Positions 1 through 64,000 of a stretch of DNA of 64,000 nt are shown here, in pieces (positions within the stretch are counted from its first letter, which is position 1; every line of letters starts with the position of its first letter). The notes under the pieces are model-generated. The model was not told where the DNA came from, did no database searches, and worked only from the letters and a program-made list of their open reading frames with translations. This DNA is from Candidatus Latescibacterota bacterium (lineage in GTDB: Bacteria > Latescibacterota > UBA2968 > GCA-2709665), in contig OZ244744.1 of NCBI GenBank assembly GCA_965219455.1, positions 2,272,001 to 2,336,000 on the forward strand, read 5' to 3'. Both the position numbers and the translations under genes were made by a program.

Positions 1-6
1 CTGTAA

Positions 7-198
7 TCAGCCACAATCCAGACAACGCACTTCGTCAAAAATCCGATCCTGCTCATCCGGCTCGTCAATTGCAAAATTAACGAGGCACCGTACGGCCTTG
101 GAAGCGTCTTCCAGACGGTATCGGGCGGCGATCTCTTTCAAAAACGCCATCTGGTGTGTTTCCAGCAAGATCTCGAAAGTCTGCTTTTCCTTGAACAC
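7..198 (-). CDS. Small hypothetical protein (~63 aa), possibly ribbon-helix-helix-like, with C-terminal CxxC
   Basis: GGAGG upstream of GTG at 198; FEILLETHQMAFLKEIAARY...SKAVRCLVNFA fits a strand-helix-helix pattern; ends RCLDCG. Confidence 0.6.
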   Translation of the reverse strand: MFKEKQTFEILLETHQMAFLKEIAARYRLEDASKAVRCLVNFAIDEPDEQDRIFDEVRCLDCG

Positions 199-394
199 GC
201 CAGCACCTCCCTGGAGAGTCGGATTCCACCATGTAGCCGATAATATTCCCGCGTTTCCCAAGATTCATGATAGGGTTTCCGCAGTGTATTGTCAATGGGG
301 ATTCATCTTCCCGCACCCGCTCTATCCGAACCGGCCGGTACCCAACGCAGCAAGTCGACAACAGGGCGTTTACTGATCGCAGGTTCCCGAATTC

Positions 395-3253
395 ATGTCT
401 ATACTTGGATCTTTCATCGCCATTGACCTCGAGACTTCCGGCCTGGAACCCCCGGGTGCCGAAATCCTGGAAATCGGTGCGGTACGTGTGGAAAACGGTC
501 AAGTCGTCGACCGTTTCCAGACCTATGTCAAGCCCAGGGGGGTCATTCCGGACGAAACTGTCCGTCTCACCGGGATCACGGCACGGACGGTCCGGAATGC
601 GCCGCCAATCGACGACGCCTTCGAGAAATTTCGGCGTTTCGTGGCCGAACTGCCCCTCATTGCCCACCAGGGACGCTTCGAATCCCGTTTCCTTAATGCC
701 TTTGCTGATTTTCCCATCGAGAATTCAGCGCACAGCGTTCGGGAACTCGCCCGCACCGCTCTGCCCACCCTCCACGATCACCGCGTGCAAACCCTTGCCG
801 TACACTTCTCCGTTGAGTGCGACTCGCCGCACAAGGCCCTGGCCGACGCGGAAACCCTGGCGGGAATCTACCTCAATCTGGTAGAACGGCTCCGGTCCGT
901 GTCCCTTCACCTGAAACAGCAAATGCTTCGTTTGCTGCAGGGCTCCAGGTCGGGGTTGCTTCCAATTCTGGTCGAATTGGCCAGCGAAGGCGCGAGGAAA
1001 GAGTTCCTGAGCCCGAAGCCGGGCGGCCGGCTACCTGACACCCCGCTATTCAATGCAGGAGGGGAGACACTTCAGAGTCAGGGCGACCCATCCGATCAGC
1101 CCTTGGACGCAAAGACGGTCTGCGACATGCTGGAACCCGGCGGAAGCTTTGACGAGGGGATCTCCGGGTACGAATATCGTCCCCAGCAGGTCGAAATGGC
1201 GCAGGCCGTGACCGAAGCCATCAACAATGGGCGGCACCTGGCCGTGGAAGCCGGCACAGGCGTGGGAAAATCGATCGCCTACCTTGCGCCGTCCATACTC
1301 TATGCCGTACAGAACAACGTACGATTCATCGTTTCGACCAACACCAAAAACCTCCAGGAACAACTCTTCTTCAAAGACCTGCCCGTTCTGTCGCCAATCC
1401 TGAACGTGCCCTTCCGCTACGCCCTGCTCAAGGGTCGAAACAACTATATGTGTCTGAACAGGTGGGATTCCGCGCTGGCCAATCCGGACGCCACCTTCAC
1501 GCCGAACGAACGCATCGGTGCGCTGCCCCTGGTGCTGTGGGCGGAAACAACCGGCACAGGGGACATCACCGAGAATACAGGATTCGACCCGGCACGCCAT
1601 GCAGGGCTGTGGGCTAAAGTCTGCTCCGACTCTGGCTTCTGCCGCAGCCAGCGTTGCCGCAACAACGGACGGTGTTTTGCCAACAACATCCGCAGAACCG
1701 CCGCAAAAGCGCATCTGGTGGTGATCAATCACTCGTTGCTCTTCTCCGATCTTGTCACAGAGAACGCCATCCTTGGCGAGTACTCCCACCTGGTTTTGGA
1801 CGAAGCGCACAATCTCGAGAAAGTCGCCGCGCACTACCTGGGAAAAGAACTCAGCATGTGGCGGGTCAAGAACATCACCGATCAACTGTGCGGCCCCGGT
1901 TCGTCGGACGCGGGTACTCTGCCCGCCCTGAGACATTGGATCGCCCTTGCAGATCCGGAACCGGCCACGGCCAAAGCCTTTGACGCCGGCATCAAATCCG
2001 CGACGATTGCGGCACAGGACCTCTGGCTTGGGACCCGGACGTTTTTTGAGAACCTCTCCCTACACCTTCTGCAACGGGTGGGCGGTCCGGGAAATACGTA
2101 CAGAGAAAAGATCCGCTATCGAACTGGCGAATCCACCTTCGAGACCCTGACGGAATCGCTGACCCCGTTTTCGCTTGCCCTGGGTGCGCTCTGCAGCCGC
2201 CTCAAGGACCTCTCGGACTGGCTTCGGGACCTGCCGGGGCACACCTTTGTCAACCAGGATGAGATCAACAACGAGCTGGTCGGGTGCATCGAGACCACCC
2301 AAACCATTCTGGACGACCTGAACGACCTCGTCACGGCCAACGATGAGAACGCCGTTTACTGGCTGGAATTGCCGGGGACGGAAAAAAGCGCCGACACCCG
2401 CCTCTTTTCCGCTCCCCTTGATGTTTCCGAGATGCTGAACGACGGGCTCTACGAAGGCAAAGACACGATCGTATTTACGTCCGCCACGCTGGGTATCCGT
2501 GGCAGGCTTACCTATTTTCTCCGGCGCATGGGCCTCGAATCCATGCCCGGGACCCGCATGCAGACCCTTTGCCTGGGCTCCCCTTTCGACTACCGGAAAC
2601 AGGCTCTCGTATGCACTCCTCGCTTTATGCCCTCGCCCAAATCCGCCGATTTCCAGCAAGCCGTGGACACGCTGCTGCACGAACTGATGCTCAAGACAAA
2701 ACGAGGCACCCTGGCCCTCTTCACTTCTTACGGCATGTTGAACCGCACCTACGATGCCATTAAGCCAAACCTGCACTCCAACGGCGTTCTCGTGCTGGGA
2801 CAGGGCATTGACGGATCCCGCACGAATATCACGAACCGGTTCAAACTCGAAGAAACCGCCATGCTCCTGGGTACCGACAGCTTCTGGGAAGGCATCGACG
2901 TTCCCGGCAACGCGCTCCAGGTTCTGGGCATTGTACGTCTGCCATTCGCCGTGCCCTCCGAACCTCTCGTAGCCGCCCATATAGAGGAACTGGAAAAACA
3001 GGGCAAAGATCCGTTTCTGAATTACTCTGTACCCGAAGCCATCCTGAAGTTCCGGCAGGGCTTTGGACGACTAATCCGCAACAAGACCGACCGGGGCGCG
3101 GTCGTCGTACTGGACAGCAGGGTGCTCAGCACCCGATACGGTCGGGCTTTTCTGCAGGCCCTGCCGGTGGGCCATCACACTTTCAATACCCGGGACGAGA
3201 TGATCGGCGCCATCGCCGCCTGGTTTGAAGACACCAACGGAACAGACCATTGA
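395..3253 (+). CDS. dinG: DEDDh 3'-5' exonuclease-DinG family helicase fusion
   Basis: IDLETSG and HKALADA exonuclease motifs; EAGTGVGKS Walker A, DEAH, Fe-S Cys cluster, FWEGIDVPG and QGFGRLIR helicase motifs. Confidence 0.93.
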   Translation: MSILGSFIAIDLETSGLEPPGAEILEIGAVRVENGQVVDRFQTYVKPRGVIPDETVRLTGITARTVRNAPPIDDAFEKFRRFVAELPLIAHQGRFESRFLNAFADFPIENSAHSVRELARTALPTLHDHRVQTLAVHFSVECDSPHKALADAETLAGIYLNLVERLRSVSLHLKQQMLRLLQGSRSGLLPILVELASEGARKEFLSPKPGGRLPDTPLFNAGGETLQSQGDPSDQPLDAKTVCDMLEPGGSFDEGISGYEYRPQQVEMAQAVTEAINNGRHLAVEAGTGVGKSIAYLAPSILYAVQNNVRFIVSTNTKNLQEQLFFKDLPVLSPILNVPFRYALLKGRNNYMCLNRWDSALANPDATFTPNERIGALPLVLWAETTGTGDITENTGFDPARHAGLWAKVCSDSGFCRSQRCRNNGRCFANNIRRTAAKAHLVVINHSLLFSDLVTENAILGEYSHLVLDEAHNLEKVAAHYLGKELSMWRVKNITDQLCGPGSSDAGTLPALRHWIALADPEPATAKAFDAGIKSATIAAQDLWLGTRTFFENLSLHLLQRVGGPGNTYREKIRYRTGESTFETLTESLTPFSLALGALCSRLKDLSDWLRDLPGHTFVNQDEINNELVGCIETTQTILDDLNDLVTANDENAVYWLELPGTEKSADTRLFSAPLDVSEMLNDGLYEGKDTIVFTSATLGIRGRLTYFLRRMGLESMPGTRMQTLCLGSPFDYRKQALVCTPRFMPSPKSADFQQAVDTLLHELMLKTKRGTLALFTSYGMLNRTYDAIKPNLHSNGVLVLGQGIDGSRTNITNRFKLEETAMLLGTDSFWEGIDVPGNALQVLGIVRLPFAVPSEPLVAAHIEELEKQGKDPFLNYSVPEAILKFRQGFGRLIRNKTDRGAVVVLDSRVLSTRYGRAFLQALPVGHHTFNTRDEMIGAIAAWFEDTNGTDH

Positions 3254-4722
3254 ACCCCAAGGGCGTGACATCCATCAAGGAGCCCCTGACGAAACTGCTC
3301 TCGCAGGTGCCCCAGGTGAACCATCCGCTGATCGGCCAGGCGTATCACCTCGCCAACGCGAGCCACGAAGGGCAACACCGGGATGAGGGGCAGCCGTTTA
3401 TTACCCATCCCATCGCCGTGGCGCTCATCCTGGCATCCGAACTCGGCTTCGCCAGAGATTCGGATATGATTTCGGCCGCCCTGCTCCACGACGCGGCGGA
3501 AGATTCCGTGCTGACTCCGGACGAGGACATTCTGCCCACGTTCGGCGCACGGGTCACCGAACTGGTGAAGGGCGTAACCAAAGTGGACGAACCCGGCACC
3601 CGCAGCCGATCTGCCCGCCGGTCCGCGACGCTCCAAAGGCTATTCACCGCCGCGCACCGCGACCCGCGGGTACTCATTCTGAAACTCGCGGACCGCGTGC
3701 ATAACATGCGCAGCATCGCGGGCATCAAGGACGCCAAACGCCAACATCGAATTGCACAGGAAACCATCGACGTCTACGCGCCGCTCTCCCGCCTGCTGGG
3801 CATGGACCGCATACGCAGGGAACTGGAAGACCGCAGCTTCGGCTGCCTCCACCCCAGAGTCTACGACCAGCTTGTCCGCCACATGCAAGATGGTCCGCCA
3901 CAATCCTTTCTCGACTTTCAGACCGGGATGCGCGATCTTTTCGCGGACCACGGAATCCGCACACGCATCCGGCTCCGGGCCAAGAGTCTGAGGAGTATCT
4001 ACGGCAAAGCCATTGGCGCCGGTTCCAGTGGGACGCGCCTGTTGGTAGACAACGTCCACGACCGATACACCGTCATCGTAATCGCCTCCAATCGTTACTC
4101 GTGCTACAGGACGCTGGGAATTGTCCATCACAGGTTCACCCCTCTGACGGATGGAATAAAGGATTTTATCGCCTTGCCCAAACGAAACGGTTACCAGGCG
4201 CTACAGACAACCGTCATCGACAAAGGGCAGCGCTTTGAAGTCGTCATACAGACCCCTTCCATGTACAGAATGGGTGAACTGGGCGTGGGGACCCTTCGCG
4301 GCGGAGAACTTCAGGAAGAGCGGCGGACCCGATGGCTTCAGGAACTGGCCGAATGGCATGAACACGGCGGCTCCGGCGTTCAATTCCTGGACGAGGTCAA
4401 ACGCATGCTCTTTGTCCATGAAATGGCCGTTTTCACACCCAACGGCGATCCCATTATTCTGCCCGAGGGCGCCACCCTCGCGGACTTTGCTTTCGCCGTC
4501 CACACGGACCTCGGCCGCCACTGTATTGGCGGGCGCATCAACGGCAAATCCGCATCGCGTTTTTCGGTTCTGAACTGGGGCGATACGATCGAAATAGAAA
4601 CCGCTCCCCACCAGCAGCTAAAACGCGCCTGGCTGCGTTATGTGAAGACCTACCGCGCCCGCCGCCTCATCCGGCGTCACATCACCCGCGCGGAATCGTC
4701 CGGCGAACAGATCATCGAGTGA
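3250..4722 (+). CDS. RelA/SpoT homologue: HD hydrolase + degenerate synthetase + TGS, no ACT domain
   Basis: AALLHDAAED and KLADRVHNMRS (HD); KDFIALPKRNGYQ; VFTPNGD...DFAFAVHTDLG (TGS); start overlaps the dinG stop. Confidence 0.88.
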   Translation: MNPKGVTSIKEPLTKLLSQVPQVNHPLIGQAYHLANASHEGQHRDEGQPFITHPIAVALILASELGFARDSDMISAALLHDAAEDSVLTPDEDILPTFGARVTELVKGVTKVDEPGTRSRSARRSATLQRLFTAAHRDPRVLILKLADRVHNMRSIAGIKDAKRQHRIAQETIDVYAPLSRLLGMDRIRRELEDRSFGCLHPRVYDQLVRHMQDGPPQSFLDFQTGMRDLFADHGIRTRIRLRAKSLRSIYGKAIGAGSSGTRLLVDNVHDRYTVIVIASNRYSCYRTLGIVHHRFTPLTDGIKDFIALPKRNGYQALQTTVIDKGQRFEVVIQTPSMYRMGELGVGTLRGGELQEERRTRWLQELAEWHEHGGSGVQFLDEVKRMLFVHEMAVFTPNGDPIILPEGATLADFAFAVHTDLGRHCIGGRINGKSASRFSVLNWGDTIEIETAPHQQLKRAWLRYVKTYRARRLIRRHITRAESSGEQIIE

Positions 4723-4823
4723 CCGGAAATCCACGTGCGAATCGCCGATGCCACACCCGGGTCGGTGTTTTCTATCAGCAATCCTTCATCAACGTTCTCT
4801 CTTAATCGCTGAGGAGTCATGGT

Positions 4824-5165
4824 TTGAAATCCCACTTTTCCCTCTTCGCTGTCTTCCTGTTCCTCGTGGCCTGTGGCCAGGACGCCGAACGCGTACAGGC
4901 TGAAATCGACGAGCAGGAAAAGAAAATCGTCAACGCAAAAACCATCGTTCAACTCGAACAAAAGCGCCTGGTAGAGCTGCAGGACAGCCTCGAAATCAAT
5001 ATCAGGCAGAATATCGCTCTGAACATGGACACAACCACCGCGGCCGCGATCGAAAAAGAACGGTTGGCTCTCCAGGAAACCCTTGTCGAAACAGCGAAAC
5101 GCAACCTCGACAGCCAGAAGGAATTTCAGGCCCTCCTGAAAAAGCGCATGCAAGCCCTGAGATGA
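4824..5165 (+). CDS. Coiled-coil lipoprotein
   Basis: GAGGAG RBS; lipobox LVA-C; heptad-rich helical body. Confidence 0.75.
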   Translation: MKSHFSLFAVFLFLVACGQDAERVQAEIDEQEKKIVNAKTIVQLEQKRLVELQDSLEINIRQNIALNMDTTTAAAIEKERLALQETLVETAKRNLDSQKEFQALLKKRMQALR

Positions 5166-5336
5166 CCCCTTTCAACCCCCGGATCGATCAATCCGCTGCA
5201 CAGGGGTATGGTCCCGCTCGGCGAAAAAGCCCGATCTGCCGTTCCCAGGCCGCCGAGGAGCCATACGATCCGAAGACGCGGACCGGGGGCGCCCGGTCCG
5301 ACGGGACGGCCTCACGCGCCACGACAGGAGATCCCG

Positions 5337-6902
5337 ATGAACGATGACTCAGCATTGATCGCACACTGGAAGTTGAACGGCGACTGCCGTGATCGTGCAG
5401 GCTTCAACCACGGAGAAAATCACGGCGTCGCCTTTTCCACTGACGGCGCCGGATTCAACGGTCGCGGCGCCCACGTCCTGGTGCCCTCCACCCGCTCGCT
5501 CAACTTCGGCGCCGATGATTTCTCCATTTCCGTCCACGTTCATACCGACGAAATCCTGGACGACGTGCCCGGAGACATTCTCAGCAAATACGACCCCGCC
5601 ACCCGCACCGGCTTTAACTTCGGACTTGCGAACAGCGCGGGCGTCACGGCAGCCCAATCCAACTACCGCCACCTCCATTTCGGCATCGACAGCGGCCGTA
5701 CGGGTGAGTGGATGGACTGCGGTCGCCCCGGTAACAACCTGCGCGTCTACTCTCTGTGCGTTTTCGATGGCGATCTCTACGCGGGTACGTTCGAAACCGG
5801 CGCGGAAGAATCGGGCGGCGTCTACCGATACGACGGGGAGGCCGGATGGATCGACTGCGGGCACCCGGACAGGTGCAATACCATGGCATCGCTCTGTGTT
5901 TTCAACGGAACTCTATACGCGGGATCCTCCCGCTACAAGGCCGGCGGTTCCGCCCTTCCCGAATCCGAAAACCAGAACCCGGGCGGCAACATGTTCAGGT
6001 ACGAAGGCGGTTCCGACTGGACACGCATCGGCCACCTGGAAGGCGCGGATTCCTGCGCCGGAATGGCCGTCTACAGGGTGCGCCTCTACGCAATCCCCCT
6101 CTACAGCCAGGGCGTTTTCCGCTACGACGGCGATGACGTCTGGAGTCACTGCGGCACCCCGGGTCGACGCATGATGTCCCTGGGGGTATTCAACGGCCAT
6201 TTGTACGGCGCAGGAAACGAAGGAGATGCGGACGGCGGCGTGTTCCGCTACGACGGCGGAACCGGGTGGGCGCACGCCGGCGGCCAGGAGGGCGTGAACC
6301 AGGTCTATTCCTTTGCCGCCCACAACGGCAGACTCCACGTGGGCACATGGCCGGAGGGCAAGGTCTTCCGGGACGACGGCGACGACACTTGGACGTGCGC
6401 CGGACGCCTGGGCGAGGAACTGGAAGTCATGGCGATGGCCGTCTACAACGGCAAACTCTACGCCGGTACCCTGCCTCTGGGCCAGGTCTATCGGTACGAC
6501 GGGGGTGACACCTGGACCCTCACGGGCCAACTCGACACAACCCCCGACGTGAAATACCGCCGCGTCTGGTCCATGGCCGTTTACCGGGGGAAACTATTCG
6601 GCGGCACGTTGCCTTCCGGCCACGTCTACGCAATGGAGGCCGGCGCGAACGTGAGCCACGACCGCGAACTCGCGGCCGGATGGCGGCATCTCGTGGCGGT
6701 CCGCCAAAGCAACCGGCTCCTTCTCTACGTCGACGGCAAACAAGTTTCCACGTCGTCGACCTTCGATCCCTCGGTATTCGACCTCACGAACGACATGCCC
6801 CTCAGGATCGGCGCCGGTGGCGTCGACACCTTCAACGGACGGCTCCGGGATCTTCGTCTCTATGGCCGCGCCCTCACGGGGGCGGAAATCGCGAATCGGT
6901 AA
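5337..6902 (+). CDS. LamG/concanavalin-like domain protein with inserted beta-propeller repeats
   Basis: AGGAG + ATG at 5337; LIAHWKLNGD start and WRHLVAVR..LYVDGK..FNGRLRDLRLYGRAL end (LamG); internal L.VF.G.LYAG...VYRYDG repeats. Confidence 0.8.
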   Translation: MNDDSALIAHWKLNGDCRDRAGFNHGENHGVAFSTDGAGFNGRGAHVLVPSTRSLNFGADDFSISVHVHTDEILDDVPGDILSKYDPATRTGFNFGLANSAGVTAAQSNYRHLHFGIDSGRTGEWMDCGRPGNNLRVYSLCVFDGDLYAGTFETGAEESGGVYRYDGEAGWIDCGHPDRCNTMASLCVFNGTLYAGSSRYKAGGSALPESENQNPGGNMFRYEGGSDWTRIGHLEGADSCAGMAVYRVRLYAIPLYSQGVFRYDGDDVWSHCGTPGRRMMSLGVFNGHLYGAGNEGDADGGVFRYDGGTGWAHAGGQEGVNQVYSFAAHNGRLHVGTWPEGKVFRDDGDDTWTCAGRLGEELEVMAMAVYNGKLYAGTLPLGQVYRYDGGDTWTLTGQLDTTPDVKYRRVWSMAVYRGKLFGGTLPSGHVYAMEAGANVSHDRELAAGWRHLVAVRQSNRLLLYVDGKQVSTSSTFDPSVFDLTNDMPLRIGAGGVDTFNGRLRDLRLYGRALTGAEIANR

Positions 6903-6971
6903 TATCCGCCGGCCGTCCCGCAGCAGGGACAGGAACGGAACCCGGATACCAACACCTATTGGAGGACCGAA

Positions 6972-8297
6972 ATGTTAAGAGCAGGCGCATCCAGGGTCAA
7001 CATTACCCCGTTTCTGGGCGGGCCGATGGCCGGTTACGGGGCACGCGACCGCGGCAGCGAGAGCATCCACGATGAACTCTATGCCAAAGCCTTTGTGCTG
7101 GACGACGGCAAAACCGCTGTCGCGATGATTACCACCGACCTCATCGGCATTGATCGGGATTTTGCGGAAGACGTCCGCACGCTTATCGAAGAAAGGGTCG
7201 GATTGCCACCGGACCGGGTCTGGCTTTGCGGGTCCCACACCCATTTCGGGCCGTCCGTAAGCACAAGCCGGACGAACGACGGTAACGTCGATCCCTTTGA
7301 CCGGGCCTACGGCGACGTCCTGGCGGCAAAGCTGGCCACCGCCGTACAGTTGGCCCATAGCCGGTTGCGCCCTGCCCGCCTGGGGGCCGGCGCCACCCGC
7401 GCCGAAGGCATCAGCTACAACCGCCGGCTCATTCGCGACGACGGCAAGGTGGAAATGAGCCTCACGCTGCCGCTACCCTATGAGGGCCTCAAGTTCGGTC
7501 CCGTGGACCCGGAAGTGGGCCTCCTCAAAATAGAAGGCGAAGACGACGGCGACACCATCGCCTCGCTCGTCAACTTTGCCTGTCATCCCGTCTCCAGCAC
7601 CGACCGCATGTATGAATTCACCGCCGACTATCCGGGTTACGCCATGGACCTTATCGAGTCCGCAGAAGGCGGCATCTGCCTGTTCGCCCTTGGCTGCGCG
7701 GGCAATATAGTTCCCATACAACGGCAGGGCCGGTCCAAACGCCAGGTGGGTCTGTCGCTTGGCGGATGCGCATTGAACGCACTCCAGTGGATTCGGACCA
7801 CCGGTCAGGTACGCATCCGCGCCGCCAGAAAGTCGATCGAATTGCCCCTGCGCAAATTTCCGCCAACCGCGCGAATGGAGCGGCAAATTGCAGACGCGGA
7901 GGCCGCGCTGAACAGTGCGATGAAAAGGAAAGCGCCGTCACGAGAAATAACCGAATGCCGGGAAGCACTGGGTCTTGCCAGAAGTCTACCCCGCTGGTCG
8001 GAACGTTTCGGCGGAAGGAAGACCCGTTCCACGGAAATCCAGGTCTTCTGGATCGGCGACGTCCCGATTATAGGGCTGCCGGGAGAAGTCTTTGTCGAAC
8101 TCGGGCTCCGCATCAAGAAAGCCCTGGATGCCTTCCCGGTTCTGGTTGTGAGTCTCAGCAATGACAGCGCGGGATACATTCCGGTCCGCCAGGCATACCG
8201 CCAGGGCGGTTATGAATCCAATGTGTCGGCCTTCGCCCCCGGCTGCGGCGAACACCTCGTCAAAGAAGCCCTCGACCTGGCCGAATCGATACGATAA
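6972..8297 (+). CDS. Neutral/alkaline ceramidase-like amidohydrolase
   Basis: HDELYAKA, SHTHFGP, NFACHP, ADYPG, PGEVF and GGYE motifs. Confidence 0.85.
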   Translation: MLRAGASRVNITPFLGGPMAGYGARDRGSESIHDELYAKAFVLDDGKTAVAMITTDLIGIDRDFAEDVRTLIEERVGLPPDRVWLCGSHTHFGPSVSTSRTNDGNVDPFDRAYGDVLAAKLATAVQLAHSRLRPARLGAGATRAEGISYNRRLIRDDGKVEMSLTLPLPYEGLKFGPVDPEVGLLKIEGEDDGDTIASLVNFACHPVSSTDRMYEFTADYPGYAMDLIESAEGGICLFALGCAGNIVPIQRQGRSKRQVGLSLGGCALNALQWIRTTGQVRIRAARKSIELPLRKFPPTARMERQIADAEAALNSAMKRKAPSREITECREALGLARSLPRWSERFGGRKTRSTEIQVFWIGDVPIIGLPGEVFVELGLRIKKALDAFPVLVVSLSNDSAGYIPVRQAYRQGGYESNVSAFAPGCGEHLVKEALDLAESIR

Positions 8298-8352
8298 GCC
8301 ATCGATCCACCAACCCGCGCTTCCGGGCGCGGCCCATGACAAGGAATCGCTT

Positions 8353-9669
8353 ATGTCGATACTCACGTGTCTGTTTCTCTTCGTAGTGGTCCTTCACTTC
8401 ACCAGAACACGTGCGGCTGCCGCCGAAATCACACTCGCAGCCGGCGCGGCAAGAACCGACATCACACCCGATCCCGCGATGACAAACTGGGTGGATGGCA
8501 AACCCTATGACGGCGTGCTGGATCCGCTCACTCTGCGCGGTCTCGTTCTTTCCGACGGTAACACCGAGTTCGCTTTGATCTGCTGGGATCTCATCGACGC
8601 GACGGAGGAATGTGTCATCGACGTCCGCAGGGCGGTTCGCGGCGCAACAGGCATCCCGGAAACGCACATCCTCGTGGCCGCCTCGCACACCCACTCGTCG
8701 CCCCGGTCCCCATTTGCGGGATCCACGTTTCCCGGCCGCGGGAGCGAACGCCTGAGAGCCATTCTGGGCGATCCCGTCTTCCAGGCCTGGGGCCGGCGTC
8801 TCCCCGGACGATGCGCGGATGTCCTGAAACGAGCGCAGGATCGCCAGCAACCCGTCACCTTGAACATCGGCCGCGCGAATGTCTCGGAATGGTTATTCAA
8901 TCGGCGGCCCCTCGATCCCGATGGCAACGTCGTTACGATGTTTCAACCCAGAGATCCGCACACGTTGCCTGACGGACTGCGTTTCGGCTCGCTGGATCCC
9001 ACCCTGACCGTCCTCACCCTGAAAAACGCAGACAACACCAACGTGGCCACTGTCTACAGCGCGCCATGCCATCCCGTCTCCATCTATCCCTACCACCGCG
9101 GCGTTTCGGCGGACTGGCCCGGGCTCGCCAATGAGCGGATTTCCGAAGTCCTGGGAGGCGAATCCTTTTTTTTGCAGGGTTGCGCCGGAGACATCGTCCC
9201 CGCCACCCGAGGGGAAGAAGCGCGCACGGAAATGGCCCGTTTCTTCGCGGAACGGGCCGTCGCGGCCGCACGGAGTTCCCACCGCCTGCCGTCGTCGCCT
9301 CTGAAGGTCGCAACCGGGGTTGTCGGCCTGCCGCTCGTATCCGAAAAGCGAAAAGAGGCCGGCGCCGACATCCGACCGGTCGAAATTCAGGTGGTTGTTT
9401 GCGGACCCTTCGGCCTGGCCGTGCTGCCCGGCGAACCCCTCAACGGACTCGCACGTGAGATTCAGGCGCGTTCACCCCTCCCGCACACGCTTGCCATCGG
9501 CTATGCCAATGGTCGCGGGGTGAGTTACGTAGGCCTTCCCGGAGAAAAAGCCAGAGGCGGATACGAAGCGGGCGCCGGCCAGGGTACCGAAGAAGCCGGC
9601 GACTTTATGATTCAGACCGCCCTTCGGCTTCTGGCGGTTTCTGAGAGTCAAAAAAAGCCAGCATCATGA
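8353..9669 (+). CDS. Neutral/alkaline ceramidase-like amidohydrolase with signal peptide
   Basis: SHTHSSP, CHP, ADWPG, PGEP and GGYE motifs; hydrophobic N-terminus with AAA cleavage site. Confidence 0.82.
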   Translation: MSILTCLFLFVVVLHFTRTRAAAAEITLAAGAARTDITPDPAMTNWVDGKPYDGVLDPLTLRGLVLSDGNTEFALICWDLIDATEECVIDVRRAVRGATGIPETHILVAASHTHSSPRSPFAGSTFPGRGSERLRAILGDPVFQAWGRRLPGRCADVLKRAQDRQQPVTLNIGRANVSEWLFNRRPLDPDGNVVTMFQPRDPHTLPDGLRFGSLDPTLTVLTLKNADNTNVATVYSAPCHPVSIYPYHRGVSADWPGLANERISEVLGGESFFLQGCAGDIVPATRGEEARTEMARFFAERAVAAARSSHRLPSSPLKVATGVVGLPLVSEKRKEAGADIRPVEIQVVVCGPFGLAVLPGEPLNGLAREIQARSPLPHTLAIGYANGRGVSYVGLPGEKARGGYEAGAGQGTEEAGDFMIQTALRLLAVSESQKKPAS

Positions 9670-10611
9670 CCCCGAGATGGCGTCGATCATCTCCATCGTC
9701 TTCACCGCGTCGTCCAGACTACAGGCCGGGAACGGAAGTGCGCCTCCATTCCGGACCCATCTCAAGAACGTGCGATCCTGCTGATAAAATCCTGGTTTGT
9801 AGCGGCGATCAATGTCATTCCCTTCGACGTTCTCCGGCTGTCCGCCCCTGCGTCTCAAGGTTGCGGCTTGCCCAAGAGCGGACGTGAAGGTAACCCCATT
9901 GCCGCGCACTTCCACGCGGTGCCCTCCCGGAGCGAACCAGTCCATAGAGGCACGCCCGACAGCCCCGCCTGTGAAGGTCAACAGCGCCGAACAGCAGTCC
10001 GGCATGGGACCTTCCACAGTATGGTGCATCGGCTGGACGCTCACCACGTCACCGCCGAAGAATCGCAACAGGTCCAAGGCGTGGATGCCGTTTGCTACGC
10101 TCCAGCGTTCCAGGACCTTTTCAGGAAATTTCGGGTTTTCCCGGACCCGCTGGATATCTTCGTGGGCGTCCACAGTGACGCTTTGTACCGGCCCGGATTC
10201 GAGGATCAGCTCCCTGCCCTTGAGAAGCGTGGAATAGAACCGCCGATTTACGCCCACCATCGCCGGCGTACCCACCGCTCGCGCCAGATCGGCCAGCGCA
10301 CGGGTCTGGCACGTATAGAGGCCAGGAGGCTTTTCCAGAAAGGTCGGGATACCGGACCGAATGAAGTCTGCGGCGACCGCAGCGACCTGGAGGACACTCA
10401 CGAGAACGAAAACGGCGTCGGGCCGATCCCCTTCCAGCAGGCTCTCGTGCAAGTTCAGGCGATTCGACACGCCGAACCGCGCTCCTGTCTCTTCCAGAAC
10501 GCGGGGGTTGCTGTCCACAAGCGTCGTCACACACCCCTCGCGAAGGTCGGTGAGTACTTTCAGGTGCCTCTGGGCTATGTTTCCGGCTCCAACTACCGCA
10601 ATGTTCAGCAT
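9664..10611 (-). CDS. Gfo/Idh/MocA family oxidoreductase
   Basis: MLNIAVVGAGNIA Rossmann motif, EKPPG, NRRF, GIHALDLL. Confidence 0.9.
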   Translation of the reverse strand: MLNIAVVGAGNIAQRHLKVLTDLREGCVTTLVDSNPRVLEETGARFGVSNRLNLHESLLEGDRPDAVFVLVSVLQVAAVAADFIRSGIPTFLEKPPGLYTCQTRALADLARAVGTPAMVGVNRRFYSTLLKGRELILESGPVQSVTVDAHEDIQRVRENPKFPEKVLERWSVANGIHALDLLRFFGGDVVSVQPMHHTVEGPMPDCCSALLTFTGGAVGRASMDWFAPGGHRVEVRGNGVTFTSALGQAATLRRRGGQPENVEGNDIDRRYKPGFYQQDRTFLRWVRNGGALPFPACSLDDAVKTMEMIDAISGS

Positions 10612-10743
10612 TTCGTCCTTTTTCCTATAAAAAAAGCCGCCGATGCCGACGATAACGGTGACCACTGCGAAGATAAGCAGTCCGATGAGGAGCACGGCGC
10701 CCGCACAATGGCTTGTCGAGCTATTGAGGAAGCGTGTCTGAAG

Positions 10744-10768
10744 GTGGGGCAGACATTCCTGTCTGCCC
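10744..10768. repeat. REP-like short palindrome GGGCAGACATTCCTGTCTGCCC
   Basis: Perfect hairpin in intergenic DNA; inverted related copy near 38667-38691. Confidence 0.6.
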
Positions 10769-10903
10769 TTCTCATCGTCCGTCTGTCGCAATGCAGACAG
10801 AAAAACGGCTTGCACCGCCTTTATGGAGCCAATAGCCCTGGCGGCTCTTGCGTTACCACAATAAAGCGACTTGAGTAAGGAAACGACCGTATGGGTTATT
10901 CGC

Positions 10904-11521
10904 TTACGGCCAGGTGGGGCGTTCCATCGAAAAAGATTCGGTGACGCAGGCGTAGTCCAGATACCCGAGACGCCCCACGGGTTTCAGGGCCACGGTGTCG
11001 ACAAGGCCATCTCTTATAGCCCGATCGGCAATGTGGATGCCAATCACCTGACCGAATACAACCGTGTTCGGATCGTCCGGATCGTCGGTGGGAAGGTCCA
11101 CGGTCCGGGTATGGATACACTCCAGGTGGACCGGGCTTTCCGCCACACGGGGAGGTTTTACAAGTATAGAAGGCGCCTGGGTGACACCCGCGTATTCGAA
11201 CTCGTTGACGTTTCCAGGCGCGGGTACCGCGGTCGCGTTCATCTGTGTCCGAAGCTCCCAGGTAACGAGGTTTACCACGAATTCGCCGGTTTCCTGCGCA
11301 TTCTTTATGGAATCCTTCAACCCGCCGTGGGTGTGTGTGGTTGTAGCGGCGAACATGACCTGCGGCGGGGTATAGGCCACCGCGTTGAAAAACGAGTACG
11401 GGGCCAGGTTGACCGCACCCTGCGCGTCTATCGACGAAATCCATCCGATCGGTCGCGGCACAACGATGGCGTTAAAGGGATCGCGACGCAGGCCGTGGTG
11501 TTCGGTCGTCCTGTAAAACAT
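10904..11521 (-). CDS. Flavin reductase family protein
   Basis: VVPRPIGWISS..NLAPYSFFN, KDS..N, GRLGY motifs. Confidence 0.92.
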   Translation of the reverse strand: MFYRTTEHHGLRRDPFNAIVVPRPIGWISSIDAQGAVNLAPYSFFNAVAYTPPQVMFAATTTHTHGGLKDSIKNAQETGEFVVNLVTWELRTQMNATAVPAPGNVNEFEYAGVTQAPSILVKPPRVAESPVHLECIHTRTVDLPTDDPDDPNTVVFGQVIGIHIADRAIRDGLVDTVALKPVGRLGYLDYACVTESFSMERPTWP

Positions 11522-11570
11522 GCCTGAGGCACCCTTTCCGGTGGTTAACTCGCTTTCTTTTTAGCAGGTC

Positions 11571-12572
11571 CTACTTCCACTTGAACACAACACCCAGCGC
11601 GGCGCTCGGATCATCTGCGAGCATGGTGTAGATTTCCTGGCACCGTTCCGGCTCCGCCACGTGGGTGACGAGGTCATCGACGGGTAATTTGCCCTCTCCC
11701 ATCAGGCGCATCACCAGCCGGCGGTCCCGTTCCTTTGCCCATCGGTAGTAGATGTGATCGGCCTCCGGCGTTTTGGGCTGGTGGGCGCCCAGGATGCTGA
11801 CTTCCCTCAGATGCACGTCGGCCAGGAAATCCATGTCGACGGTGCCTCGCGGGGAACCCAGCGCGACCACCCGGCCTGCCGAACAAGCAATCCGGACGGC
11901 GGTGGGATATACCGCGGGTTTGCCAGTCGCTTCGATAACGACGTTGGCGCCGTCTTCCACGCAGTGTCGGCCAACCGCCTCCCGGACGTCGTCCACGGCG
12001 ACGGGATTGATGCAGAGGCCGATGCCGCGGCTTTGCGCCTTGTCCAGACGAAAGTCGTCGAGATCGATAGCGATTACCGGCAGGGCGCCGGAGAGTCCCG
12101 CGAGCGTCGACGCGAGTTGGCCGACAATCCCCAGGCCGATGACGACGACAACCTCACCCAATTCGATGCGCGCCACCCGGATTCCATGGATGGCGATGGC
12201 GCCCATGACCATAAAGGCGGCGGCTTCGGACGACACGGTATCCGGGACCTTCTGGTGGAAGGACCTGCCGCCGTAGAGTATGGAGTGGCTGGCGTGGTTT
12301 CCCTGTCCGGCTATGCGATCGCCGGGGCGGATGCCTTCAACGTCCTTGCCGACTTCCAGGGCCGTTCCGACGTTGCAATAGCCGGTGGGGCGCGGAAAAC
12401 GAACGGGGTTTCCGGGTTCGCCTCCGTGGGTCCAGCCGTGGATCTCGGTGCCGACGCTGACGGCGGTGTACTGGTTTTCGATAAGGATACCGTCATCCGG
12501 TACTGGCCCCGTTTCGAAGGACGCCAATTCCATCCGACGGATACCGGGAATGAGAAAACGTGTGGCTTTCAT
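11571..12572 (-). CDS. MDR (zinc-binding-like) dehydrogenase
   Basis: SVGTE, PTGYCNVG, GLGIVG, IEATG; classical Zn ligands absent. Confidence 0.88.
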   Translation of the reverse strand: MKATRFLIPGIRRMELASFETGPVPDDGILIENQYTAVSVGTEIHGWTHGGEPGNPVRFPRPTGYCNVGTALEVGKDVEGIRPGDRIAGQGNHASHSILYGGRSFHQKVPDTVSSEAAAFMVMGAIAIHGIRVARIELGEVVVVIGLGIVGQLASTLAGLSGALPVIAIDLDDFRLDKAQSRGIGLCINPVAVDDVREAVGRHCVEDGANVVIEATGKPAVYPTAVRIACSAGRVVALGSPRGTVDMDFLADVHLREVSILGAHQPKTPEADHIYYRWAKERDRRLVMRLMGEGKLPVDDLVTHVAEPERCQEIYTMLADDPSAALGVVFKWK

Positions 12573-12584
12573 CGTGAAGTCCTT

Positions 12585-12749
12585 TAGCAGTCCGTTGAAA
12601 AAGTCGCTCTGCAGGCGAGGCCGAGTCATTGTGGCCGAAGACAAGGCGCGCGACCGCGTCGAATCGGGGATTCGGGGAGGGAGCGCAACGCAGTAATTCG
12701 GCCACAAGGGCCGGACGCAGCCCGGATGGACTTTTTCTCCGGGCTGTTA
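12585..12749. mobile_element. MITE-like ~165-bp element with terminal inverted repeats (copy 1)
   Basis: Ends TAGCAGTCCGTTGAAAAAG ... CTTTTTCTCCGGGCTGTTA; internal IR TTGTGGCCGAA/TTCGGCCACAA; near-identical inverted copy at 57391-57556. Confidence 0.85.
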
Positions 12750-12805
12750 AGGTTGCTCGACGGCGGAAAGGATCGGGTAATCGAGACAGACGCCCTGCGT
12801 GGTCT

Positions 12806-13843
12806 CTACGCCTGCCCGCGGTCCAGGGTCTCCCGGAAGAGTCGAAGGAAGTTGCCGCCCCAGATCTTCCGGATTTCGTTCTCTGAGAGACCACGACTGA
12901 GCATGGCGCGGGTGAGGCGCACAAGCTTTGAGACGTCTCCAAAAACAGGTGTGCGCGAACCCATGCCGTCGTAATCGGAACCGATGGCGACGTGGTCGAT
13001 ACCGACCAGGTCGGCCACGTAACAGATGTGGTCGACCATTCGGTCCACGGAAGAATTCTCCGGATCGATAAAGCCTGGCAGAAAGGCGATGCCCATCACC
13101 CCACCGGAGGCGGCCAGCGCCCTGAGTTGATCGTCGGTGAGGCAGCGCCAGTGGTTGCAGACGGAAAAAACCGCGGTGTGGGTCATCGTTACCGGGAGGG
13201 AAGACAGTTCCAGAACCTGGTAGAAAGCTTTGTCATTAATATGGGCCAGGTCGGTGATGATGCCCAGCCGGTTACTTTCCTCGAGCACGGCCTTGCCGAA
13301 GTCCGTCAGACCGATGGCGTTCCTGCGTTCACGTTCACGGTCGTCCGGCGTGCATGGGCCGAAAGGACTCTTGCTGCCCTGAAGGTAGGCCCCGGCGTCC
13401 CCGCCTTCGCCGTGGGTGATCCCCACGCAGCGTACGCCCAGGCGGTAGTAGAGACGAAGAATATCCATCTCCCCTTCCAGCCAACGTCCCGCGCCTTCGA
13501 TTGTAAGCAGGATGCCGATTTTGCCGGATGCTCTCGCACGTTCAACGTCCTGTGGCGAGAACACCAGCATCAGGTCCTCGGGATACCGCTCCACCGAGGC
13601 CAGGGTCTGTTCCAGGGTTACACGAACGTTTGCCGTCGGACCGTTGCCGACCACGAAAAAGCCGGCATCGAATCCGCCTTCCCTCATCCGGGGAATGTCC
13701 ATGTGATACGCGGGATCCCGTTTTTTCAGGTCCATCGGGCGCTCGCCGCGGTGCACGCGCTCCACGGGCGTGTCGTTGTGGCCGTCGACGATTAGGCAGC
13801 GGTCGTGGACTGCCTGCGCTTCTTCAAGGGTAATGTCCGGCAT
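12806..13843 (-). CDS. Membrane dipeptidase family (M19) protein
   Basis: DGHND, IEG, DLAH, MTHT, R.LTDDQ and IGSDYDG motifs. Confidence 0.92.
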   Translation of the reverse strand: MPDITLEEAQAVHDRCLIVDGHNDTPVERVHRGERPMDLKKRDPAYHMDIPRMREGGFDAGFFVVGNGPTANVRVTLEQTLASVERYPEDLMLVFSPQDVERARASGKIGILLTIEGAGRWLEGEMDILRLYYRLGVRCVGITHGEGGDAGAYLQGSKSPFGPCTPDDRERERRNAIGLTDFGKAVLEESNRLGIITDLAHINDKAFYQVLELSSLPVTMTHTAVFSVCNHWRCLTDDQLRALAASGGVMGIAFLPGFIDPENSSVDRMVDHICYVADLVGIDHVAIGSDYDGMGSRTPVFGDVSKLVRLTRAMLSRGLSENEIRKIWGGNFLRLFRETLDRGQA

Positions 13844-13912
13844 GGGAATTGTCCTCTGCTTGGGGTTGACGGTGTGCGCTTTCGGGTCGGTATGATGCGC
13901 TCTCAGGCCGGT

Positions 13913-15235
13913 CTACGGCGGGTCGACCGGTACTTTCTGGTTCTTGCGGACCAGGGGATCGTATGTAAATCCGTCGGACCGTTTTTCGAACTCGGCGCGT
14001 ACCTTTTTCATGTTCTCCGGGCTCCGGCAGAGGTCGACCGCGGTTCCGGCGAAAACCTTGGCGGTCTGCCGGATCGAGCGCTCGGCGAAAGGCAGCGCGG
14101 CCTGCGCGGCCATGTCCCGGTGATGGCCAGGCGTTCCCTTTGCATAACAGACCATCTGGAAGCGTCCCAGAGGGGCCAGCCAGGAAACGTTGTCTTCGTC
14201 GGTGGAGCCCCGGCCCTGGGAACCGCTGCCCTTGGCTATCTTCGTGTTGAACCCCTTTTTGTAGCCGAGGGCTTCGGCGCGCTTCGTGTCGGCTTCCGTC
14301 GGTTCGGGCGGCCCGAAGAGTTTCAGGTTTTTTCGAACAATCTCACACATTGACTTGTTGGGCAGACGCGGGTACACGGCAGTGATACGCGACCATTTCA
14401 TCTTCGTGTCCGTGGCTTTGGCGGCGCCCCGGGCGCAGGCGGTGAGGCGTTCACGCACTTCGTCTACCTGCGCGCGGTCCTTGCCCCGTACGAAGTACCA
14501 GATCTTGGCATAGGCCGGCACCACGTTGGGGGCATCGCCTCCATTGCGAATGACGGAATGAATCCTGACGTTTTCGGGAACATGCTCCCGGAGGTAGTTG
14601 GCGGCAATATCCGTGAGCATCACCCCGTCCAGGGCGCTGCGGCCCCGGTGAGCCCACGCGCCGTGGGCGGTGCGGCCGAAGAACTCGTAAACGAGGGAGT
14701 CCAGCGACGATCCGCCAAAATTGTTGACGCCGGAAGAATTCCCCGGATGCCAGGCGAGGCAGGCGTCCAGGTCCCGAAACCCGCCGTCGCGAGCCATATA
14801 CACTTTGCCGGCCAGGGTTTCCTCGGCCGGACAGCCGTAGTAGACGATTGTGCCCGATGTTCCGGTTGATTCGAGGATTTTTGCAGCGGCGACCGCACCC
14901 ACGGCCGGGGCAACGCCCAGCAGGTTGTGGCCTCAGCCATGCCCCCAGTCACCTTCCTCGGGACCGCAGTTCGGCAGCGCGTCGTATTCCCCCAGCATCC
15001 CGACCGCCGGTTCTCCGTTGCCCCGGGTCGCGCGAAATGCCGTGGGGATTTTCTTGAAAGAGAATTCGACTTCGAAGCCGTGCGAAGCCAGGTAGTCCGC
15101 GACCGCTCCCGAGGATTCGACCTCCCGGAAGGGCCGTTCCGCCCAGGCGTGCACCCGCCTGGAAAGGTTCCTGGCGCGTTTCGACTCGTCCGCTACGGTG
15201 CGATCGATGAAGTCCTTTTTATCTTGCGAGGTCAT
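13913..15235 (-). CDS. M20D amidohydrolase (AbgB-like), 440 aa, read through in-frame UGA at codon 101 (candidate selenocysteine)
   Basis: ORFs 14933..15268 and 13913..14902 share one frame; LGEYDALP..GHG*GHNLLG matches GHGCGHNLLG; CPAEE, WHP, AHG, GGDAPNVVP and GSTD intact. Confidence 0.85.
14896..14935 (-). promoter_or_regulatory. UGA plus SECIS-like hairpin
   Basis: UGA GGCCACAACCU GCUGGGC-GUU-GCCCCGGC: stem with a G-first apical loop starting 19 nt after UGA. Confidence 0.55.
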
Positions 15236-15342
15236 GACATATCCCTTCTGTAAAAAACGCCGGCCCACGGTTAATGGAATTGCCGCGTTGGATCGTCAAC
15301 GGTTCCGGATCGATCTTCGCCCCGAGTTTTCGAGCGACAAGT

Positions 15343-16431
15343 CTATGGTTTGACGATGGCATCAACGACCGCGTCGCCCACCTCCGGAGTCGCAGCTTCC
15401 CCGCCCAGGTCCGCCGGATGGTTTGCCGGATGGACAAGCGTTCGATCGACGGCGCGGTCAATTGTCTGTGAGGCGGCGGCGGCTTCCGGATCGTTATGGC
15501 GGCTGCCCAGCCAGGACAGCATCATCCCCGCGGAGAGGATCTGGGCTATGGGGTTGGCGATGCCCTTCCCGGCTATATCGGGGGCGGTACCGTGGGAAGG
15601 CTGGAAGACGCCGTAACGATCGCTGACGTCGGCCGAGGGCGCCATACCCATCCCGCCGATAGTAGCTGCGGCCAGGTCCGAAATGATGTCCCCGAACATA
15701 TTTTCTGCAACGACAACGTCGTACCACGCGGGGTTGCGTAACTGGTACACGGTGAAGGCGTCCACGTAGGCATAATCCCGCTCGACGTCGGGATAGGATT
15801 CTGCCACCTCGTCGTAGATCTGCCTGAAAAAGGCCATGCTTTTCAGAATGTTGGCCTTGTCCACCGAGGTGACGCGGCTTTTCCCGTCGGCGGGCGCCCC
15901 CTCCCGTTGTTTTGCGATTTCAAAGGCGTACCGTACAATCCGCTCGGTACCGGCCCGGGTGATAACCATGTTGTCCACGGCGAGGCTGTCGCCGAGAAGA
16001 ACCCCGGCGCCCCTGGAGGCGTAAAGGCCTTCGGTATTCTCGCGCATAATGACGTAGTCGAGCGGCGGATTCCCCTCCAGAAGCGGAGGCACGCCACGAT
16101 ATTTCTTGATGGGCCGGATCCCGGCGTAAAGGTCGAGTTCGAAGCGCAATGTCAGCTGCGGTGCGATTTCCGTGCCATCCGGAAACCGTATATCCGGGTC
16201 GCCCGCGGAACCGAAAAGGACGGCATCGGACTGTTTGCAGGCGTTGAGCGTGGGCTCGGGCAGGTCATTGCCGGTTTCGGCGTAACACCTGGCGCCCACC
16301 GGGTACTCAGAAAAGGTGAATCGGAGATCGGGATGCGGCTCCTCGAGCGCGAGAAGTACTTTGAGCGCTTCCGCGACTACTTCCGGGCCGACGCCGTCTC
16401 CAGGGAGTACGGCAATGTTGTACGTTGGCAT
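15343..16431 (-). CDS. Isocitrate/isopropylmalate dehydrogenase family protein
   Basis: LPGDGVGPEV, RENTEGLY, VDKANIL, ENMFGDIISD, HGTAPDIAGKGIANP. Confidence 0.93.
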   Translation of the reverse strand: MPTYNIAVLPGDGVGPEVVAEALKVLLALEEPHPDLRFTFSEYPVGARCYAETGNDLPEPTLNACKQSDAVLFGSAGDPDIRFPDGTEIAPQLTLRFELDLYAGIRPIKKYRGVPPLLEGNPPLDYVIMRENTEGLYASRGAGVLLGDSLAVDNMVITRAGTERIVRYAFEIAKQREGAPADGKSRVTSVDKANILKSMAFFRQIYDEVAESYPDVERDYAYVDAFTVYQLRNPAWYDVVVAENMFGDIISDLAAATIGGMGMAPSADVSDRYGVFQPSHGTAPDIAGKGIANPIAQILSAGMMLSWLGSRHNDPEAAAASQTIDRAVDRTLVHPANHPADLGGEAATPEVGDAVVDAIVKP

Positions 16432-16527
16432 GCACGTCCTTTCAAGGGATGTTGCACTTCGAAATCGGCGAAACGCGGGCGCTTCGACAAGCTCAGTGCG
16501 AGCAACGCAGGCAATGACGGCGTATCG

Positions 16528-17691
16528 TCAGCGGCGGCGCCGGGAACGCTGGCGATCATGGATGCCGATTCGGAATCCGCCCTCGGATCCCACGCCGCGT
16601 TCCAGCATATCCGGTTCGACGTCGAATCCCGCGCCGGGCGTTTCGGGTACGATCAGTCTGCCGTCTTGCATCCGCCACCCGTCCAGGACGATGCCGGGCA
16701 TATCGGCGGGCGCCGCTTCCAGGAGGCTGAAGTTGGGAATGGAGGCGGCGAAGTGGGCGTGTGCGTAGCGTTCGATGATACTCCCCCAGCAATGGGGCGC
16801 ACACTTCGCGCCCCAGGGTTGGATACGGTCTGCGGTGGCTTTCCACCAGGTCAGACCCTTGAAGCGAAAGTCGTGCTGCACGATGTCTATCCATCCCTCT
16901 TCGACCATATCGAAGAAGTGGGGTGGAGGCGGCCCGGATTCACCGTCGGCCACGAGCGTGTTGCAGCCTCTCCGGACGATCGCTTCTTTAAAAGCCTGGT
17001 TGAACGCCCGATCTTCAGGAAACGGCTCCTCAAACCAATAGACGCCCACGTCCCGGCAGCGATCGAGTATGTCCAAAGCGATATTGAGCGTGGTTCCGTT
17101 GTTGGCGTCAACGAGGATTTTCCCGTCCCGTCCCGCGGCTTCGCGAACCGCGTGGATCACCAGCACGTCCCTGTCCGTTCCTTCCCGGACAGGCATCCAG
17201 CGCGCGCCGCGGCCGATTTTGATTTTGAAATTGCGATAGCCGTGTTTGTGACCGGTCCGGACCTCTTCGTGAAATATATGCTGCGCCTGATCGTCGGTAG
17301 TACCCAGATCGTCGATGTAGATGGAGCCGTCATAAAGTTCCACTTCGCGGGAACCACGCGCTCCCAGGAGTTTATAAAGAGGCACCCCTTCACATCTGGC
17401 GGCCAGATCCCACAGGGGCAGATCAATGGCTGCGCCGGCCCCTTTCGACCCCCGGGGAAGTTCGAAGAGGTCCGCGGGTCCCATTCCTAGCAGCGTTTCC
17501 GCGCGCTCCTTGTCGAGGGTCGACCAGCCGATGCCGACAGCGCCACCCTCGGTGCAGATGCGCACGACCGGGTCCGTAACGACCTGGCCATGGGTGCCGA
17601 TGCGGGCGTTTGATCCGATGATACGCGGACGCCTTCCGCGGACGATAACCTTTTCGATCTTGACGATGGGATCGGAGAAAGTACAGGGCAT
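16528..17691 (-). CDS. Mandelate racemase/muconate lactonizing (enolase superfamily) enzyme
   Basis: DLPLWDL, KIKIG, VDAN, WFEEP, ADGE, PH, PETPGAG. Confidence 0.88.
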   Translation of the reverse strand: MPCTFSDPIVKIEKVIVRGRRPRIIGSNARIGTHGQVVTDPVVRICTEGGAVGIGWSTLDKERAETLLGMGPADLFELPRGSKGAGAAIDLPLWDLAARCEGVPLYKLLGARGSREVELYDGSIYIDDLGTTDDQAQHIFHEEVRTGHKHGYRNFKIKIGRGARWMPVREGTDRDVLVIHAVREAAGRDGKILVDANNGTTLNIALDILDRCRDVGVYWFEEPFPEDRAFNQAFKEAIVRRGCNTLVADGESGPPPPHFFDMVEEGWIDIVQHDFRFKGLTWWKATADRIQPWGAKCAPHCWGSIIERYAHAHFAASIPNFSLLEAAPADMPGIVLDGWRMQDGRLIVPETPGAGFDVEPDMLERGVGSEGGFRIGIHDRQRSRRRR

Positions 17692-17811
17692 AAAGGGAAT
17701 CCGGGACCCGTGTTGGATGCACGATCAAGTAAAGTAAGCCAAAAATCGACAGTTGGAAATTAAAAAAGCCGTGTGGCGCGGTGTCCGGTTTTTTTGCCTG
17801 TGAAATAGGTC

Positions 17812-17840
17812 TTGACGGGCGGTACAAGATGTAGTATTTT
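17812..17840 (+). promoter_or_regulatory. Putative sigma70 promoter upstream of smc
   Basis: TTGACG-17 bp-TATTTT. Confidence 0.4.
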
Positions 17841-18076
17841 TCAGGCATCGCAACGGATTCTTCCCCAATTTGTTGCGTCTTCCGCGTCTCCCCTACCTTC
17901 CCCCTTTCTGTTTATACTCCCTATTCCGGACCGATAGCGAACGTCCGTACCGTCCGGGTGACGACCCGGCGGATCGGACCGGTTGCCGTTCCTTCGCTAC
18001 CGGTGTGCCGTTTTCGATTCGTCCCGTGCATCTGTATTGACAGGCCGGATGTTCGTGTTCTTCAGGAGGCGTTGCC

Positions 18077-21000
18077 TTGCATCTTTCCCGACTGACGGTA
18101 TTGGGCTTCAAATCCTTCGTACAACAACTGGATCTTTCGCTTCAGAAGGGCATTACCTGCGTGGTGGGACCCAACGGCTGTGGCAAATCCAACGTCGTGG
18201 ACGCGCTGCGCTGGGCGCTGGGCGAGCAGCGGGTCAGGTCGCTGCGCAGCAACGATATGGAAGATGTGATTTTTTCAGGCACGCGAAACCGGAAGCCGCT
18301 CGGGATGGCCGAGGTGTCGATCACCATTGCCAATGAAGAACGGATTCTGCCGGTCGACTATACCGAAGTGACCGTTACCCGCCGTCTGTTTCGATCCGGA
18401 GACAGCGACTACCTGCTGAACAGGGTCCCCTGCCGGTTGAAGGATATTCAGAATCTGCTGATGGATACCGGCCTGGGTGCACACGCGTATTCCGTAATTG
18501 AGCAGGGGATGATGGATGAAATCATCAGCGACAAACCCGAAGAAAGGCGGCGGCTGTTCGAAAAGGCCGCCGGCGTCACCCGGTATAAGGTACAACGGCG
18601 GGCGGCGTGGAACCGTCTGGAGTCTGTGCAGCGGGATCTGGTGACCGTAGACGCTGTTATGGGTCAAATCGAGCGCCAGGTGAACACGCTCGCCCGGCAG
18701 GAGCGGAAGGCGCGGCTCTACAGACAGCTATCAGATCAGATGAAGGACCTCGAGGTACGGCTCGGTCGCTACCGGTTCTTTTATATGTCCGAAAGATCCC
18801 GTCCGGTTGCGGATGAGATGGCCTTTCTCAAAGAGGACGTGGAGGTGGCCTCAGGAGATATCGCCCGCGTGGAGGCCCGGCTCGAGGAGGTTCGAACGGA
18901 ACTGGCTGAACGGGATCATGCACTGGCGGAAGCCAACGCGGAAGTGAGCAGCCAGAGTAAACTGGTACACTTGAAGCAGACAGATATTGCGGTAGCGCAG
19001 GAGAAAATCCGATCGATCGACGCCTTCCTGAAGCATGCGGACCGGCGACAGGAGGAACTCGCCGGGCGGCGGGATGCGGCAAGGGAGGAAGCGGCGGCGA
19101 CGGCGCGGCGCGGGACCCAGGCACAAGAGGCATTGCAACGCGCGGAAGGCGCATTGGATAAGGAGCGTACCGCACTGGAAGCGACGAACCGGGCGCTCGA
19201 CGCACGGCGAACCCGCGCCGACGAACACCAGTCTCAACTGATAAGCGCCCTGGGTGAAATCAATGAAGGGAACGGCCGGCTGGAAGGCGGACGGGCCAGG
19301 CTGGAGGGAATTGCGCATCGCCAGGCCCGCCTCGAAGCCGATGCCAGGCAGGTGGCTCTCCGCAAACAGGAGGCCGATGCTGCCGGAGGGGAGGCCGCGC
19401 GGCAGGTTGAAAGTCTGAGTCGGGATGCGTCCGAACACAGCAGGTTGCGGGAGGCGCACGCGGCGGAACATGGCCGCCTGCAGGCCGAACTGGAAGGGAT
19501 GATGGAAAGGCGTAGCCGGCTGCTGGCGCAACTGGAGGCCGATGGAGCGCGGGTCGGCCTTCTGAAGAAGCTTCGGGAAGGATTCGAAGGGTATTCGAGC
19601 GGCGTACGCGCGCTGGCGGTCGATTCACCCTTTGTGGATAAGGTGCGCGGCGTGGTTGCGGACCGGATTGAAGTGGACGTGCGGTACGCAAGCGCCATTG
19701 AAGCGGCCCTCGGACGCGCGCTGGAATGTCTGCTGGTGGACGAACCCGCCGTCGCGGTGACGGCTATGGACTACCTGCGATCGGGCGACCGGGGATCGGC
19801 GGCGTTTCTCCCGCTGGATTCCCCTTCCAACGGCAACGGCGTCTCCTGGACGCCGCCCGATGGCGAAGGCGTGGCGGGTAGGGCGTCGGATCTCTTGCGC
19901 GGCGAGGAATCTCCGGTTCACGCACTGCTTCACCGCACGCTAGTGGTCGACAACGCCGACAACGCGATTGCGCTGCTGGAAAAAATGCGGCCTCTGGGCG
20001 TGGATCTGGTTACCGAGACGGGCGAACTGTTCTCGGCCGACGGCACGATATACGGCGGAGAGAAGACCGACGGCGGCACCGGACTGATCGGACGCAGACA
20101 GGAGATCGAAACGCTGGAAGCGAATCTGAGCGCGGCCGGCGCCGAACTGGAAGCGCTGGATGCGGCAATCGAGGACGCCGCCGCGTCGCTCGTCGAATTG
20201 CAGACCCGGATCGACAAAAAGGACCGTATTCTGGCGGACCTGAACAGTCGTTTGGCCGAACATCGGCGGGATCTTCAGATCGCGCAGGCCGAAGAACAGC
20301 GACAGTTGAGGGTCGAAGTGGAATTACGCGATGAAATTACAGCGTTGATGACCGACGAGACCGAACTGAGAGAATCGATCGCTTCCGAGGAAGCGGAATT
20401 GAACGTACTTAACGAACGACGCGAGCAACTGATGGCCGCCGCCCGCGACGTGGACATGGCGCTGCGGGAGCGGGAACAGCAGCGGGGAGCGGAGCAGGAC
20501 ACGGTTTCGAAACGGCAGATCGAGATCGCTTCATTGAAAGCCAGCGTGGACCGGCACGGAGACGAAGCGCAGAGATGGGCTCGGGACCGGGCCGACACGG
20601 AGCGGGAAATGAAACGACTGGCCGCCGAGTGCGAGGAACGGCAGAAAGAAAAGATCGACCTTGAGAAGTCCGCTCAGGCTGCCGCGAAGGAACTGGAGAA
20701 ACTGCATCGCAGGCAGGACGAACTGGAGGCAACGCGGGACAGGCAGGCGGAGCGCCAGCAGGCGTTGTTGACGGATATCCGGCAGTTGGAAGAGGAAGCG
20801 CGGGACAAGAACCGGCGCGCGAATCAGAACCGGGATCGATTGGGCGAGTTGCAGGGTGAGATGGCGGAGTTGAAAACGGGAGCCGAAACGTTACGGGATC
20901 GAATTCTGCGCGAATACGAGGTGGATGTCAGAGAGACGGGCGCATTGGACGATCCGGAATTCAATGAAGACGTGGCTGAAAAGCGCGCAGACGAGCTTCG

Positions 21001-21673
21001 CGATCGGCTCCGGCGGATGGGTTCAGTAAACCTGGCCGCCGTGGAAGAGTATGAGGACCAGAAACACCAATACGAGTTTATGGCCAAACACAGGAGCGAT
21101 CTGTCGGAGGCGGCGGAAACCCTCCAGCGAACCATATCCCGGATCGACCGGACCGCCCGCGGCCGTTTTATGGTTACCTTCGATCAGATCAGGGAGAATT
21201 TCCGGAAGACGTTCGAGGCGTTTTTCGAAGGTGGCCAGGCGGATCTCCTGATGCCAGCGGATCAGGACCCGCTGGAGGCGCCGCTGGAGATTATCGCACG
21301 GCCGCGGGGCAAACAGCTGCGGCATATCAACCTGCTTTCCGGCGGAGAACGTGCGCTGACCGCGATTGCACTGCTATTCGCGATTTACCTCGCCAAGCCG
21401 AGCCCGTTCTGTATTCTTGACGAAGTCGATGCCCCTCTGGACGATGCCAACGTCGCCCGTTTCGTGCGGGTGCTCAAACGGTTCGCGGCTGACACCCAGT
21501 TTATCGTGGTTACCCACAACAAGGTCACGATGGCTGCGGCGGACTGCCTGCACGGTATTACAATGGAAGAGCCGGGGGTGTCCAGGCTGGTATCGGTCAG
21601 GCTTGATTACGAAGCACACGGCGGTAACGGACAGGCGGAGGCGATGGCGGAAACCACGGCCGCGGATGATTGA
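18077..21673 (+). CDS. smc: Chromosome segregation protein SMC
   Basis: GFKSF, VGPNGCGKSN Walker A, long coiled coils with hinge, LSGGE, LDEVDAPLD, VTH. Confidence 0.97.
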   Translation: MHLSRLTVLGFKSFVQQLDLSLQKGITCVVGPNGCGKSNVVDALRWALGEQRVRSLRSNDMEDVIFSGTRNRKPLGMAEVSITIANEERILPVDYTEVTVTRRLFRSGDSDYLLNRVPCRLKDIQNLLMDTGLGAHAYSVIEQGMMDEIISDKPEERRRLFEKAAGVTRYKVQRRAAWNRLESVQRDLVTVDAVMGQIERQVNTLARQERKARLYRQLSDQMKDLEVRLGRYRFFYMSERSRPVADEMAFLKEDVEVASGDIARVEARLEEVRTELAERDHALAEANAEVSSQSKLVHLKQTDIAVAQEKIRSIDAFLKHADRRQEELAGRRDAAREEAAATARRGTQAQEALQRAEGALDKERTALEATNRALDARRTRADEHQSQLISALGEINEGNGRLEGGRARLEGIAHRQARLEADARQVALRKQEADAAGGEAARQVESLSRDASEHSRLREAHAAEHGRLQAELEGMMERRSRLLAQLEADGARVGLLKKLREGFEGYSSGVRALAVDSPFVDKVRGVVADRIEVDVRYASAIEAALGRALECLLVDEPAVAVTAMDYLRSGDRGSAAFLPLDSPSNGNGVSWTPPDGEGVAGRASDLLRGEESPVHALLHRTLVVDNADNAIALLEKMRPLGVDLVTETGELFSADGTIYGGEKTDGGTGLIGRRQEIETLEANLSAAGAELEALDAAIEDAAASLVELQTRIDKKDRILADLNSRLAEHRRDLQIAQAEEQRQLRVEVELRDEITALMTDETELRESIASEEAELNVLNERREQLMAAARDVDMALREREQQRGAEQDTVSKRQIEIASLKASVDRHGDEAQRWARDRADTEREMKRLAAECEERQKEKIDLEKSAQAAAKELEKLHRRQDELEATRDRQAERQQALLTDIRQLEEEARDKNRRANQNRDRLGELQGEMAELKTGAETLRDRILREYEVDVRETGALDDPEFNEDVAEKRADELRDRLRRMGSVNLAAVEEYEDQKHQYEFMAKHRSDLSEAAETLQRTISRIDRTARGRFMVTFDQIRENFRKTFEAFFEGGQADLLMPADQDPLEAPLEIIARPRGKQLRHINLLSGGERALTAIALLFAIYLAKPSPFCILDEVDAPLDDANVARFVRVLKRFAADTQFIVVTHNKVTMAAADCLHGITMEEPGVSRLVSVRLDYEAHGGNGQAEAMAETTAADD

Positions 21674-21849
21674 ACGCGGCGGCAGGAATTCGCGCACAGG
21701 GGCTCGAAATTTGCCGCAGTAGCAACCCGATAAAAAGGAAAAGGATCGGCCGCGTAAAAGCTGCCGATCCTTTTTTAAATCGTGATCGCCCCGTCGATGG
21801 CGTCCGTCGCCGTAAGCCTGACATCGGGGTTGACGCAAGCGGGTTATAT

Positions 21850-23922
21850 TTAAACGGATCCCAGGCTTTTCAGGATCTTCGCGACAACGGCATCCGTATC
21901 GCGCACTCCGGACAGCCGCTCGACGATGATTCCCTGCGGATCCACAAGGAAATATGCGGGTATGGCCCGCACGTTGTAGGCGCTGGTCGCGCCGGAACCC
22001 CAGACCCCCGAGCGCACGTGGACACCTTTGATCCCATGTTTATCGATGGCCTTGCGCCACGCGGCGTCGCTCGAATCCAGTGAAAGGTTGACGAAGACCA
22101 CCGGTAAATCGGTGGTCTTCTTCTTTAATTCCCGGATGTACGGCAGATTGCCGATGCAGGGCCCGCACCAACTCGCCCAGAAATCCAGCAACACGACCTT
22201 GCCCCTGAACTGGCTGAGGGATACCTGCTGCCCTCCCTGGTCCGACAGCGTAAAGTCGGGCGCGGGACGGCCCGGCCGCAGCGCCATGGCCCTGTCCAGG
22301 GCCGCCTTGACAGCCGTGTCGTATTCGGGATACGGATTCGACGCCTGGAAATCCAGCCACTTGCGGCGGACCTGCGCAAAGCCTTCACCGCCATAATCAA
22401 AACCTCGAATCAGTTCTCCGGCGAGGAACCAGTAGAGCACTCTCCCCTTCAGTCTTTCACTAGCCAGATCGAACCGCCTGGTCTGCGAGGAATAAATCGT
22501 TCGTCTTTTTATTTCATAAATCGAATCGAGCGTTGCCTGCACCGGCTGCGTCAGTCCCAGGCCGGCGAGGTCCAGCTTGTCCGACAAACTGAGCGGCCGA
22601 CGGTTTTCGTACAGTGAGTCCAGTTGCGCACCGATCTCAGGCGATACATCCAGCCCCGACAGATCCACCATTTCGGCCAACCTCTGTTTCTTATGGATCG
22701 ACCGCAACTGTTCACTGACCTCCGCGCCGTCTTCTTTGGGCAGCCGGAAAACCAGCGCACCGCCAGTCGTATCGATTTCGGGTTTTTTCAGCTTGCTTGA
22801 AGTAGAGATCCTGTACGATCTGCCACTCTTTTCGAAGAAAGAGTCGAGCTGTGCCCGGGCCGTTTCCGGTACACCCAATTTCGACAGATCGATCACGTCG
22901 GATAGCGTGGACTTCCTCCTGTTGTCATACATCGAGTCCAGCCTGGCCTCGACCGATTGGGACAGCTCCAACCCGGACAGGTCGATCATTTTGGACAGCT
23001 TCGGGTGCCCCCCGTACCGCGCATAGAGAGAGTCGAGGCGGGCGAGCGTATCATCAGGTAGATCCAGGCTTGTCAGATCGTACAGGTCGGACAGCGTGGT
23101 CGACCCGGGCATCTTCATCATTTCCAAATCCAGTGTCCGAACAAGGTAGGTTGGATACGGATCCACACCGATCGCCTTCTCGTCCACCAGCGGGACCTGT
23201 TTGAGAAAGTCGTAAAATTCAGGTGGTATATTTCGGTTCTCACGGCCCGTGGCGAATCGGTAATTGGTAGGGTATGAAATCATCAAGAATGCGTACGTGT
23301 AGTTGAAAAAACGTTTCGCATACTCGATGAATTTCGGCGAGAACGCATATCTCGTGCGCCGCCTGTCCAGATATTTCAACTGATCCGCGCGCCACCCGTC
23401 CACCATGCGAGTAAAATCATCCGCCTCCATTTCCCGGGAGTCCCTGATTTTCCCCTGGAACGCCTGAAATCGTGGGAACCACTCAGCGATGAACCGGCTG
23501 TTGTCCGCGTTTTGACCACTGAACCGGAGGGAGGTGTAGAGATGACCGGGATGGACAGAAATATGTAGGCTGTCTCCGGGTTCGACGTAGAAAATCAGCG
23601 GACTGGGTTTCAAGAGGAACGCCACCGCCTGCCGCACCGGCTTCCACGGGACGCCCCTGCCCTTGTAGCTTCCCCGTACGAGGGTACCGCGTACGACGGG
23701 AATCTCGAGGGTGAAGCGGTTCCGGCTGTCCAGAACCACGCGCTGCTCGGAATTTCTTCCCAGCGCCGACGGAGGGTCGTAACTGAACGTGATCTCCCGC
23801 GAGGTCGGATTCCTGACTTCGCCGGTGATGATCGCCACCGATGGCTCGCCGCTTTCTGAAGCAAAACAGACGGTCGACATAACGAGTATGGCAACCAGGA
23901 CACTACCGCATATGTTTTTCAT
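21850..23922 (-). CDS. Secreted TlpA-like thiol-disulfide redoxin with internal tandem repeats (paralogue 1)
   Basis: Signal peptide; C-terminal APDFTL..GKVVLLDFWASWCGPC..IPAYFLVD; five ~31-aa repeats. Confidence 0.88.
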   Translation of the reverse strand: MKNICGSVLVAILVMSTVCFASESGEPSVAIITGEVRNPTSREITFSYDPPSALGRNSEQRVVLDSRNRFTLEIPVVRGTLVRGSYKGRGVPWKPVRQAVAFLLKPSPLIFYVEPGDSLHISVHPGHLYTSLRFSGQNADNSRFIAEWFPRFQAFQGKIRDSREMEADDFTRMVDGWRADQLKYLDRRRTRYAFSPKFIEYAKRFFNYTYAFLMISYPTNYRFATGRENRNIPPEFYDFLKQVPLVDEKAIGVDPYPTYLVRTLDLEMMKMPGSTTLSDLYDLTSLDLPDDTLARLDSLYARYGGHPKLSKMIDLSGLELSQSVEARLDSMYDNRRKSTLSDVIDLSKLGVPETARAQLDSFFEKSGRSYRISTSSKLKKPEIDTTGGALVFRLPKEDGAEVSEQLRSIHKKQRLAEMVDLSGLDVSPEIGAQLDSLYENRRPLSLSDKLDLAGLGLTQPVQATLDSIYEIKRRTIYSSQTRRFDLASERLKGRVLYWFLAGELIRGFDYGGEGFAQVRRKWLDFQASNPYPEYDTAVKAALDRAMALRPGRPAPDFTLSDQGGQQVSLSQFRGKVVLLDFWASWCGPCIGNLPYIRELKKKTTDLPVVFVNLSLDSSDAAWRKAIDKHGIKGVHVRSGVWGSGATSAYNVRAIPAYFLVDPQGIIVERLSGVRDTDAVVAKILKSLGSV

Positions 23923-24122
23923 AAAGAGATTCCTCCCTAAGTTCACGTTCCGCTTCACAGGCAACTCAAAAACCATCCGAACCCTGAGTCACGGCTTGCC
24001 CCGGACGGATGTCACAAATCTCAAGCACTTGCAATAGGCACGACGCCCGAGCGTCGCTTTTATGAGATATCGCCTTTCTCGTCCGGTCATTGCAATAATT
24101 GAGCGCCAATGGACAAGATCAA

Positions 24123-25988
24123 TCAACCTATGTGCTCAAGTGTGAAATTGACCAATGGTTCTTCTGTTCCCTCATACTCGAATAGTTCCTCCGCCTTCGG
24201 TGAGATATCCGGCAGTGTGCCGCGAGTTTCATCGCCCGCTTGAGGCATAGCCGCATAATACATCATTGCAGAAACGCCAAACCTTATCCCGGTCACGGGA
24301 AGTAAACCAGTCAAAGCATCGCCGGTGCTTTGCCTTCTCCCGCCCGTCTCTTCACCTATAAGCTGACCCAGTCCGCAATCCTTCACAACAGCGGCAAACT
24401 CGGCTGCCGCCGAAAAGGTACGCGGACCAATCAGCACATAGAGATCACCGTTAAACAGGTCCCCTCGCCGCTTGGGTATTACCAAGTCATCCGACTCCGA
24501 GATAATCAATCCGGTCAAGTCGCTATAACGGGCGTAGTGTGAATGTTGCTCGAACAGTAGGTCCGACAGTTTAATATCAACGCGAGACCACATCTTAAAC
24601 GGCTGCTGTGTAAGAAACTCAAGCAGAAAAACGACAAGATCTGGATTTCCACCACCATTCTGGCGCACGTCTATTATGAGGCGGTGGGTTTTCTTCGCCC
24701 TCAATTCACTAAATAGATCTGCTATATACGTCCTTCTATCGTCGGTATCAATGAAACTATCGCAATTGTAATAGCACGTATTTTCGTCATGATGGAAACG
24801 ATGGAAGCCATCTGACTCCTCCTTTTCAGGCAAGAGGTCGTCATATTCGCTTATCGATATCAGGTCAATTCGGTATGTTGAAGTCCTCCCCTTTTCTACA
24901 AATCGCATCGTTACGGGACTTTCCGTGAACATCGCACTCCACGCTCCATAGAATCGTTGGCTATCTACGAATTGCACGAGCCGACGAGTATCCGATTCCC
25001 CGGAAATCCTGCACAACGCTGGCTGAAGAAACTCGTTGATCGGTTGATCATCTACGGATACGAGTGATTTCCCTGTCAAATCCTCCAAACGCGGAATGGC
25101 ATTTTCTACTACCAAATCGTCAAAAAACCGTTTCAACCGAAACGGAAACATAAGTACATCGGGAATGGCACCATCAATGATATCACCAGCAGGCATGATC
25201 TCGGTATGACCATCCTTCAAACGGGCGGCAGCTTCAGCCAGTATACCTGACAGGTCGGCGTACGAGATATGGCCGCGCGATGCTTCTTGCCGCTGCAAGC
25301 GATTGCGAATGGATTTCTTTAGATCCAGATAGTCTTCTCCGGAAATATGACGCAACGGATAGGGGTGTACCCTCTCAAGTGTTGTAAAGAAATACTCTGC
25401 GTCGACTTGGCCATCATCGGCGGAGAAGACCAGAGGAGCGAAATCATGATCCAAATTCCCACCATTGATGACTTGATCTTGTAATGTGACAAAAAACGTA
25501 TAGTTCAACCTTAGACATTTCTTCATGCCTGTCAGGACAGTAGGGCTAGGTGCACAGAAGGCCGCTATATGCCCGTCTCCCAAGGGATTGTGGCCGACAG
25601 ACGCGAACCCAATTTCGCCCATCCCGCCTTCGAAAAGAAACTTCTGCTCCTCTTCTGACAGACCAAATGGCGTATCATTAAACGCTGCAAAGACAAGGTG
25701 GTTGGGCTTCGGGTCGAATAAGCCATAAACCACATAATTTCCCCTCTTTAGATCGAGACGTGGGAGACCGTCACTATCGTCCGTGCACCAAAAGGATACG
25801 CGTTGTATTGAATGACGCTCCGACCATGCCCACCAGTATTCCTTTAGAGCCTGGATCTGTTTTTCCCATCCGGCGCGGTCAAAATCAAATATGACAGAAA
25901 GTGTATCGCCTGCTGATTCCAATACGCGTTCAATTGTCAACGGGGACTGAGTTGCCGATGAAGATTCCATGATACTCGTCTCTGGCAA
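24123..25988 (-). CDS. S41 family peptidase (AT-richer insertion)
   Basis: LKDGHT, LIIDVRQNGGGN, TFSAAAEF, IGEETGG, GTLPD; start could be the ATG at 25970. Confidence 0.85.
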   Translation of the reverse strand: MPETSIMESSSATQSPLTIERVLESAGDTLSVIFDFDRAGWEKQIQALKEYWWAWSERHSIQRVSFWCTDDSDGLPRLDLKRGNYVVYGLFDPKPNHLVFAAFNDTPFGLSEEEQKFLFEGGMGEIGFASVGHNPLGDGHIAAFCAPSPTVLTGMKKCLRLNYTFFVTLQDQVINGGNLDHDFAPLVFSADDGQVDAEYFFTTLERVHPYPLRHISGEDYLDLKKSIRNRLQRQEASRGHISYADLSGILAEAAARLKDGHTEIMPAGDIIDGAIPDVLMFPFRLKRFFDDLVVENAIPRLEDLTGKSLVSVDDQPINEFLQPALCRISGESDTRRLVQFVDSQRFYGAWSAMFTESPVTMRFVEKGRTSTYRIDLISISEYDDLLPEKEESDGFHRFHHDENTCYYNCDSFIDTDDRRTYIADLFSELRAKKTHRLIIDVRQNGGGNPDLVVFLLEFLTQQPFKMWSRVDIKLSDLLFEQHSHYARYSDLTGLIISESDDLVIPKRRGDLFNGDLYVLIGPRTFSAAAEFAAVVKDCGLGQLIGEETGGRRQSTGDALTGLLPVTGIRFGVSAMMYYAAMPQAGDETRGTLPDISPKAEELFEYEGTEEPLVNFTLEHIG

Positions 25989-25997
25989 AGTCTATCC

Positions 25998-26122
25998 GAG
26001 ATATTGTCAAATGTTGTGGATGGCGGCGAGCGCATCCTGATGGATTAAGCGGCGGCTTCGATGTCTCCGTCCTGAAATTCAACGCCCTGGACGACGAGTT
26101 CAATGAGTTTGTAACTGTATAA
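25998..26122 (-). mobile_element. IS256-family remnant (transposase C-terminus + right end)
   Basis: Minus strand encodes ..LIELVVQGVEFQDGDIEAAA* followed by CCATCCACAACATTTGACAATATCTC, resembling IS256 right ends. Confidence 0.6.
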
Positions 26123-26159
26123 TCGGTGGCAGCGATTCTGGGTTCACGTTGCAGGTGGC

Positions 26160-26250
26160 AATTGCGCCGTTTTCACCGGACACTATTCCGTCCTCCCCGC
26201 CGCCCAAAAGATAGCCAATCTGCTGTTTACAAGCGAACAGAAATGTCCGC
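26160..26250 (-). repeat. Duplicated promoter/leader block (copy 1)
   Basis: cggacactattccgtcctcc..aaagatagc..gcgaacagaaatgtccgcc also occurs at ~28815-28906. Confidence 0.8.
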
Positions 26251-26576
26251 CAGATGGCAAGTGCGTATCGGACATCGACTCGACCTCGAACAGCTGTCGT
26301 ACTTGTGGTTCGTGTTTCTAAGCCGAGACTTTGCTTTCAGCGTCCTACAAACCCTGCCTCGCGGCGACACCACTCGTGTTTGGCAAAGCGATCTGGACAA
26401 CCCAGCGATTGAAGCGAATCTCACCTTTCCACTCACACTCTGCTCAGATTTCCTTTCCGGATTCGGCCGCCGGTTCCTTCTGCCGGCGCTTCGCGCCATG
26501 CTCCGCGTACACAAAAAAAACGGCTGCCGTCAAGCAGCCGAACCAGGGTTTCCTAACTGCATGAGCGTGCGCTGTC

Positions 26577-28655
26577 TTAGACGGATCCGAGGCATTTCGT
26601 TATTTTTTCCAAAATCGCATCGGTATCCGTCATCAACTCGATCTGGGACAGTCGCTCCAGAATTCGCCCTTGCGGATCCACCAGAAAATAGGCCGGTATA
26701 CCACGTACGTTGTAGGCCCGGGGTGTGCCGCTGTTGGAGTCGCCTGTTCGCACGTGCACCCCTTCGATCCCGTGTTTTTCGATGGCCTTCCGCCATGCGG
26801 CGTCGCTGGAATCCAGTGAAAGATTCACGAAAACCACCGGTAGTTCGGCCATTTTTTTCTTTATTTTTCTGAGATAGGGCAAGTTACCGATGCATGGCCC
26901 GCACCAGCTCGCCCAGAAATCCAGCAGCACCACCTTGCCCCTGAACTGGCTCAGCGACACGGGTTGACCGTCCAGGTCCGTCAACGTGAAATCCGGCGCC
27001 GGACGCCCCGGTTGCAGCGCCATCGCCTTGTCCAGGGCCGCCAGGACAGCCGCGTTGTATTCCGCATATGGGTTGATCGCCTTGAAATCCTGCCATTTGC
27101 GAGTCGCCAACGCAAACGCATCGCCGTCGGCCCTGAAGCCATCGATCAGCTCGTCTGCGAGAAACCAGTACAGGACCCTACCGGACAATTTCCTCTTGGC
27201 CAGATCGTACCTTTTCGCAAAGAGATAACCACGGGCGCCGCTACTATTGGCATAAATCGAGTCCAGGCGTGTCCGTGAGGCATCGGTTACATTCAAATTC
27301 GACAGATCGACCTTCTCTGATAACCTGAGCGGCTGGCGATGTACATATAGGGAGTCCAATTGAGCTTGGACCGGTGGCGAAAGACCCAGGCTCGACAGGT
27401 CAACCTTTTCGGACAATCCTGGCGTCCTTTTGAAGGAGTCTATCTGTTCACTAGCCGTCCCCTCTTTCATTGGCAGGTACAATTCGACCGCCCCACTCGT
27501 CGTATCCAGCTCAGGTTCGCTGATTTTGTTAGACGTAGTGATGCGTAAGCCACGACCAGCCTTCGCATAGAATGAGTCAATCCTTCCGTGGTCCGCCGGC
27601 GCCACGCCCATCTTCCCCAGATCGTACCTTTTGGAAAGCCTGAGCCTTGCCCGGTTTTTGTACATCGAGTCCAGCCGTGCCTGATTCGCTGGCGAGAGAA
27701 CAGCCTGAGAGAAATCAACCATTTGTGACAGAAGGGGCTTTCGCCCCGTCTGTTCGTACAGAGAGTCGAGCCGGGCCAGGGTTTTCTCTGACAGACCCAA
27801 CCCCGATAGATCGTACACATCGGACAACCTGAGCGGTTTGGGGTCCTTACTTAATTCCCATCCGAGTGTCCGCACCAGGAACGTGCGGTAGTTCCCTACG
27901 CCAATGGCGTCTTCATTTGCGAGAGGGATTTCCCCTAGAAAGTCATAGTACTCTGGAGGGATTTCCTTGTTTTCGTATCCGTTAACGAGTGAGAACTGTG
28001 TCGGGTAGGAAATCATAAGACGTCCCCACCCGTATTTGAAGTAAATCTTCGCATAGTCGATGAACGCAGGCGACAACGCGTATTTCTCGCGTGCTTCAGC
28101 CAGAAGTTCGGACTGGTCCCGACGCCACTCTGCTATTTTTCTGGAAAAGTCCTCCACCTTGAGATCCTTGTAGTCCAGATCCCGTTGGAACCTGCGAAAT
28201 CGTGGGATCCACCCGGACATGAAGCGGCTGTTGTCAGCATTCTGGCCGCTGAACCGCAGGGAGGAGGAGAAATAGCCTGGTTCGATGACAACGTGCAGGC
28301 TGTCTCCGGGTTCAATGAAAAGGGTTATGGGACCGGGAGGTCCAAGGGCGTAGAATACGATCCACCCCAACCATTTCCAAGTCGGTCTTCTGGTTGGATA
28401 ACGGCAGACAACATAGTTCGCACTTGAAAGAGGTATGGTGATTGCAAAGCAATTTTGGCTATCGAGGACCACGCGCTGCTCGGAGCTTCTTCCCAGAGCG
28501 AGAGGAGACTGGAAGTTGAACGTGATTTCCCGCGAGGTCGGATCCCTTACTTCGCCGGTGATAGTCGCGACTGACGGCTCGCCGCTTTCCGCGGCAAAGC
28601 CGGCAGCTGACACGGTGAGTATGGCAGCCAGAATGAGAAAACACGTGCTCTTCAT
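26577..28655 (-). CDS. Secreted TlpA-like thiol-disulfide redoxin with internal tandem repeats (paralogue 2)
   Basis: Co-linear with 21850..23922; signal peptide; DFWASWCGPC. Confidence 0.9.
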   Translation of the reverse strand: MKSTCFLILAAILTVSAAGFAAESGEPSVATITGEVRDPTSREITFNFQSPLALGRSSEQRVVLDSQNCFAITIPLSSANYVVCRYPTRRPTWKWLGWIVFYALGPPGPITLFIEPGDSLHVVIEPGYFSSSLRFSGQNADNSRFMSGWIPRFRRFQRDLDYKDLKVEDFSRKIAEWRRDQSELLAEAREKYALSPAFIDYAKIYFKYGWGRLMISYPTQFSLVNGYENKEIPPEYYDFLGEIPLANEDAIGVGNYRTFLVRTLGWELSKDPKPLRLSDVYDLSGLGLSEKTLARLDSLYEQTGRKPLLSQMVDFSQAVLSPANQARLDSMYKNRARLRLSKRYDLGKMGVAPADHGRIDSFYAKAGRGLRITTSNKISEPELDTTSGAVELYLPMKEGTASEQIDSFKRTPGLSEKVDLSSLGLSPPVQAQLDSLYVHRQPLRLSEKVDLSNLNVTDASRTRLDSIYANSSGARGYLFAKRYDLAKRKLSGRVLYWFLADELIDGFRADGDAFALATRKWQDFKAINPYAEYNAAVLAALDKAMALQPGRPAPDFTLTDLDGQPVSLSQFRGKVVLLDFWASWCGPCIGNLPYLRKIKKKMAELPVVFVNLSLDSSDAAWRKAIEKHGIEGVHVRTGDSNSGTPRAYNVRGIPAYFLVDPQGRILERLSQIELMTDTDAILEKITKCLGSV

Positions 28656-28814
28656 AAAACGATCCCTCTGTTCGGGTTCCGTTTCACAGCGAACTCGAAA
28701 ACATCATATCCCGTGAGGCGCACGTTGCCGCGTGCGGATGTCACACGTCTCACGCGCGCTCAACAGATACCACGCCCTGGCGCCGCTCTTGTTCTCAACT
28801 CACGGGGCCAGTGA

Positions 28815-28906
28815 CAATTGCAGCGTGTTGGACGGACACTATTCCGTCCTCCGCGACGCCCAAAGATAGCTATATTGCTGTTCAGAAGCGAACAGAAATG
28901 TCCGCC
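28815..28906 (-). repeat. Duplicated promoter/leader block (copy 2)
   Basis: Matches 26160-26250; contains a minus-strand TATCTT -10-like hexamer. Confidence 0.8.
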
Positions 28907-28959
28907 CGACGGTACATCGGGCCGAAGGTCCCGGCGACAGTCATTGAAATGACCGGGAA

Positions 28960-31035
28960 TCATTCGGTCTTCCTGGGGTTCTCGAAGATAGCCAGCTCGT
29001 TGTTCAGAAGGGCGTAGATATGATCGCCCTCCAATATAAACTTGTCTCGGCCACGTGGAGTGTCTTGCGAAGTGTAGTCGAACATGCGCGCGTTTAGCCG
29101 ATACCTGAACCGATCAGACAGCGACAGCCCGAGCGTCTCCTTCCGCGCATAGGCGCCGTAAATGGTCCTGGCGTACGTCTGGACCGCGTTTCCTCGCAGG
29201 GCGTATGCGGAATCCCCATCGATCATCATCAACCGCGGCAGACGGGTCCACGGGAGATAATCGACCTCAAGTGGCTTTCGTGGATCGCTGATGTCCAAGA
29301 TAGCGACTTCGCGGGGGAGGTGTCTCTCAACATAAGCCCGGCCTTCGGTCAAGGTAAGCGGTCCCAGACTGGGAGGTGCGACGAGCGCGAGCACTTGAAT
29401 TCCGCGGGATTGCATCATGCGTTCGAGCACCCGCGCAAACCTGGGACCCGCTTTTGCCTGTATCCTCTCGAGACGCTCGGGTAGCTCTCCTGATGCCATC
29501 TGTTGTTGGAATTCCTCAATCATGGTCTCGTATCGGACGGAACGACCGAATCGATGAAGCGTTGTCCGGCTCAATATTTCGGGGCGCCCGGAATCTGCAA
29601 GATCCAGAATCAGAAAATCGTGTCCAAGCGTCATAAACGCACGTGAACCTGAAAATCGCATTGCCCATTCGTTGTTCCAGGCATGTTTCTCCGCCTCTTC
29701 GACCCGCATTACATGAACTTGCTTCGGCCGGCCACCTTCTCGTATATCGAAACTATGCATCTCCAGGAACTCTTCCCGGATAATACCCGCGTACAGATGA
29801 TTCTCCCATATCGCCCACCCTACGAGCCGGGGAATGCGCCGCAGCCACGGGGTTGCACCTTTCTCAACCGGATACAACAGGCGCTTCGCCTCCAACCGAG
29901 GACGGTCTGGCCGGCTGAGGTCAAATGTTACAACGCCCACGCTGTCGCGGAATTCGCCCCAGACGTAGGCGCGGGACCCGGATAACGCCAATCGTTCGAG
30001 ACGCCAACCTTTCCCTCTGGCCTGGCCGAGTTCGATTGGCGCCGACGCATCCGACACGTCCACCACGCTCAGGTCCCGCTCGAGCAGCACTACCGCAAGT
30101 CCATCCTTCAATGCCAGGTCCATCATCTTTGTCTTGTAAGACACGCGCCCTACAGGCGCGAAATGGGGATGACGGTGCGGAGATCCGAAGTGATCCACTC
30201 CGATGGCGACAACTGCGCAGATCAGCGCGATCCCTCCAAACACCCACTGGAAACGCCGACTTAAGTGTTCTTTGAATACACGACAGGCCAACACCAGAAT
30301 GCCCCCTGTCACCAGTACGGCTACCGCCCCCCTGGTCAACAAAAGAGGTACGTCGAACGCCTTTCGAAGGATTCCGGCGTGGTCGTGCACGCCAATGGAG
30401 AAAAGGAGCCTGAAATAGAATGCGACGATTGGCGGCCCCCAGTTCCACGCGATCATTATAACTACGTATGCTATCCATCCGGCGAACAGACACGTCACCA
30501 CCGTCTTGAGCGGATGGTTGGTAAGCGTCGAGACCAGCACGGACATACCATAGGGAATCAAGCTGACCAGAAACCATAAGAATACGGTTCGTCCATATCC
30601 AACGTCAGCCAGAATCTCATCAGGCTGCCAATTTGGCCACAAGATCAGAGACCGAGGAGGGAAGAAACCCAATTCATCAACGAAATTTCCATCTATTGCC
30701 ATATCAATAAATACGCCCGCCCAGAAAGAGGCCAGTACCACCAGGAGTCCGACAGCGCCAACGATGAACTTTGTCACCAGAATCTTCCAGGAAGCAATGG
30801 GCCTGCACAAGAGAAAGGGCAGGGTCATCCGGCTGCGCTCCCGAGCGATCGCATCCATCCCCATCAGCACCGCGCCAAAGAGACCTACCGAGTGACTGAC
30901 GACATTGACATCTGCAGGGGCGAATTCCCATTGGGAGAAAACCAGCCCGACAATCATCGCCAACCCCGCGCATGCGACGACTTTGTAGGCGGCCTCCCGT
31001 CCTTCCTTCCAGAGCAGAGCCAGAGTCGGGTTCAT
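28960..31035 (-). CDS. ABC-2-type permease fused to an extracytoplasmic LVIVD-like repeat domain
   Basis: LLWKE, ARERSRMTLPFLLCRPI..ILVTKF; multiple TM helices; VVDVSDASAP, ILDLADSGRP and ILDISDPRKP repeats. Confidence 0.8.
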   Translation of the reverse strand: MNPTLALLWKEGREAAYKVVACAGLAMIVGLVFSQWEFAPADVNVVSHSVGLFGAVLMGMDAIARERSRMTLPFLLCRPIASWKILVTKFIVGAVGLLVVLASFWAGVFIDMAIDGNFVDELGFFPPRSLILWPNWQPDEILADVGYGRTVFLWFLVSLIPYGMSVLVSTLTNHPLKTVVTCLFAGWIAYVVIMIAWNWGPPIVAFYFRLLFSIGVHDHAGILRKAFDVPLLLTRGAVAVLVTGGILVLACRVFKEHLSRRFQWVFGGIALICAVVAIGVDHFGSPHRHPHFAPVGRVSYKTKMMDLALKDGLAVVLLERDLSVVDVSDASAPIELGQARGKGWRLERLALSGSRAYVWGEFRDSVGVVTFDLSRPDRPRLEAKRLLYPVEKGATPWLRRIPRLVGWAIWENHLYAGIIREEFLEMHSFDIREGGRPKQVHVMRVEEAEKHAWNNEWAMRFSGSRAFMTLGHDFLILDLADSGRPEILSRTTLHRFGRSVRYETMIEEFQQQMASGELPERLERIQAKAGPRFARVLERMMQSRGIQVLALVAPPSLGPLTLTEGRAYVERHLPREVAILDISDPRKPLEVDYLPWTRLPRLMMIDGDSAYALRGNAVQTYARTIYGAYARKETLGLSLSDRFRYRLNARMFDYTSQDTPRGRDKFILEGDHIYALLNNELAIFENPRKTE

Positions 31036-31931
31036 GGATGTCCTCCTGAGTCCGGTCGTACGTGGGCGACGAATGCTTCTTCCAGGCCTACGTCCAGCAC
31101 ATCCAGGATACGCCCGCCCTGCGCCCGGATGCGCGCGGCCTGTGCCTCGCCGTACCCCACCACCGTCAACATCCGCCGCGGACCCTCTCCCTGCACCTGG
31201 CGCAGGCCCTCGATATCCGGCAGTTCATCCGCACCATCCGGCATGCGCACCACCATGCGCTTGACCGACCCCTTCACCTCGTCCACCGTGCCGTCGGCCA
31301 CCAGGCGGCCGTTGTCGATAATGGCCACGCGGTCGGCCACGCGCTCCACTTCGTGTACCAGGTGCGAGGACAGGAAGACCGTGCGGCCCTCCTCCTGGAT
31401 GAGCCCTATAATGCTCTCGAGAAAGTCTCTCCGCACCACCACGTCCAGCCCCGAAGCCGGCTCGTCCAGGATCAGCAGCCGCGGCTCGTGGCCCAGCGCG
31501 AGGGCGAGGGCCAGTTGGGCGTTCATCCCTCGGGACAGGTGCTTCACCTTCTGTTCCGGATCCAGGCCGAACCCCTCGATGAGTTCGTCCACCTTTTCCT
31601 GGTTCCACGTGTCGTAGAACTGACCAGTGAACCAGATGAGTTCACGCACCCTCATCCACCCGTACATCACGCGATTCTCCGCCACGTATCCCACCTGCCG
31701 CCGAAGCGCCAGGGAATCCGTCACAGGATCCAGCCCAAGGACCTCGGCCGTCCCTTCCGTGGGCTGCAAAAGGTTCATGAGTATCTGAATCGTCGTGGTC
31801 TTGCCCGCGCCGTTGCGGCCGAGAAAACCGCACACCGTACCCGCGGGGACCTCCAGCCGTAGATCGTCCACGGCCGTGAGTCTGCCGAATCGATGGGTCA
31901 ACCCTTCAATTGCGATCGCTGTTCCGTTCAT
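31032..31931 (-). CDS. ABC transporter ATP-binding protein (YtrB-like)
   Basis: GRNGAGKTT, LSRGM, LDEPASGLD, SSH. Confidence 0.95.
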   Translation of the reverse strand: MNGTAIAIEGLTHRFGRLTAVDDLRLEVPAGTVCGFLGRNGAGKTTTIQILMNLLQPTEGTAEVLGLDPVTDSLALRRQVGYVAENRVMYGWMRVRELIWFTGQFYDTWNQEKVDELIEGFGLDPEQKVKHLSRGMNAQLALALALGHEPRLLILDEPASGLDVVVRRDFLESIIGLIQEEGRTVFLSSHLVHEVERVADRVAIIDNGRLVADGTVDEVKGSVKRMVVRMPDGADELPDIEGLRQVQGEGPRRMLTVVGYGEAQAARIRAQGGRILDVLDVGLEEAFVAHVRPDSGGHP

Positions 31932-31950
31932 ATCCACTCCTTGCTCCCGG

Positions 31951-32340
31951 TCAATCTTTGTTCCGAAACCGGTCGAGGCGTTCCCGGATGACCTTCTCCA
32001 TTTCCTCCGGGGACAGTTCCAGTTCGATGCCCTGCACCAGCGCCCTGTCCAGCAATTCCCTCACGATCTTCAACTTTTCCTCGCGTGAAATGGTTACGTC
32101 CCGCTCCGCGACGTACGTGCCCATCCCCCGCTTCTTGTAGATGAAGCCCTCGCGTTCCAGTTCCAGATAGGCGCGCGCCACGGTATTCGGGTTGATCAGG
32201 TACTGGCCGGCGAGTTCCCGGACCGAGGGCAACTCTTCGTGCGCCTTCAGCACCCCCCGTGCCATCTGGTACCTGATCTGCTCCATCATCTGCAGGTAGA
32301 TGGGTACACCGTTGGCCGAATCAATGCGCAAGGTCAACAT
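31951..32340 (-). CDS. GntR family regulator, YtrA subfamily
   Basis: PIYLQ..LPSVRELA..INPNTVARAY..G.GTYV with a short C-terminus. Confidence 0.95.
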   Translation of the reverse strand: MLTLRIDSANGVPIYLQMMEQIRYQMARGVLKAHEELPSVRELAGQYLINPNTVARAYLELEREGFIYKKRGMGTYVAERDVTISREEKLKIVRELLDRALVQGIELELSPEEMEKVIRERLDRFRNKD

Positions 32341-32464
32341 GGCAATGTTCCGATTTCACCCAATCCTGACAAAGTACACTATCAGGACCGGGTTTCGACG
32401 TCCCAGACCGCCGTCCGGGCGTCATTACGTTTCAAGTGAAATGCTCGGCGAGTATTGCATGGAG

Positions 32465-32524
32465 TATTACTGTATGAGTGAACCGATACAGTAATATACT
32501 AATTAATCCGGCATTGAAAAGCAA
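32465..32524 (-). promoter_or_regulatory. Sigma70 promoter with adjacent inverted-repeat operator
   Basis: TTGCTT (32524-32519)-17-TAGTAT (32501-32496); perfect 11-bp IR TATTACTGTAT-N10-ATACAGTAATA at 32465-32496. Confidence 0.75.
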
Positions 32525-32762
32525 GTGCTTTTTCGCAACCAAGTTAAACAAAGGGCCGGTACGTGATACCGATATGTAGATAATTTATAAAAGAATCAAT
32601 ATGTTAGTGGAGGGGCTTCTTATTCTGGCGGGAACAAAGAAGCATTTTGGAGGGGCCGAACGATGTAGGGCACGAGGAAAATCTCGAAATTGTGGTCGAG
32701 CACAAAGAGGCGGAAGCATTGTGCAACATTTGTATTTCAACGCCTAACGCGACCTTAAGCGT

Positions 32763-33956
32763 TTAGAATAAGTCTCGTTGGGTCGACATTAGTTTGTCTG
32801 GGGGCTTCGATACCTCATCGACGCGAATTGCCTCAGATAGACCATCTGCTGATTCGAATATTTCCTCATCGCATCCATTGTACAATCCACAGTATTTCTC
32901 CTGCGGATTCGGATCATAGATCAACTCGATTTCCCCGTTAGTGCACATTCTCATTTCCCTGACGTCATTGAACAATATTCCCACCTCCTGCTTTGTCATA
33001 ACGGGAAATCCGTAGTTTTCGTTTCTGTACTTCAACGTACGCCCTGAAGCTGTTCTTTCCCTTACGAATTCCAGGTGTCTCGCCAATCTCTCGCTAATAT
33101 ACCGATTGGATGATGCCACGATCTCGGTTGTTCTTTTCGCCAGTGCATCTACAAAGTTAGGGTCGATCTCATAGCCTACACTGTTTCTGCAAGAAGCCAT
33201 TGCAGCCGCCATGGAAGTACCGGTCCCTAAGAATGGATCCAGGACCAGATCTTCTTTCACCGAGAACATATTTAGCAGCCTATACGCAAGTTCAAAAGGA
33301 AAAGCCGCACTTCTCTTGCGTAGATTCTCGTCATCCAGGTCCTGCTTGGCTCCCTTTAGATCAAGCCAAACGTCCGAAAACCACACATTCCTTTCTTCCC
33401 AGAAAAATCCGCTTCTCCTCCTGTGGAGTCTATCGGCTTCTCGTGCGAACTCCCGTTTTCCACCCTTTCTCAAAAGAAGAATAAACTCATGCTCCAAGGT
33501 TACGTAAGCACCAGGCGGCAACATTCCGCTGCCCATGAATTTATTCGGTGCGTTGGTCTGTTTTCTCCAGAGTATCTCGGGTAATGCCTGAAAACCAGCC
33601 GTAAGGCAATTGCACATTATTCTTGAATGACTGGGGTAGAGCTTGAAATCCCCGTTTATCTTTCTTGTGGCGTCACCCACGTTTATGCAGACGATACCCC
33701 CCGGTTTTACAACTCTGTAGACTTCATTCCAGACATTGTCGAGAAGCCGATTCATCAACTCGAATGCACGATTACCATCATTGCTCCGCAATGCTTCACC
33801 AATTTCAGGATTCTGCTTGGTAAATGCGACATCCCACATTTCAATCATCGGGTAAGGTGGTGACGTAATCACCAAATCCACCGATTCATTCTTGAGTTCC
33901 TTCATGTTTTCGGAATTCTCATAAAATACTGTATGTAATGTCTTTAGGTCGCCCAT
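32763..33956 (-). CDS. Type II amino-DNA methyltransferase, beta class (probably m4C)
   Basis: ITSPPY precedes VLDPFLGTGT; adjacent to the restriction endonuclease. Confidence 0.92.
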   Translation of the reverse strand: MGDLKTLHTVFYENSENMKELKNESVDLVITSPPYPMIEMWDVAFTKQNPEIGEALRSNDGNRAFELMNRLLDNVWNEVYRVVKPGGIVCINVGDATRKINGDFKLYPSHSRIMCNCLTAGFQALPEILWRKQTNAPNKFMGSGMLPPGAYVTLEHEFILLLRKGGKREFAREADRLHRRRSGFFWEERNVWFSDVWLDLKGAKQDLDDENLRKRSAAFPFELAYRLLNMFSVKEDLVLDPFLGTGTSMAAAMASCRNSVGYEIDPNFVDALAKRTTEIVASSNRYISERLARHLEFVRERTASGRTLKYRNENYGFPVMTKQEVGILFNDVREMRMCTNGEIELIYDPNPQEKYCGLYNGCDEEIFESADGLSEAIRVDEVSKPPDKLMSTQRDLF

Positions 33957-34043
33957 CTTGCTCCATCGTCCTCCTGAATTGTCTGCACGAAGAAGTGCCT
34001 TATCCAGTTTTTCCAAGGAATCGGGGCAATAATTACTTTCCGA

Positions 34044-34643
34044 TCAAAATAGCATCGGCGGTTCTTCATCTGGAATCTCTATCGTAATACCGTCTTTCTT
34101 CTTATCGTAATAGACAATCGTTACCTGAATTGAATCGGCCAGGCTTGGCTTTGATTTAAAACTGATTGGTTTAATTGAAAACGGCTGGTCGCCAACAAAT
34201 CCATCGATTCCTTGTGCCTCTTCATACGGATGTGCCAAGCGGTAATCACAACCCTTCAATTCCGCGAGTCTTTTCAAAATTGCTTCTTGAAACCGGAGGC
34301 CAGCAAAAGTCTTCACAAGCACCAAATCCTCGACCCATCTCATCACAAGCTCCCGGCCAATGGCCGGAAATGTTGCTTGGATATTTTCCAGCATAGACGT
34401 AATTCGATCAGTCGCCACATCAATCGCGTCGGGGTATCTCTCGAGATACCACTGGACCCACTCTTGATATGTTTTGCCTGGAAACTCCTGAATCAGATCG
34501 CTCATCTGTCCGACCACCTTCGGCCTGGTTCCCTGCGCGTTTTGATTCGCAAGATTAATTATCTGAGTGGAGTACTTTGGAAAATCCGAAACAGGGGCGT
34601 CCAAGTACTCCTGAATCTCTTCGTTTTTGAGCTTAAATCTCAC
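34044..34643 (-). CDS. MjaI-family type II restriction endonuclease
   Basis: FPKYSTQIINLANQNAQGTRPKVVGQMSDLI, EEAQGIDG..SIKP (PD-(D/E)xK-like). Confidence 0.85.
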   Translation of the reverse strand: MRFKLKNEEIQEYLDAPVSDFPKYSTQIINLANQNAQGTRPKVVGQMSDLIQEFPGKTYQEWVQWYLERYPDAIDVATDRITSMLENIQATFPAIGRELVMRWVEDLVLVKTFAGLRFQEAILKRLAELKGCDYRLAHPYEEAQGIDGFVGDQPFSIKPISFKSKPSLADSIQVTIVYYDKKKDGITIEIPDEEPPMLF

Positions 34644-34842
34644 GTATAACCTCGGATAATCAAGTCCTTAGTTGTCTGGCTTGCCCTACAACTACGAAAT
34701 TCCATTCGATGGTGGCCAATGCCTATCTCTAATTGACAATCGTCCGGACCCATGTTGAGAATCCCCAACAGGCTTTTACTTTCACCAATTTCCGAAATAT
34801 CCGTGCGATATCCCCTTGAAAATTAAACAGTTATGGATTCTC

Positions 34843-35481
34843 TCATCTAGTCTTCCATCTGCCAGGACAATATAGTTCGAAGCCATCCTTTGTAGTTATT
34901 TTTTCCGGTAACATACTGATTTTAAGGTTCTTTCTCCCGATCACGAATGTACCGGTGGCCACTCCGTTCAATGCTCCTGACCACCTGTGGGGGGGAAAGG
35001 CGACTACGACACGCTTTTGATACAATTCAACCACCTTCTCTACCGGGGGCACAAGGTCGCTATCGCCAGATATCAAAATTGCTGTGTCCAATTTATCTTG
35101 TTGGGAATCGACCAACATTTCGACAGCAATCGCGACATCAGTCCTCTTTTCTTCCGGGTTATCCCAATTGAACTTACAGGAAGGACAATACATCTCCTTC
35201 TGAACATAGTGTCCCCAATAGAATTCGATACCGCCTTTCGCTCGCAATGCTTCAAGATAAGTGTTTTGTCTCTTCCACTTGCCGCGGTCTCTATTGTTCT
35301 GAGACACACGGGACGTGAAATATTTCACCTCTATCAAAGTCTGCCGTCCGAGAAGCAGATTATAAGACAAAAGCCTCAAATCCAGCCAAAGAAAACGATT
35401 CTTCCATTTTGACTTTAGACCATAGTAGAGATTGAACCCATCTATATATACAATTACACGATCTTTGCAAGCTTGTTTCAT
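34843..35481 (-). CDS. NYN domain (LabA/DUF88, PIN-like) ribonuclease
   Basis: YIDGFNLY, EEKRTDV, ISGDSDLVP; CPSC insert. Confidence 0.92.
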   Translation of the reverse strand: MKQACKDRVIVYIDGFNLYYGLKSKWKNRFLWLDLRLLSYNLLLGRQTLIEVKYFTSRVSQNNRDRGKWKRQNTYLEALRAKGGIEFYWGHYVQKEMYCPSCKFNWDNPEEKRTDVAIAVEMLVDSQQDKLDTAILISGDSDLVPPVEKVVELYQKRVVVAFPPHRWSGALNGVATGTFVIGRKNLKISMLPEKITTKDGFELYCPGRWKTR

Positions 35482-35494
35482 GGGGAGTTTTCGC

Positions 35495-35523
35495 TTGACA
35501 GACTCTCGTCAGGATGTTAAATT
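35495..35523 (+). promoter_or_regulatory. Sigma70 promoter for a putative antisense RNA
   Basis: TTGACA-17 bp-TAAATT. Confidence 0.7.
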
Positions 35524-35529
35524 GTCTTT

Positions 35530-35606
35530 GTGCTTAGCATATTGCCCCCCGGAGGATAGCATTCTCCGGCCGACGCTCCTGTCTCGCGGCAGGGGCGTTT
35601 CTTTTG
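35530..35606 (+). ncRNA. Putative ~75-nt cis-antisense sRNA to the NYN 5' leader
   Basis: Own promoter; hairpin CCGGAGGAT-AGC-ATTCTCCGG; terminator ACGCTCCTGTC-TCGC-GGCAGGGGCGT-TTCTTTT with G-U pairs favouring the + strand. Confidence 0.55.
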
Positions 35607-35618
35607 TTGCCAACATCA

Positions 35619-35647
35619 AGCATAACATATAGTTATTTACCAGTCAA
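35619..35647 (-). promoter_or_regulatory. Sigma70 promoter of the NYN gene
   Basis: TTGACT-17 bp-TATGCT on the minus strand. Confidence 0.7.
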
Positions 35648-35806
35648 GGGATTTATCTCGGCACAGTAGGTGGGCGCCGGCTGGTGGCCTGACCGATGGA
35701 TCGCTGCATTTGGGTCCGTTTTCGGCTGTACCTGTTTCGGCATGCGCGCCCGTCACTTCCTAATGACGATGAAATCGACCGATTCCCGCAGGGGAGTCGG
35801 CTTCCA

Positions 35807-36499
35807 ATGGAGTTGGATGTCTTGTTGACTTCCGAAGAGTGGATGGTTCTGGCCCTCTCGCTGCGCGTGGGGCTGGTCTGCGTGTTATTGAGCCTGCCTC
35901 CGGCGGTGGTTTTGGGATGGGTGCTTGCCCGGTGTGAATTCAAGGCCAAGATGCTGCTGGACGGCTTGTGCCACCTGCCCCTGGTGCTGCCGCCCGTGGT
36001 GACCGGCTACGTGCTCCTCTTGCTCTTCAGCCGCAGGGGCATTCTGGGCGGTTTTCTGGAGGAGGCGCTGGGAATCCAGGTCGCCTTTACGTGGAAAGGG
36101 GCGGCGCTGGCATCGGCTGTTGTGGGGTTTCCCCTGGCGTTGCGCGCCATCCGGCTGGCCATTGAGCATGTGGACCCCCGGCTGGAACAGGCAGCCCGTA
36201 CATTGGGCGCTGGCCCACTCAGGGTTTTTGTGACGGTAACAATGCGGCTGGCCGCACCCGGGCTGCTGGTTGGCGCGATGCTGGCATTCGCGAGAAGCCT
36301 GGGAGAGTTCGGCGCCACGATCACCTTCGTGTCGAATATCGCCGGGGAAACCCGAACCCTGCCCCTGGCGATCTTCACGTTTCTAAACAGGCCCGGCGGC
36401 GACGCGGCCGTAGCCCGGCTGGCGATCCTGTCCGTGATCCTGTCATTTGCGGCGCTGGTGGCCAGCGAGGCGGTGGCCCGGCGAATGAGGAGAAACTGA
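35807..36499 (+). CDS. modB: Molybdate ABC transporter permease
   Basis: LPLVLPPVVTGY, AARTLGA, FARSLGEFGATI. Confidence 0.95.
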   Translation: MELDVLLTSEEWMVLALSLRVGLVCVLLSLPPAVVLGWVLARCEFKAKMLLDGLCHLPLVLPPVVTGYVLLLLFSRRGILGGFLEEALGIQVAFTWKGAALASAVVGFPLALRAIRLAIEHVDPRLEQAARTLGAGPLRVFVTVTMRLAAPGLLVGAMLAFARSLGEFGATITFVSNIAGETRTLPLAIFTFLNRPGGDAAVARLAILSVILSFAALVASEAVARRMRRN

Positions 36500-36500
36500 A

Positions 36501-37580
36501 GTGCTATCCATCCGCGTGAGGCGGGCGCTGCCGGGATTTACCCTTGACGTGGCGGTGGAATGTCCCTATCCGGCGACGGCGATTTTCGGTCCTTCCGGCG
36601 CGGGAAAAACCACGCTGTTGAACCTGGTGGCAGGCCTGCTGCTGCCGGACGCCGGGGAAATCCGACTTGGCGATCGCGTACTGTTTTCGTCCGAAGCGGG
36701 CGTCAATCTGCCGCCTGAACAGCGCCGCGTGGGTTACGTCTTCCAGGAAGATCTGTTGTTCCCGCATCTGACGGTGATGGAGAATCTGCGATACGGGTAC
36801 GATCTTCTGTCTCCGGATTCTCGCAGATTCGAGGTGGAACCGGTTGCGGGCCTTCTGGAATTGACGGGGTTGCTGGACAGGCGTCCGACGCGGCTGTCGG
36901 GCGGCGAGCGGCAGCGGGTGGCGCTGGGGCGGGCGATTCTGGCCTCGCCGGAATTGCTCCTGATGGATGAGCCCCTGGCTTCGCTGGATCAGGAATTGAA
37001 AGATCGCATCATCCCGTACCTGCGACACATCAGGTCGGACCTGGGCATTCCGATTCTCTACGTGAGCCACTCGGTCGCGGAGATCCTGGAATTGACGGGT
37101 CAGGTGATTGTCCTGAAAGCCGGACGCGTGCTTGCGCACGGAGATTTTTTTCACGTCGCCCATCACCCCGAGGTGCTGCCGCTGGCTGAGGCGCACGGGT
37201 TCGAAAACGTGTTACCGGTGGAGGTGGTGGCGCAGGACGGGGTTCGAAAGGGCTGCCGTGTGCGTTTTGGAGATCAGGATCTTCGGGTGCCTCCCTGCAA
37301 CAGACCGGTGGGAAGCCGGATTTTCATCGGTATTCGGGCAAACGACATCATCCTGAGCAGGAAACGGCCCGAAGGGTTGAGCATTCGCAACGCGATACGG
37401 GGCCGGATCCTCGACGTGACGGACGTGGATGGAAAGCAACTGGTCTACGTGGACGTGGGAAAGCGCCTCGCCGTGGAGGTCACCCTGGAGGCTGTGGAAG
37501 AGTTGGACCTTAAGGTTGGCGACCCGGTGATGTGCCTGGTGAAGGCCCACTCGATCCGGATCGGCCCGAACGTGGATTGA
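36501..37580 (+). CDS. modC: Molybdate ABC transporter ATP-binding protein
   Basis: GPSGAGKTT, LPPEQRRVGYVFQ, LSGGERQR; TOBE domain with SIRN. Confidence 0.95.
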   Translation: MLSIRVRRALPGFTLDVAVECPYPATAIFGPSGAGKTTLLNLVAGLLLPDAGEIRLGDRVLFSSEAGVNLPPEQRRVGYVFQEDLLFPHLTVMENLRYGYDLLSPDSRRFEVEPVAGLLELTGLLDRRPTRLSGGERQRVALGRAILASPELLLMDEPLASLDQELKDRIIPYLRHIRSDLGIPILYVSHSVAEILELTGQVIVLKAGRVLAHGDFFHVAHHPEVLPLAEAHGFENVLPVEVVAQDGVRKGCRVRFGDQDLRVPPCNRPVGSRIFIGIRANDIILSRKRPEGLSIRNAIRGRILDVTDVDGKQLVYVDVGKRLAVEVTLEAVEELDLKVGDPVMCLVKAHSIRIGPNVD

Positions 37581-37621
37581 CGGTCGGCAGGATTTGGGAA
37601 ATTCATCTCCAGATCGGAAAT

Positions 37622-38578
37622 CTAGCGTTCACTGGCTTCCTTGCCTTCGTACAGTAACCTTAGAAGGGCAAGGAAGAGCCGGTCCCGCCGGTTTCGTTCC
37701 TGATCGATGGATTCCGCCGTGTACTCGTGGAAACCGCGGCCGGTCTTCACTCCGAAGTGCCCCGCGTCAACCAGCTTCCGGACGTTTCCGGGGAGTTCGG
37801 TGTCGGATCGGATTTCGGGAACGAGGATTTCGTAAACGAGAGCCGAAACGTCCAGACCCGCAAAGTCACGAACCGACAGGGGACCGGTTGCGGCCAGGCG
37901 AAAGCCGACGCTGGCTCGAACCGCGCGGTCGATGTCCTCCGGCTCGGCGACGCCACGGTCCAGGAGGTCCCAAATTTCGCGGGACATGGCCACCTGGATG
38001 CGGTTGACCAGAAAACCCGGAATCTCCTGCTTGAGGCGCACCGGCAATTTACCGATCCGCTTCAGAAGATCGACGGCGTTCTTCACGGTTCGCTCGGTCG
38101 TGCGTTCTCCAGGCACGACCTCCACGAGTGGTACTATATGCGGGGGATTGAACCAGTGGGTAACCACGGCTCGACCGGGATTTCGAAGGTCCCGGGCGAT
38201 GTCAGTCATGGGAAAAGAAGACGTGTTGCTGGCCAGAATGGTTGCCCGCGAGACGATGGTCTCGACTCTGGCGAAGAGTTCCCGCTTGACGTCGAGGTCC
38301 TCCCCGACGGCTTCCGTAACGAAGCCGGCGGTTTCAACCGCCTCTCTCTCGCTGTCTAACACGGCAATGCGTCCCAGCGTTTCCCGGGCCGAGTCGGGCG
38401 TATCCATCCCCGCCTGAATACGTTGCCGCAGGTTGGTTTCTATCCGGCGAAACAGGGATTCGCGGGCCGCAGGGGATTCGTCGTAGCAGCGGGTTGGGTG
38501 CCCTGCCGCGGCGAATGCCTGCGAGATGCCATGGCCCATGGTGCCCAGACCGATGACCGCAACTGTCCGGAGTGCCAT
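37622..38578 (-). CDS. 3-hydroxyacyl-CoA dehydrogenase family protein
   Basis: GLGTMGHGI, ASNTSS, HWFNPP, PGFLVNR, GVKTGRGF. Confidence 0.93.
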   Translation of the reverse strand: MALRTVAVIGLGTMGHGISQAFAAAGHPTRCYDESPAARESLFRRIETNLRQRIQAGMDTPDSARETLGRIAVLDSEREAVETAGFVTEAVGEDLDVKRELFARVETIVSRATILASNTSSFPMTDIARDLRNPGRAVVTHWFNPPHIVPLVEVVPGERTTERTVKNAVDLLKRIGKLPVRLKQEIPGFLVNRIQVAMSREIWDLLDRGVAEPEDIDRAVRASVGFRLAATGPLSVRDFAGLDVSALVYEILVPEIRSDTELPGNVRKLVDAGHFGVKTGRGFHEYTAESIDQERNRRDRLFLALLRLLYEGKEASER

Positions 38579-38666
38579 TTCAGTCTACCATAGTGGTCGG
38601 GTCAAATTGTGCGAGCCTTGAAGTGCCCATACACAGGGATTCTGAGGTTTCGGTTTGATGTATGTG

Positions 38667-38691
38667 AGCAGACAGGAATGTCTGCTCCACC
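38667..38691. repeat. REP-like palindrome AGCAGACAGGAATGTCTGCT
   Basis: Inverted relative of 10744-10768. Confidence 0.6.
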
Positions 38692-38814
38692 TTTTCAAGC
38701 TTTGGTTCGAGGTATCGCTTGAGCGCGTCAACCATCCGAGACAAAACGCCTGTACTTGCTTCCACTTCCCGATGCAGCACGGTGCCGCTGTCACCTGTGT
38801 GCGCGCAGTATCGG

Positions 38815-39555
38815 TTATATTGTCTTACCGCCGTCCACAACCATCACCTGTCCGGTGACGTATTCGTTTATGATCAGACTCAGAATCGCATTGGCGATAT
38901 CGTGAGGTTCCGCGACACGTTTGAGGGGCGTGGCTTCACGATTTGCACGGACGAATTCGTCCCAGCCTTTCACCCAGCGGGTGTTCACCACGCCCGGGGC
39001 CACGGCGTTCGTCCGAATACGGGGCGCCTGGCTGATGGCCAGGGATTTGGTGAGAGAAATCAGCGCCGCCTTGGACGCGCAATATGCAATGGAACTGCCC
39101 TGCCCGCTGGTGCCCGCGATGGATGCCACGTTGACGATCTGTCCTCCCGTTTCGGGCATTTTGGATATGGCTGCCCTGGCGCAGTAGAACGCGCCCTTGA
39201 CGTTGACGTCGAAGACCGGATCCCACGCTTCATCGGTAAGGGCCTCAAGATCGGCCAGCGGCACGAAGACGGTGGTACCCGCGTTGTTGACGAGGATGTC
39301 CAATCGACCCAGTTCCTCGGCCACGCGGTCCACCATTTCAAGAACGGCACTTTCCACCGCGACGTCTGCGCAGACGGCGATCGAATTTCGACCCAGGTCG
39401 CGAACATCGGCAACCGTGGCCTCCGCTTCGAGTCTGGACCGCGAGTAATTGACCGCCACGTCGGCCCCTTCCGAGGCGAGGAGCAGGGAGGTCGCCCTGC
39501 CAATTCCCGTGCCGCCGCCGGTCACAAGCGCGACCTTTCCGTCTAAACGGCCCAT
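38815..39555 (-). CDS. Short-chain dehydrogenase/reductase
   Basis: TGGGTGIG, NNAG, YCASK. Confidence 0.95.
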   Translation of the reverse strand: MGRLDGKVALVTGGGTGIGRATSLLLASEGADVAVNYSRSRLEAEATVADVRDLGRNSIAVCADVAVESAVLEMVDRVAEELGRLDILVNNAGTTVFVPLADLEALTDEAWDPVFDVNVKGAFYCARAAISKMPETGGQIVNVASIAGTSGQGSSIAYCASKAALISLTKSLAISQAPRIRTNAVAPGVVNTRWVKGWDEFVRANREATPLKRVAEPHDIANAILSLIINEYVTGQVMVVDGGKTI

Positions 39556-39597
39556 AAAGAATCCTTTCGATCAGGTTTATAAGGGTTGTGCTCAGGA

Positions 39598-40878
39598 CTA
39601 CGAGCAGGAAAACGGAATGGCGACGACGTCGCGGATGTGTGTTGCATCGGTAAGCACCATCAGCAGCCTGTCAACGCCCATGGCAATGCCGCCGGCTGGC
39701 GGCATACCGGCTTCGAGGGCCCCCAGAAACCGTTCGTCTATCGGGTAGGCCGGACGACCGCTTTGTTTTCGCTGCGCGGCTTCGTTTTCCAATCGGTCTC
39801 TCTGTTCGGCGGGATTGTTCAGCTCCGTAAACGCGTTGGCGAGTTCCACGCCCGAAACATAGAGTTCGAACCGTTCCGCGATGCCGGGGGAGTCCTGTTT
39901 CAACCTGGCAAGAGCCGCCATTTCCGCGGGATAATCCAGGAGAAAGGTGGGACGCCCCACGCCGAGGTGTTTTTCCACGCCGTCCAGAAACACTTTGAAG
40001 TACGCGATCTCAAAGGGATCGCCGGGACGGACCGACCGGTGTCCCTGTTGGCGGGCTTCGCGAATGAACTCTTCAAGATTCTCTGCAGGATCGGCGTGCA
40101 CGCCGGCGTACCTGGCAAATGCCTCCTGTACGGTCAGGCGTTGCCACGGCGGGGTAAAATCGACGGATCGACCCCGGTACATGACCGTAGGCTTTCCCGT
40201 GATTTCGCACACCAGGGCGTAAATCAGGGTTTCGGCGTCGGCCATGATGGAGGTGTAGTCGGCATACGCCCTGTACCATTCAAGGAGTGTGAATTCGGGG
40301 CTGTGCATCGGGCCGGGCGTTTCCTGGCGGAAGGATTTACAGATCTGGAAGATGCGTTCGTACCCGGCGGACAGGAGGCGTTTCATCGCGTATTCAGGGG
40401 AAGTTGGCAGGTAGAGACGCTTAACGCGGCCATTGTCGCTGTACAGGGTTTCGAAGGCATCCAGATGAGGTTCCATGCCTGGGCTGTGGACGAGCAACGG
40501 CGTTTCCACTTCCAGGAAACCGGCGGTCTCGAAAAAACGTCGGACAAACGAAAGAACCCGTGCGCGCGTACGCAGGTTTCGGGGTGAGGGCCCGGATTCC
40601 GGCGGACGAAGGGCCGGCGCCAGAACGCGGTGACTTCGGACCTGAAATGTCGGAGGCCGCCAGATCCCCCGCACCTCCACGACGTCTCCCGGGCGGAGAT
40701 TGTCCGATGTCTGGCCAGATGCAAGGGTCACTTCGCCGGATTCGTCAACCAGTCGCGGCCGGTCCGTTGCCTCGCCGGCTGCAATCCGGCCGGCCAATAC
40801 TGCATCGCCCCCGGGCAGAAGGTCTTCGATGCGGTGGGTGCGGGCGCACCGGGCGGGATAAGCGGCGGAATCAGGCAT
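39598..40878 (-). CDS. epmA: EF-P lysine aminoacylase EpmA/GenX with N-terminal extension
   Basis: FLEVETP, PGMEPHL, LPTSPEYAMKRLL, HSPEFTLLEWY, ERFELY, GIAMGVDRL. Confidence 0.88.
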   Translation of the reverse strand: MPDSAAYPARCARTHRIEDLLPGGDAVLAGRIAAGEATDRPRLVDESGEVTLASGQTSDNLRPGDVVEVRGIWRPPTFQVRSHRVLAPALRPPESGPSPRNLRTRARVLSFVRRFFETAGFLEVETPLLVHSPGMEPHLDAFETLYSDNGRVKRLYLPTSPEYAMKRLLSAGYERIFQICKSFRQETPGPMHSPEFTLLEWYRAYADYTSIMADAETLIYALVCEITGKPTVMYRGRSVDFTPPWQRLTVQEAFARYAGVHADPAENLEEFIREARQQGHRSVRPGDPFEIAYFKVFLDGVEKHLGVGRPTFLLDYPAEMAALARLKQDSPGIAERFELYVSGVELANAFTELNNPAEQRDRLENEAAQRKQSGRPAYPIDERFLGALEAGMPPAGGIAMGVDRLLMVLTDATHIRDVVAIPFSCS

Positions 40879-41208
40879 TGGCGGATGGGGACATTCCGGA
40901 CATACCCTGTATCATGTTGAGAGACATTGGCTCCAACGCAAACGATTGCGCGTAAAGCGCGCTCGACCGAACTTGTGGAGGCGGCCCGGCCGCATCGGCG
41001 ATCGTACGCGCGTTATGATCGACGCACCTCTGCTACGCCCTAGCCAATTGGCGGGCGCTGAGGAATATAGGACAACCGCTTCCGGGGAGCAATAGCCATC
41101 CTGCCGGGGCCGAGGCCCCGGCGGAAAAATCCCTTGCCGCTGGTTCTTTTCCGGTCATATATTTCCTCGACAAAACACTTGCCACTTGTTCCGGAGGACC
41201 TCGCTGAC

Positions 41209-41790
41209 ATGAGACGTCGAACAACCCGGCAACCGCTCTTAATACCTTTCGCCTTTTTTTCGGCAATGGCGGTTCTCTTTCTTGGCTCTCCGGCGTCGGC
41301 CGGGTCCTTCAAGGCCGGCGGCGGGATGTTCTTCAACAATAATGAACCAGGGGGGGGCATCTCTGTCGACCTGGGCGATGAGGGGTTGGCGCTTTCGCCG
41401 TTTGTGGATTATTTCGGCAAATCCGGCTCCCGCTTTTTCGGCGGCGGGCTTAATGTCGTTGCTAAACGGGCCGGGGGCGAGCAGTCGCAACTCTATATTG
41501 GCGTGGGCGGAGGCATCGCCTCCGTCGACGTGGAAGAAAGTTCGGCCGGCATTACCGGTTCGGCGTCAAAAACACAGGCAATGGCGGATCTCGTGCTGGG
41601 TCTCGAGTTCGACCTGCACGAAAATATCGGAGGTTTCCTGCAGGTAAAATGGCTGGGGACTTTCGGCGGCGGCCGGGTGGACATTACGGGTCAGATTGAA
41701 GGAAGGACCGTTACGATTCCGGACGCGATCGACCTGGAACTCAGAAATTTCGCGACCCAGGCCGGCATCACGATCGATTTCTGGCGTTGA
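41209..41790 (+). CDS. Small outer-membrane beta-barrel protein
   Basis: Signal peptide, alternating strands, LSPFVDYF, YIGVGGG, C-terminal aromatic (DFW). Confidence 0.75.
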   Translation: MRRRTTRQPLLIPFAFFSAMAVLFLGSPASAGSFKAGGGMFFNNNEPGGGISVDLGDEGLALSPFVDYFGKSGSRFFGGGLNVVAKRAGGEQSQLYIGVGGGIASVDVEESSAGITGSASKTQAMADLVLGLEFDLHENIGGFLQVKWLGTFGGGRVDITGQIEGRTVTIPDAIDLELRNFATQAGITIDFWR

Positions 41791-42097
41791 CAGGCATTTC
41801 TTTCGGGTGACCAAAACGGTCCACGACGTCCGGCAATCGGGCTCCGGTCCCGGCGGAAGACATCCAGGGAACAATTGATCTGTTCCGTATCAAACTATCC
41901 GTTTCGTCGGGCCCGCCTTTAAAGCGAGTGGTGAATAGAAAAAGTCCATTGGATAACGACGGTTGAAGCCCGAATGTTTGGCCGGCGGTTTTTGGGTTGA
42001 TTTTTGGCGGTATTTTGTCGATCATTGTTGGTGTCGAACCGTTCCTGTATCCTACCGATCCATTGGTCAATGCCGCACCAGACCCAGGGAGGCTTGA

Positions 42098-42700
42098 ATG
42101 CACGCGTTGATCCGCGTTCTCTTAGTCATTGGCTTTACTGCAATGCTCACCACCTCGACCGCGTGGGCGCAGCATGCGCTCAAGCTGGGCGGAGGTATAC
42201 ACCTTGACGAAGAAACGCCGGGGATAGGACTCGCGTACGACATCAGTGCCTCGGAAGGGTTGGTTGCGTTTTCTCCATTTGTCGATTTCTTCTCCAAATC
42301 CGCCAATACGGTCTTCGGGGGCGGGTTGAACCTGATCGTGAAGCGTCCTGTGGGTGAAAAAGGCGTCTTCTTCTTCGGCGGCGGGGGTGGGTTCGGCAGT
42401 GTGAAGGACACGCAGGAATTCGATGTTGACATAGGCGAAACCACCGATTTATCGGTAGAGACAGTCGAGGCTTCAAGAACACAGGCAATGGTCAATGTGC
42501 TGATCGGCCTGGAACTTGCCGCCACCGAGAGGGCATCGGTTTTCCTGCAGGCCAAGTGGATTGGCATGTACAGCGGAGAACCCGAAGTCTACCGTCTCTC
42601 CAATGACGAGGAGGTGGCGCCTGAACTGGACGTGAAGAGTTTCGCATTTCAGGTTGGCCTGTCTATCAATATTGGCCAACCGCAAGTTGAAGAATACTAG
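42098..42700 (+). CDS. Small outer-membrane beta-barrel protein (paralogue)
   Basis: AWA signal; FSPFVDFF, FGGGGG, FLQAKW, FQVGLSINI. Confidence 0.75.
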   Translation: MHALIRVLLVIGFTAMLTTSTAWAQHALKLGGGIHLDEETPGIGLAYDISASEGLVAFSPFVDFFSKSANTVFGGGLNLIVKRPVGEKGVFFFGGGGGFGSVKDTQEFDVDIGETTDLSVETVEASRTQAMVNVLIGLELAATERASVFLQAKWIGMYSGEPEVYRLSNDEEVAPELDVKSFAFQVGLSINIGQPQVEEY

Positions 42701-42864
42701 CAAATCGATCGCGCCTGTAAGTGGGATTCAGACGTGGTCGGCCGCACGCCGCCTGGCGTCAGGTGGCGACCGTAATTTGCGAGCGGTCCGCCCCAAAGAT
42801 GTCTCCGTTGGAAACGGGCAAGACTTATTTCACGCGCCGCCAACGCGCCGCAGGTAATGGAGGT

Positions 42865-43371
42865 ATGATGAGACTTCGAATATTGGCTTTGCTGTCGGGC
42901 TTCGCCTTTCTGGCCGCCACGCCCGTCGCCGCCAGAGACTTCGCGGTGAGTGCGGGTGGGGGAACGCTGTTCAACCCGACCCGGCCGGGCGGTCACTTTT
43001 CGTTCGAGATGTCGCTGAGCGACGAGTATCCCACCCACCTCGCGCCATTCTTCGAGCTGTACAACGATTCAGGCACAAGGATTATCCCGATAGGAATCTC
43101 GCTGCTATACAAACCGCCTCTTTCTGAATACGGCGGCACGATATATTTCGGCGCCGGCGGCGGCGCGTTGCTGGTTCGCGGCCAACCCGGTCCTGGCCTT
43201 GCAACCGGTACAGACGGGATGATCACCGTGGCGGGCGGCTTATCGTTTGGCGTGGGGCCGCGCGCGGGGGTGTTTATGCAGGTGCGCTGGTTTCGATCCT
43301 TCGAAGATCAGACGGCAGAGAACGAAATTGGCATTCAGGCAGGCGTACGCTTCAATCTGAGCGGCGGTTGA
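42865..43371 (+). CDS. Small outer-membrane beta-barrel protein (paralogue)
   Basis: GGAGG RBS; signal peptide; LAPFFELY, YFGAGGG, QAGVRFNL. Confidence 0.75.
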   Translation: MMRLRILALLSGFAFLAATPVAARDFAVSAGGGTLFNPTRPGGHFSFEMSLSDEYPTHLAPFFELYNDSGTRIIPIGISLLYKPPLSEYGGTIYFGAGGGALLVRGQPGPGLATGTDGMITVAGGLSFGVGPRAGVFMQVRWFRSFEDQTAENEIGIQAGVRFNLSGG

Positions 43372-43529
43372 GTACCGGACAACGCGCGGGTGAACATCGG
43401 TAATTCGAAAGCGCCGGAAACCCACTTCAGGGTGCCGGCGCTTTTCGTTTGAATCGCCCATAACGTCAGGATATTCATCCTCGCTGCGACGGGGAGAAAT
43501 ACGGCGTCTAAAGTCCTGTTTCGGCAGAA

Positions 43530-45029
43530 TCAACCCCGGTTGCGGAGCAGATCGACCAGGAGACGCACCCCCACCCCGGTGCCGCCCTTGGGGATATGCG
43601 GCAGGTCTTTGTGCGCCCAGGCGGTGCCGGCAATGTCCAGGTGGGCCCAGGGAAAGCCCTCCACGAAGGCTTCGATGAACGCCGCGCCGGTGATGGCGCC
43701 GCCGCCGCGGCCGCCGGTGTTCTTCAGATCGGCAATATCGCTCTTCATCTCCTCGCGGTGGCCGTCCAGAATGGGAAGGCGCCATGCGATCTCCCCCGTT
43801 CTTTCACCGGCGGCGGCAATTTCGGATGCCAAGGGGTCATCGTTGGAGAAGAGGCCGCTGGCCTCGTGTCCCAGGGCAACGATGCAGGCGCCGGTAAGCG
43901 TGGCCAGATCGATGGCGGCAGAGGGTTTATAGCGGGCGGCATAGGCCACGGCGTCGGCCAGAACCAGGCGGCCCTCGGCGTCTGTGGACCGGATTTCGAT
44001 GGTTTTTCCCAGCAGAGACCGGATAATGTCGCCCGGCTTGAGCGCGCGGCTGCCCGGCATGTTTTCCGAGGCGGCGACCAGGCCGACCGTGTGTACCGGT
44101 AGATTCAGCCTCGCAACGGCCTGCATGGCGCCGATCACGGCAGCGGCACCTCCCATGTCGAATTTCATATCCCACATGCCATCGGATCCCTTGATGGAAA
44201 TACCGCCGGAGTCGAAAGTGATGCCTTTGCCGATAAGCACCACGGGGGCCGCCTCCGGCTCGCCGCCCTCGTGTTCGAGAATGATGAACCTGGGGGGTTC
44301 TGCGCTGCCCTGCGCCACGGACTGGATGGTGCGCATGCCTTCGCTGGCAATCCGCGCCTCGTCGAAGACCTCGCACCTCATGCCCGTTTCAAGGGCCATC
44401 GTTTCGGCGCGGTCGGCGAGTACGGCGGGCGTCATTTCGTTCCCCGGATGACTGCCCAGATCCCGGGCAAGACAGGCGGCTTCGGCAATAATTCGCCCTG
44501 CATCCGACCCTTTCCCAACGTCGGTCTGCTTGCCTGCGTCGAATTCGACCAGCGTCAGCTGTTCGAGGTCGTTGGCGTCTTCGTCTTCCCCGCTCTTGTA
44601 TGGGGTGAAGCGGTAGGTGCCGAGAATGGCGCCTTCGACAACGGCCTGCGTGGCGGCGGCGACGTCCATGCCGCCCGTCCCACCCCCGTGAACCACGGTG
44701 GCCAGGTGTCCCGCGCCGAGGCTGCGCGCACGCTGCGCCGCAGCCGCGGAGACCTGCCGGACCCGGTCGAGCGTGAATTCCTCGCGTTTACCCAGACCCA
44801 CAAGGAGGAGGCGCTTTGCGGAAATGCCATCCCGTGGATATAGTACGGCAATCTGTTTGAACTTGCCGGTGAAGTCACCGTCGGAGATCAGGTTCCGGAT
44901 CTGGCCGTTCAGTGCCGCATCCGCGGCGCCCGTGGCGCCACCGGGTTCCGTGACACCCTCGAAGAGATTCAGCGCAATGGCTTCCGCATCCCGTTCCAGG
45001 ATGTTTTCGATCGCAACAGATATGTTCAC
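43530..45029 (-). CDS. pepA: Leucyl aminopeptidase (M17)
   Basis: GKGITFDSGG, MKFDMGG, TDAEGRL, ATLTGA, WAHLDIAG; AAGGAGG + GTG. Confidence 0.95.
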   Translation of the reverse strand: MNISVAIENILERDAEAIALNLFEGVTEPGGATGAADAALNGQIRNLISDGDFTGKFKQIAVLYPRDGISAKRLLLVGLGKREEFTLDRVRQVSAAAAQRARSLGAGHLATVVHGGGTGGMDVAAATQAVVEGAILGTYRFTPYKSGEDEDANDLEQLTLVEFDAGKQTDVGKGSDAGRIIAEAACLARDLGSHPGNEMTPAVLADRAETMALETGMRCEVFDEARIASEGMRTIQSVAQGSAEPPRFIILEHEGGEPEAAPVVLIGKGITFDSGGISIKGSDGMWDMKFDMGGAAAVIGAMQAVARLNLPVHTVGLVAASENMPGSRALKPGDIIRSLLGKTIEIRSTDAEGRLVLADAVAYAARYKPSAAIDLATLTGACIVALGHEASGLFSNDDPLASEIAAAGERTGEIAWRLPILDGHREEMKSDIADLKNTGGRGGGAITGAAFIEAFVEGFPWAHLDIAGTAWAHKDLPHIPKGGTGVGVRLLVDLLRNRG

Positions 45030-45172
45030 AAAACCTCCTTTAGTGTCCCGTCCCGGAAATAGATTGCCAGACCTCGGTATTGATTTCTTCCGGACGCAAT
45101 GGCCTTTCCGGGTTGTTCGTGTGGCGGACTCGACGGTTGTTCGGGGCCGGTGCGGTCGCGGCGCATCCAAAC

Positions 45173-45811
45173 CTACCACACGCCTGAATGCCCCACGATA
45201 AAGGGATTGCTCACTTTCTCACGGCCAACGGTGGTGAAGGGCCCATGTCCGGGATAGACCCTCGTCTCGTCGTTCAGAATCAGGATCTTTTCCCGTATTG
45301 ATCTGAGCAGAAGGTCCACGTCGCCGCCCGGCAGGTCGGTGCGGCCGATGGAGCCGGCAAAAAGTGAGTCCCCCACAATCGCGTGCCCCGGCCACTTGAG
45401 GGTGATATTGCCGCGGGCGTGGCCCGGCGTGTGGACAATCTCGAGGGTTTCTCCACCCATTCTGACGACATCGCCCTCTTCGAGAAAACGATCGATACGC
45501 GGCGGCGGATCTGCGTCCATACCTATGGATCCGGCGATTTCGACCAGGTTTTCAACCTCGAAGCGGTCTGCGGGATGAATGGCAAAGGGGGCGCCGGTTT
45601 CACGAACCGCGGAGGACGCATGCGCAATGTGGTCGTAATGCCCATGGGTGGCTATGACTTCCACAACGCGGATGTCGTCTTCCAGGACCAGCTCAATGAC
45701 GTCCGGGATGTTGTCGCCCGGATCGACGATGATACCCTCGAGGGTCTTTTCGCAGGCCAGGACGAAACAGTTTACCTGCAGCGGACCGACCACGATTGAT
45801 TTGAAGATCAA
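45173..45811 (-). CDS. MBL-fold metallo-hydrolase (glyoxalase II-like)
   Basis: THGHYDH, TPGH, GDSLF..GRTDLPGG, PGHG. Confidence 0.93.
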   Translation of the reverse strand: MIFKSIVVGPLQVNCFVLACEKTLEGIIVDPGDNIPDVIELVLEDDIRVVEVIATHGHYDHIAHASSAVRETGAPFAIHPADRFEVENLVEIAGSIGMDADPPPRIDRFLEEGDVVRMGGETLEIVHTPGHARGNITLKWPGHAIVGDSLFAGSIGRTDLPGGDVDLLLRSIREKILILNDETRVYPGHGPFTTVGREKVSNPFIVGHSGVW

Positions 45812-46103
45812 GAACTACCTCTATAAAATGATTCCACTGGAGCGTTTCGTTACCCGTGCGGTAGAATCTCCTCAGTGGAGTAGACTGGCGACTGTGCCCT
45901 TCGTACGCGTATAGACAAATCGTGCTTCGGTGCTGAACGGAATTGCGTGGAAAAACCCCCCACGCGACCACCGGACGGTTGTGAGGTAGTCCGGATCGGA
46001 CCGCCAAATGGATTTGCGTTTGTGCCGCCTGTCAGTGGCCGTTGACTGCTGTATTTCCTTTGTGTCTTCGTGTCTCCGTGTGAGGCCGATTTTCCGGGTT
46101 TTG

Positions 46104-46150
46104 CACCCCCTTTCCTTCAGGAGAGGGGGCCGGGGGGAGAGGTCCCGCCA
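46104..46150. repeat. REP-like GC-rich palindrome
   Basis: CCCCCTTTCCTTCAGGAGAGGGGG hairpin downstream of the sulfatase stop. Confidence 0.4.
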
Positions 46151-46151
46151 C

Positions 46152-47480
46152 TTATCCCTCGAGGCCTTCCTCTCCAGCGTGGATGGACGCCAGCACCCAC
46201 GGATCCCGGGTCCCGACCCGGAACGCCTTTACTTTCCGACGCATCGCTTCCGCGACGTCCGCGACCTCCGGATCGTGAATTATATTGGTCGATTCTACCG
46301 GATCGGCTTCAACGTCGAACAATGCCTCTCCATCCTGGTGCAGGAATCGCTCGGTGGGCCGCTGCCCCATCATCCCGATTCCCTCCGACAGGATTGACTG
46401 CCACGTCGGAGACGCCCACAGATCGCCCGGTATCGGCGTTGTCAACTCCGGATAGAGATTACGCACGTATTTGTACTTTCGCCCCCTCAACACACGATAC
46501 GGATAGTAGTTCGTCACCTCGTGGAACGAATGCGAAAAGAACGTCTCCTCCCATCCTACCGGATGCGCCTCGTCCAGAATCGGGAGCAGCGAGCGTTCCG
46601 GAAGCCCTTCCGGCCCTTCCACCCCGCACCACTCCAGAACCGTCGGTGCGATATTGCACCAGTTCACAAGCGCATCGCACCGCACGGACGCCTTGCCTGG
46701 CCGCACCAGGATTAGCGGACAACGATGTCCGGAGTCAAACGACGACCCCTTCGCACCGGGAAACGGCATCCCATGGTCGCTCATCACGACAATCAACGTA
46801 TCCTCCGCCCGGCCGGCGGCCTCCAGCGCGTCCACCGCCATCCCGATACCCTGATCCAGCCTGGATATCGACTGATAATACGCCGCCAGCTCGCACCGTA
46901 CAGCGGGATGGTCGGGCAGGAAATCGGGCACGACCACCTCTTCCGGCGAATAAAACACCTCGTCCACCTCCGGATAGGTCCCCCGATTTCCGAAATCCCG
47001 GTGCGGATCTCCGAATCCCATATGCAGATAGAAGGGCCTGTCGCCCGTTTGCGATAAGAACGCCCCGGCCTGCCTGGCCATCTCCGCTACGTTCCGCGTT
47101 CCGCCGCTCACCTGTTCCCCGTTATACGTCCACGGATATACCTCTCCGGGCTGTACGTGCAGCTTGCCCACGATCCCGGTCGCAAACCCCGCCGATCCGA
47201 GGGTCCGGGGGATGGAGGGCATGGACAGATGCGTATGGAAATTGTGGATCCCATGCGTATGCCCGTACTGCCCGTGGGTATGGCTGTAATGTCCCGTCAA
47301 CACGCACGCCCGGCTGGCCGCACAGGATGGCGTGGTACAGAACGCCCGGGTAAACACCGTTCCACGAGACGCAAGTGCGTCCACGTTCGGCGTCCGGATC
47401 GCCGAATTCCCGTAACATCCGGCAATCGGGCTCCAGTCGTCCGCAATTAACAAAAGAACGCTGCGATGGTCTGTCGTCAT
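46152..47480 (-). CDS. Sulfatase (sulfamidase-like)
   Basis: IADD, CAASRA..LTG (CxAxR), GKLH, DPHR, SDHG. Confidence 0.92.
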   Translation of the reverse strand: MTTDHRSVLLLIADDWSPIAGCYGNSAIRTPNVDALASRGTVFTRAFCTTPSCAASRACVLTGHYSHTHGQYGHTHGIHNFHTHLSMPSIPRTLGSAGFATGIVGKLHVQPGEVYPWTYNGEQVSGGTRNVAEMARQAGAFLSQTGDRPFYLHMGFGDPHRDFGNRGTYPEVDEVFYSPEEVVVPDFLPDHPAVRCELAAYYQSISRLDQGIGMAVDALEAAGRAEDTLIVVMSDHGMPFPGAKGSSFDSGHRCPLILVRPGKASVRCDALVNWCNIAPTVLEWCGVEGPEGLPERSLLPILDEAHPVGWEETFFSHSFHEVTNYYPYRVLRGRKYKYVRNLYPELTTPIPGDLWASPTWQSILSEGIGMMGQRPTERFLHQDGEALFDVEADPVESTNIIHDPEVADVAEAMRRKVKAFRVGTRDPWVLASIHAGEEGLEG

Positions 47481-47544
47481 GGCGGTCCCTCTTTGAGTTT
47501 CCCAAGAGTGAATCGGCTTGTCAGGCCGGGTGAGATCATTTATC

Positions 47545-47988
47545 TTAACCGCGGTCCGGCGCAGGTACGGGGGACCCCAGCACCCTGTCTTTCAACGCCG
47601 TGTTCTCCCCGGTATTGATTTTCCACAACAGATACACCATTAACAAAACGCCGGCGGCGTCATACAGCACGTCGGTCCAGGTTCCGAGGCGCTCCGGCAC
47701 GGAATTCTGATGGAACTCATCGGCCACACCGTAACAGACGGAAAGCACCGCGCTCCATGCCAGGCATGGGCCGAACCGCCGCGGCTCTGTCCGGATTGAC
47801 CGCAGCCAGAGATACGTCAGAACCGCATATTCGGCCAGATGCGCGAGCTTGCGAACGGTATAATTCAAGACACCCAGATATTCACCCGTGGCATCCGCGG
47901 ACATCCCGAAAGCCAGCCATCTGCTCGACATCAGAAAAATCAACCCCATCCAACCCGCCAGCACAATTCGCCACCGTCTGACTGTCAA
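47545..47988 (-). CDS. VanZ-like membrane protein
   Basis: VRKLAHLAEY, DEFHQ..VPER...DV. Confidence 0.85.
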   Translation of the reverse strand: MTVRRWRIVLAGWMGLIFLMSSRWLAFGMSADATGEYLGVLNYTVRKLAHLAEYAVLTYLWLRSIRTEPRRFGPCLAWSAVLSVCYGVADEFHQNSVPERLGTWTDVLYDAAGVLLMVYLLWKINTGENTALKDRVLGSPVPAPDRG

Positions 47989-48140
47989 TCTGACCTCGAT
48001 TCGGTGTTTAGTCTGTTTACCTCGTCAACCGATCTCTAAGATCGTCTTTTGACAAAATCGCGTCAAGCACAAACGCGGCCGTTAACCGATTCTGCGCGGC
48101 GCGTCTGTCTGCCGGGTACCAGCAATCCGGAGTTTCCGCA

Positions 48141-48815
48141 ATGCACGCCTATCAGCAAGATTTCATGGACTTCCTCATTGAGACCCGCGCCCTCCGCTTC
48201 GGCAAATTCACACTAAAGAGCGGCAGAAGGTCGCCCTACTTCCTCAACGCCGGCCAATTCAACACCGGTGCGGAAATCGAGCGGCTCGGCTATTACTACG
48301 CTTGCGCCATTCGTGAGTTCGACGTCGAACCCACACTTGTTTTCGGCCCTGCGTACAAAGGCATCCCCCTGTGCATCGCCGCGGCCATTGCGCTCCGACA
48401 GCGGTTTGACATGGATACGTACTATGGCTTCGACCGGAAAGAGATCAAGGAACATGGCGAGGGGGGTTGGCTGGTAGGCAAGGAACCCGACGGGCTGGAC
48501 CGCGTCGTACTGGTAGACGACGTCGTTACCGACGGCGCCACCAAAATCCAAATGATCGACCGACTTAAGGCAAGGTGCAGCGCCCGGATATCGGGCCTGG
48601 TCATCGCTCTGGACCGCAAAGAAAAAAATACTGACGGCGAAGATGCCGTTGCGGCTCTCCAGATCGCCGCGGGCGTACCCGTCCGATCCATTATCACCAT
48701 CCACGACATCCTCGAATACCTGCCCGGCCGCAGCATCAACGGACGAATCGCCCTCACATCCCACCTGAAACGACAAATCGAAACCTACCTCGACGACCAC
48801 GGGGCCGCCGTGTAG
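48141..48815 (+). CDS. pyrE: Orotate phosphoribosyltransferase
   Basis: FGKFTLKSGRRSPYF, FGPAYKGIP, RKE.K.HGEGG, VDDVVT. Confidence 0.95.
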   Translation: MHAYQQDFMDFLIETRALRFGKFTLKSGRRSPYFLNAGQFNTGAEIERLGYYYACAIREFDVEPTLVFGPAYKGIPLCIAAAIALRQRFDMDTYYGFDRKEIKEHGEGGWLVGKEPDGLDRVVLVDDVVTDGATKIQMIDRLKARCSARISGLVIALDRKEKNTDGEDAVAALQIAAGVPVRSIITIHDILEYLPGRSINGRIALTSHLKRQIETYLDDHGAAV

Positions 48816-48957
48816 ACGAATCGGCCGTAACGCCGTCGATATCGACGATTCTCTTCAAAAACCCCTCGATAGCAGTTGCCAGGTTTATTTTTGAAATCCG
48901 AACGAAAGCCGGCGGTATGGCTTTATTTGGGAACTACATACAATGTTAGCCGGTGAC

Positions 48958-48990
48958 AAACAAAAAAAGGTCCCGATGAGAGGGGCCTTT
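48958..48990 (-). terminator. Intrinsic terminator closing the Fic islet
   Basis: Minus strand AAAGGCCCC-TCTCATC-GGGACCTTTTTTTG. Confidence 0.6.
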
Positions 48991-49052
48991 AATATTTCAG
49001 TTTCAACTGTTACTAGCTTAGGAAGACCTACTGCACAAGAATAAGAACCAGC

Positions 49053-49328
49053 TCAAGACGAGGAATGAGAATCTTTATCCTGAGTCGGTTCGATTCTAGA
49101 AACGACGTTTCGGAAGGTTATGAGAAACCGTTCAACCCTTAAACTAGCGGGATGGTGTGGGTCAGTGTTAGACATCAGTTCAGTCAGACCCGAACACAAA
49201 ACGTCCTAGAATTTTTCCAATTGATTTTGTTCGTCGCCTGCTGAATTGATGGCGAGGATTACAGCCTCGATAATGGATGCCGCGATAATCTGGTCATAGT
49301 AAAGCTCATCATGTTCAAGCGTATTCAT
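49053..49328 (-). pseudogene. Possible small interrupted ORF (internal TAG)
   Basis: MNTLEHDELYYDQIIAAS..EKF*DVLCSG..SSS* in one frame; no recognisable family. Confidence 0.25.
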
Positions 49329-49425
49329 TTACCGTCTTCGTTCGGACGGACCGGCAGATGGGCATCGTGGTTTCAGGGATCGTTGGTAAGAGGCTAATAT
49401 ATAAGGACTTGAAAGAATCGACATT

Positions 49426-50022
49426 TTAATATTCAGAGATTTTCCGTAGAAATGAAGCCACTGGTCGAAGGATATTGCCCTGTCTTTCAGAAAAGCGCCT
49501 ATCAGATTCTTGAGGGGCATTGACGTAATCATCTCGGTGATCTCGGATAAGTTGTGGCAACGAACCTTTTTTGTTTTCTGGAAATCCCTTGTTTTTCATG
49601 CAGATTATATAATAGCAGAGGGCTCTCGCTGTTCGTCCGTTGCCGTTTACAAATGGATGTATCCAGTTCAATCGCCACAAGGCAAGAGCCGCAAGCATTA
49701 TCGCACTCGACGTATCCCAATACGTGTTGAGGACTTCGATCATATCGTCCATGAGACCTTTAACCTTTTCAGGGCGAGGGGGGATGTGATTTCCTACTTC
49801 TACCTCTATAGGTCTGTATTCTCCTGCATTGTCATGCAGGCAGGCAATAGCGTGATGATTTAGTGCACAGATCAATCCCTGGGATACCTCAAACCAATGG
49901 GATTCTAACGCTGCGACGATGATCGAATCCAGAAAATCGTATTGTCTCTCAAGAGAGGAAGCCGATAACTTCCTGTAGATTGGGTGGTGCTCGCTGCGGC
50001 CAACTAAGTCAAAGAGGATCAT
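49426..50022 (-). CDS. Fic/Doc family protein
   Basis: AGEYRPIEVEVG..PP, WIHPFVNGNGRTAR. Confidence 0.9.
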   Translation of the reverse strand: MILFDLVGRSEHHPIYRKLSASSLERQYDFLDSIIVAALESHWFEVSQGLICALNHHAIACLHDNAGEYRPIEVEVGNHIPPRPEKVKGLMDDMIEVLNTYWDTSSAIMLAALALWRLNWIHPFVNGNGRTARALCYYIICMKNKGFPENKKGSLPQLIRDHRDDYVNAPQESDRRFSERQGNILRPVASFLRKISEY

Positions 50023-50024
50023 TA

Positions 50025-50237
50025 TTAATCATTCTCTTCAAGAAGCTCCTTTACATCCTCCATAGACAAGTTCATGCGTGCTGGAAGATTCCCATACACA
50101 AAAGCAATACGCTGCTGCCGCTTTTGTTCCTTAGTGCGATGCAGAGTATAGGTTTCCCCTAAATCAGAATCGGGCACATCGTATTCTTGGGCTTCTCGCA
50201 ATATATCAACGCATTTTATTTCTTTTTTGGCCGTCAT
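50025..50237 (-). CDS. Small putative antitoxin upstream of the Fic gene
   Basis: 70 aa, GGAGG RBS, 2-nt gap to the Fic start. Confidence 0.7.
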   Translation of the reverse strand: MTAKKEIKCVDILREAQEYDVPDSDLGETYTLHRTKEQKRQQRIAFVYGNLPARMNLSMEDVKELLEEND

Positions 50238-50280
50238 CCGTCACCTCCGTCCGAAAAGGTAGATTCTTCCGTGTCGGAAA

Positions 50281-50309
50281 AGTATAGCACAATACGTGAA
50301 AAAATCCAA
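50281..50309 (-). promoter_or_regulatory. Sigma70 promoter of the antitoxin-Fic operon
   Basis: TTGGAT-17-TATACT with extended TG. Confidence 0.65.
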
Positions 50310-50460
50310 GGGTTGTGTGACTGTTTGCTAATTACTGTCGAAAAATAGCATGTTCTTTCATCGCCCCCACAGGCGAAGCCAAAAGCAGTGCCGGAACCAG
50401 CACGACAGCAAGCCGTGACATAAGACCTCCCACATATATATTTCCCCTTTATTTTAATTC

Positions 50461-51651
50461 CTATCCCATCCCACCACAGTACCGAACCGCCGTCATCGCA
50501 TATACCCGCGCCACCCGAACCAATTCGTCTACGGTCACCGACTCGGACAACGTATGCGCTCCCTTTGCATCCGGTCCGTGGGTCAGCGCCGGAATACCGG
50601 CAAGGGCCGCGTAAGTATTGCCATCGTCCACGAACGGCTTTCCTCCAACCGGCAGATCTCTACCCGAAACAGCCGCGTGTGCTACCTGAAACGCGTTGAC
50701 GATGGCGTCTTCGCGCGAGATCCTGAACGCGTCTCCCTGAACCTGGAACTCAACCGTCACCGACGTTCCGGACTCGAGCGCGAGTTCTTCGACCAGCGCG
50801 CGAAACTCCCGTTCGACGACTCCCGTGCGGCCGGGCGTGACCCATCGCCTCGTGCCCCGAACGCTGCACGCCACCGGCGCCTGATTGTAAATCTCGCCCG
50901 ACTCCATGCGCCCCACGAACACCGTATCGCACCCGGAATAGGGGTCGGAAGTCCTCACCAGCGTCCTATTCAGGTTCCGAAGGCGGCACACCAGTTCGGC
51001 GCCGGCTCCCAGTACATCGGGTGTATCCGGCGCCCGAAGAACCTCGTGCACCGGATCCCCTTCCCTGCACAGTGAAATCTCGAAAATGGCCATTCCCCGC
51101 CCGGCCAGAGGCAATCGATCCGCCAGATACTCCGGGAGCATCACAGCGTCGCCCACGCAGCCCGCCGCAATCAGCGCGCGCACCTGGCGCCGATCTCCCC
51201 AGGGACCTTCGTGATGGTCGTGCGCGGTGAGCAGAACACCCCCGCCAGCAAGTGCTCCGGTCTCGCGCAACGCCCGGAGCGCCTCGACCGCCGCCGCGAT
51301 TCCGCCCTTCATATCCGAGGCGCCGGAGCCGTACAGGACGCCTTCTTGCAACCTGGGCGGTACAAAGGGCAGATGCACCGTATCCAGATGGCCGTCGAAC
51401 TGCAAGGTACGTCCCGGCCGACCTGTTTCCAACCGGACCACAACCGCTGGCGCCTCTGGCCAGTCTGCGTCCGGTCGTTCCACCTCGAACCCATCGTCGG
51501 CCAGAATCTCCGCCAGACAATCCGCCACGGCGCCGGCGCTCCGCGTGGGGCTGGGCAACGCGATCAGCGACATCGCCGTTTCTACAAGCCGTTCCCGATT
51601 CACCGCGGATCGAATTTTGTCCAGCCGGCCCGCATCTGACGTGTCGTCCAT
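50461..51651 (-). CDS. M20 (ArgE/DapE-like) metallopeptidase
   Basis: FDGHLDTV, GASDMKGG, HHEG, AHTLSE. Confidence 0.9.
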   Translation of the reverse strand: MDDTSDAGRLDKIRSAVNRERLVETAMSLIALPSPTRSAGAVADCLAEILADDGFEVERPDADWPEAPAVVVRLETGRPGRTLQFDGHLDTVHLPFVPPRLQEGVLYGSGASDMKGGIAAAVEALRALRETGALAGGGVLLTAHDHHEGPWGDRRQVRALIAAGCVGDAVMLPEYLADRLPLAGRGMAIFEISLCREGDPVHEVLRAPDTPDVLGAGAELVCRLRNLNRTLVRTSDPYSGCDTVFVGRMESGEIYNQAPVACSVRGTRRWVTPGRTGVVEREFRALVEELALESGTSVTVEFQVQGDAFRISREDAIVNAFQVAHAAVSGRDLPVGGKPFVDDGNTYAALAGIPALTHGPDAKGAHTLSESVTVDELVRVARVYAMTAVRYCGGMG

Positions 51652-51905
51652 GAAACCCTCCGCGGCGCAACGCGTTTGCGACTCGAACTGCGTACGGAAA
51701 ACGGATATTCAGTGATGGAGAAAAGGGAAAGTGGTTGCGTAGTACGCTGCAAATGTAGTATAAATATACCTGGCCGGCGGCGTGTCGCCGGGAGGGCGAC
51801 GAACAATATAGATCAACTCCGGCGCACTTCAAGTACACAAACGAGTGCCGCCCGGGGGACCGGAGGTCGGCTTCACGTATCACCCATCTGAGGAGACAAG
51901 GCAAA

Positions 51906-53072
51906 ATGACGCAGGGCAGTCGTGTCGACCCCCTCGCGATTACGCTCGGGGTCGAAGAAGAGTTCTTCCTTATCGATCCGGGTACGCGCGATCTTCTACC
52001 GGATCCGGACCGCCGGATTTTCGAGGACTGCGAGAAAAACCGCGGTCCTCACAAGGTCGTGGCCGAGTTCCTCCGATCTCAGATAGAAACCACGACCAGA
52101 GTTTGCCAATCCGTAGCGGAGGTGCGCGAAGCCCTGGTAGAGACCCGACGCTTCGTCATCAATGCGGCGGTAGATCACGGGGCCGCGGTGCTGGCCGCGT
52201 CCATACATCCCTTTGCAGCCTGGCACAACCAGGTCGTGACCGCCGGACGCCGATACGAGCAATTCGCAATGACCTATCAACAGGCGGTTCGGCAACTTCT
52301 CGTCGGCGGGATGCACATCCATGCGGGATTCGGCGACCCGGACAGCCGCGTGAGGGTGATGACGGCACTGCGGCAGCACCTTCCGTTGCTCCATGCGCTT
52401 TCGGCCTCATCCCCGTTCAGCAGCGGTCGGGAAACGGGTTTCAAGTCCTACAGGATCATCCTCTTCAGCAGTATGCCGCGCACGGGCCTTCCCGGTCCGC
52501 TGCGCAACTGGGATGAATTCGACCGCCTGGTGGCCGACTACCAGCGTATGCAATTCATACAGGACAGCACCGAACTGTGGTGGCACATCCGTCCATCGCT
52601 CGCCTATCCGACGGTGGAATTGCGCATCTGCGACATCTGCCACACCATAGACGAAGCGATTTGCGTCGTGGCTCTCTATGCTTCGCTGGTGCGGCGCCTG
52701 CTGCGCCAGGATATGGAGGGCAGGCTTCCGCCGGAACCGCCCACCGAGTTGATCGCCGAGAACTGCTGGCTCGCGCAGCGATACGGCGTCCTCGCCTTCC
52801 TGGGCAATACCGGCGGAGAAGGACGCATGGATATCGACGAACTCGCGCACTCGCTTGTGGAAGAACTTGCCGACGATGCACGGGCCCTGGGTTGCGAGGC
52901 GGAACTGCGCCATGCCCTGGACGTTATACGATACGGTACCGGCGCGGACCGGCAGATCGATCATTTCCGCTTACGCCGCCTGGAAGGCGATTCGGAACCG
53001 GAAGCCTTGCGGGAGGTGGTGGACTTGGTGGTCGAGGACACCCGGCGCGGGGTCGACGGGCTGTCCGGGTGA
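51906..53072 (+). CDS. Carboxylate-amine ligase (YbdK/GCS2 family)
   Basis: TLGVEEE, GMHIHAG, SASSPF, WWHIRP, TVELRICD. Confidence 0.93.
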   Translation: MTQGSRVDPLAITLGVEEEFFLIDPGTRDLLPDPDRRIFEDCEKNRGPHKVVAEFLRSQIETTTRVCQSVAEVREALVETRRFVINAAVDHGAAVLAASIHPFAAWHNQVVTAGRRYEQFAMTYQQAVRQLLVGGMHIHAGFGDPDSRVRVMTALRQHLPLLHALSASSPFSSGRETGFKSYRIILFSSMPRTGLPGPLRNWDEFDRLVADYQRMQFIQDSTELWWHIRPSLAYPTVELRICDICHTIDEAICVVALYASLVRRLLRQDMEGRLPPEPPTELIAENCWLAQRYGVLAFLGNTGGEGRMDIDELAHSLVEELADDARALGCEAELRHALDVIRYGTGADRQIDHFRLRRLEGDSEPEALREVVDLVVEDTRRGVDGLSG

Positions 53073-53152
53073 TTGGGGCCGGACCAGCCAACGTATCCGA
53101 TCGCTCCGGGATAGTGTTCTACGACACAGGATACAGGAGGATCGCAGCAAAC

Positions 53153-54235
53153 GTGACGAACTGTGCCACATTAACACTGAGAACGGGCGAGCCGCTCGTC
53201 ATCAGCGAGATCGAGCCGCCCCTCGGACGCTATGCCGGCAACGTGGGATGCTGGTGGGATGCGGTGGACGAGGATCTTCTCGCCGGCGCCCTTGCGCCCT
53301 GGCTTCATTGCCCTTACTACATCGGCGAGATAGACGGGGAAGTTGCCGGGTACATGACCTGCCTTACATCGGTGCGGAATCCCGAGGTAGGCCTCCTGGA
53401 GTTCGTGAGCACCGCGAACGAACACCGGCGCAAAGGCGTGGGAACGGCGCTGCTGCGGCAACTGATCGCCCGCTTCGAAGCCAACGGCGGACTGGCCCTG
53501 TACCTGTGCACCACGAATCCGGTGGCCGGGCAGCTGTACGAAAACTGCGGGTTCGACTACGCCGTCGGCGACGGTATGCGGTACCTCTCGGCCACGGCAG
53601 GTGACTTCGATGCCCGGTATCTGGCGCGCGAGGGCGAGGCGATTGCGCGTGAGGCCCACTGGGGAGACCTGCCGGGCGCCACTGTCCTCTTCTGCCACCC
53701 GCAGCCGGCGTGGGAGATCAAGGAATACCTGAGCCAGTGTTTCCGCGACACCCGTTTCGAGGGCCATTACGTGAAGCTGATGCGCCGCGTCGAGGAGGAC
53801 CGCGGCGTCATCATGGTGCTGGAGAACCGGCGGCAACGGGTGGTGGGCTGTGCCATCGTCGAACGCCTGCCCACGTTTCAACAGCAGCACGTCGCACAGT
53901 TGAGCTTCCGTGTCGCCCCGGAATACAACGACCAGACCGTCGCGTTGCTCGACGCCGCCGCCGCCCGCGCTCACGCAATCGGCATTTCGGTTCTGCAGAC
54001 GTACGTCTCGGACGGAGACCAGGACGCCGGAAGGAGGCTGGCGGAGGCCGGGTTCGAATGCGAGGCGGTCCTGCCCCGTCGCCTGCGAACCGGCGGCGGG
54101 CTGACCGGGGTCGCCGTGTACGGCAGGTATCTCGGCAACGCCAGTCCGTGGCGTCCCCTGAAGGCGTATTACGGAGAGAGGAAACCCTGGCAGGAACAAA
54201 GGGTCCGCGCCAGGGAGAGAGACGGAACTTCATAA
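53153..54235 (+). CDS. GNAT acetyltransferase, probably tandem domains
   Basis: AGGAGG + GTG at 53153; HRRKGVG motif A, LYENCGF; second degenerate GNAT ending LAEAGF. Confidence 0.8.
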   Translation: MTNCATLTLRTGEPLVISEIEPPLGRYAGNVGCWWDAVDEDLLAGALAPWLHCPYYIGEIDGEVAGYMTCLTSVRNPEVGLLEFVSTANEHRRKGVGTALLRQLIARFEANGGLALYLCTTNPVAGQLYENCGFDYAVGDGMRYLSATAGDFDARYLAREGEAIAREAHWGDLPGATVLFCHPQPAWEIKEYLSQCFRDTRFEGHYVKLMRRVEEDRGVIMVLENRRQRVVGCAIVERLPTFQQQHVAQLSFRVAPEYNDQTVALLDAAAARAHAIGISVLQTYVSDGDQDAGRRLAEAGFECEAVLPRRLRTGGGLTGVAVYGRYLGNASPWRPLKAYYGERKPWQEQRVRARERDGTS

Positions 54236-54303
54236 TTCAGCCGATTCCGCCGGACGCTCACGTGGGCCGGCGGCGTGATGCAGAATGAGAAAGGTAAAAG
54301 GAA

Positions 54304-55116
54304 TTGTCTTACCAGGAAGTGATAACCCAACTCAAGGCGCAGGTCCAGCATATCGCCCACCAGCTCACCGATGCCGCGCCCCGGATCGCCGGCGCCCTGG
54401 CCCTGGCGTTACTGGGTCTGGCGCTGGCTTTCCTGATCCGCGCCCTGAGCCGCAGGTTGATCGCCCGGCTGGACCGGTTGGTTCCGCGCCTCAGGCTGCA
54501 CAGAGGGCGAGGGGCGGAATTCCGGACCGCCGCCGGCTGGGCCGTCGGCCGTGTGCTCTTCTGGCTGGTTCTGCTCTTTTTTCTTACCGTGGCCACCGAA
54601 ATACTGGGGCTGCCGGTGGTGTCCGTATGGCTCAACGGCATCGTCGTCTATCTGCCGCGGTTCCTCGCGGCCGTCCTGATCCTGTTCGCCGGCCTGGTGG
54701 GCGGTCAGTTTCTCAGGGATGTCATCATGTCCACGGGGATTGCCTACGCGACGGCACTGGCGCGCCTGGGTCAGATGTCGGTGGTGGTCGCGAGTACCCT
54801 GATCGCCGTGAACCAGGCGGGTCTGAACGTCGACCTGCTGACCAGCGGACTGCTTCTGGTCTTCGGTATCGGCCTTCTGGGCAGCACCCTGACCTTTGCT
54901 CTGGGCGCCCGTACCACCGTGGCCAATATACTGGCCTCGTACTACCTGCAGAAAACCTACAGGGTGGGTCACCGGGTCCGCGTTGGGAACTACCAGGGAG
55001 AGATCGTCCAGATCACCGCCACCGTTGTTGTTCTGGATGCCGAGCAGGGGCGAATCTCGGTGCCCGCGTCGGTCTTTGCCGAACAGGCGTCGATACTGCT
55101 CGTAGAAAGGAATTGA
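54304..55116 (+). CDS. Small mechanosensitive channel-like (MscS/CmpX-type) membrane protein
   Basis: YLPRFLAAVLIL TM repeats; VANILAS..YRVGHRV..GEIVQI..VP. Confidence 0.8.
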   Translation: MSYQEVITQLKAQVQHIAHQLTDAAPRIAGALALALLGLALAFLIRALSRRLIARLDRLVPRLRLHRGRGAEFRTAAGWAVGRVLFWLVLLFFLTVATEILGLPVVSVWLNGIVVYLPRFLAAVLILFAGLVGGQFLRDVIMSTGIAYATALARLGQMSVVVASTLIAVNQAGLNVDLLTSGLLLVFGIGLLGSTLTFALGARTTVANILASYYLQKTYRVGHRVRVGNYQGEIVQITATVVVLDAEQGRISVPASVFAEQASILLVERN

Positions 55117-55120
55117 AACG

Positions 55121-55969
55121 ATGGACAGGGCATCGAATCTGATCGATCGCTTTGTACGCGGCCACGCCGCGGAAGCTGCCCGCGTGTTGGAAAATTGCTC
55201 GCTGGACGATCTGGTGCCCTTCTTCTCCCGGACCCCGCCCGAACTGGCTACCGCCCTTTTCAACACCATGGAATCGAGCACTGCCGTGGCCTGTCTGGAA
55301 CGTCTGCCTGCCGCGAATGCCGCGAGCGCCCTGGGTGGGTTGTCGGCGGATCGCGCCGCCCACCTCGTTCGCCGGCTGAAGTCGGAGACGAGAGCGGCGA
55401 TCCTGAACGCGTTGCCCGATGATCTCACCAGGCACCTGAATCGCCTGTTGCGTTACCGCGAGGAAACGGCCGGAGCATTGATGGAGTCGCTGGTCTTCAC
55501 CGTCCCACCCGAAATTTCCGCCGGGGAGGCGCTGGCCAGATTACAGGCCAATCAGGCCCGCGTCCTGTATTACGTGTACGTAGTGAAGCGCGATCAGACA
55601 CTGGCCGGCGTTCTCAGTCTCCGGGAACTGCTGGCTGCCGATGACGGAATATCCGTAGCCGCGCTCATGCGTCAGGACGTGATGTTTCTGCGAACGGACG
55701 ATTCGCTGGTCTCGGCGCTCGTCCATCCCTCGTGGATGGATTTCCACGCCCTGCCCGTACTCGACGAACAGGATCTGTTCGCCGGGGCGCTACGCCACAA
55801 GAGCCTCCGTCAACTGGCGGGGGGCACGGACCGACTGGTACAGCCCGGGCAGGCAGGGTCGGCGCTGGGAGAGTTATATCGCATCGGGCTATCGTCTCTG
55901 GCGAAAAGCGTCCTTGGGTCGGACAATCTCCAACCGCCCAATGCCGGTCATCCCGGTCGCCAGCTTTGA
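55121..55969 (+). CDS. MgtE N-domain + CBS pair protein (no membrane domain)
   Basis: YREETAGALM, YYVYVV..LAGVLSLRELL, ALPVLD. Confidence 0.82.
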   Translation: MDRASNLIDRFVRGHAAEAARVLENCSLDDLVPFFSRTPPELATALFNTMESSTAVACLERLPAANAASALGGLSADRAAHLVRRLKSETRAAILNALPDDLTRHLNRLLRYREETAGALMESLVFTVPPEISAGEALARLQANQARVLYYVYVVKRDQTLAGVLSLRELLAADDGISVAALMRQDVMFLRTDDSLVSALVHPSWMDFHALPVLDEQDLFAGALRHKSLRQLAGGTDRLVQPGQAGSALGELYRIGLSSLAKSVLGSDNLQPPNAGHPGRQL

Positions 55970-56073
55970 TTGCATAAACGAACCGCAAGTGCCGTCACTG
56001 GGATTCCCGTTGACCGGTCACCGGTACAGTGGGGACCGTAGCAGGTGAGTACTCATCCGGCAAGGAGTCAGGA

Positions 56074-57393
56074 ATGACTGAAAACACGAAGGCCTCGCAG
56101 GCCCTGATCCGGGCCTTTTTTCGGCTCCATCCGGGTGAGGCCGCCCGTGCGCTGGCCCAGACCCCCGTGCCCGAGGCGCTTGAACTGCTTGAAGCCCAGG
56201 CCGGCGACCGGGGCGCGCAGGTCTTTGAGCGGCTGGATCCGGATCGGGCGGTCTTGCTTGTCGAGAACATGGAAGGGGCCCTGTTCCGGCGACTATGGGC
56301 GGCTATGGACGAAGGCGTCGCGGCCTCGCTCCTCGCCCGGCTGTCGCCGGATAGCCGCTCCGAGCGCCTGGACGCCCTGCCCGCCGGACTGGCTGCTGAA
56401 ATGAAGGAACTGATGAGCTATCCGGCCGGATCGGCCGGTCAGATCATGGATGGCTCGGTGACCGTTTTCAGCGCCGAGGAAACCGCGGAGGACGCGCTCA
56501 CCCGCATCCGCTCGTTTCCGGAACGGCGCCTCCTCGAACTGTGCGTCGTGGACGATGACGGGAAGCTGACCGCGGTACTTCCGTTACAGGAGGTCGCCGT
56601 GGCACAGCCCGGAGACCGCCTTGGACAACTGGCGCAGGACCCACCCGTGTGCGTGCAGGCCATGTCATCGAGAGAAGAAGTGGTAGCGCTTCTTGAAGCC
56701 CACAAATTGGCCTCGCTGCCCGTTATCGGTGGCGTCGAGGGCCGGCTTTGCGGAATCATCCGCCATGATGCCCTGGTGGTGGCCGCCAGGCATGAGGCAA
56801 GCGGGAATGTGCAGACCATGGTTGGCGCCGGCAGGGAGGAACGCGCCCTTTCGGGTCCCGTGCTGGCCGTGCGCAACCGGCTGCCCTGGCTACAGGTCAA
56901 TCTGGCCACCGCTTTTCTGGCGGCCGCGGCTGTCGCCCTGTTCGAAGACACCATCGCCAGGTTCACCGCCCTGGCCATATTTCTGCCCGTGGTCGCCGGA
57001 CAGGCGGGCAATACCGGCGCCCAGGCCCTGGCCGTCACGTCCCGCGGCCTGGCCCTGCGCGAGTTCAGGCCGCGACGCTGGTTTCGCGTTGCCCGCAAGG
57101 AACTGCTGGCGGGATTTGTCAACGGGCTGGCCGTGGCGCTGATCGCGTCTCTGGCGGCGTACCTGTGGTCCGGAACGATTGGTCTTCCCCTTGTACTGGC
57201 CGTATCCATGGTGTTTTCCATGTCCATGGCCAGTCTCACAGGGGCGCTCATTCCAATTGTTCTCACGACTTTGGGCAAGGATCCCGCCCAGTCGGCGTCA
57301 ATTTTCCTGACCACCGTAACCGACGTCGTCGGGTTCATCAGTTTTCTGGGGTTGGCCACCCTGGTGGCCGGATCTTTCGGCCTGGCCCTCTAG
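56074..57393 (+). CDS. mgtE: Magnesium transporter MgtE
   Basis: YPAGSAGQIM, CBS pair, RLPWL, GNTGAQ, DPA, TTVTDVVG. Confidence 0.92.
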   Translation: MTENTKASQALIRAFFRLHPGEAARALAQTPVPEALELLEAQAGDRGAQVFERLDPDRAVLLVENMEGALFRRLWAAMDEGVAASLLARLSPDSRSERLDALPAGLAAEMKELMSYPAGSAGQIMDGSVTVFSAEETAEDALTRIRSFPERRLLELCVVDDDGKLTAVLPLQEVAVAQPGDRLGQLAQDPPVCVQAMSSREEVVALLEAHKLASLPVIGGVEGRLCGIIRHDALVVAARHEASGNVQTMVGAGREERALSGPVLAVRNRLPWLQVNLATAFLAAAAVALFEDTIARFTALAIFLPVVAGQAGNTGAQALAVTSRGLALREFRPRRWFRVARKELLAGFVNGLAVALIASLAAYLWSGTIGLPLVLAVSMVFSMSMASLTGALIPIVLTTLGKDPAQSASIFLTTVTDVVGFISFLGLATLVAGSFGLAL

Positions 57394-57556
57394 CAGCCCG
57401 TTGAAAAAGTCCATCCGGGCTACGTCCGGCCCTTGTGGCCGAATTACTGCGTTGCACTCCCTTTCCGAATCCCCCGATTCGACGCGGTCGCGCGCCTTGT
57501 CTTCGGCCACAATGATTCGGCCTCGCCTGCAGAGCGACTTTATCAACGGACTGATA
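57391..57556. mobile_element. MITE-like ~165-bp element (copy 2, inverted)
   Basis: TAGCAGCCCGTTGAAAAAG ... TTTATCAACGGACTGATA; its first TAG is the mgtE stop. Confidence 0.85.
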
Positions 57557-57578
57557 GCAGCGTACCACGGGAGATCCG

Positions 57579-58355
57579 TTAATTCCCACCCACCGTGCCT
57601 GACTTTGTCATCCTGATCAATTCGATGATATCGTCGGTTATATCCATCACGTGGACGCCAGCCGGAACGACAAACTCGAACTGATTGTCGTCCACCTTGG
57701 GATTTATTTTCAACGATTCAAATTGCCGCGAAAGCAGTTCCCTGCCCTCAGCGTTATAGTACCTCACCTCCCGCAGCAGGCCATCCTCCGGGTGAACCGA
57801 GAAACGAACCTTGGCAGGCGGCTCCGGGAGGTCGGCATAAAGCAGCGAAACCTCCGGCACCGCTTCAAACACTCGAAGGATCTCACCCTTCAACGTGTCC
57901 GTCTCCGAATAACGGATCGACTTCCATTGAAGCGCGCGGAAGGGACGCGTGGGATTCGGCTGGTCCGCGTCTGCCTCTACCTGCGTCGCCCGATAAACCC
58001 TTGACTTGTTGATTCGGTAGACGATCTTCTCCTCGGGGTCGTAACGCCACAACAGGCTGCCATCCGACACAATCGTCTGATGGATCCGGCCGGCAAGCAC
58101 ACGCGCCACGTGCATCCTGGCCGGCGCATGTATGGTGATATCGTCCAGAATCTCATATTGCTCGCCTTCCACCGTCAACAGGGTTCTGACTCGGGTTTCG
58201 CAGGTCTTGACCGGCTTCAGCTTTTCCTGAATTGCGACCATCAGACCATCGGTCTTGGAATCGCCGGTTGACATCTTGTCCGCGCTCGCCCGCCCTCCAA
58301 TTGCCACTGTGCACAGCGCAAAGCAAACCGTCAGCGTCGTCCGAACCGTAAACAT
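57579..58355 (-). CDS. LolA-like outer-membrane lipoprotein carrier family protein
   Basis: Signal peptide; IVSDGSLLWRYDPEEK; INPKVDDNQFEFVVPAG. Confidence 0.75.
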   Translation of the reverse strand: MFTVRTTLTVCFALCTVAIGGRASADKMSTGDSKTDGLMVAIQEKLKPVKTCETRVRTLLTVEGEQYEILDDITIHAPARMHVARVLAGRIHQTIVSDGSLLWRYDPEEKIVYRINKSRVYRATQVEADADQPNPTRPFRALQWKSIRYSETDTLKGEILRVFEAVPEVSLLYADLPEPPAKVRFSVHPEDGLLREVRYYNAEGRELLSRQFESLKINPKVDDNQFEFVVPAGVHVMDITDDIIELIRMTKSGTVGGN

Positions 58356-58503
58356 GCCGGACCTCCTTTCATGGGCGACAGGTTGAAAACACCTGCTTCA
58401 CAGAAACCGGATTCCCTCTCCACGCCGAACTTCCCGCCGGACCGTAAATCCATCGTGATTGCACCGCAGACGCCCCGCCCTCACGTCCATCGTCGTATGC
58501 CCA

Positions 58504-59244
58504 TTACAATTTACGGAAGATCACTCCCACGACCAACCCCGCGGCCAGCGCCACGACAACCGAGACAACGCCGTATAGACCCCCATGCTGGAAGGCGACG
58601 TCGGAAAGTACCCGGACGAGCCCTGTTTTCTCAACAGAAAACGTCCGAACGGTCTCCGAAACCGGACGGAGTTCGTTGAAACAGTATAGTGTAACGCGAT
58701 AGGCGCCGGGTCGAACGGTGGCCGGAATCCGGAAATCCGCTCGAAAATCGGCGAACGCGCCGTCTCCATCCGACAACGCAATCGATCCGGGCCGCACCGC
58801 GTAAAATCCACGCCGGGTTTCCAGGCGCAGGAACTCGTTGAACACGAAGCCGTCATCACCGGGAGGCGACTGTTCAATGGCGACGCTCCGCCGAAGCGCT
58901 TCAAACCCCTCCCCGACGGTTTCCAGCTGCAGCCCGACGTCCGGCGAATCGCTGGAGGAAGCAACCAGATACAGACCGGGGAGCGAGTCGAATACAACGC
59001 GGCCCGTACTTATCCATAGAGGACCGCGTCTGTCCCTTCTGCGATACGAAACGGCGCGCCGTTTCCCTTCCAGTTTCAAAACGACCCGGCAATCTTTCGG
59101 AACCCTCCCGGTCGCGACAAACCTTGCGCCCCGGAAAAAGAGGTCGACCTCAATGCGTGAAGGAAGTAGCTGGAGCGAGGGTTCCGCCGCGCAGGGCACG
59201 GACAGAAACGTCATGAAAATCCCGGCCCAGACCCGACAGGTCAT
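58504..59244 (-). CDS. TIGR02186-like membrane protein (TauE partner)
   Basis: IEVDLFFRG, RGPLWI, VEKTG, C-terminal TM LYGVVSV..AG; ATGA overlap with the tauE-like gene. Confidence 0.78.
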   Translation of the reverse strand: MTCRVWAGIFMTFLSVPCAAEPSLQLLPSRIEVDLFFRGARFVATGRVPKDCRVVLKLEGKRRAVSYRRRDRRGPLWISTGRVVFDSLPGLYLVASSSDSPDVGLQLETVGEGFEALRRSVAIEQSPPGDDGFVFNEFLRLETRRGFYAVRPGSIALSDGDGAFADFRADFRIPATVRPGAYRVTLYCFNELRPVSETVRTFSVEKTGLVRVLSDVAFQHGGLYGVVSVVVALAAGLVVGVIFRKL

Positions 59245-60233
59245 CCGCGCCCTCCCCAGTCGGTAAGCAGAATCGCCGGCTCCAACAGAAGATCCGCCAG
59301 CATTTTTCCCATCACCAGGAGCACAATCGCCGCCAGAAGCATCTTGAACTGCTGCGCCCCTAACCGCCTGCCAATCCGTACGCCCGCCTGGGTACCCAAC
59401 GTTGACCCCAAAAGCAGCATCAACGCCAGCACAAAATCCACGGTATGATTGGTATAGGCATGCATCAGGGTCACGTTGATGCATGTAAACATCACCTGCA
59501 ACAGGCTGGTTCCCACCACCACGGGCATGGGCATTTTAAGCACGTACAGCATGGTCGGCACCATGATAAACCCGCCGCCCACCCCCATAATCGCCGCCAG
59601 CATACCCACCAGGACTCCCAACCCCAGCGGAACCAGCAACGACATGGTCATGCCGGCCGTCTCGAACCGTATTTTCCACGGCAGCGCCCGGTTGAGCCCG
59701 ACGACCCAGGACGCCACCCGGGCCATCCTGTTCACCCATGCCAGCGGGCGTTTCGCCCAGGTGATTCGCAATTCCTCCCTGGACCGGTCCGCGGCCTTCA
59801 CCGTCTCTCCGTTACGCCGACTCAGCAGAACCTCCACAAACATAAAGCCACCCACGGACGCCAGCATGAGCACGTAGCTTACATGTATGGCAAGGTCCGC
59901 GCTGCCGGCGGCCCGCAGCACCTTGATAAGCTGCACACCGGCTGTACCACCCGAGAACCCACCCAGAATCAGAAAAAAGGCCATACGCAGGTCGACGTTT
60001 TTCAGCCGCCAGTGGGCGTATACGCCGGATGCGGACGCGGCCACGATCTGATTGGCGTCGGATGCCGCGGCAATCGTGGGCGGAATCCCGATCATGATTA
60101 ACAGCGGTGTTAACAGAAACCCGCCACCCACGCCGAAAAGACCGGAAAGCAAGCCCACGCCGGCGCCCAGCGTCAACAAGACCCATAGGTTGACGCTCGT
60201 GCCCGCAATAGGCAGATACAGAGAAAGATCCAC
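59241..60233 (-). CDS. Sulfite exporter TauE/SafE family protein
   Basis: LYLPIAG, GLFGVGGGFLLTP, MGVGGGFIMVP..VVVGTSL. Confidence 0.92.
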   Translation of the reverse strand: MDLSLYLPIAGTSVNLWVLLTLGAGVGLLSGLFGVGGGFLLTPLLIMIGIPPTIAAASDANQIVAASASGVYAHWRLKNVDLRMAFFLILGGFSGGTAGVQLIKVLRAAGSADLAIHVSYVLMLASVGGFMFVEVLLSRRNGETVKAADRSREELRITWAKRPLAWVNRMARVASWVVGLNRALPWKIRFETAGMTMSLLVPLGLGVLVGMLAAIMGVGGGFIMVPTMLYVLKMPMPVVVGTSLLQVMFTCINVTLMHAYTNHTVDFVLALMLLLGSTLGTQAGVRIGRRLGAQQFKMLLAAIVLLVMGKMLADLLLEPAILLTDWGGRG

Positions 60234-60676
60234 ACCGACCTCCTGAAATCCGCGCGTCGACCAGCGAAAACGCGACAGGTCTCATAATCTCCCACGCGGT
60301 GTGAAAAGTCAAGCGGAAACACCGGGTTCAACGTCCGCCCGAGAGACAGGGAACCTCGCCTTTACGGGGCGCAACTGGGGCGCGGAGGGCTGTCGTCGCC
60401 AATTCGCGTTTCTCCGGGCCGTCCCATTTTCACTTTCAAATTCAACCTTGTCGCCTTAGATTTCGATCCACGTGCCCTACAATGCGATCCGCCGAATTGC
60501 TCAGGGATCCGATGCCGAAACGCGTATGCCGTCTACCACAAATTCCAGTAACCGGCGGCCGGCATCCATCGGACGTTTCGGCCCGGCTACGGGAAACGAA
60601 AAGGCCGGGTACGGATTTTCCTCTTACCGGGGGTCATTCCACCCCACCTGACACTACATCGTAGAGGAGCGGATTT

Positions 60677-62353
60677 ATGCCCCGCCTGACCGGCGGCCGG
60701 TTTATCGCTGAGACGTTCCACGGACACGGTATCACCCATGTCTTTTTCATGCCCGTGATCGCGCCTCGCGCCCTGATGGAAATGGAACGGCTGGGTATCC
60801 GGCGCATCATGACCCATGGCGAAAAAAGCGCGGCCTATATGGCCGACGCCTATGCGCGCGTCCGGCGCGGCGCCGGCATCTGCATGGCCCAATCCGTGGG
60901 CGCAGCCAACCTCGCGGCCGGGCTTCAGGACGCGTACCTCGCGTGTTCTCCCGTCATCGCGATCACCGGGCGTCAGACACAGATCAACCGGCACCGGCAC
61001 GCGTACCAGGAAGTGGACCACGTTGCGCCCTTCGACGCGGTCACCAAGTACAACGTTCTGGTGGACCGACCCGAGCAGCTCCCCTATTTCCTCAGGCAGG
61101 CCTTCCGGGAAGCCACCACGGCGACGCCCGGGCCGGTTCATCTCGACATGGCGGGATTCATCGGCGAAGTCGTCGCGAACGCCGAGGCCGAACTGGATGT
61201 GGTCATTGAAGAACCCTTCACCCAACTGCCCCCCTTCCGCCCTGAGCCCGATCCCGAAGCCGTCCACAAGGCGGTCGATCTGCTGGCGGCGGCGGAACGA
61301 CCCATCGTGGTCGCCGGTGGCGGGATCATCGCCTCCGGCGCCAGCGCGGAGCTTCGGGCCTTTTCGGAAAAGCTCTCCATCCCCGTAGCGACTTCGTTGA
61401 ACGCCAAAGAGGCCTTCCCCTATGACCATCCCCTCGCCGTGGGCGTCTGCGGTTTATACTCCCGCGAGTGTGCCAACCGCGCCGTTTCCGAGGCGGACCT
61501 GGTCTTCTTTATCGGGAGCCACACCGGCGGACAGGTAACAAACGACTGGACCGTCCCCCCGGCCGGCACCCATGTCATACAACTCGACATCAACCCGGCT
61601 GAAATCGGACGCTCCTACCCGATCCGGCTTGGAATCCAGGCCGACGCGAAGGTCGGCCTGAGCCGTCTGATCGAAGCCGCGGCCGCATCCGTCACACGTA
61701 GCGCCTGGGCTTCGCGCGTCGGGCAACTCACCTCCGAATGGCGGGAGAGCGTGGCTCCGTTCGTCAACTCGGACGACGTTCCCATTCGACCCGAGCGGCT
61801 GTGCGGGGAACTGACCCGACACCTGCCCTCCGACGCCATTCTCGTTTCCGATACCGGCCACTCCGGCATCTGGACCGGTACCCTGATCGATCTCATACAT
61901 CCGGGTCAGTCCTATGTCAGATGTTCCGGCTCCCTCGGTTGGGGTATCCCCGCGGCCGTGGGCGCCCGGTGCGCCGCGCCGGATCGCCCGGTTGTGTGCT
62001 TTACGGGTGACGGCGGCATCTGGTATCACGTAACGGAACTGGACACGGCCGTCCGAAACGACGTTCCCGTTGTCATCGTGGTCAACAACAACCACTCGCT
62101 GAACCAGGAACAGGAACTCAACGAAGATATCTACGGAGGCCCGGAACCGGGTTCCGACGAACTCTGGCACATGACGGACGGCGACTTTGCGAAAATGGCG
62201 GAATCGATGGACTGCGTTGGCATTACGGTACGCCGGGCCGGGGAATTCGGGAGTGCCCTCGACCAGGCGGTTACATCGGGAAAAACCGCCGTTATCGACG
62301 TGAAAACCCATATCGAGGGAATCGCCCCGCCGGCGTGGTCTCCGCCGGCCTGA
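60677..62353 (+). CDS. Thiamine pyrophosphate-binding enzyme (acetolactate synthase-like)
   Basis: HGEKSAAYMADAYAR, PGPVHLD, GDGG..N TPP motif. Confidence 0.93.
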   Translation: MPRLTGGRFIAETFHGHGITHVFFMPVIAPRALMEMERLGIRRIMTHGEKSAAYMADAYARVRRGAGICMAQSVGAANLAAGLQDAYLACSPVIAITGRQTQINRHRHAYQEVDHVAPFDAVTKYNVLVDRPEQLPYFLRQAFREATTATPGPVHLDMAGFIGEVVANAEAELDVVIEEPFTQLPPFRPEPDPEAVHKAVDLLAAAERPIVVAGGGIIASGASAELRAFSEKLSIPVATSLNAKEAFPYDHPLAVGVCGLYSRECANRAVSEADLVFFIGSHTGGQVTNDWTVPPAGTHVIQLDINPAEIGRSYPIRLGIQADAKVGLSRLIEAAAASVTRSAWASRVGQLTSEWRESVAPFVNSDDVPIRPERLCGELTRHLPSDAILVSDTGHSGIWTGTLIDLIHPGQSYVRCSGSLGWGIPAAVGARCAAPDRPVVCFTGDGGIWYHVTELDTAVRNDVPVVIVVNNNHSLNQEQELNEDIYGGPEPGSDELWHMTDGDFAKMAESMDCVGITVRRAGEFGSALDQAVTSGKTAVIDVKTHIEGIAPPAWSPPA

Positions 62354-62448
62354 CACAGGTTCAGCGACGAGGCACGGCACGCCGAAGTGCTTTCAACGGA
62401 CTGATAGAGCCGGACGGACTCCGTCGGCGCCGGAAAGGGGATTAACCC

Positions 62449-63324
62449 ATGTCGTCCCCAATCGAAGGTGGTCTCAAACTCCTGGTCGTGGTCGCTCATC
62501 CGCACGATGTGTGCCACATGGGGGGTACCTGTGCGCACCACGTCGACCGCGGCGACCACGTCTCCGTGGTGGCGTTAACCGGCGGGCAGCGCACCCACAA
62601 CGAAAAACTGGCCGACGAACTGCGCAAGCCGCCCGACCGGAGAGACAGGAACGTCCTTGACGGATCGCGGGAGAATTATGCAAAGCGCAAAACACGCGAA
62701 TTCGTCAGTGCGTGCGCCGTCTTCGGCATCACCGACGTGACTGTGCTTCCGTTTTCGGATCATCCCTTCGAGGTCACCGGCGACGTGGTGTCGGCGCTTG
62801 CCGGGATTCTGTACGACGTCCGTCCTCAAATGATTCTGACCCATGCGCCTTACACCCTGCCGGACCGCCGCTGTCACTACGCATGGGTCAACGACCATAC
62901 CGCGGCCGGTATTGCCGTGCAAAAGGCGCTCAACGACGTGTCCATTCCCGACACCGAGCGGGGTCGCGCGCCTCACAGGGTGGCTTCCATCTACTATACG
63001 GGCGTCGACTACGGGTTCCACGAGGTCGACGTCTGTATCGATATCTCCGACCAGGTCGACAAGCGGGTAGAGGCCGAGACAATATTCGAATCCCAGGGGC
63101 ACACGGCGGAATTCGCGAGAAAGCGGATCGAGTCAAGCGCCGGATTTCAGGGGTGGAAGGCCAACATCGGCTACGCCGAGACCTTCATCCGCGGGTACAG
63201 GGAGATTTCACGGTGTCTATCCGTCACCGAGGAGAACCTCCGGCTCGCGGAGAGTTCACACGAGGAGCGCCTGCGCTGGATTACCGGCCAAGGCCCGCAT
63301 GATGGTGAGCAGGCTGTAAGTTAG
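62449..63324 (+). CDS. PIG-L/LmbE family deacetylase
   Basis: VVAHPHD..GGT, LTGG, RP..ILTH, NDH, FESQ, YAETF. Confidence 0.88.
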   Translation: MSSPIEGGLKLLVVVAHPHDVCHMGGTCAHHVDRGDHVSVVALTGGQRTHNEKLADELRKPPDRRDRNVLDGSRENYAKRKTREFVSACAVFGITDVTVLPFSDHPFEVTGDVVSALAGILYDVRPQMILTHAPYTLPDRRCHYAWVNDHTAAGIAVQKALNDVSIPDTERGRAPHRVASIYYTGVDYGFHEVDVCIDISDQVDKRVEAETIFESQGHTAEFARKRIESSAGFQGWKANIGYAETFIRGYREISRCLSVTEENLRLAESSHEERLRWITGQGPHDGEQAVS

Positions 63325-63460
63325 CAAAGACGGGCTGTATGGCGCGTTCCGGGCACGCGTGGATTGCTGTTGCCAATACACTCGGGATTCCACATATTCA
63401 CGCAACCGACGTGCGTTCATCACTTGCGTATCCCACAACCCGATGGCAAGGAAGGTCCTT

Positions 63461-64000
63461 ATGCATAGAGTCAATCGACGTTTCGCTGTATTATTAGGTT
63501 CCATCTGGCTCCTGACGCTCGCCTTTCCCGTCCTGGCCTTTGCGGAGGGAATGGCCCAGATGGAAACCGAAACGTTAAACAGTTGGATACAGACCAATCT
63601 TGCCGAACTGGACAGCCTCTTCGGAAACACGGTCGAACTCATGGGGACGGTCCTCTTCGCGTCGTTCGGCACGGGAATTCCGCTCATCGTGATGGTCCTT
63701 CTTCTGGGAGGTATCTATTATTCCTTTTTCTTCAGATGGTTATCCATAAAGGGGTTCCGCCACTCCATAGACATCATCCGCGGCCGCTTCGATAATCCCG
63801 ACGATCCCGGCGAAATCTCACATTTCCAGGCCCTCACCAGCGCGCTCTCGGCCACGGTCGGGCTCGGAAACATCGCAGGCGTGGCCATCGCCGTGAGCCT
63901 TGGCGGCCCCGGCGCGATATTCTGGATGCTCGTCACCGCGGTCTTCGGCATGTCCTCCAAACTCGCCTCCTGCACCCTGGCCATCATGTACAGGCAGATA
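63461..64000 (+). CDS. Alanine/glycine:cation symporter (AGCS family), runs off the window end
   Basis: Manually translated from ATG 63461: PGEISHFQALTSALSATVGLGNIAGVA..GGPGAIFWM. Confidence 0.92.
   Translation, partial: MHRVNRRFAVLLGSIWLLTLAFPVLAFAEGMAQMETETLNSWIQTNLAELDSLFGNTVELMGTVLFASFGTGIPLIVMVLLLGGIYYSFFFRWLSIKGFRHSIDIIRGRFDNPDDPGEISHFQALTSALSATVGLGNIAGVAIAVSLGGPGAIFWMLVTAVFGMSSKLASCTLAIMYRQI

Follow-up and report, generated by a model that had tools for sequence, protein, structure and literature searches.

A predicted selenocysteine form of an M20D metallo-amidohydrolase encoded through an in-frame UGA in Latescibacterota

Results

The window is the whole stretch of DNA that was analysed (64,000 nucleotides), and positions are counted from its first letter. 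The locus described here carries the following features, where f1 is the window's family and f2 a further family handle.

11571..12707, minus strand: Zn-dependent alcohol-dehydrogenase-like gene (PF00107), the most widely conserved neighbour.
12806..13843, minus strand: M19 dipeptidase gene (PF01244, E 8.5e-84), directly downstream of the M20D gene and a neighbour in f1 loci only.
13913..15235, minus strand: M20D (TIGR01891, HmrA/PM20D2-like) amidohydrolase gene, 440 codons plus TAG with one UGA presumed to be read through (translation, Pfam, TIGR01891, AF2, Foldseek, and dN/dS).
14933..14935, minus strand: UGA codon 101, predicted selenocysteine, in place of the Cys of H-x-C-G-H (translation and orthologue alignment).
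15343..16431, minus strand: isopropylmalate/tartrate dehydrogenase-like gene, upstream (PF00180, Iso_dh, E 4.9e-92), a neighbour in f1 and a few f2 loci.
16528..17691, minus strand: enolase-superfamily (MR/MLE) gene (PF13378 and PF02746).

The minus strand of 13913-15235 was translated as a single 440-codon frame with a sole in-frame TGA at codon 101 (14935-14933) and a TAG terminator at 13915-13913. The codons around the TGA read GGG CAT GGC TGA GGC CAC AAC CTG, that is, G-H-G-*-G-H-N-L. ORF calling splits the gene into 14933..15268 and 13913..14902 (both minus strand), which have a common frame, and the translation agrees with an earlier note on this DNA that had joined the two called ORFs into one gene and had seen no second lesion; the frame is free of further stops and frameshifts.

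The family assignment was made using the TIGR01891 HMM (188.1 bits against a cut-off of 153.75) and Pfam (PF01546, M20, 26.6 against 24.6; PF07687, M20_dimer, 30.4 against 21). The AF2 model (pLDDT 89.8) has two domains, a catalytic alpha/beta domain and an inserted dimerisation domain, and superposes on 3RAM by Foldseek (TMq 0.81, TMt 0.91). In an alignment with 26 homologues, E138/E139, H163, and H371 were invariant and H372 nearly so, and it is among these residues that we presume the metal ligands to lie. Residue 101 aligns column for column with the C of HACGH(N/D) in 3RAM (HmrA), 7YH4 (PM20D2), 1XMB (ILL2), and 6SLF (CsAga), and the PAEE, HPG, and C-terminal GH columns align with HmrA. 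A 7-residue insert, NCGPEEG, precedes the motif in the clade of the Sec gene and is absent from HmrA. Homologues carry the JGI label "aminobenzoyl-glutamate utilization protein B," and similarity to the Klebsiella Abg structure 3IO1 is weak (E 6.6e-8). No second M20 protein was found among the nine neighbouring ORFs scanned by Pfam. Values of dN/dS were taken from 11 closer pairs (distant pairs were saturated, with dS -1, or misaligned, as for L137 with an N-terminal indel) and were 0.06-0.62 for codons 1-100 and 0.05-0.20 for codons 102-440. Purifying selection acts on both halves of the gene.

An orthologue (E<=1e-120) was found in 56 of 168 Latescibacterota species genomes. Exactly one TGA is present in 55 of these 56, the carriers being non-independent members of three GTDB-style families of one class, and in all 55 it lies at the codon 101 column of the alignment; the 56th orthologue (G059) has TGC there. 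Over 68-100% protein identity, the stop at this column is always TGA and never TAA or TAG. The same column holds TGA in 8 of 8 close loci among the best 80 of at least 600 genome stretches and in 4 metagenome loci among the best 80 of at least 589 stretches. Orthologues further off have Cys at this column, which is TGC/TGT in 65 of those best 80 genome stretches and Cys in 54 of those best 80 metagenome stretches, and Cys stands in the motif of 100 of the 120 database homologues listed, at identities up to 76%. Alternation of UGA and Cys at the column, the pattern that the earlier note had suggested looking for in relatives, was therefore seen in database, species-genome, and metagenome homologues, and the recurrence of TGA at one column across the species orthologues, the close genome loci, and the metagenome loci excludes chance.

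Assembled contigs from two other studies span codon 101 without a difference among the rows listed, and the same holds for one contig from an RNA library, which does not prove transcription; a TGC or TGT at 14933-14935, which the earlier note had allowed for, was thus not among the listed differences. In a FastTree tree of 122 rows, built with the Sec column masked as X (counted as a gap) and with database proteins of <430 residues and those from P0061 onward left out, all Sec forms fall in one 72-row clade (support 81, unstarred), interleaved with 13 Cys forms. The topology is consistent with a single gain of Sec from Cys within Latescibacterota and several later returns to Cys, including one in a genus where selA had no match. 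Sec forms outside Latescibacterota are possible, the genome and metagenome loci being the best 80 of at least 600 and at least 589, respectively.

Synonymous variation collapses just downstream of the UGA. Relative codon entropy falls to 0.063 over codons 107-114 (gene mean 0.726), the minimum of 168 windows of codons, and the ten lowest-entropy windows all begin at codons 102-111. The Cys-form genes L165, L171, and L173 encode the same LLGVAPAVGAV peptide with other codons. The collapse points to an RNA element at codons 107-114, and RNA-level constraint just 3' of the UGA is observed; among the Sec forms searched, one 3' RNA element is common to all. The features of this region are as follows.

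14894..14917, minus strand: codons 107-114, presumed SECIS core, with synonymous variation nearly nil.
14904..14921, minus strand: candidate hairpin A, GCUGGGC-GUU-GCCC(C)GGC, described in the earlier note, with loop GUU at +21..+23 from the U of UGA.
14890..14907, minus strand: candidate hairpin B, CGGCCGY-RGGU-GCGGUYG, with a 7-bp stem and its loop at +35..+38 (RNAalifold consensus).
14891..14932, minus strand: alternative long hairpin, the minimum-free-energy fold, which begins 3 nt after the UGA and has the hairpin A loop region at its apex.

Hairpin A is present as it had been described, with a loop that begins with G, 19 bases past the UGA. All 50 distinct sequences keep its upper 4 bp unchanged, and its loop is ACA in 1 of 55 species sequences (L045). 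The proposed extension of its stem through CCAC/GUGG stands in f1 and is lost where codon 112 is GCA, as in f2. The RGGU loop of hairpin B is GGGC in L030, and hairpin B overlaps in bases both the lower stem of hairpin A and the long hairpin, so that at most one forms at once. A two-hairpin model (A and B) has 99.8% of cells paired, and one of its pairs is G-C in 35 sequences, G-U in 11, A-U in 3, and unpaired in 1; the score of the model was reached by 35 of 500 shuffles. The long-hairpin model has 93.1% of cells paired, with 8 one-sided changes and 0 compensatory double changes. Decisive covariation was found for neither model, and with an invariant 3' strand the covariation counts do not separate the two. 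Over the 50 nt that follow the UGA, folding is no more stable than in shuffled sequence (MFE -20.1 kcal/mol, z +0.74; 150 of 200 shuffles were at least as stable), and an Rfam scan of 14800-15000 returned no family, the matches to MEG3_2, SNORD48, and HgcG being chance matches far below gathering scores.

UGA genes of known selenoprotein families in the same genome have 3' hairpins whose loops (GGUC, GGUCU, AGUU, or GUU) lie 19-25 nt past the UGA. The loop type and distance of hairpin A agree with those of two Rdx genes, an AhpC gene, selD, and an FdhA-like gene, and the loop of hairpin B at +35 is farther from the UGA than the other Sec-gene loops of the genome (+19 to +25). Hairpin A, hairpin B, and the long hairpin would each fit as the SECIS fold.

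The genome carries the selenocysteine machinery for which the earlier note had proposed a search. Genome profile searches gave 562 bits for selA, 366.6 bits for selB, 359.8 bits for selD, and 73.6 bits for tRNA-Sec, all above curated cut-offs, and ARAGORN read the tRNA as SeC(tca). The selA, selB, and tRNA-Sec genes are clustered at C1:4374106-4377628, and selD contains its own TGA in the context U-x-x-K. The organism uses TGA as a normal stop: it closes 16 of the 42 long open frames in the window, and neither selA nor selB has an internal TGA. Across the phylum, 54 of the 55 TGA carriers have a selA match, the exception being G032 (91% complete, 430 contigs). Neither the Cys-form genome G059 (86% complete) nor G055 of the same genus (90% complete) gave one.

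The M20D gene lies among the M19 dipeptidase, IPMDH-like, and enolase-superfamily genes that had been named as its neighbours; Pfam agrees on all three, and all are on the minus strand. The catabolic cluster proposed from them is present in the window and only partly conserved elsewhere, the M19 gene adjoining in f1 alone. The Zn-dependent alcohol-dehydrogenase-like gene follows the M19 gene in f1 loci and lies directly beside the M20D gene in f2 loci. All NCBIfam matches of the Iso_dh gene (15343..16431) are below cut-offs. Those of the MR/MLE gene are weak, also below cut-off, and mostly to acid-sugar dehydratases, and a role for it as an N-acyl-amino-acid racemase or dipeptide-epimerase partner was considered and set aside on these matches.

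Discussion

The conserved UGA codon 101 almost certainly encodes selenocysteine, in a place taken in relatives by a presumed metal-binding Cys. The reading that we hold with high confidence is that the gene specifies a full-length M20D metallo-amidohydrolase/dipeptidase in which UGA101 would be decoded as Sec by the SelA/SelB/tRNA-Sec system, directed by an RNA element within 45 nt 3' of the UGA. The inserted Sec would take the place of Cys in the invariant H-x-C-G-H motif and, by homology, would occupy the thiolate position that bridges the two catalytic metal ions, so that a selenolate would ligate metal in an active site that is hydrolytic and not redox. We know of no redox step in the dinuclear hydrolase fold.

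Three other readings of the UGA were weighed. The one that survives best, though it is improbable, is that the codon is read through or recoded without selenium, as Trp or Cys by a near-cognate tRNA, as Cys carried by tRNASec, or by a lineage-wide reassignment of TGA, with the 3' element stimulating read-through. The inserted residue is not readable from sequence data alone, and the RNA element lacks diagnostic covariation, both of which leave room for it. Against it, TGA is a normal stop in the organism, the Cys-form relatives all have their Cys at exactly the codon 101 column (the classic Sec/Cys signature), the genome combines a complete Sec system with other UGA genes of known families that have similar 3' hairpins, and the one orthologue with a Cys codon, out of 56 in the phylum, belongs to a genus in which selA had no match.

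Less probable still, and very unlikely in our view, is a truly split gene, in which translation would stop at the UGA, a second polypeptide would start downstream, and the pieces would assemble. Conserved split genes do exist, and possible starts can be pointed to in the form of GTG at codon 112 in f1 and TTG at codon 106 in about half of the sequences. No start is conserved, however: of the 55 sequences, 32 have GCA at codon 112 and 27 have CTG at codon 106, and some, for example L056, have no in-frame ATG, GTG, or TTG in the 20 codons after the UGA. The break would also cut the H-x-C-G-H motif with loss of its central residue, and the stop is TGA throughout. A split gene would not be expected to co-occur with selA or to give way to a Cys form in a genome with no selA match.

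A nonsense mutation or assembly error in a pseudogene or broken copy, which would account for the splitting by gene callers and for public databases having only 294-336-residue downstream fragments (16 of the 120 homologues listed), deserves next to no credence, because conservation already refutes it. The TGA stands at one column in 55 species genomes and 4 metagenome loci and is not private to the assembly (55 of 56 orthologues in the phylum), as the earlier note had said it might prove to be. Independent assemblies have the same codon, and a systematic error shared by short-read and long-read assemblies from different studies is implausible. No copy has a second lesion, dN/dS is well under 1 both before and after the UGA, and codons 107-114 would not have kept their synonymous sites frozen in a pseudogene adrift.

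For the selenocysteine reading, the metal-bridging role that we infer for residue 101 is drawn from its alignment to the HxCGH motif of solved M20D enzymes and from one sentence of a review, according to which the Cys of the motif bridges two zinc ions in CsAga, a relative at 18-19% identity. The literature searched for stated metal ligands of HmrA and PM20D2 yielded this CsAga sentence only. A passage of the review gives the bridging residue of M20A as Asp.

The nearest solved structure is HmrA of Staphylococcus aureus (3RAM; phmmer E 4.8e-40, profile E 1.9e-56), which shares the catalytic and dimerisation domains and the aligned H-x-C-G-H, PAEE, HPG, and C-terminal GH motifs but has Cys (HACGHN) where the Sec gene has UGA and is only 26% identical. 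A preference of HmrA for Met-X dipeptides is reported in PMC9486568. The second-nearest solved relative is human PM20D2 (7YH4, 8ZEI), a beta-alanyl-lysine/Xaa-Arg dipeptidase (E 1.8e-30, TMq 0.78, motif HACGHN), which differs in being a eukaryotic Cys enzyme at 24% identity and has no selenium. In CsAga (6SLF), the N-alpha-acyl-glutamine aminoacylase of Corynebacterium, HACGHD aligns with the predicted G-H-G-U-G-H-N, but this enzyme is distant (TMq 0.70) and has Cys rather than Sec.

Sec is a direct metal ligand in formate dehydrogenase (Mo/W) and [NiFeSe] hydrogenase (Ni) (PMC13188914, section 7), which likewise have Cys homologues but are redox enzymes with redox-active metals, in contrast to the dinuclear hydrolase fold of the Sec gene. 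Predicted Sec forms of hydrolase/lyase-like folds, namely, a UshA-like protein, an amidotransferase related to the CTP-synthase C terminus, and the MerB-like SaoL (Table 1 of PMC13188914), are predicted non-oxidoreductase selenoproteins and so provide precedent for Sec outside thiol-oxidoreductases. They have other folds and motifs (CxU, GxUxG, and CU), none is an M20 protein, and none is known with Sec at a dinuclear bridging site. In a table of PMC2276186, YgeY, an M20-family hydrolase, is genomically linked to selenium-dependent molybdenum hydroxylases, and it resembles the present case as an M20 peptidase tied to selenium biology, though solely by gene neighbourhood; it differs in that the table has it as a neighbour of selenium-cofactor genes and does not give it as Sec-containing. 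No selenium-cofactor genes were seen by Pfam among the ORFs neighbouring the M20D Sec gene.

The M20D family is absent from Table 1 of a 2026 inventory of 119 prokaryotic selenoprotein families (PMC13188914), although its supplementary tables or BSepDB may list it. A term search found no M20D selenoprotein in the main texts of PMC13188914, PMC12013277, PMC13326102, PMC9312934, and PMC2398784, whose supplementary tables may likewise list the family, and there is no NCBIfam selenoprotein model for M20D. The downstream fragments are named by NCBI as ordinary proteins, two of them as "peptidase dimerization domain-containing protein." On the sequence evidence we conclude that this is a real selenoprotein family, one not found described in the literature searched, with insertion of selenium at residue 101 and the ligand role both inferred. 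It is probable, at a lower level of confidence than the full-length reading itself, that the gene is the founding example of a selenoprotein family undescribed as far as was found, an M20D dinuclear metallohydrolase in which a selenolate would replace the bridging thiolate.

Catalogued prokaryotic selenoproteins are nearly all thiol-type oxidoreductases or redox metalloenzymes, and most of the 119 families in the 2026 inventory have thioredoxin-like folds or redox motifs (PMC13188914). The present reading, if true, would extend Sec-metal ligation from redox centres (Mo/W, Ni) to a Lewis-acid hydrolytic centre. Retention of Sec at a metal-bridging site across at least three families of the phylum would imply selection for Sec over Cys beyond redox turnover. 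Such selection might act on metal affinity or selectivity, on the tuning of Lewis acidity, or on how well the ligand withstands irreversible oxidation. Matched enzymes that would allow a direct test exist in nature as Sec/Cys pairs at 70-76% identity. The gene is mis-called in public records as two ORFs or a truncated protein, and selenoprotein surveys and annotation pipelines would gain from a family model.

As a side observation, two RNA runs labelled "sponge metagenome" contain a small share of the sequence words.

Reading frame and protein family

The in-frame UGA of this M20D amidohydrolase gene (the Sec gene) is, on sequence evidence, very probably a real and conserved codon for selenocysteine (Sec). 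The gene lies in a minus-strand run within the window.

Genes of the run and the gene that ends it (window coordinates)
9664-10815, minus strand, GFO/IDH/MocA oxidoreductase
10904-11521, minus strand, flavin reductase
11571-12707, minus strand, Zn-ADH-like
12806-13843, minus strand, M19 dipeptidase
13913-15235, minus strand, Sec gene, 440 codons, ATG at 15235, TAG at 13915-13913
15343-16431, minus strand, Iso_dh
16528-17691, minus strand, MR/MLE
18077-21673, plus strand, SMC protein of 1198 residues with SMC_N and hinge domains, which ends the run

Translation of the window's minus strand gave a lone TGA inside the frame, at 14935-14933 (codon 101), in the sequence GGG CAT GGC TGA GGC CAC AAC CTG (G-H-G-*-G-H-N-L), and the two pieces on either side of it in the mechanical ORF listing were one frame. 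When the frame, translation and local sequence were re-read, the coordinates, codon number and downstream hairpin of the earlier note all proved correct. TGA is otherwise an ordinary stop in this organism; it closes 16 of the 42 stop-to-stop frames of at least 300 codons within the window, and selA and selB of the genome are without internal TGA.

The read-through product matched Pfam Peptidase_M20 and M20_dimer and scored 188.1 bits against the NCBIfam amidohydrolase subfamily TIGR01891 (curated cut-off 153.75); no selenoprotein-specific model was among its NCBIfam matches. The closest solved structures were S. aureus HmrA (3RAM, E 4.8e-40) and human PM20D2 (7YH4/8ZEI), to which the profile search added ILL2 (1XMB), CsAga (6SLF), 4EWT, YxeP (1YSJ) and an Abg protein (3IO1). 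An AlphaFold2 model made from 26 homologues (mean pLDDT 89.8) was compared with HmrA, giving a TM of 0.81 when query-normalised and 0.91 when target-normalised. In the alignment, the Cys of HACGH(N/D) in HmrA, PM20D2, ILL2 and CsAga occupied the column of residue 101. Other solved M20D structures likewise have this motif Cys among their metal ligands. In CsAga, according to a review, it bridges two zinc ions. The selenolate would most probably sit where relatives have the metal-bridging thiolate.

Conservation of the UGA codon

Orthologues (E<=1e-120) were found in 56 of 168 Latescibacterota species genomes, with exactly one TGA in 55 and none in G059. At codon 101 of the fetched sequences, TGA was in the same place in these 55 and TGC was present in G059; the UGA is thus not private to the assembly. 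The Sec forms were 68-100% identical to the window's protein, belonged to three family-level groups (f1, which includes the window, f2 and f3) and never had TAA or TAG at the UGA position. Alternation of UGA and Cys among relatives, which the earlier note proposed to look for, was seen at this column in the species genomes and in both contig sets. Among the best 80 of 598 confirmed loci on genome contigs, the motif codon was TGA in 8, all close relatives, and TGC/TGT in 65, the motif not being picked up by the search pattern in 7; the best 80 of 574 on metagenome contigs gave 4 TGA, 54 Cys codons and 22 loci unmatched by the pattern. The best 120 database homologues comprised 100 with the motif Cys (identity up to 76%), 16 fragments of 294-336 residues starting just past the UGA position and 4 full-length proteins unmatched by the pattern.

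The UGA codon was also spanned by three independent assembled contigs: X5 (1 difference over 14314-15235) and X8 (6 differences over 14403-15235), both from other studies, and X15, 1106 nt long and assembled from a metatranscriptome library (39 differences over 14256-15235), whose presence in an RNA library is not proof of transcription. None of the differences listed (all but six) lay at 14933-14935.

Judged by substitution rates, both halves of the gene are translated: dN/dS in 11 moderately diverged pairs was 0.06-0.62 before the UGA (codons 1-100) and 0.05-0.20 after it (codons 102-440). A split gene, in which translation halts at the UGA and a second polypeptide restarts downstream, is unlikely because no restart codon past the UGA is conserved across the 55 Sec-form sequences. 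At codon 112, f1 has GTG and 32 of the 55 have GCA; codon 106 is divided between CTG (27) and TTG (28), and in some sequences the 20 codons past the UGA include neither ATG nor GTG nor TTG.

Sec machinery

The organism decodes Sec. Its closed 5.84-Mb genome, in which selA, selB, selC and selD were to be sought according to the earlier note, holds all of them: selA (562 bits) and selB (366.6 bits) with tRNA-Sec directly downstream (73.6 bits; SeC, anticodon tca, in ARAGORN) in a cluster at C1:4374106-4377628, and selD (359.8 bits) with its own single in-frame TGA in U-A-A-K context. Outside the window, at least six further genes of known selenoprotein families in this genome have one in-frame TGA.

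Other TGA genes of the genome
G000:C1:5416997-5417731, FdhA-like
G000:C1:3107795-3108178 and 219084-219359, two AhpC/TSA
G000:C1:1254083-1254301 and 3896537-3896749, two Rdx/SelW-like
G000:C1:3407174-3408097, selD

The TGA context of the FdhA-like gene is CSRA*HAP. In five of these six genes, a 3' hairpin with a GGUC, GGUCU, AGUU or GUU loop was predicted 19-25 nt past the UGA: GGUC at +20 in selD, GGUCU at +21 in the FdhA-like gene, AGUU at +19 in an AhpC gene and GUU at +25 in both Rdx genes. No clear 3' hairpin was predicted for the AhpC gene at 219084.

Across the phylum, 131 of 168 genomes had a selA match; among the 55 TGA-form carriers 54 had one, the sole exception being G032 (91% complete, 430 contigs). 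There was no selA match in G059 (86% complete), which has the Cys-codon orthologue, or in its genus-mate G055 (90% complete). A Cys form in a genus without a selA match is what would follow if a lineage that loses Sec decoding must exchange Sec for Cys; the pattern is seen here in one lineage of incomplete genomes. This genus (g14), where selA was the sole Sec gene looked for, may have lost the Sec trait with Sec-to-Cys replacement.

RNA element

Codon usage points to an RNA element on the 3' side of the UGA. Relative codon entropy, measured at amino-acid-conserved degenerate codons in 55 Sec-form genes, had a gene mean of 0.726 of the maximum and fell to 0.063 in the 8-codon window from codon 107, the lowest of 168; the ten lowest-entropy windows all begin within codons 102-111. 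GGC107, GCC109, GCC111 and GCG114 were unchanged in 55/55 sequences, and codons 102-106 vary freely. The synonymous constraint appears to track the UGA and not the protein, since three Cys-form genes (L165, L171 and L173; n=3) encode the same peptide, LLGVAPAVGAV, with other codons at the constrained sites. The exact SECIS fold is not settled among three fitting structures.

Candidate folds 3' of the UGA
Fold 1, the hairpin of the earlier note, GCUGGGC-GUU-GCCC(C)GGC, loop at +21 from the U of the UGA
Fold 2, adjacent 7-bp hairpin, CGGCCGY-RGGU-GCGGUYG, loop at +35, RNAalifold consensus
Fold 3, long hairpin beginning 3 nt past the UGA with the loop region of fold 1 as its apex, MFE fold

Over 57 sequences (50 distinct), the long-hairpin model had 93.1% of cells paired; eight changes were one-sided and none was double. 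The two-hairpin model had 99.8% paired, with three double changes to A-U and a single mismatch at one pair; the model's score was reached by 35 of 500 shuffles. By folding energy, the region 3' of the UGA did no better than shuffled sequence (z = +0.74), and it had no match in Rfam. By analogy with the loops of the genome's other UGA genes, the GUU loop at +21 would fit best; ACA in place of GUU in one orthologue (L045) counts against that hairpin. The strong conservation of +32 to +43 also needs fold 2 or the long stem of fold 3 as its explanation.

Evolution and gene neighbourhood

A tree was built with FastTree from 59 Sec forms and 63 Cys forms after the Sec column had been masked. Every Sec form was within one 72-row clade (support 81), which also has 13 Cys forms and sits among Cys-only clades. 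The Sec/Cys label required six changes on the tree, at least three of them forced by well-supported branches. The 3' element common to all Sec forms suggests one gain of Sec followed by several reversions to Cys, with root and direction assumed. Sec form L058, 88% identical and with IsoDH-M20D-M19-ZnADH synteny like that of the window's genus, comes from a MAG labelled Gemmatimonadota, which suggests a mislabelled bin or one holding a foreign contig.

No pathway or substrate is named because NCBIfam gave the neighbours no function above cut-off. Synteny is partly conserved: the Zn-ADH-like gene alone accompanies the Sec gene in f1 as well as f2, M19 does so in f1 only, and none of the four tested neighbours was within the ±1.5-kb flanks of f3 loci. 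Elsewhere in the window, a pair of paralogous open frames, each about 710 residues long, is found on the minus strand at 21850-23976 and about 26661-27011 (G000:C1:2298661-2299011). Both are free of in-frame TGA, and each has a long N-terminal part without a Pfam match at E<=1e-5 and a C-terminal redoxin/AhpC-TSA/thioredoxin-like domain.

Inventories and annotation

The 2026 inventory of prokaryotic selenoproteins (PMC13188914) covers 119 families or subfamilies, GenBank-annotated ones included, and no M20 peptidase, amidohydrolase or aminoacylase is in the whole of its Table 1. The words M20, peptidase, amidohydrolase and hydrolase are absent from its main text and from those of deep-Sep, BSepDB, the 2022 review and the 2008 GOS survey (PMC12013277, PMC13326102, PMC9312934, PMC2398784). 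Full-text literature searches returned no report of a Sec-form M20D family, and the predicted family is listed in no inventory found; supplementary lists may differ and include it. The Sec/Cys enzyme pair is of a familiar kind, since formate dehydrogenase and [NiFeSe] hydrogenase use Sec as a metal ligand and Sec forms are predicted for non-oxidoreductase folds (UshA-like, an amidotransferase and MerB-like) (PMC13188914). A dinuclear hydrolase site is an unfamiliar place for Sec.

In current annotation the Sec forms pass for truncated genes, as the fragments begin just past the UGA and two of them are named 'peptidase dimerization domain-containing protein' by NCBI. Sec forms of the M20D family are systematically mis-called, because the public fragments are all truncated at the UGA. 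Public metagenome protein sets are rich in downstream fragments (records P0024, P0035, P0056, P0079 and others), with 217 members in one cluster and 94 in another.
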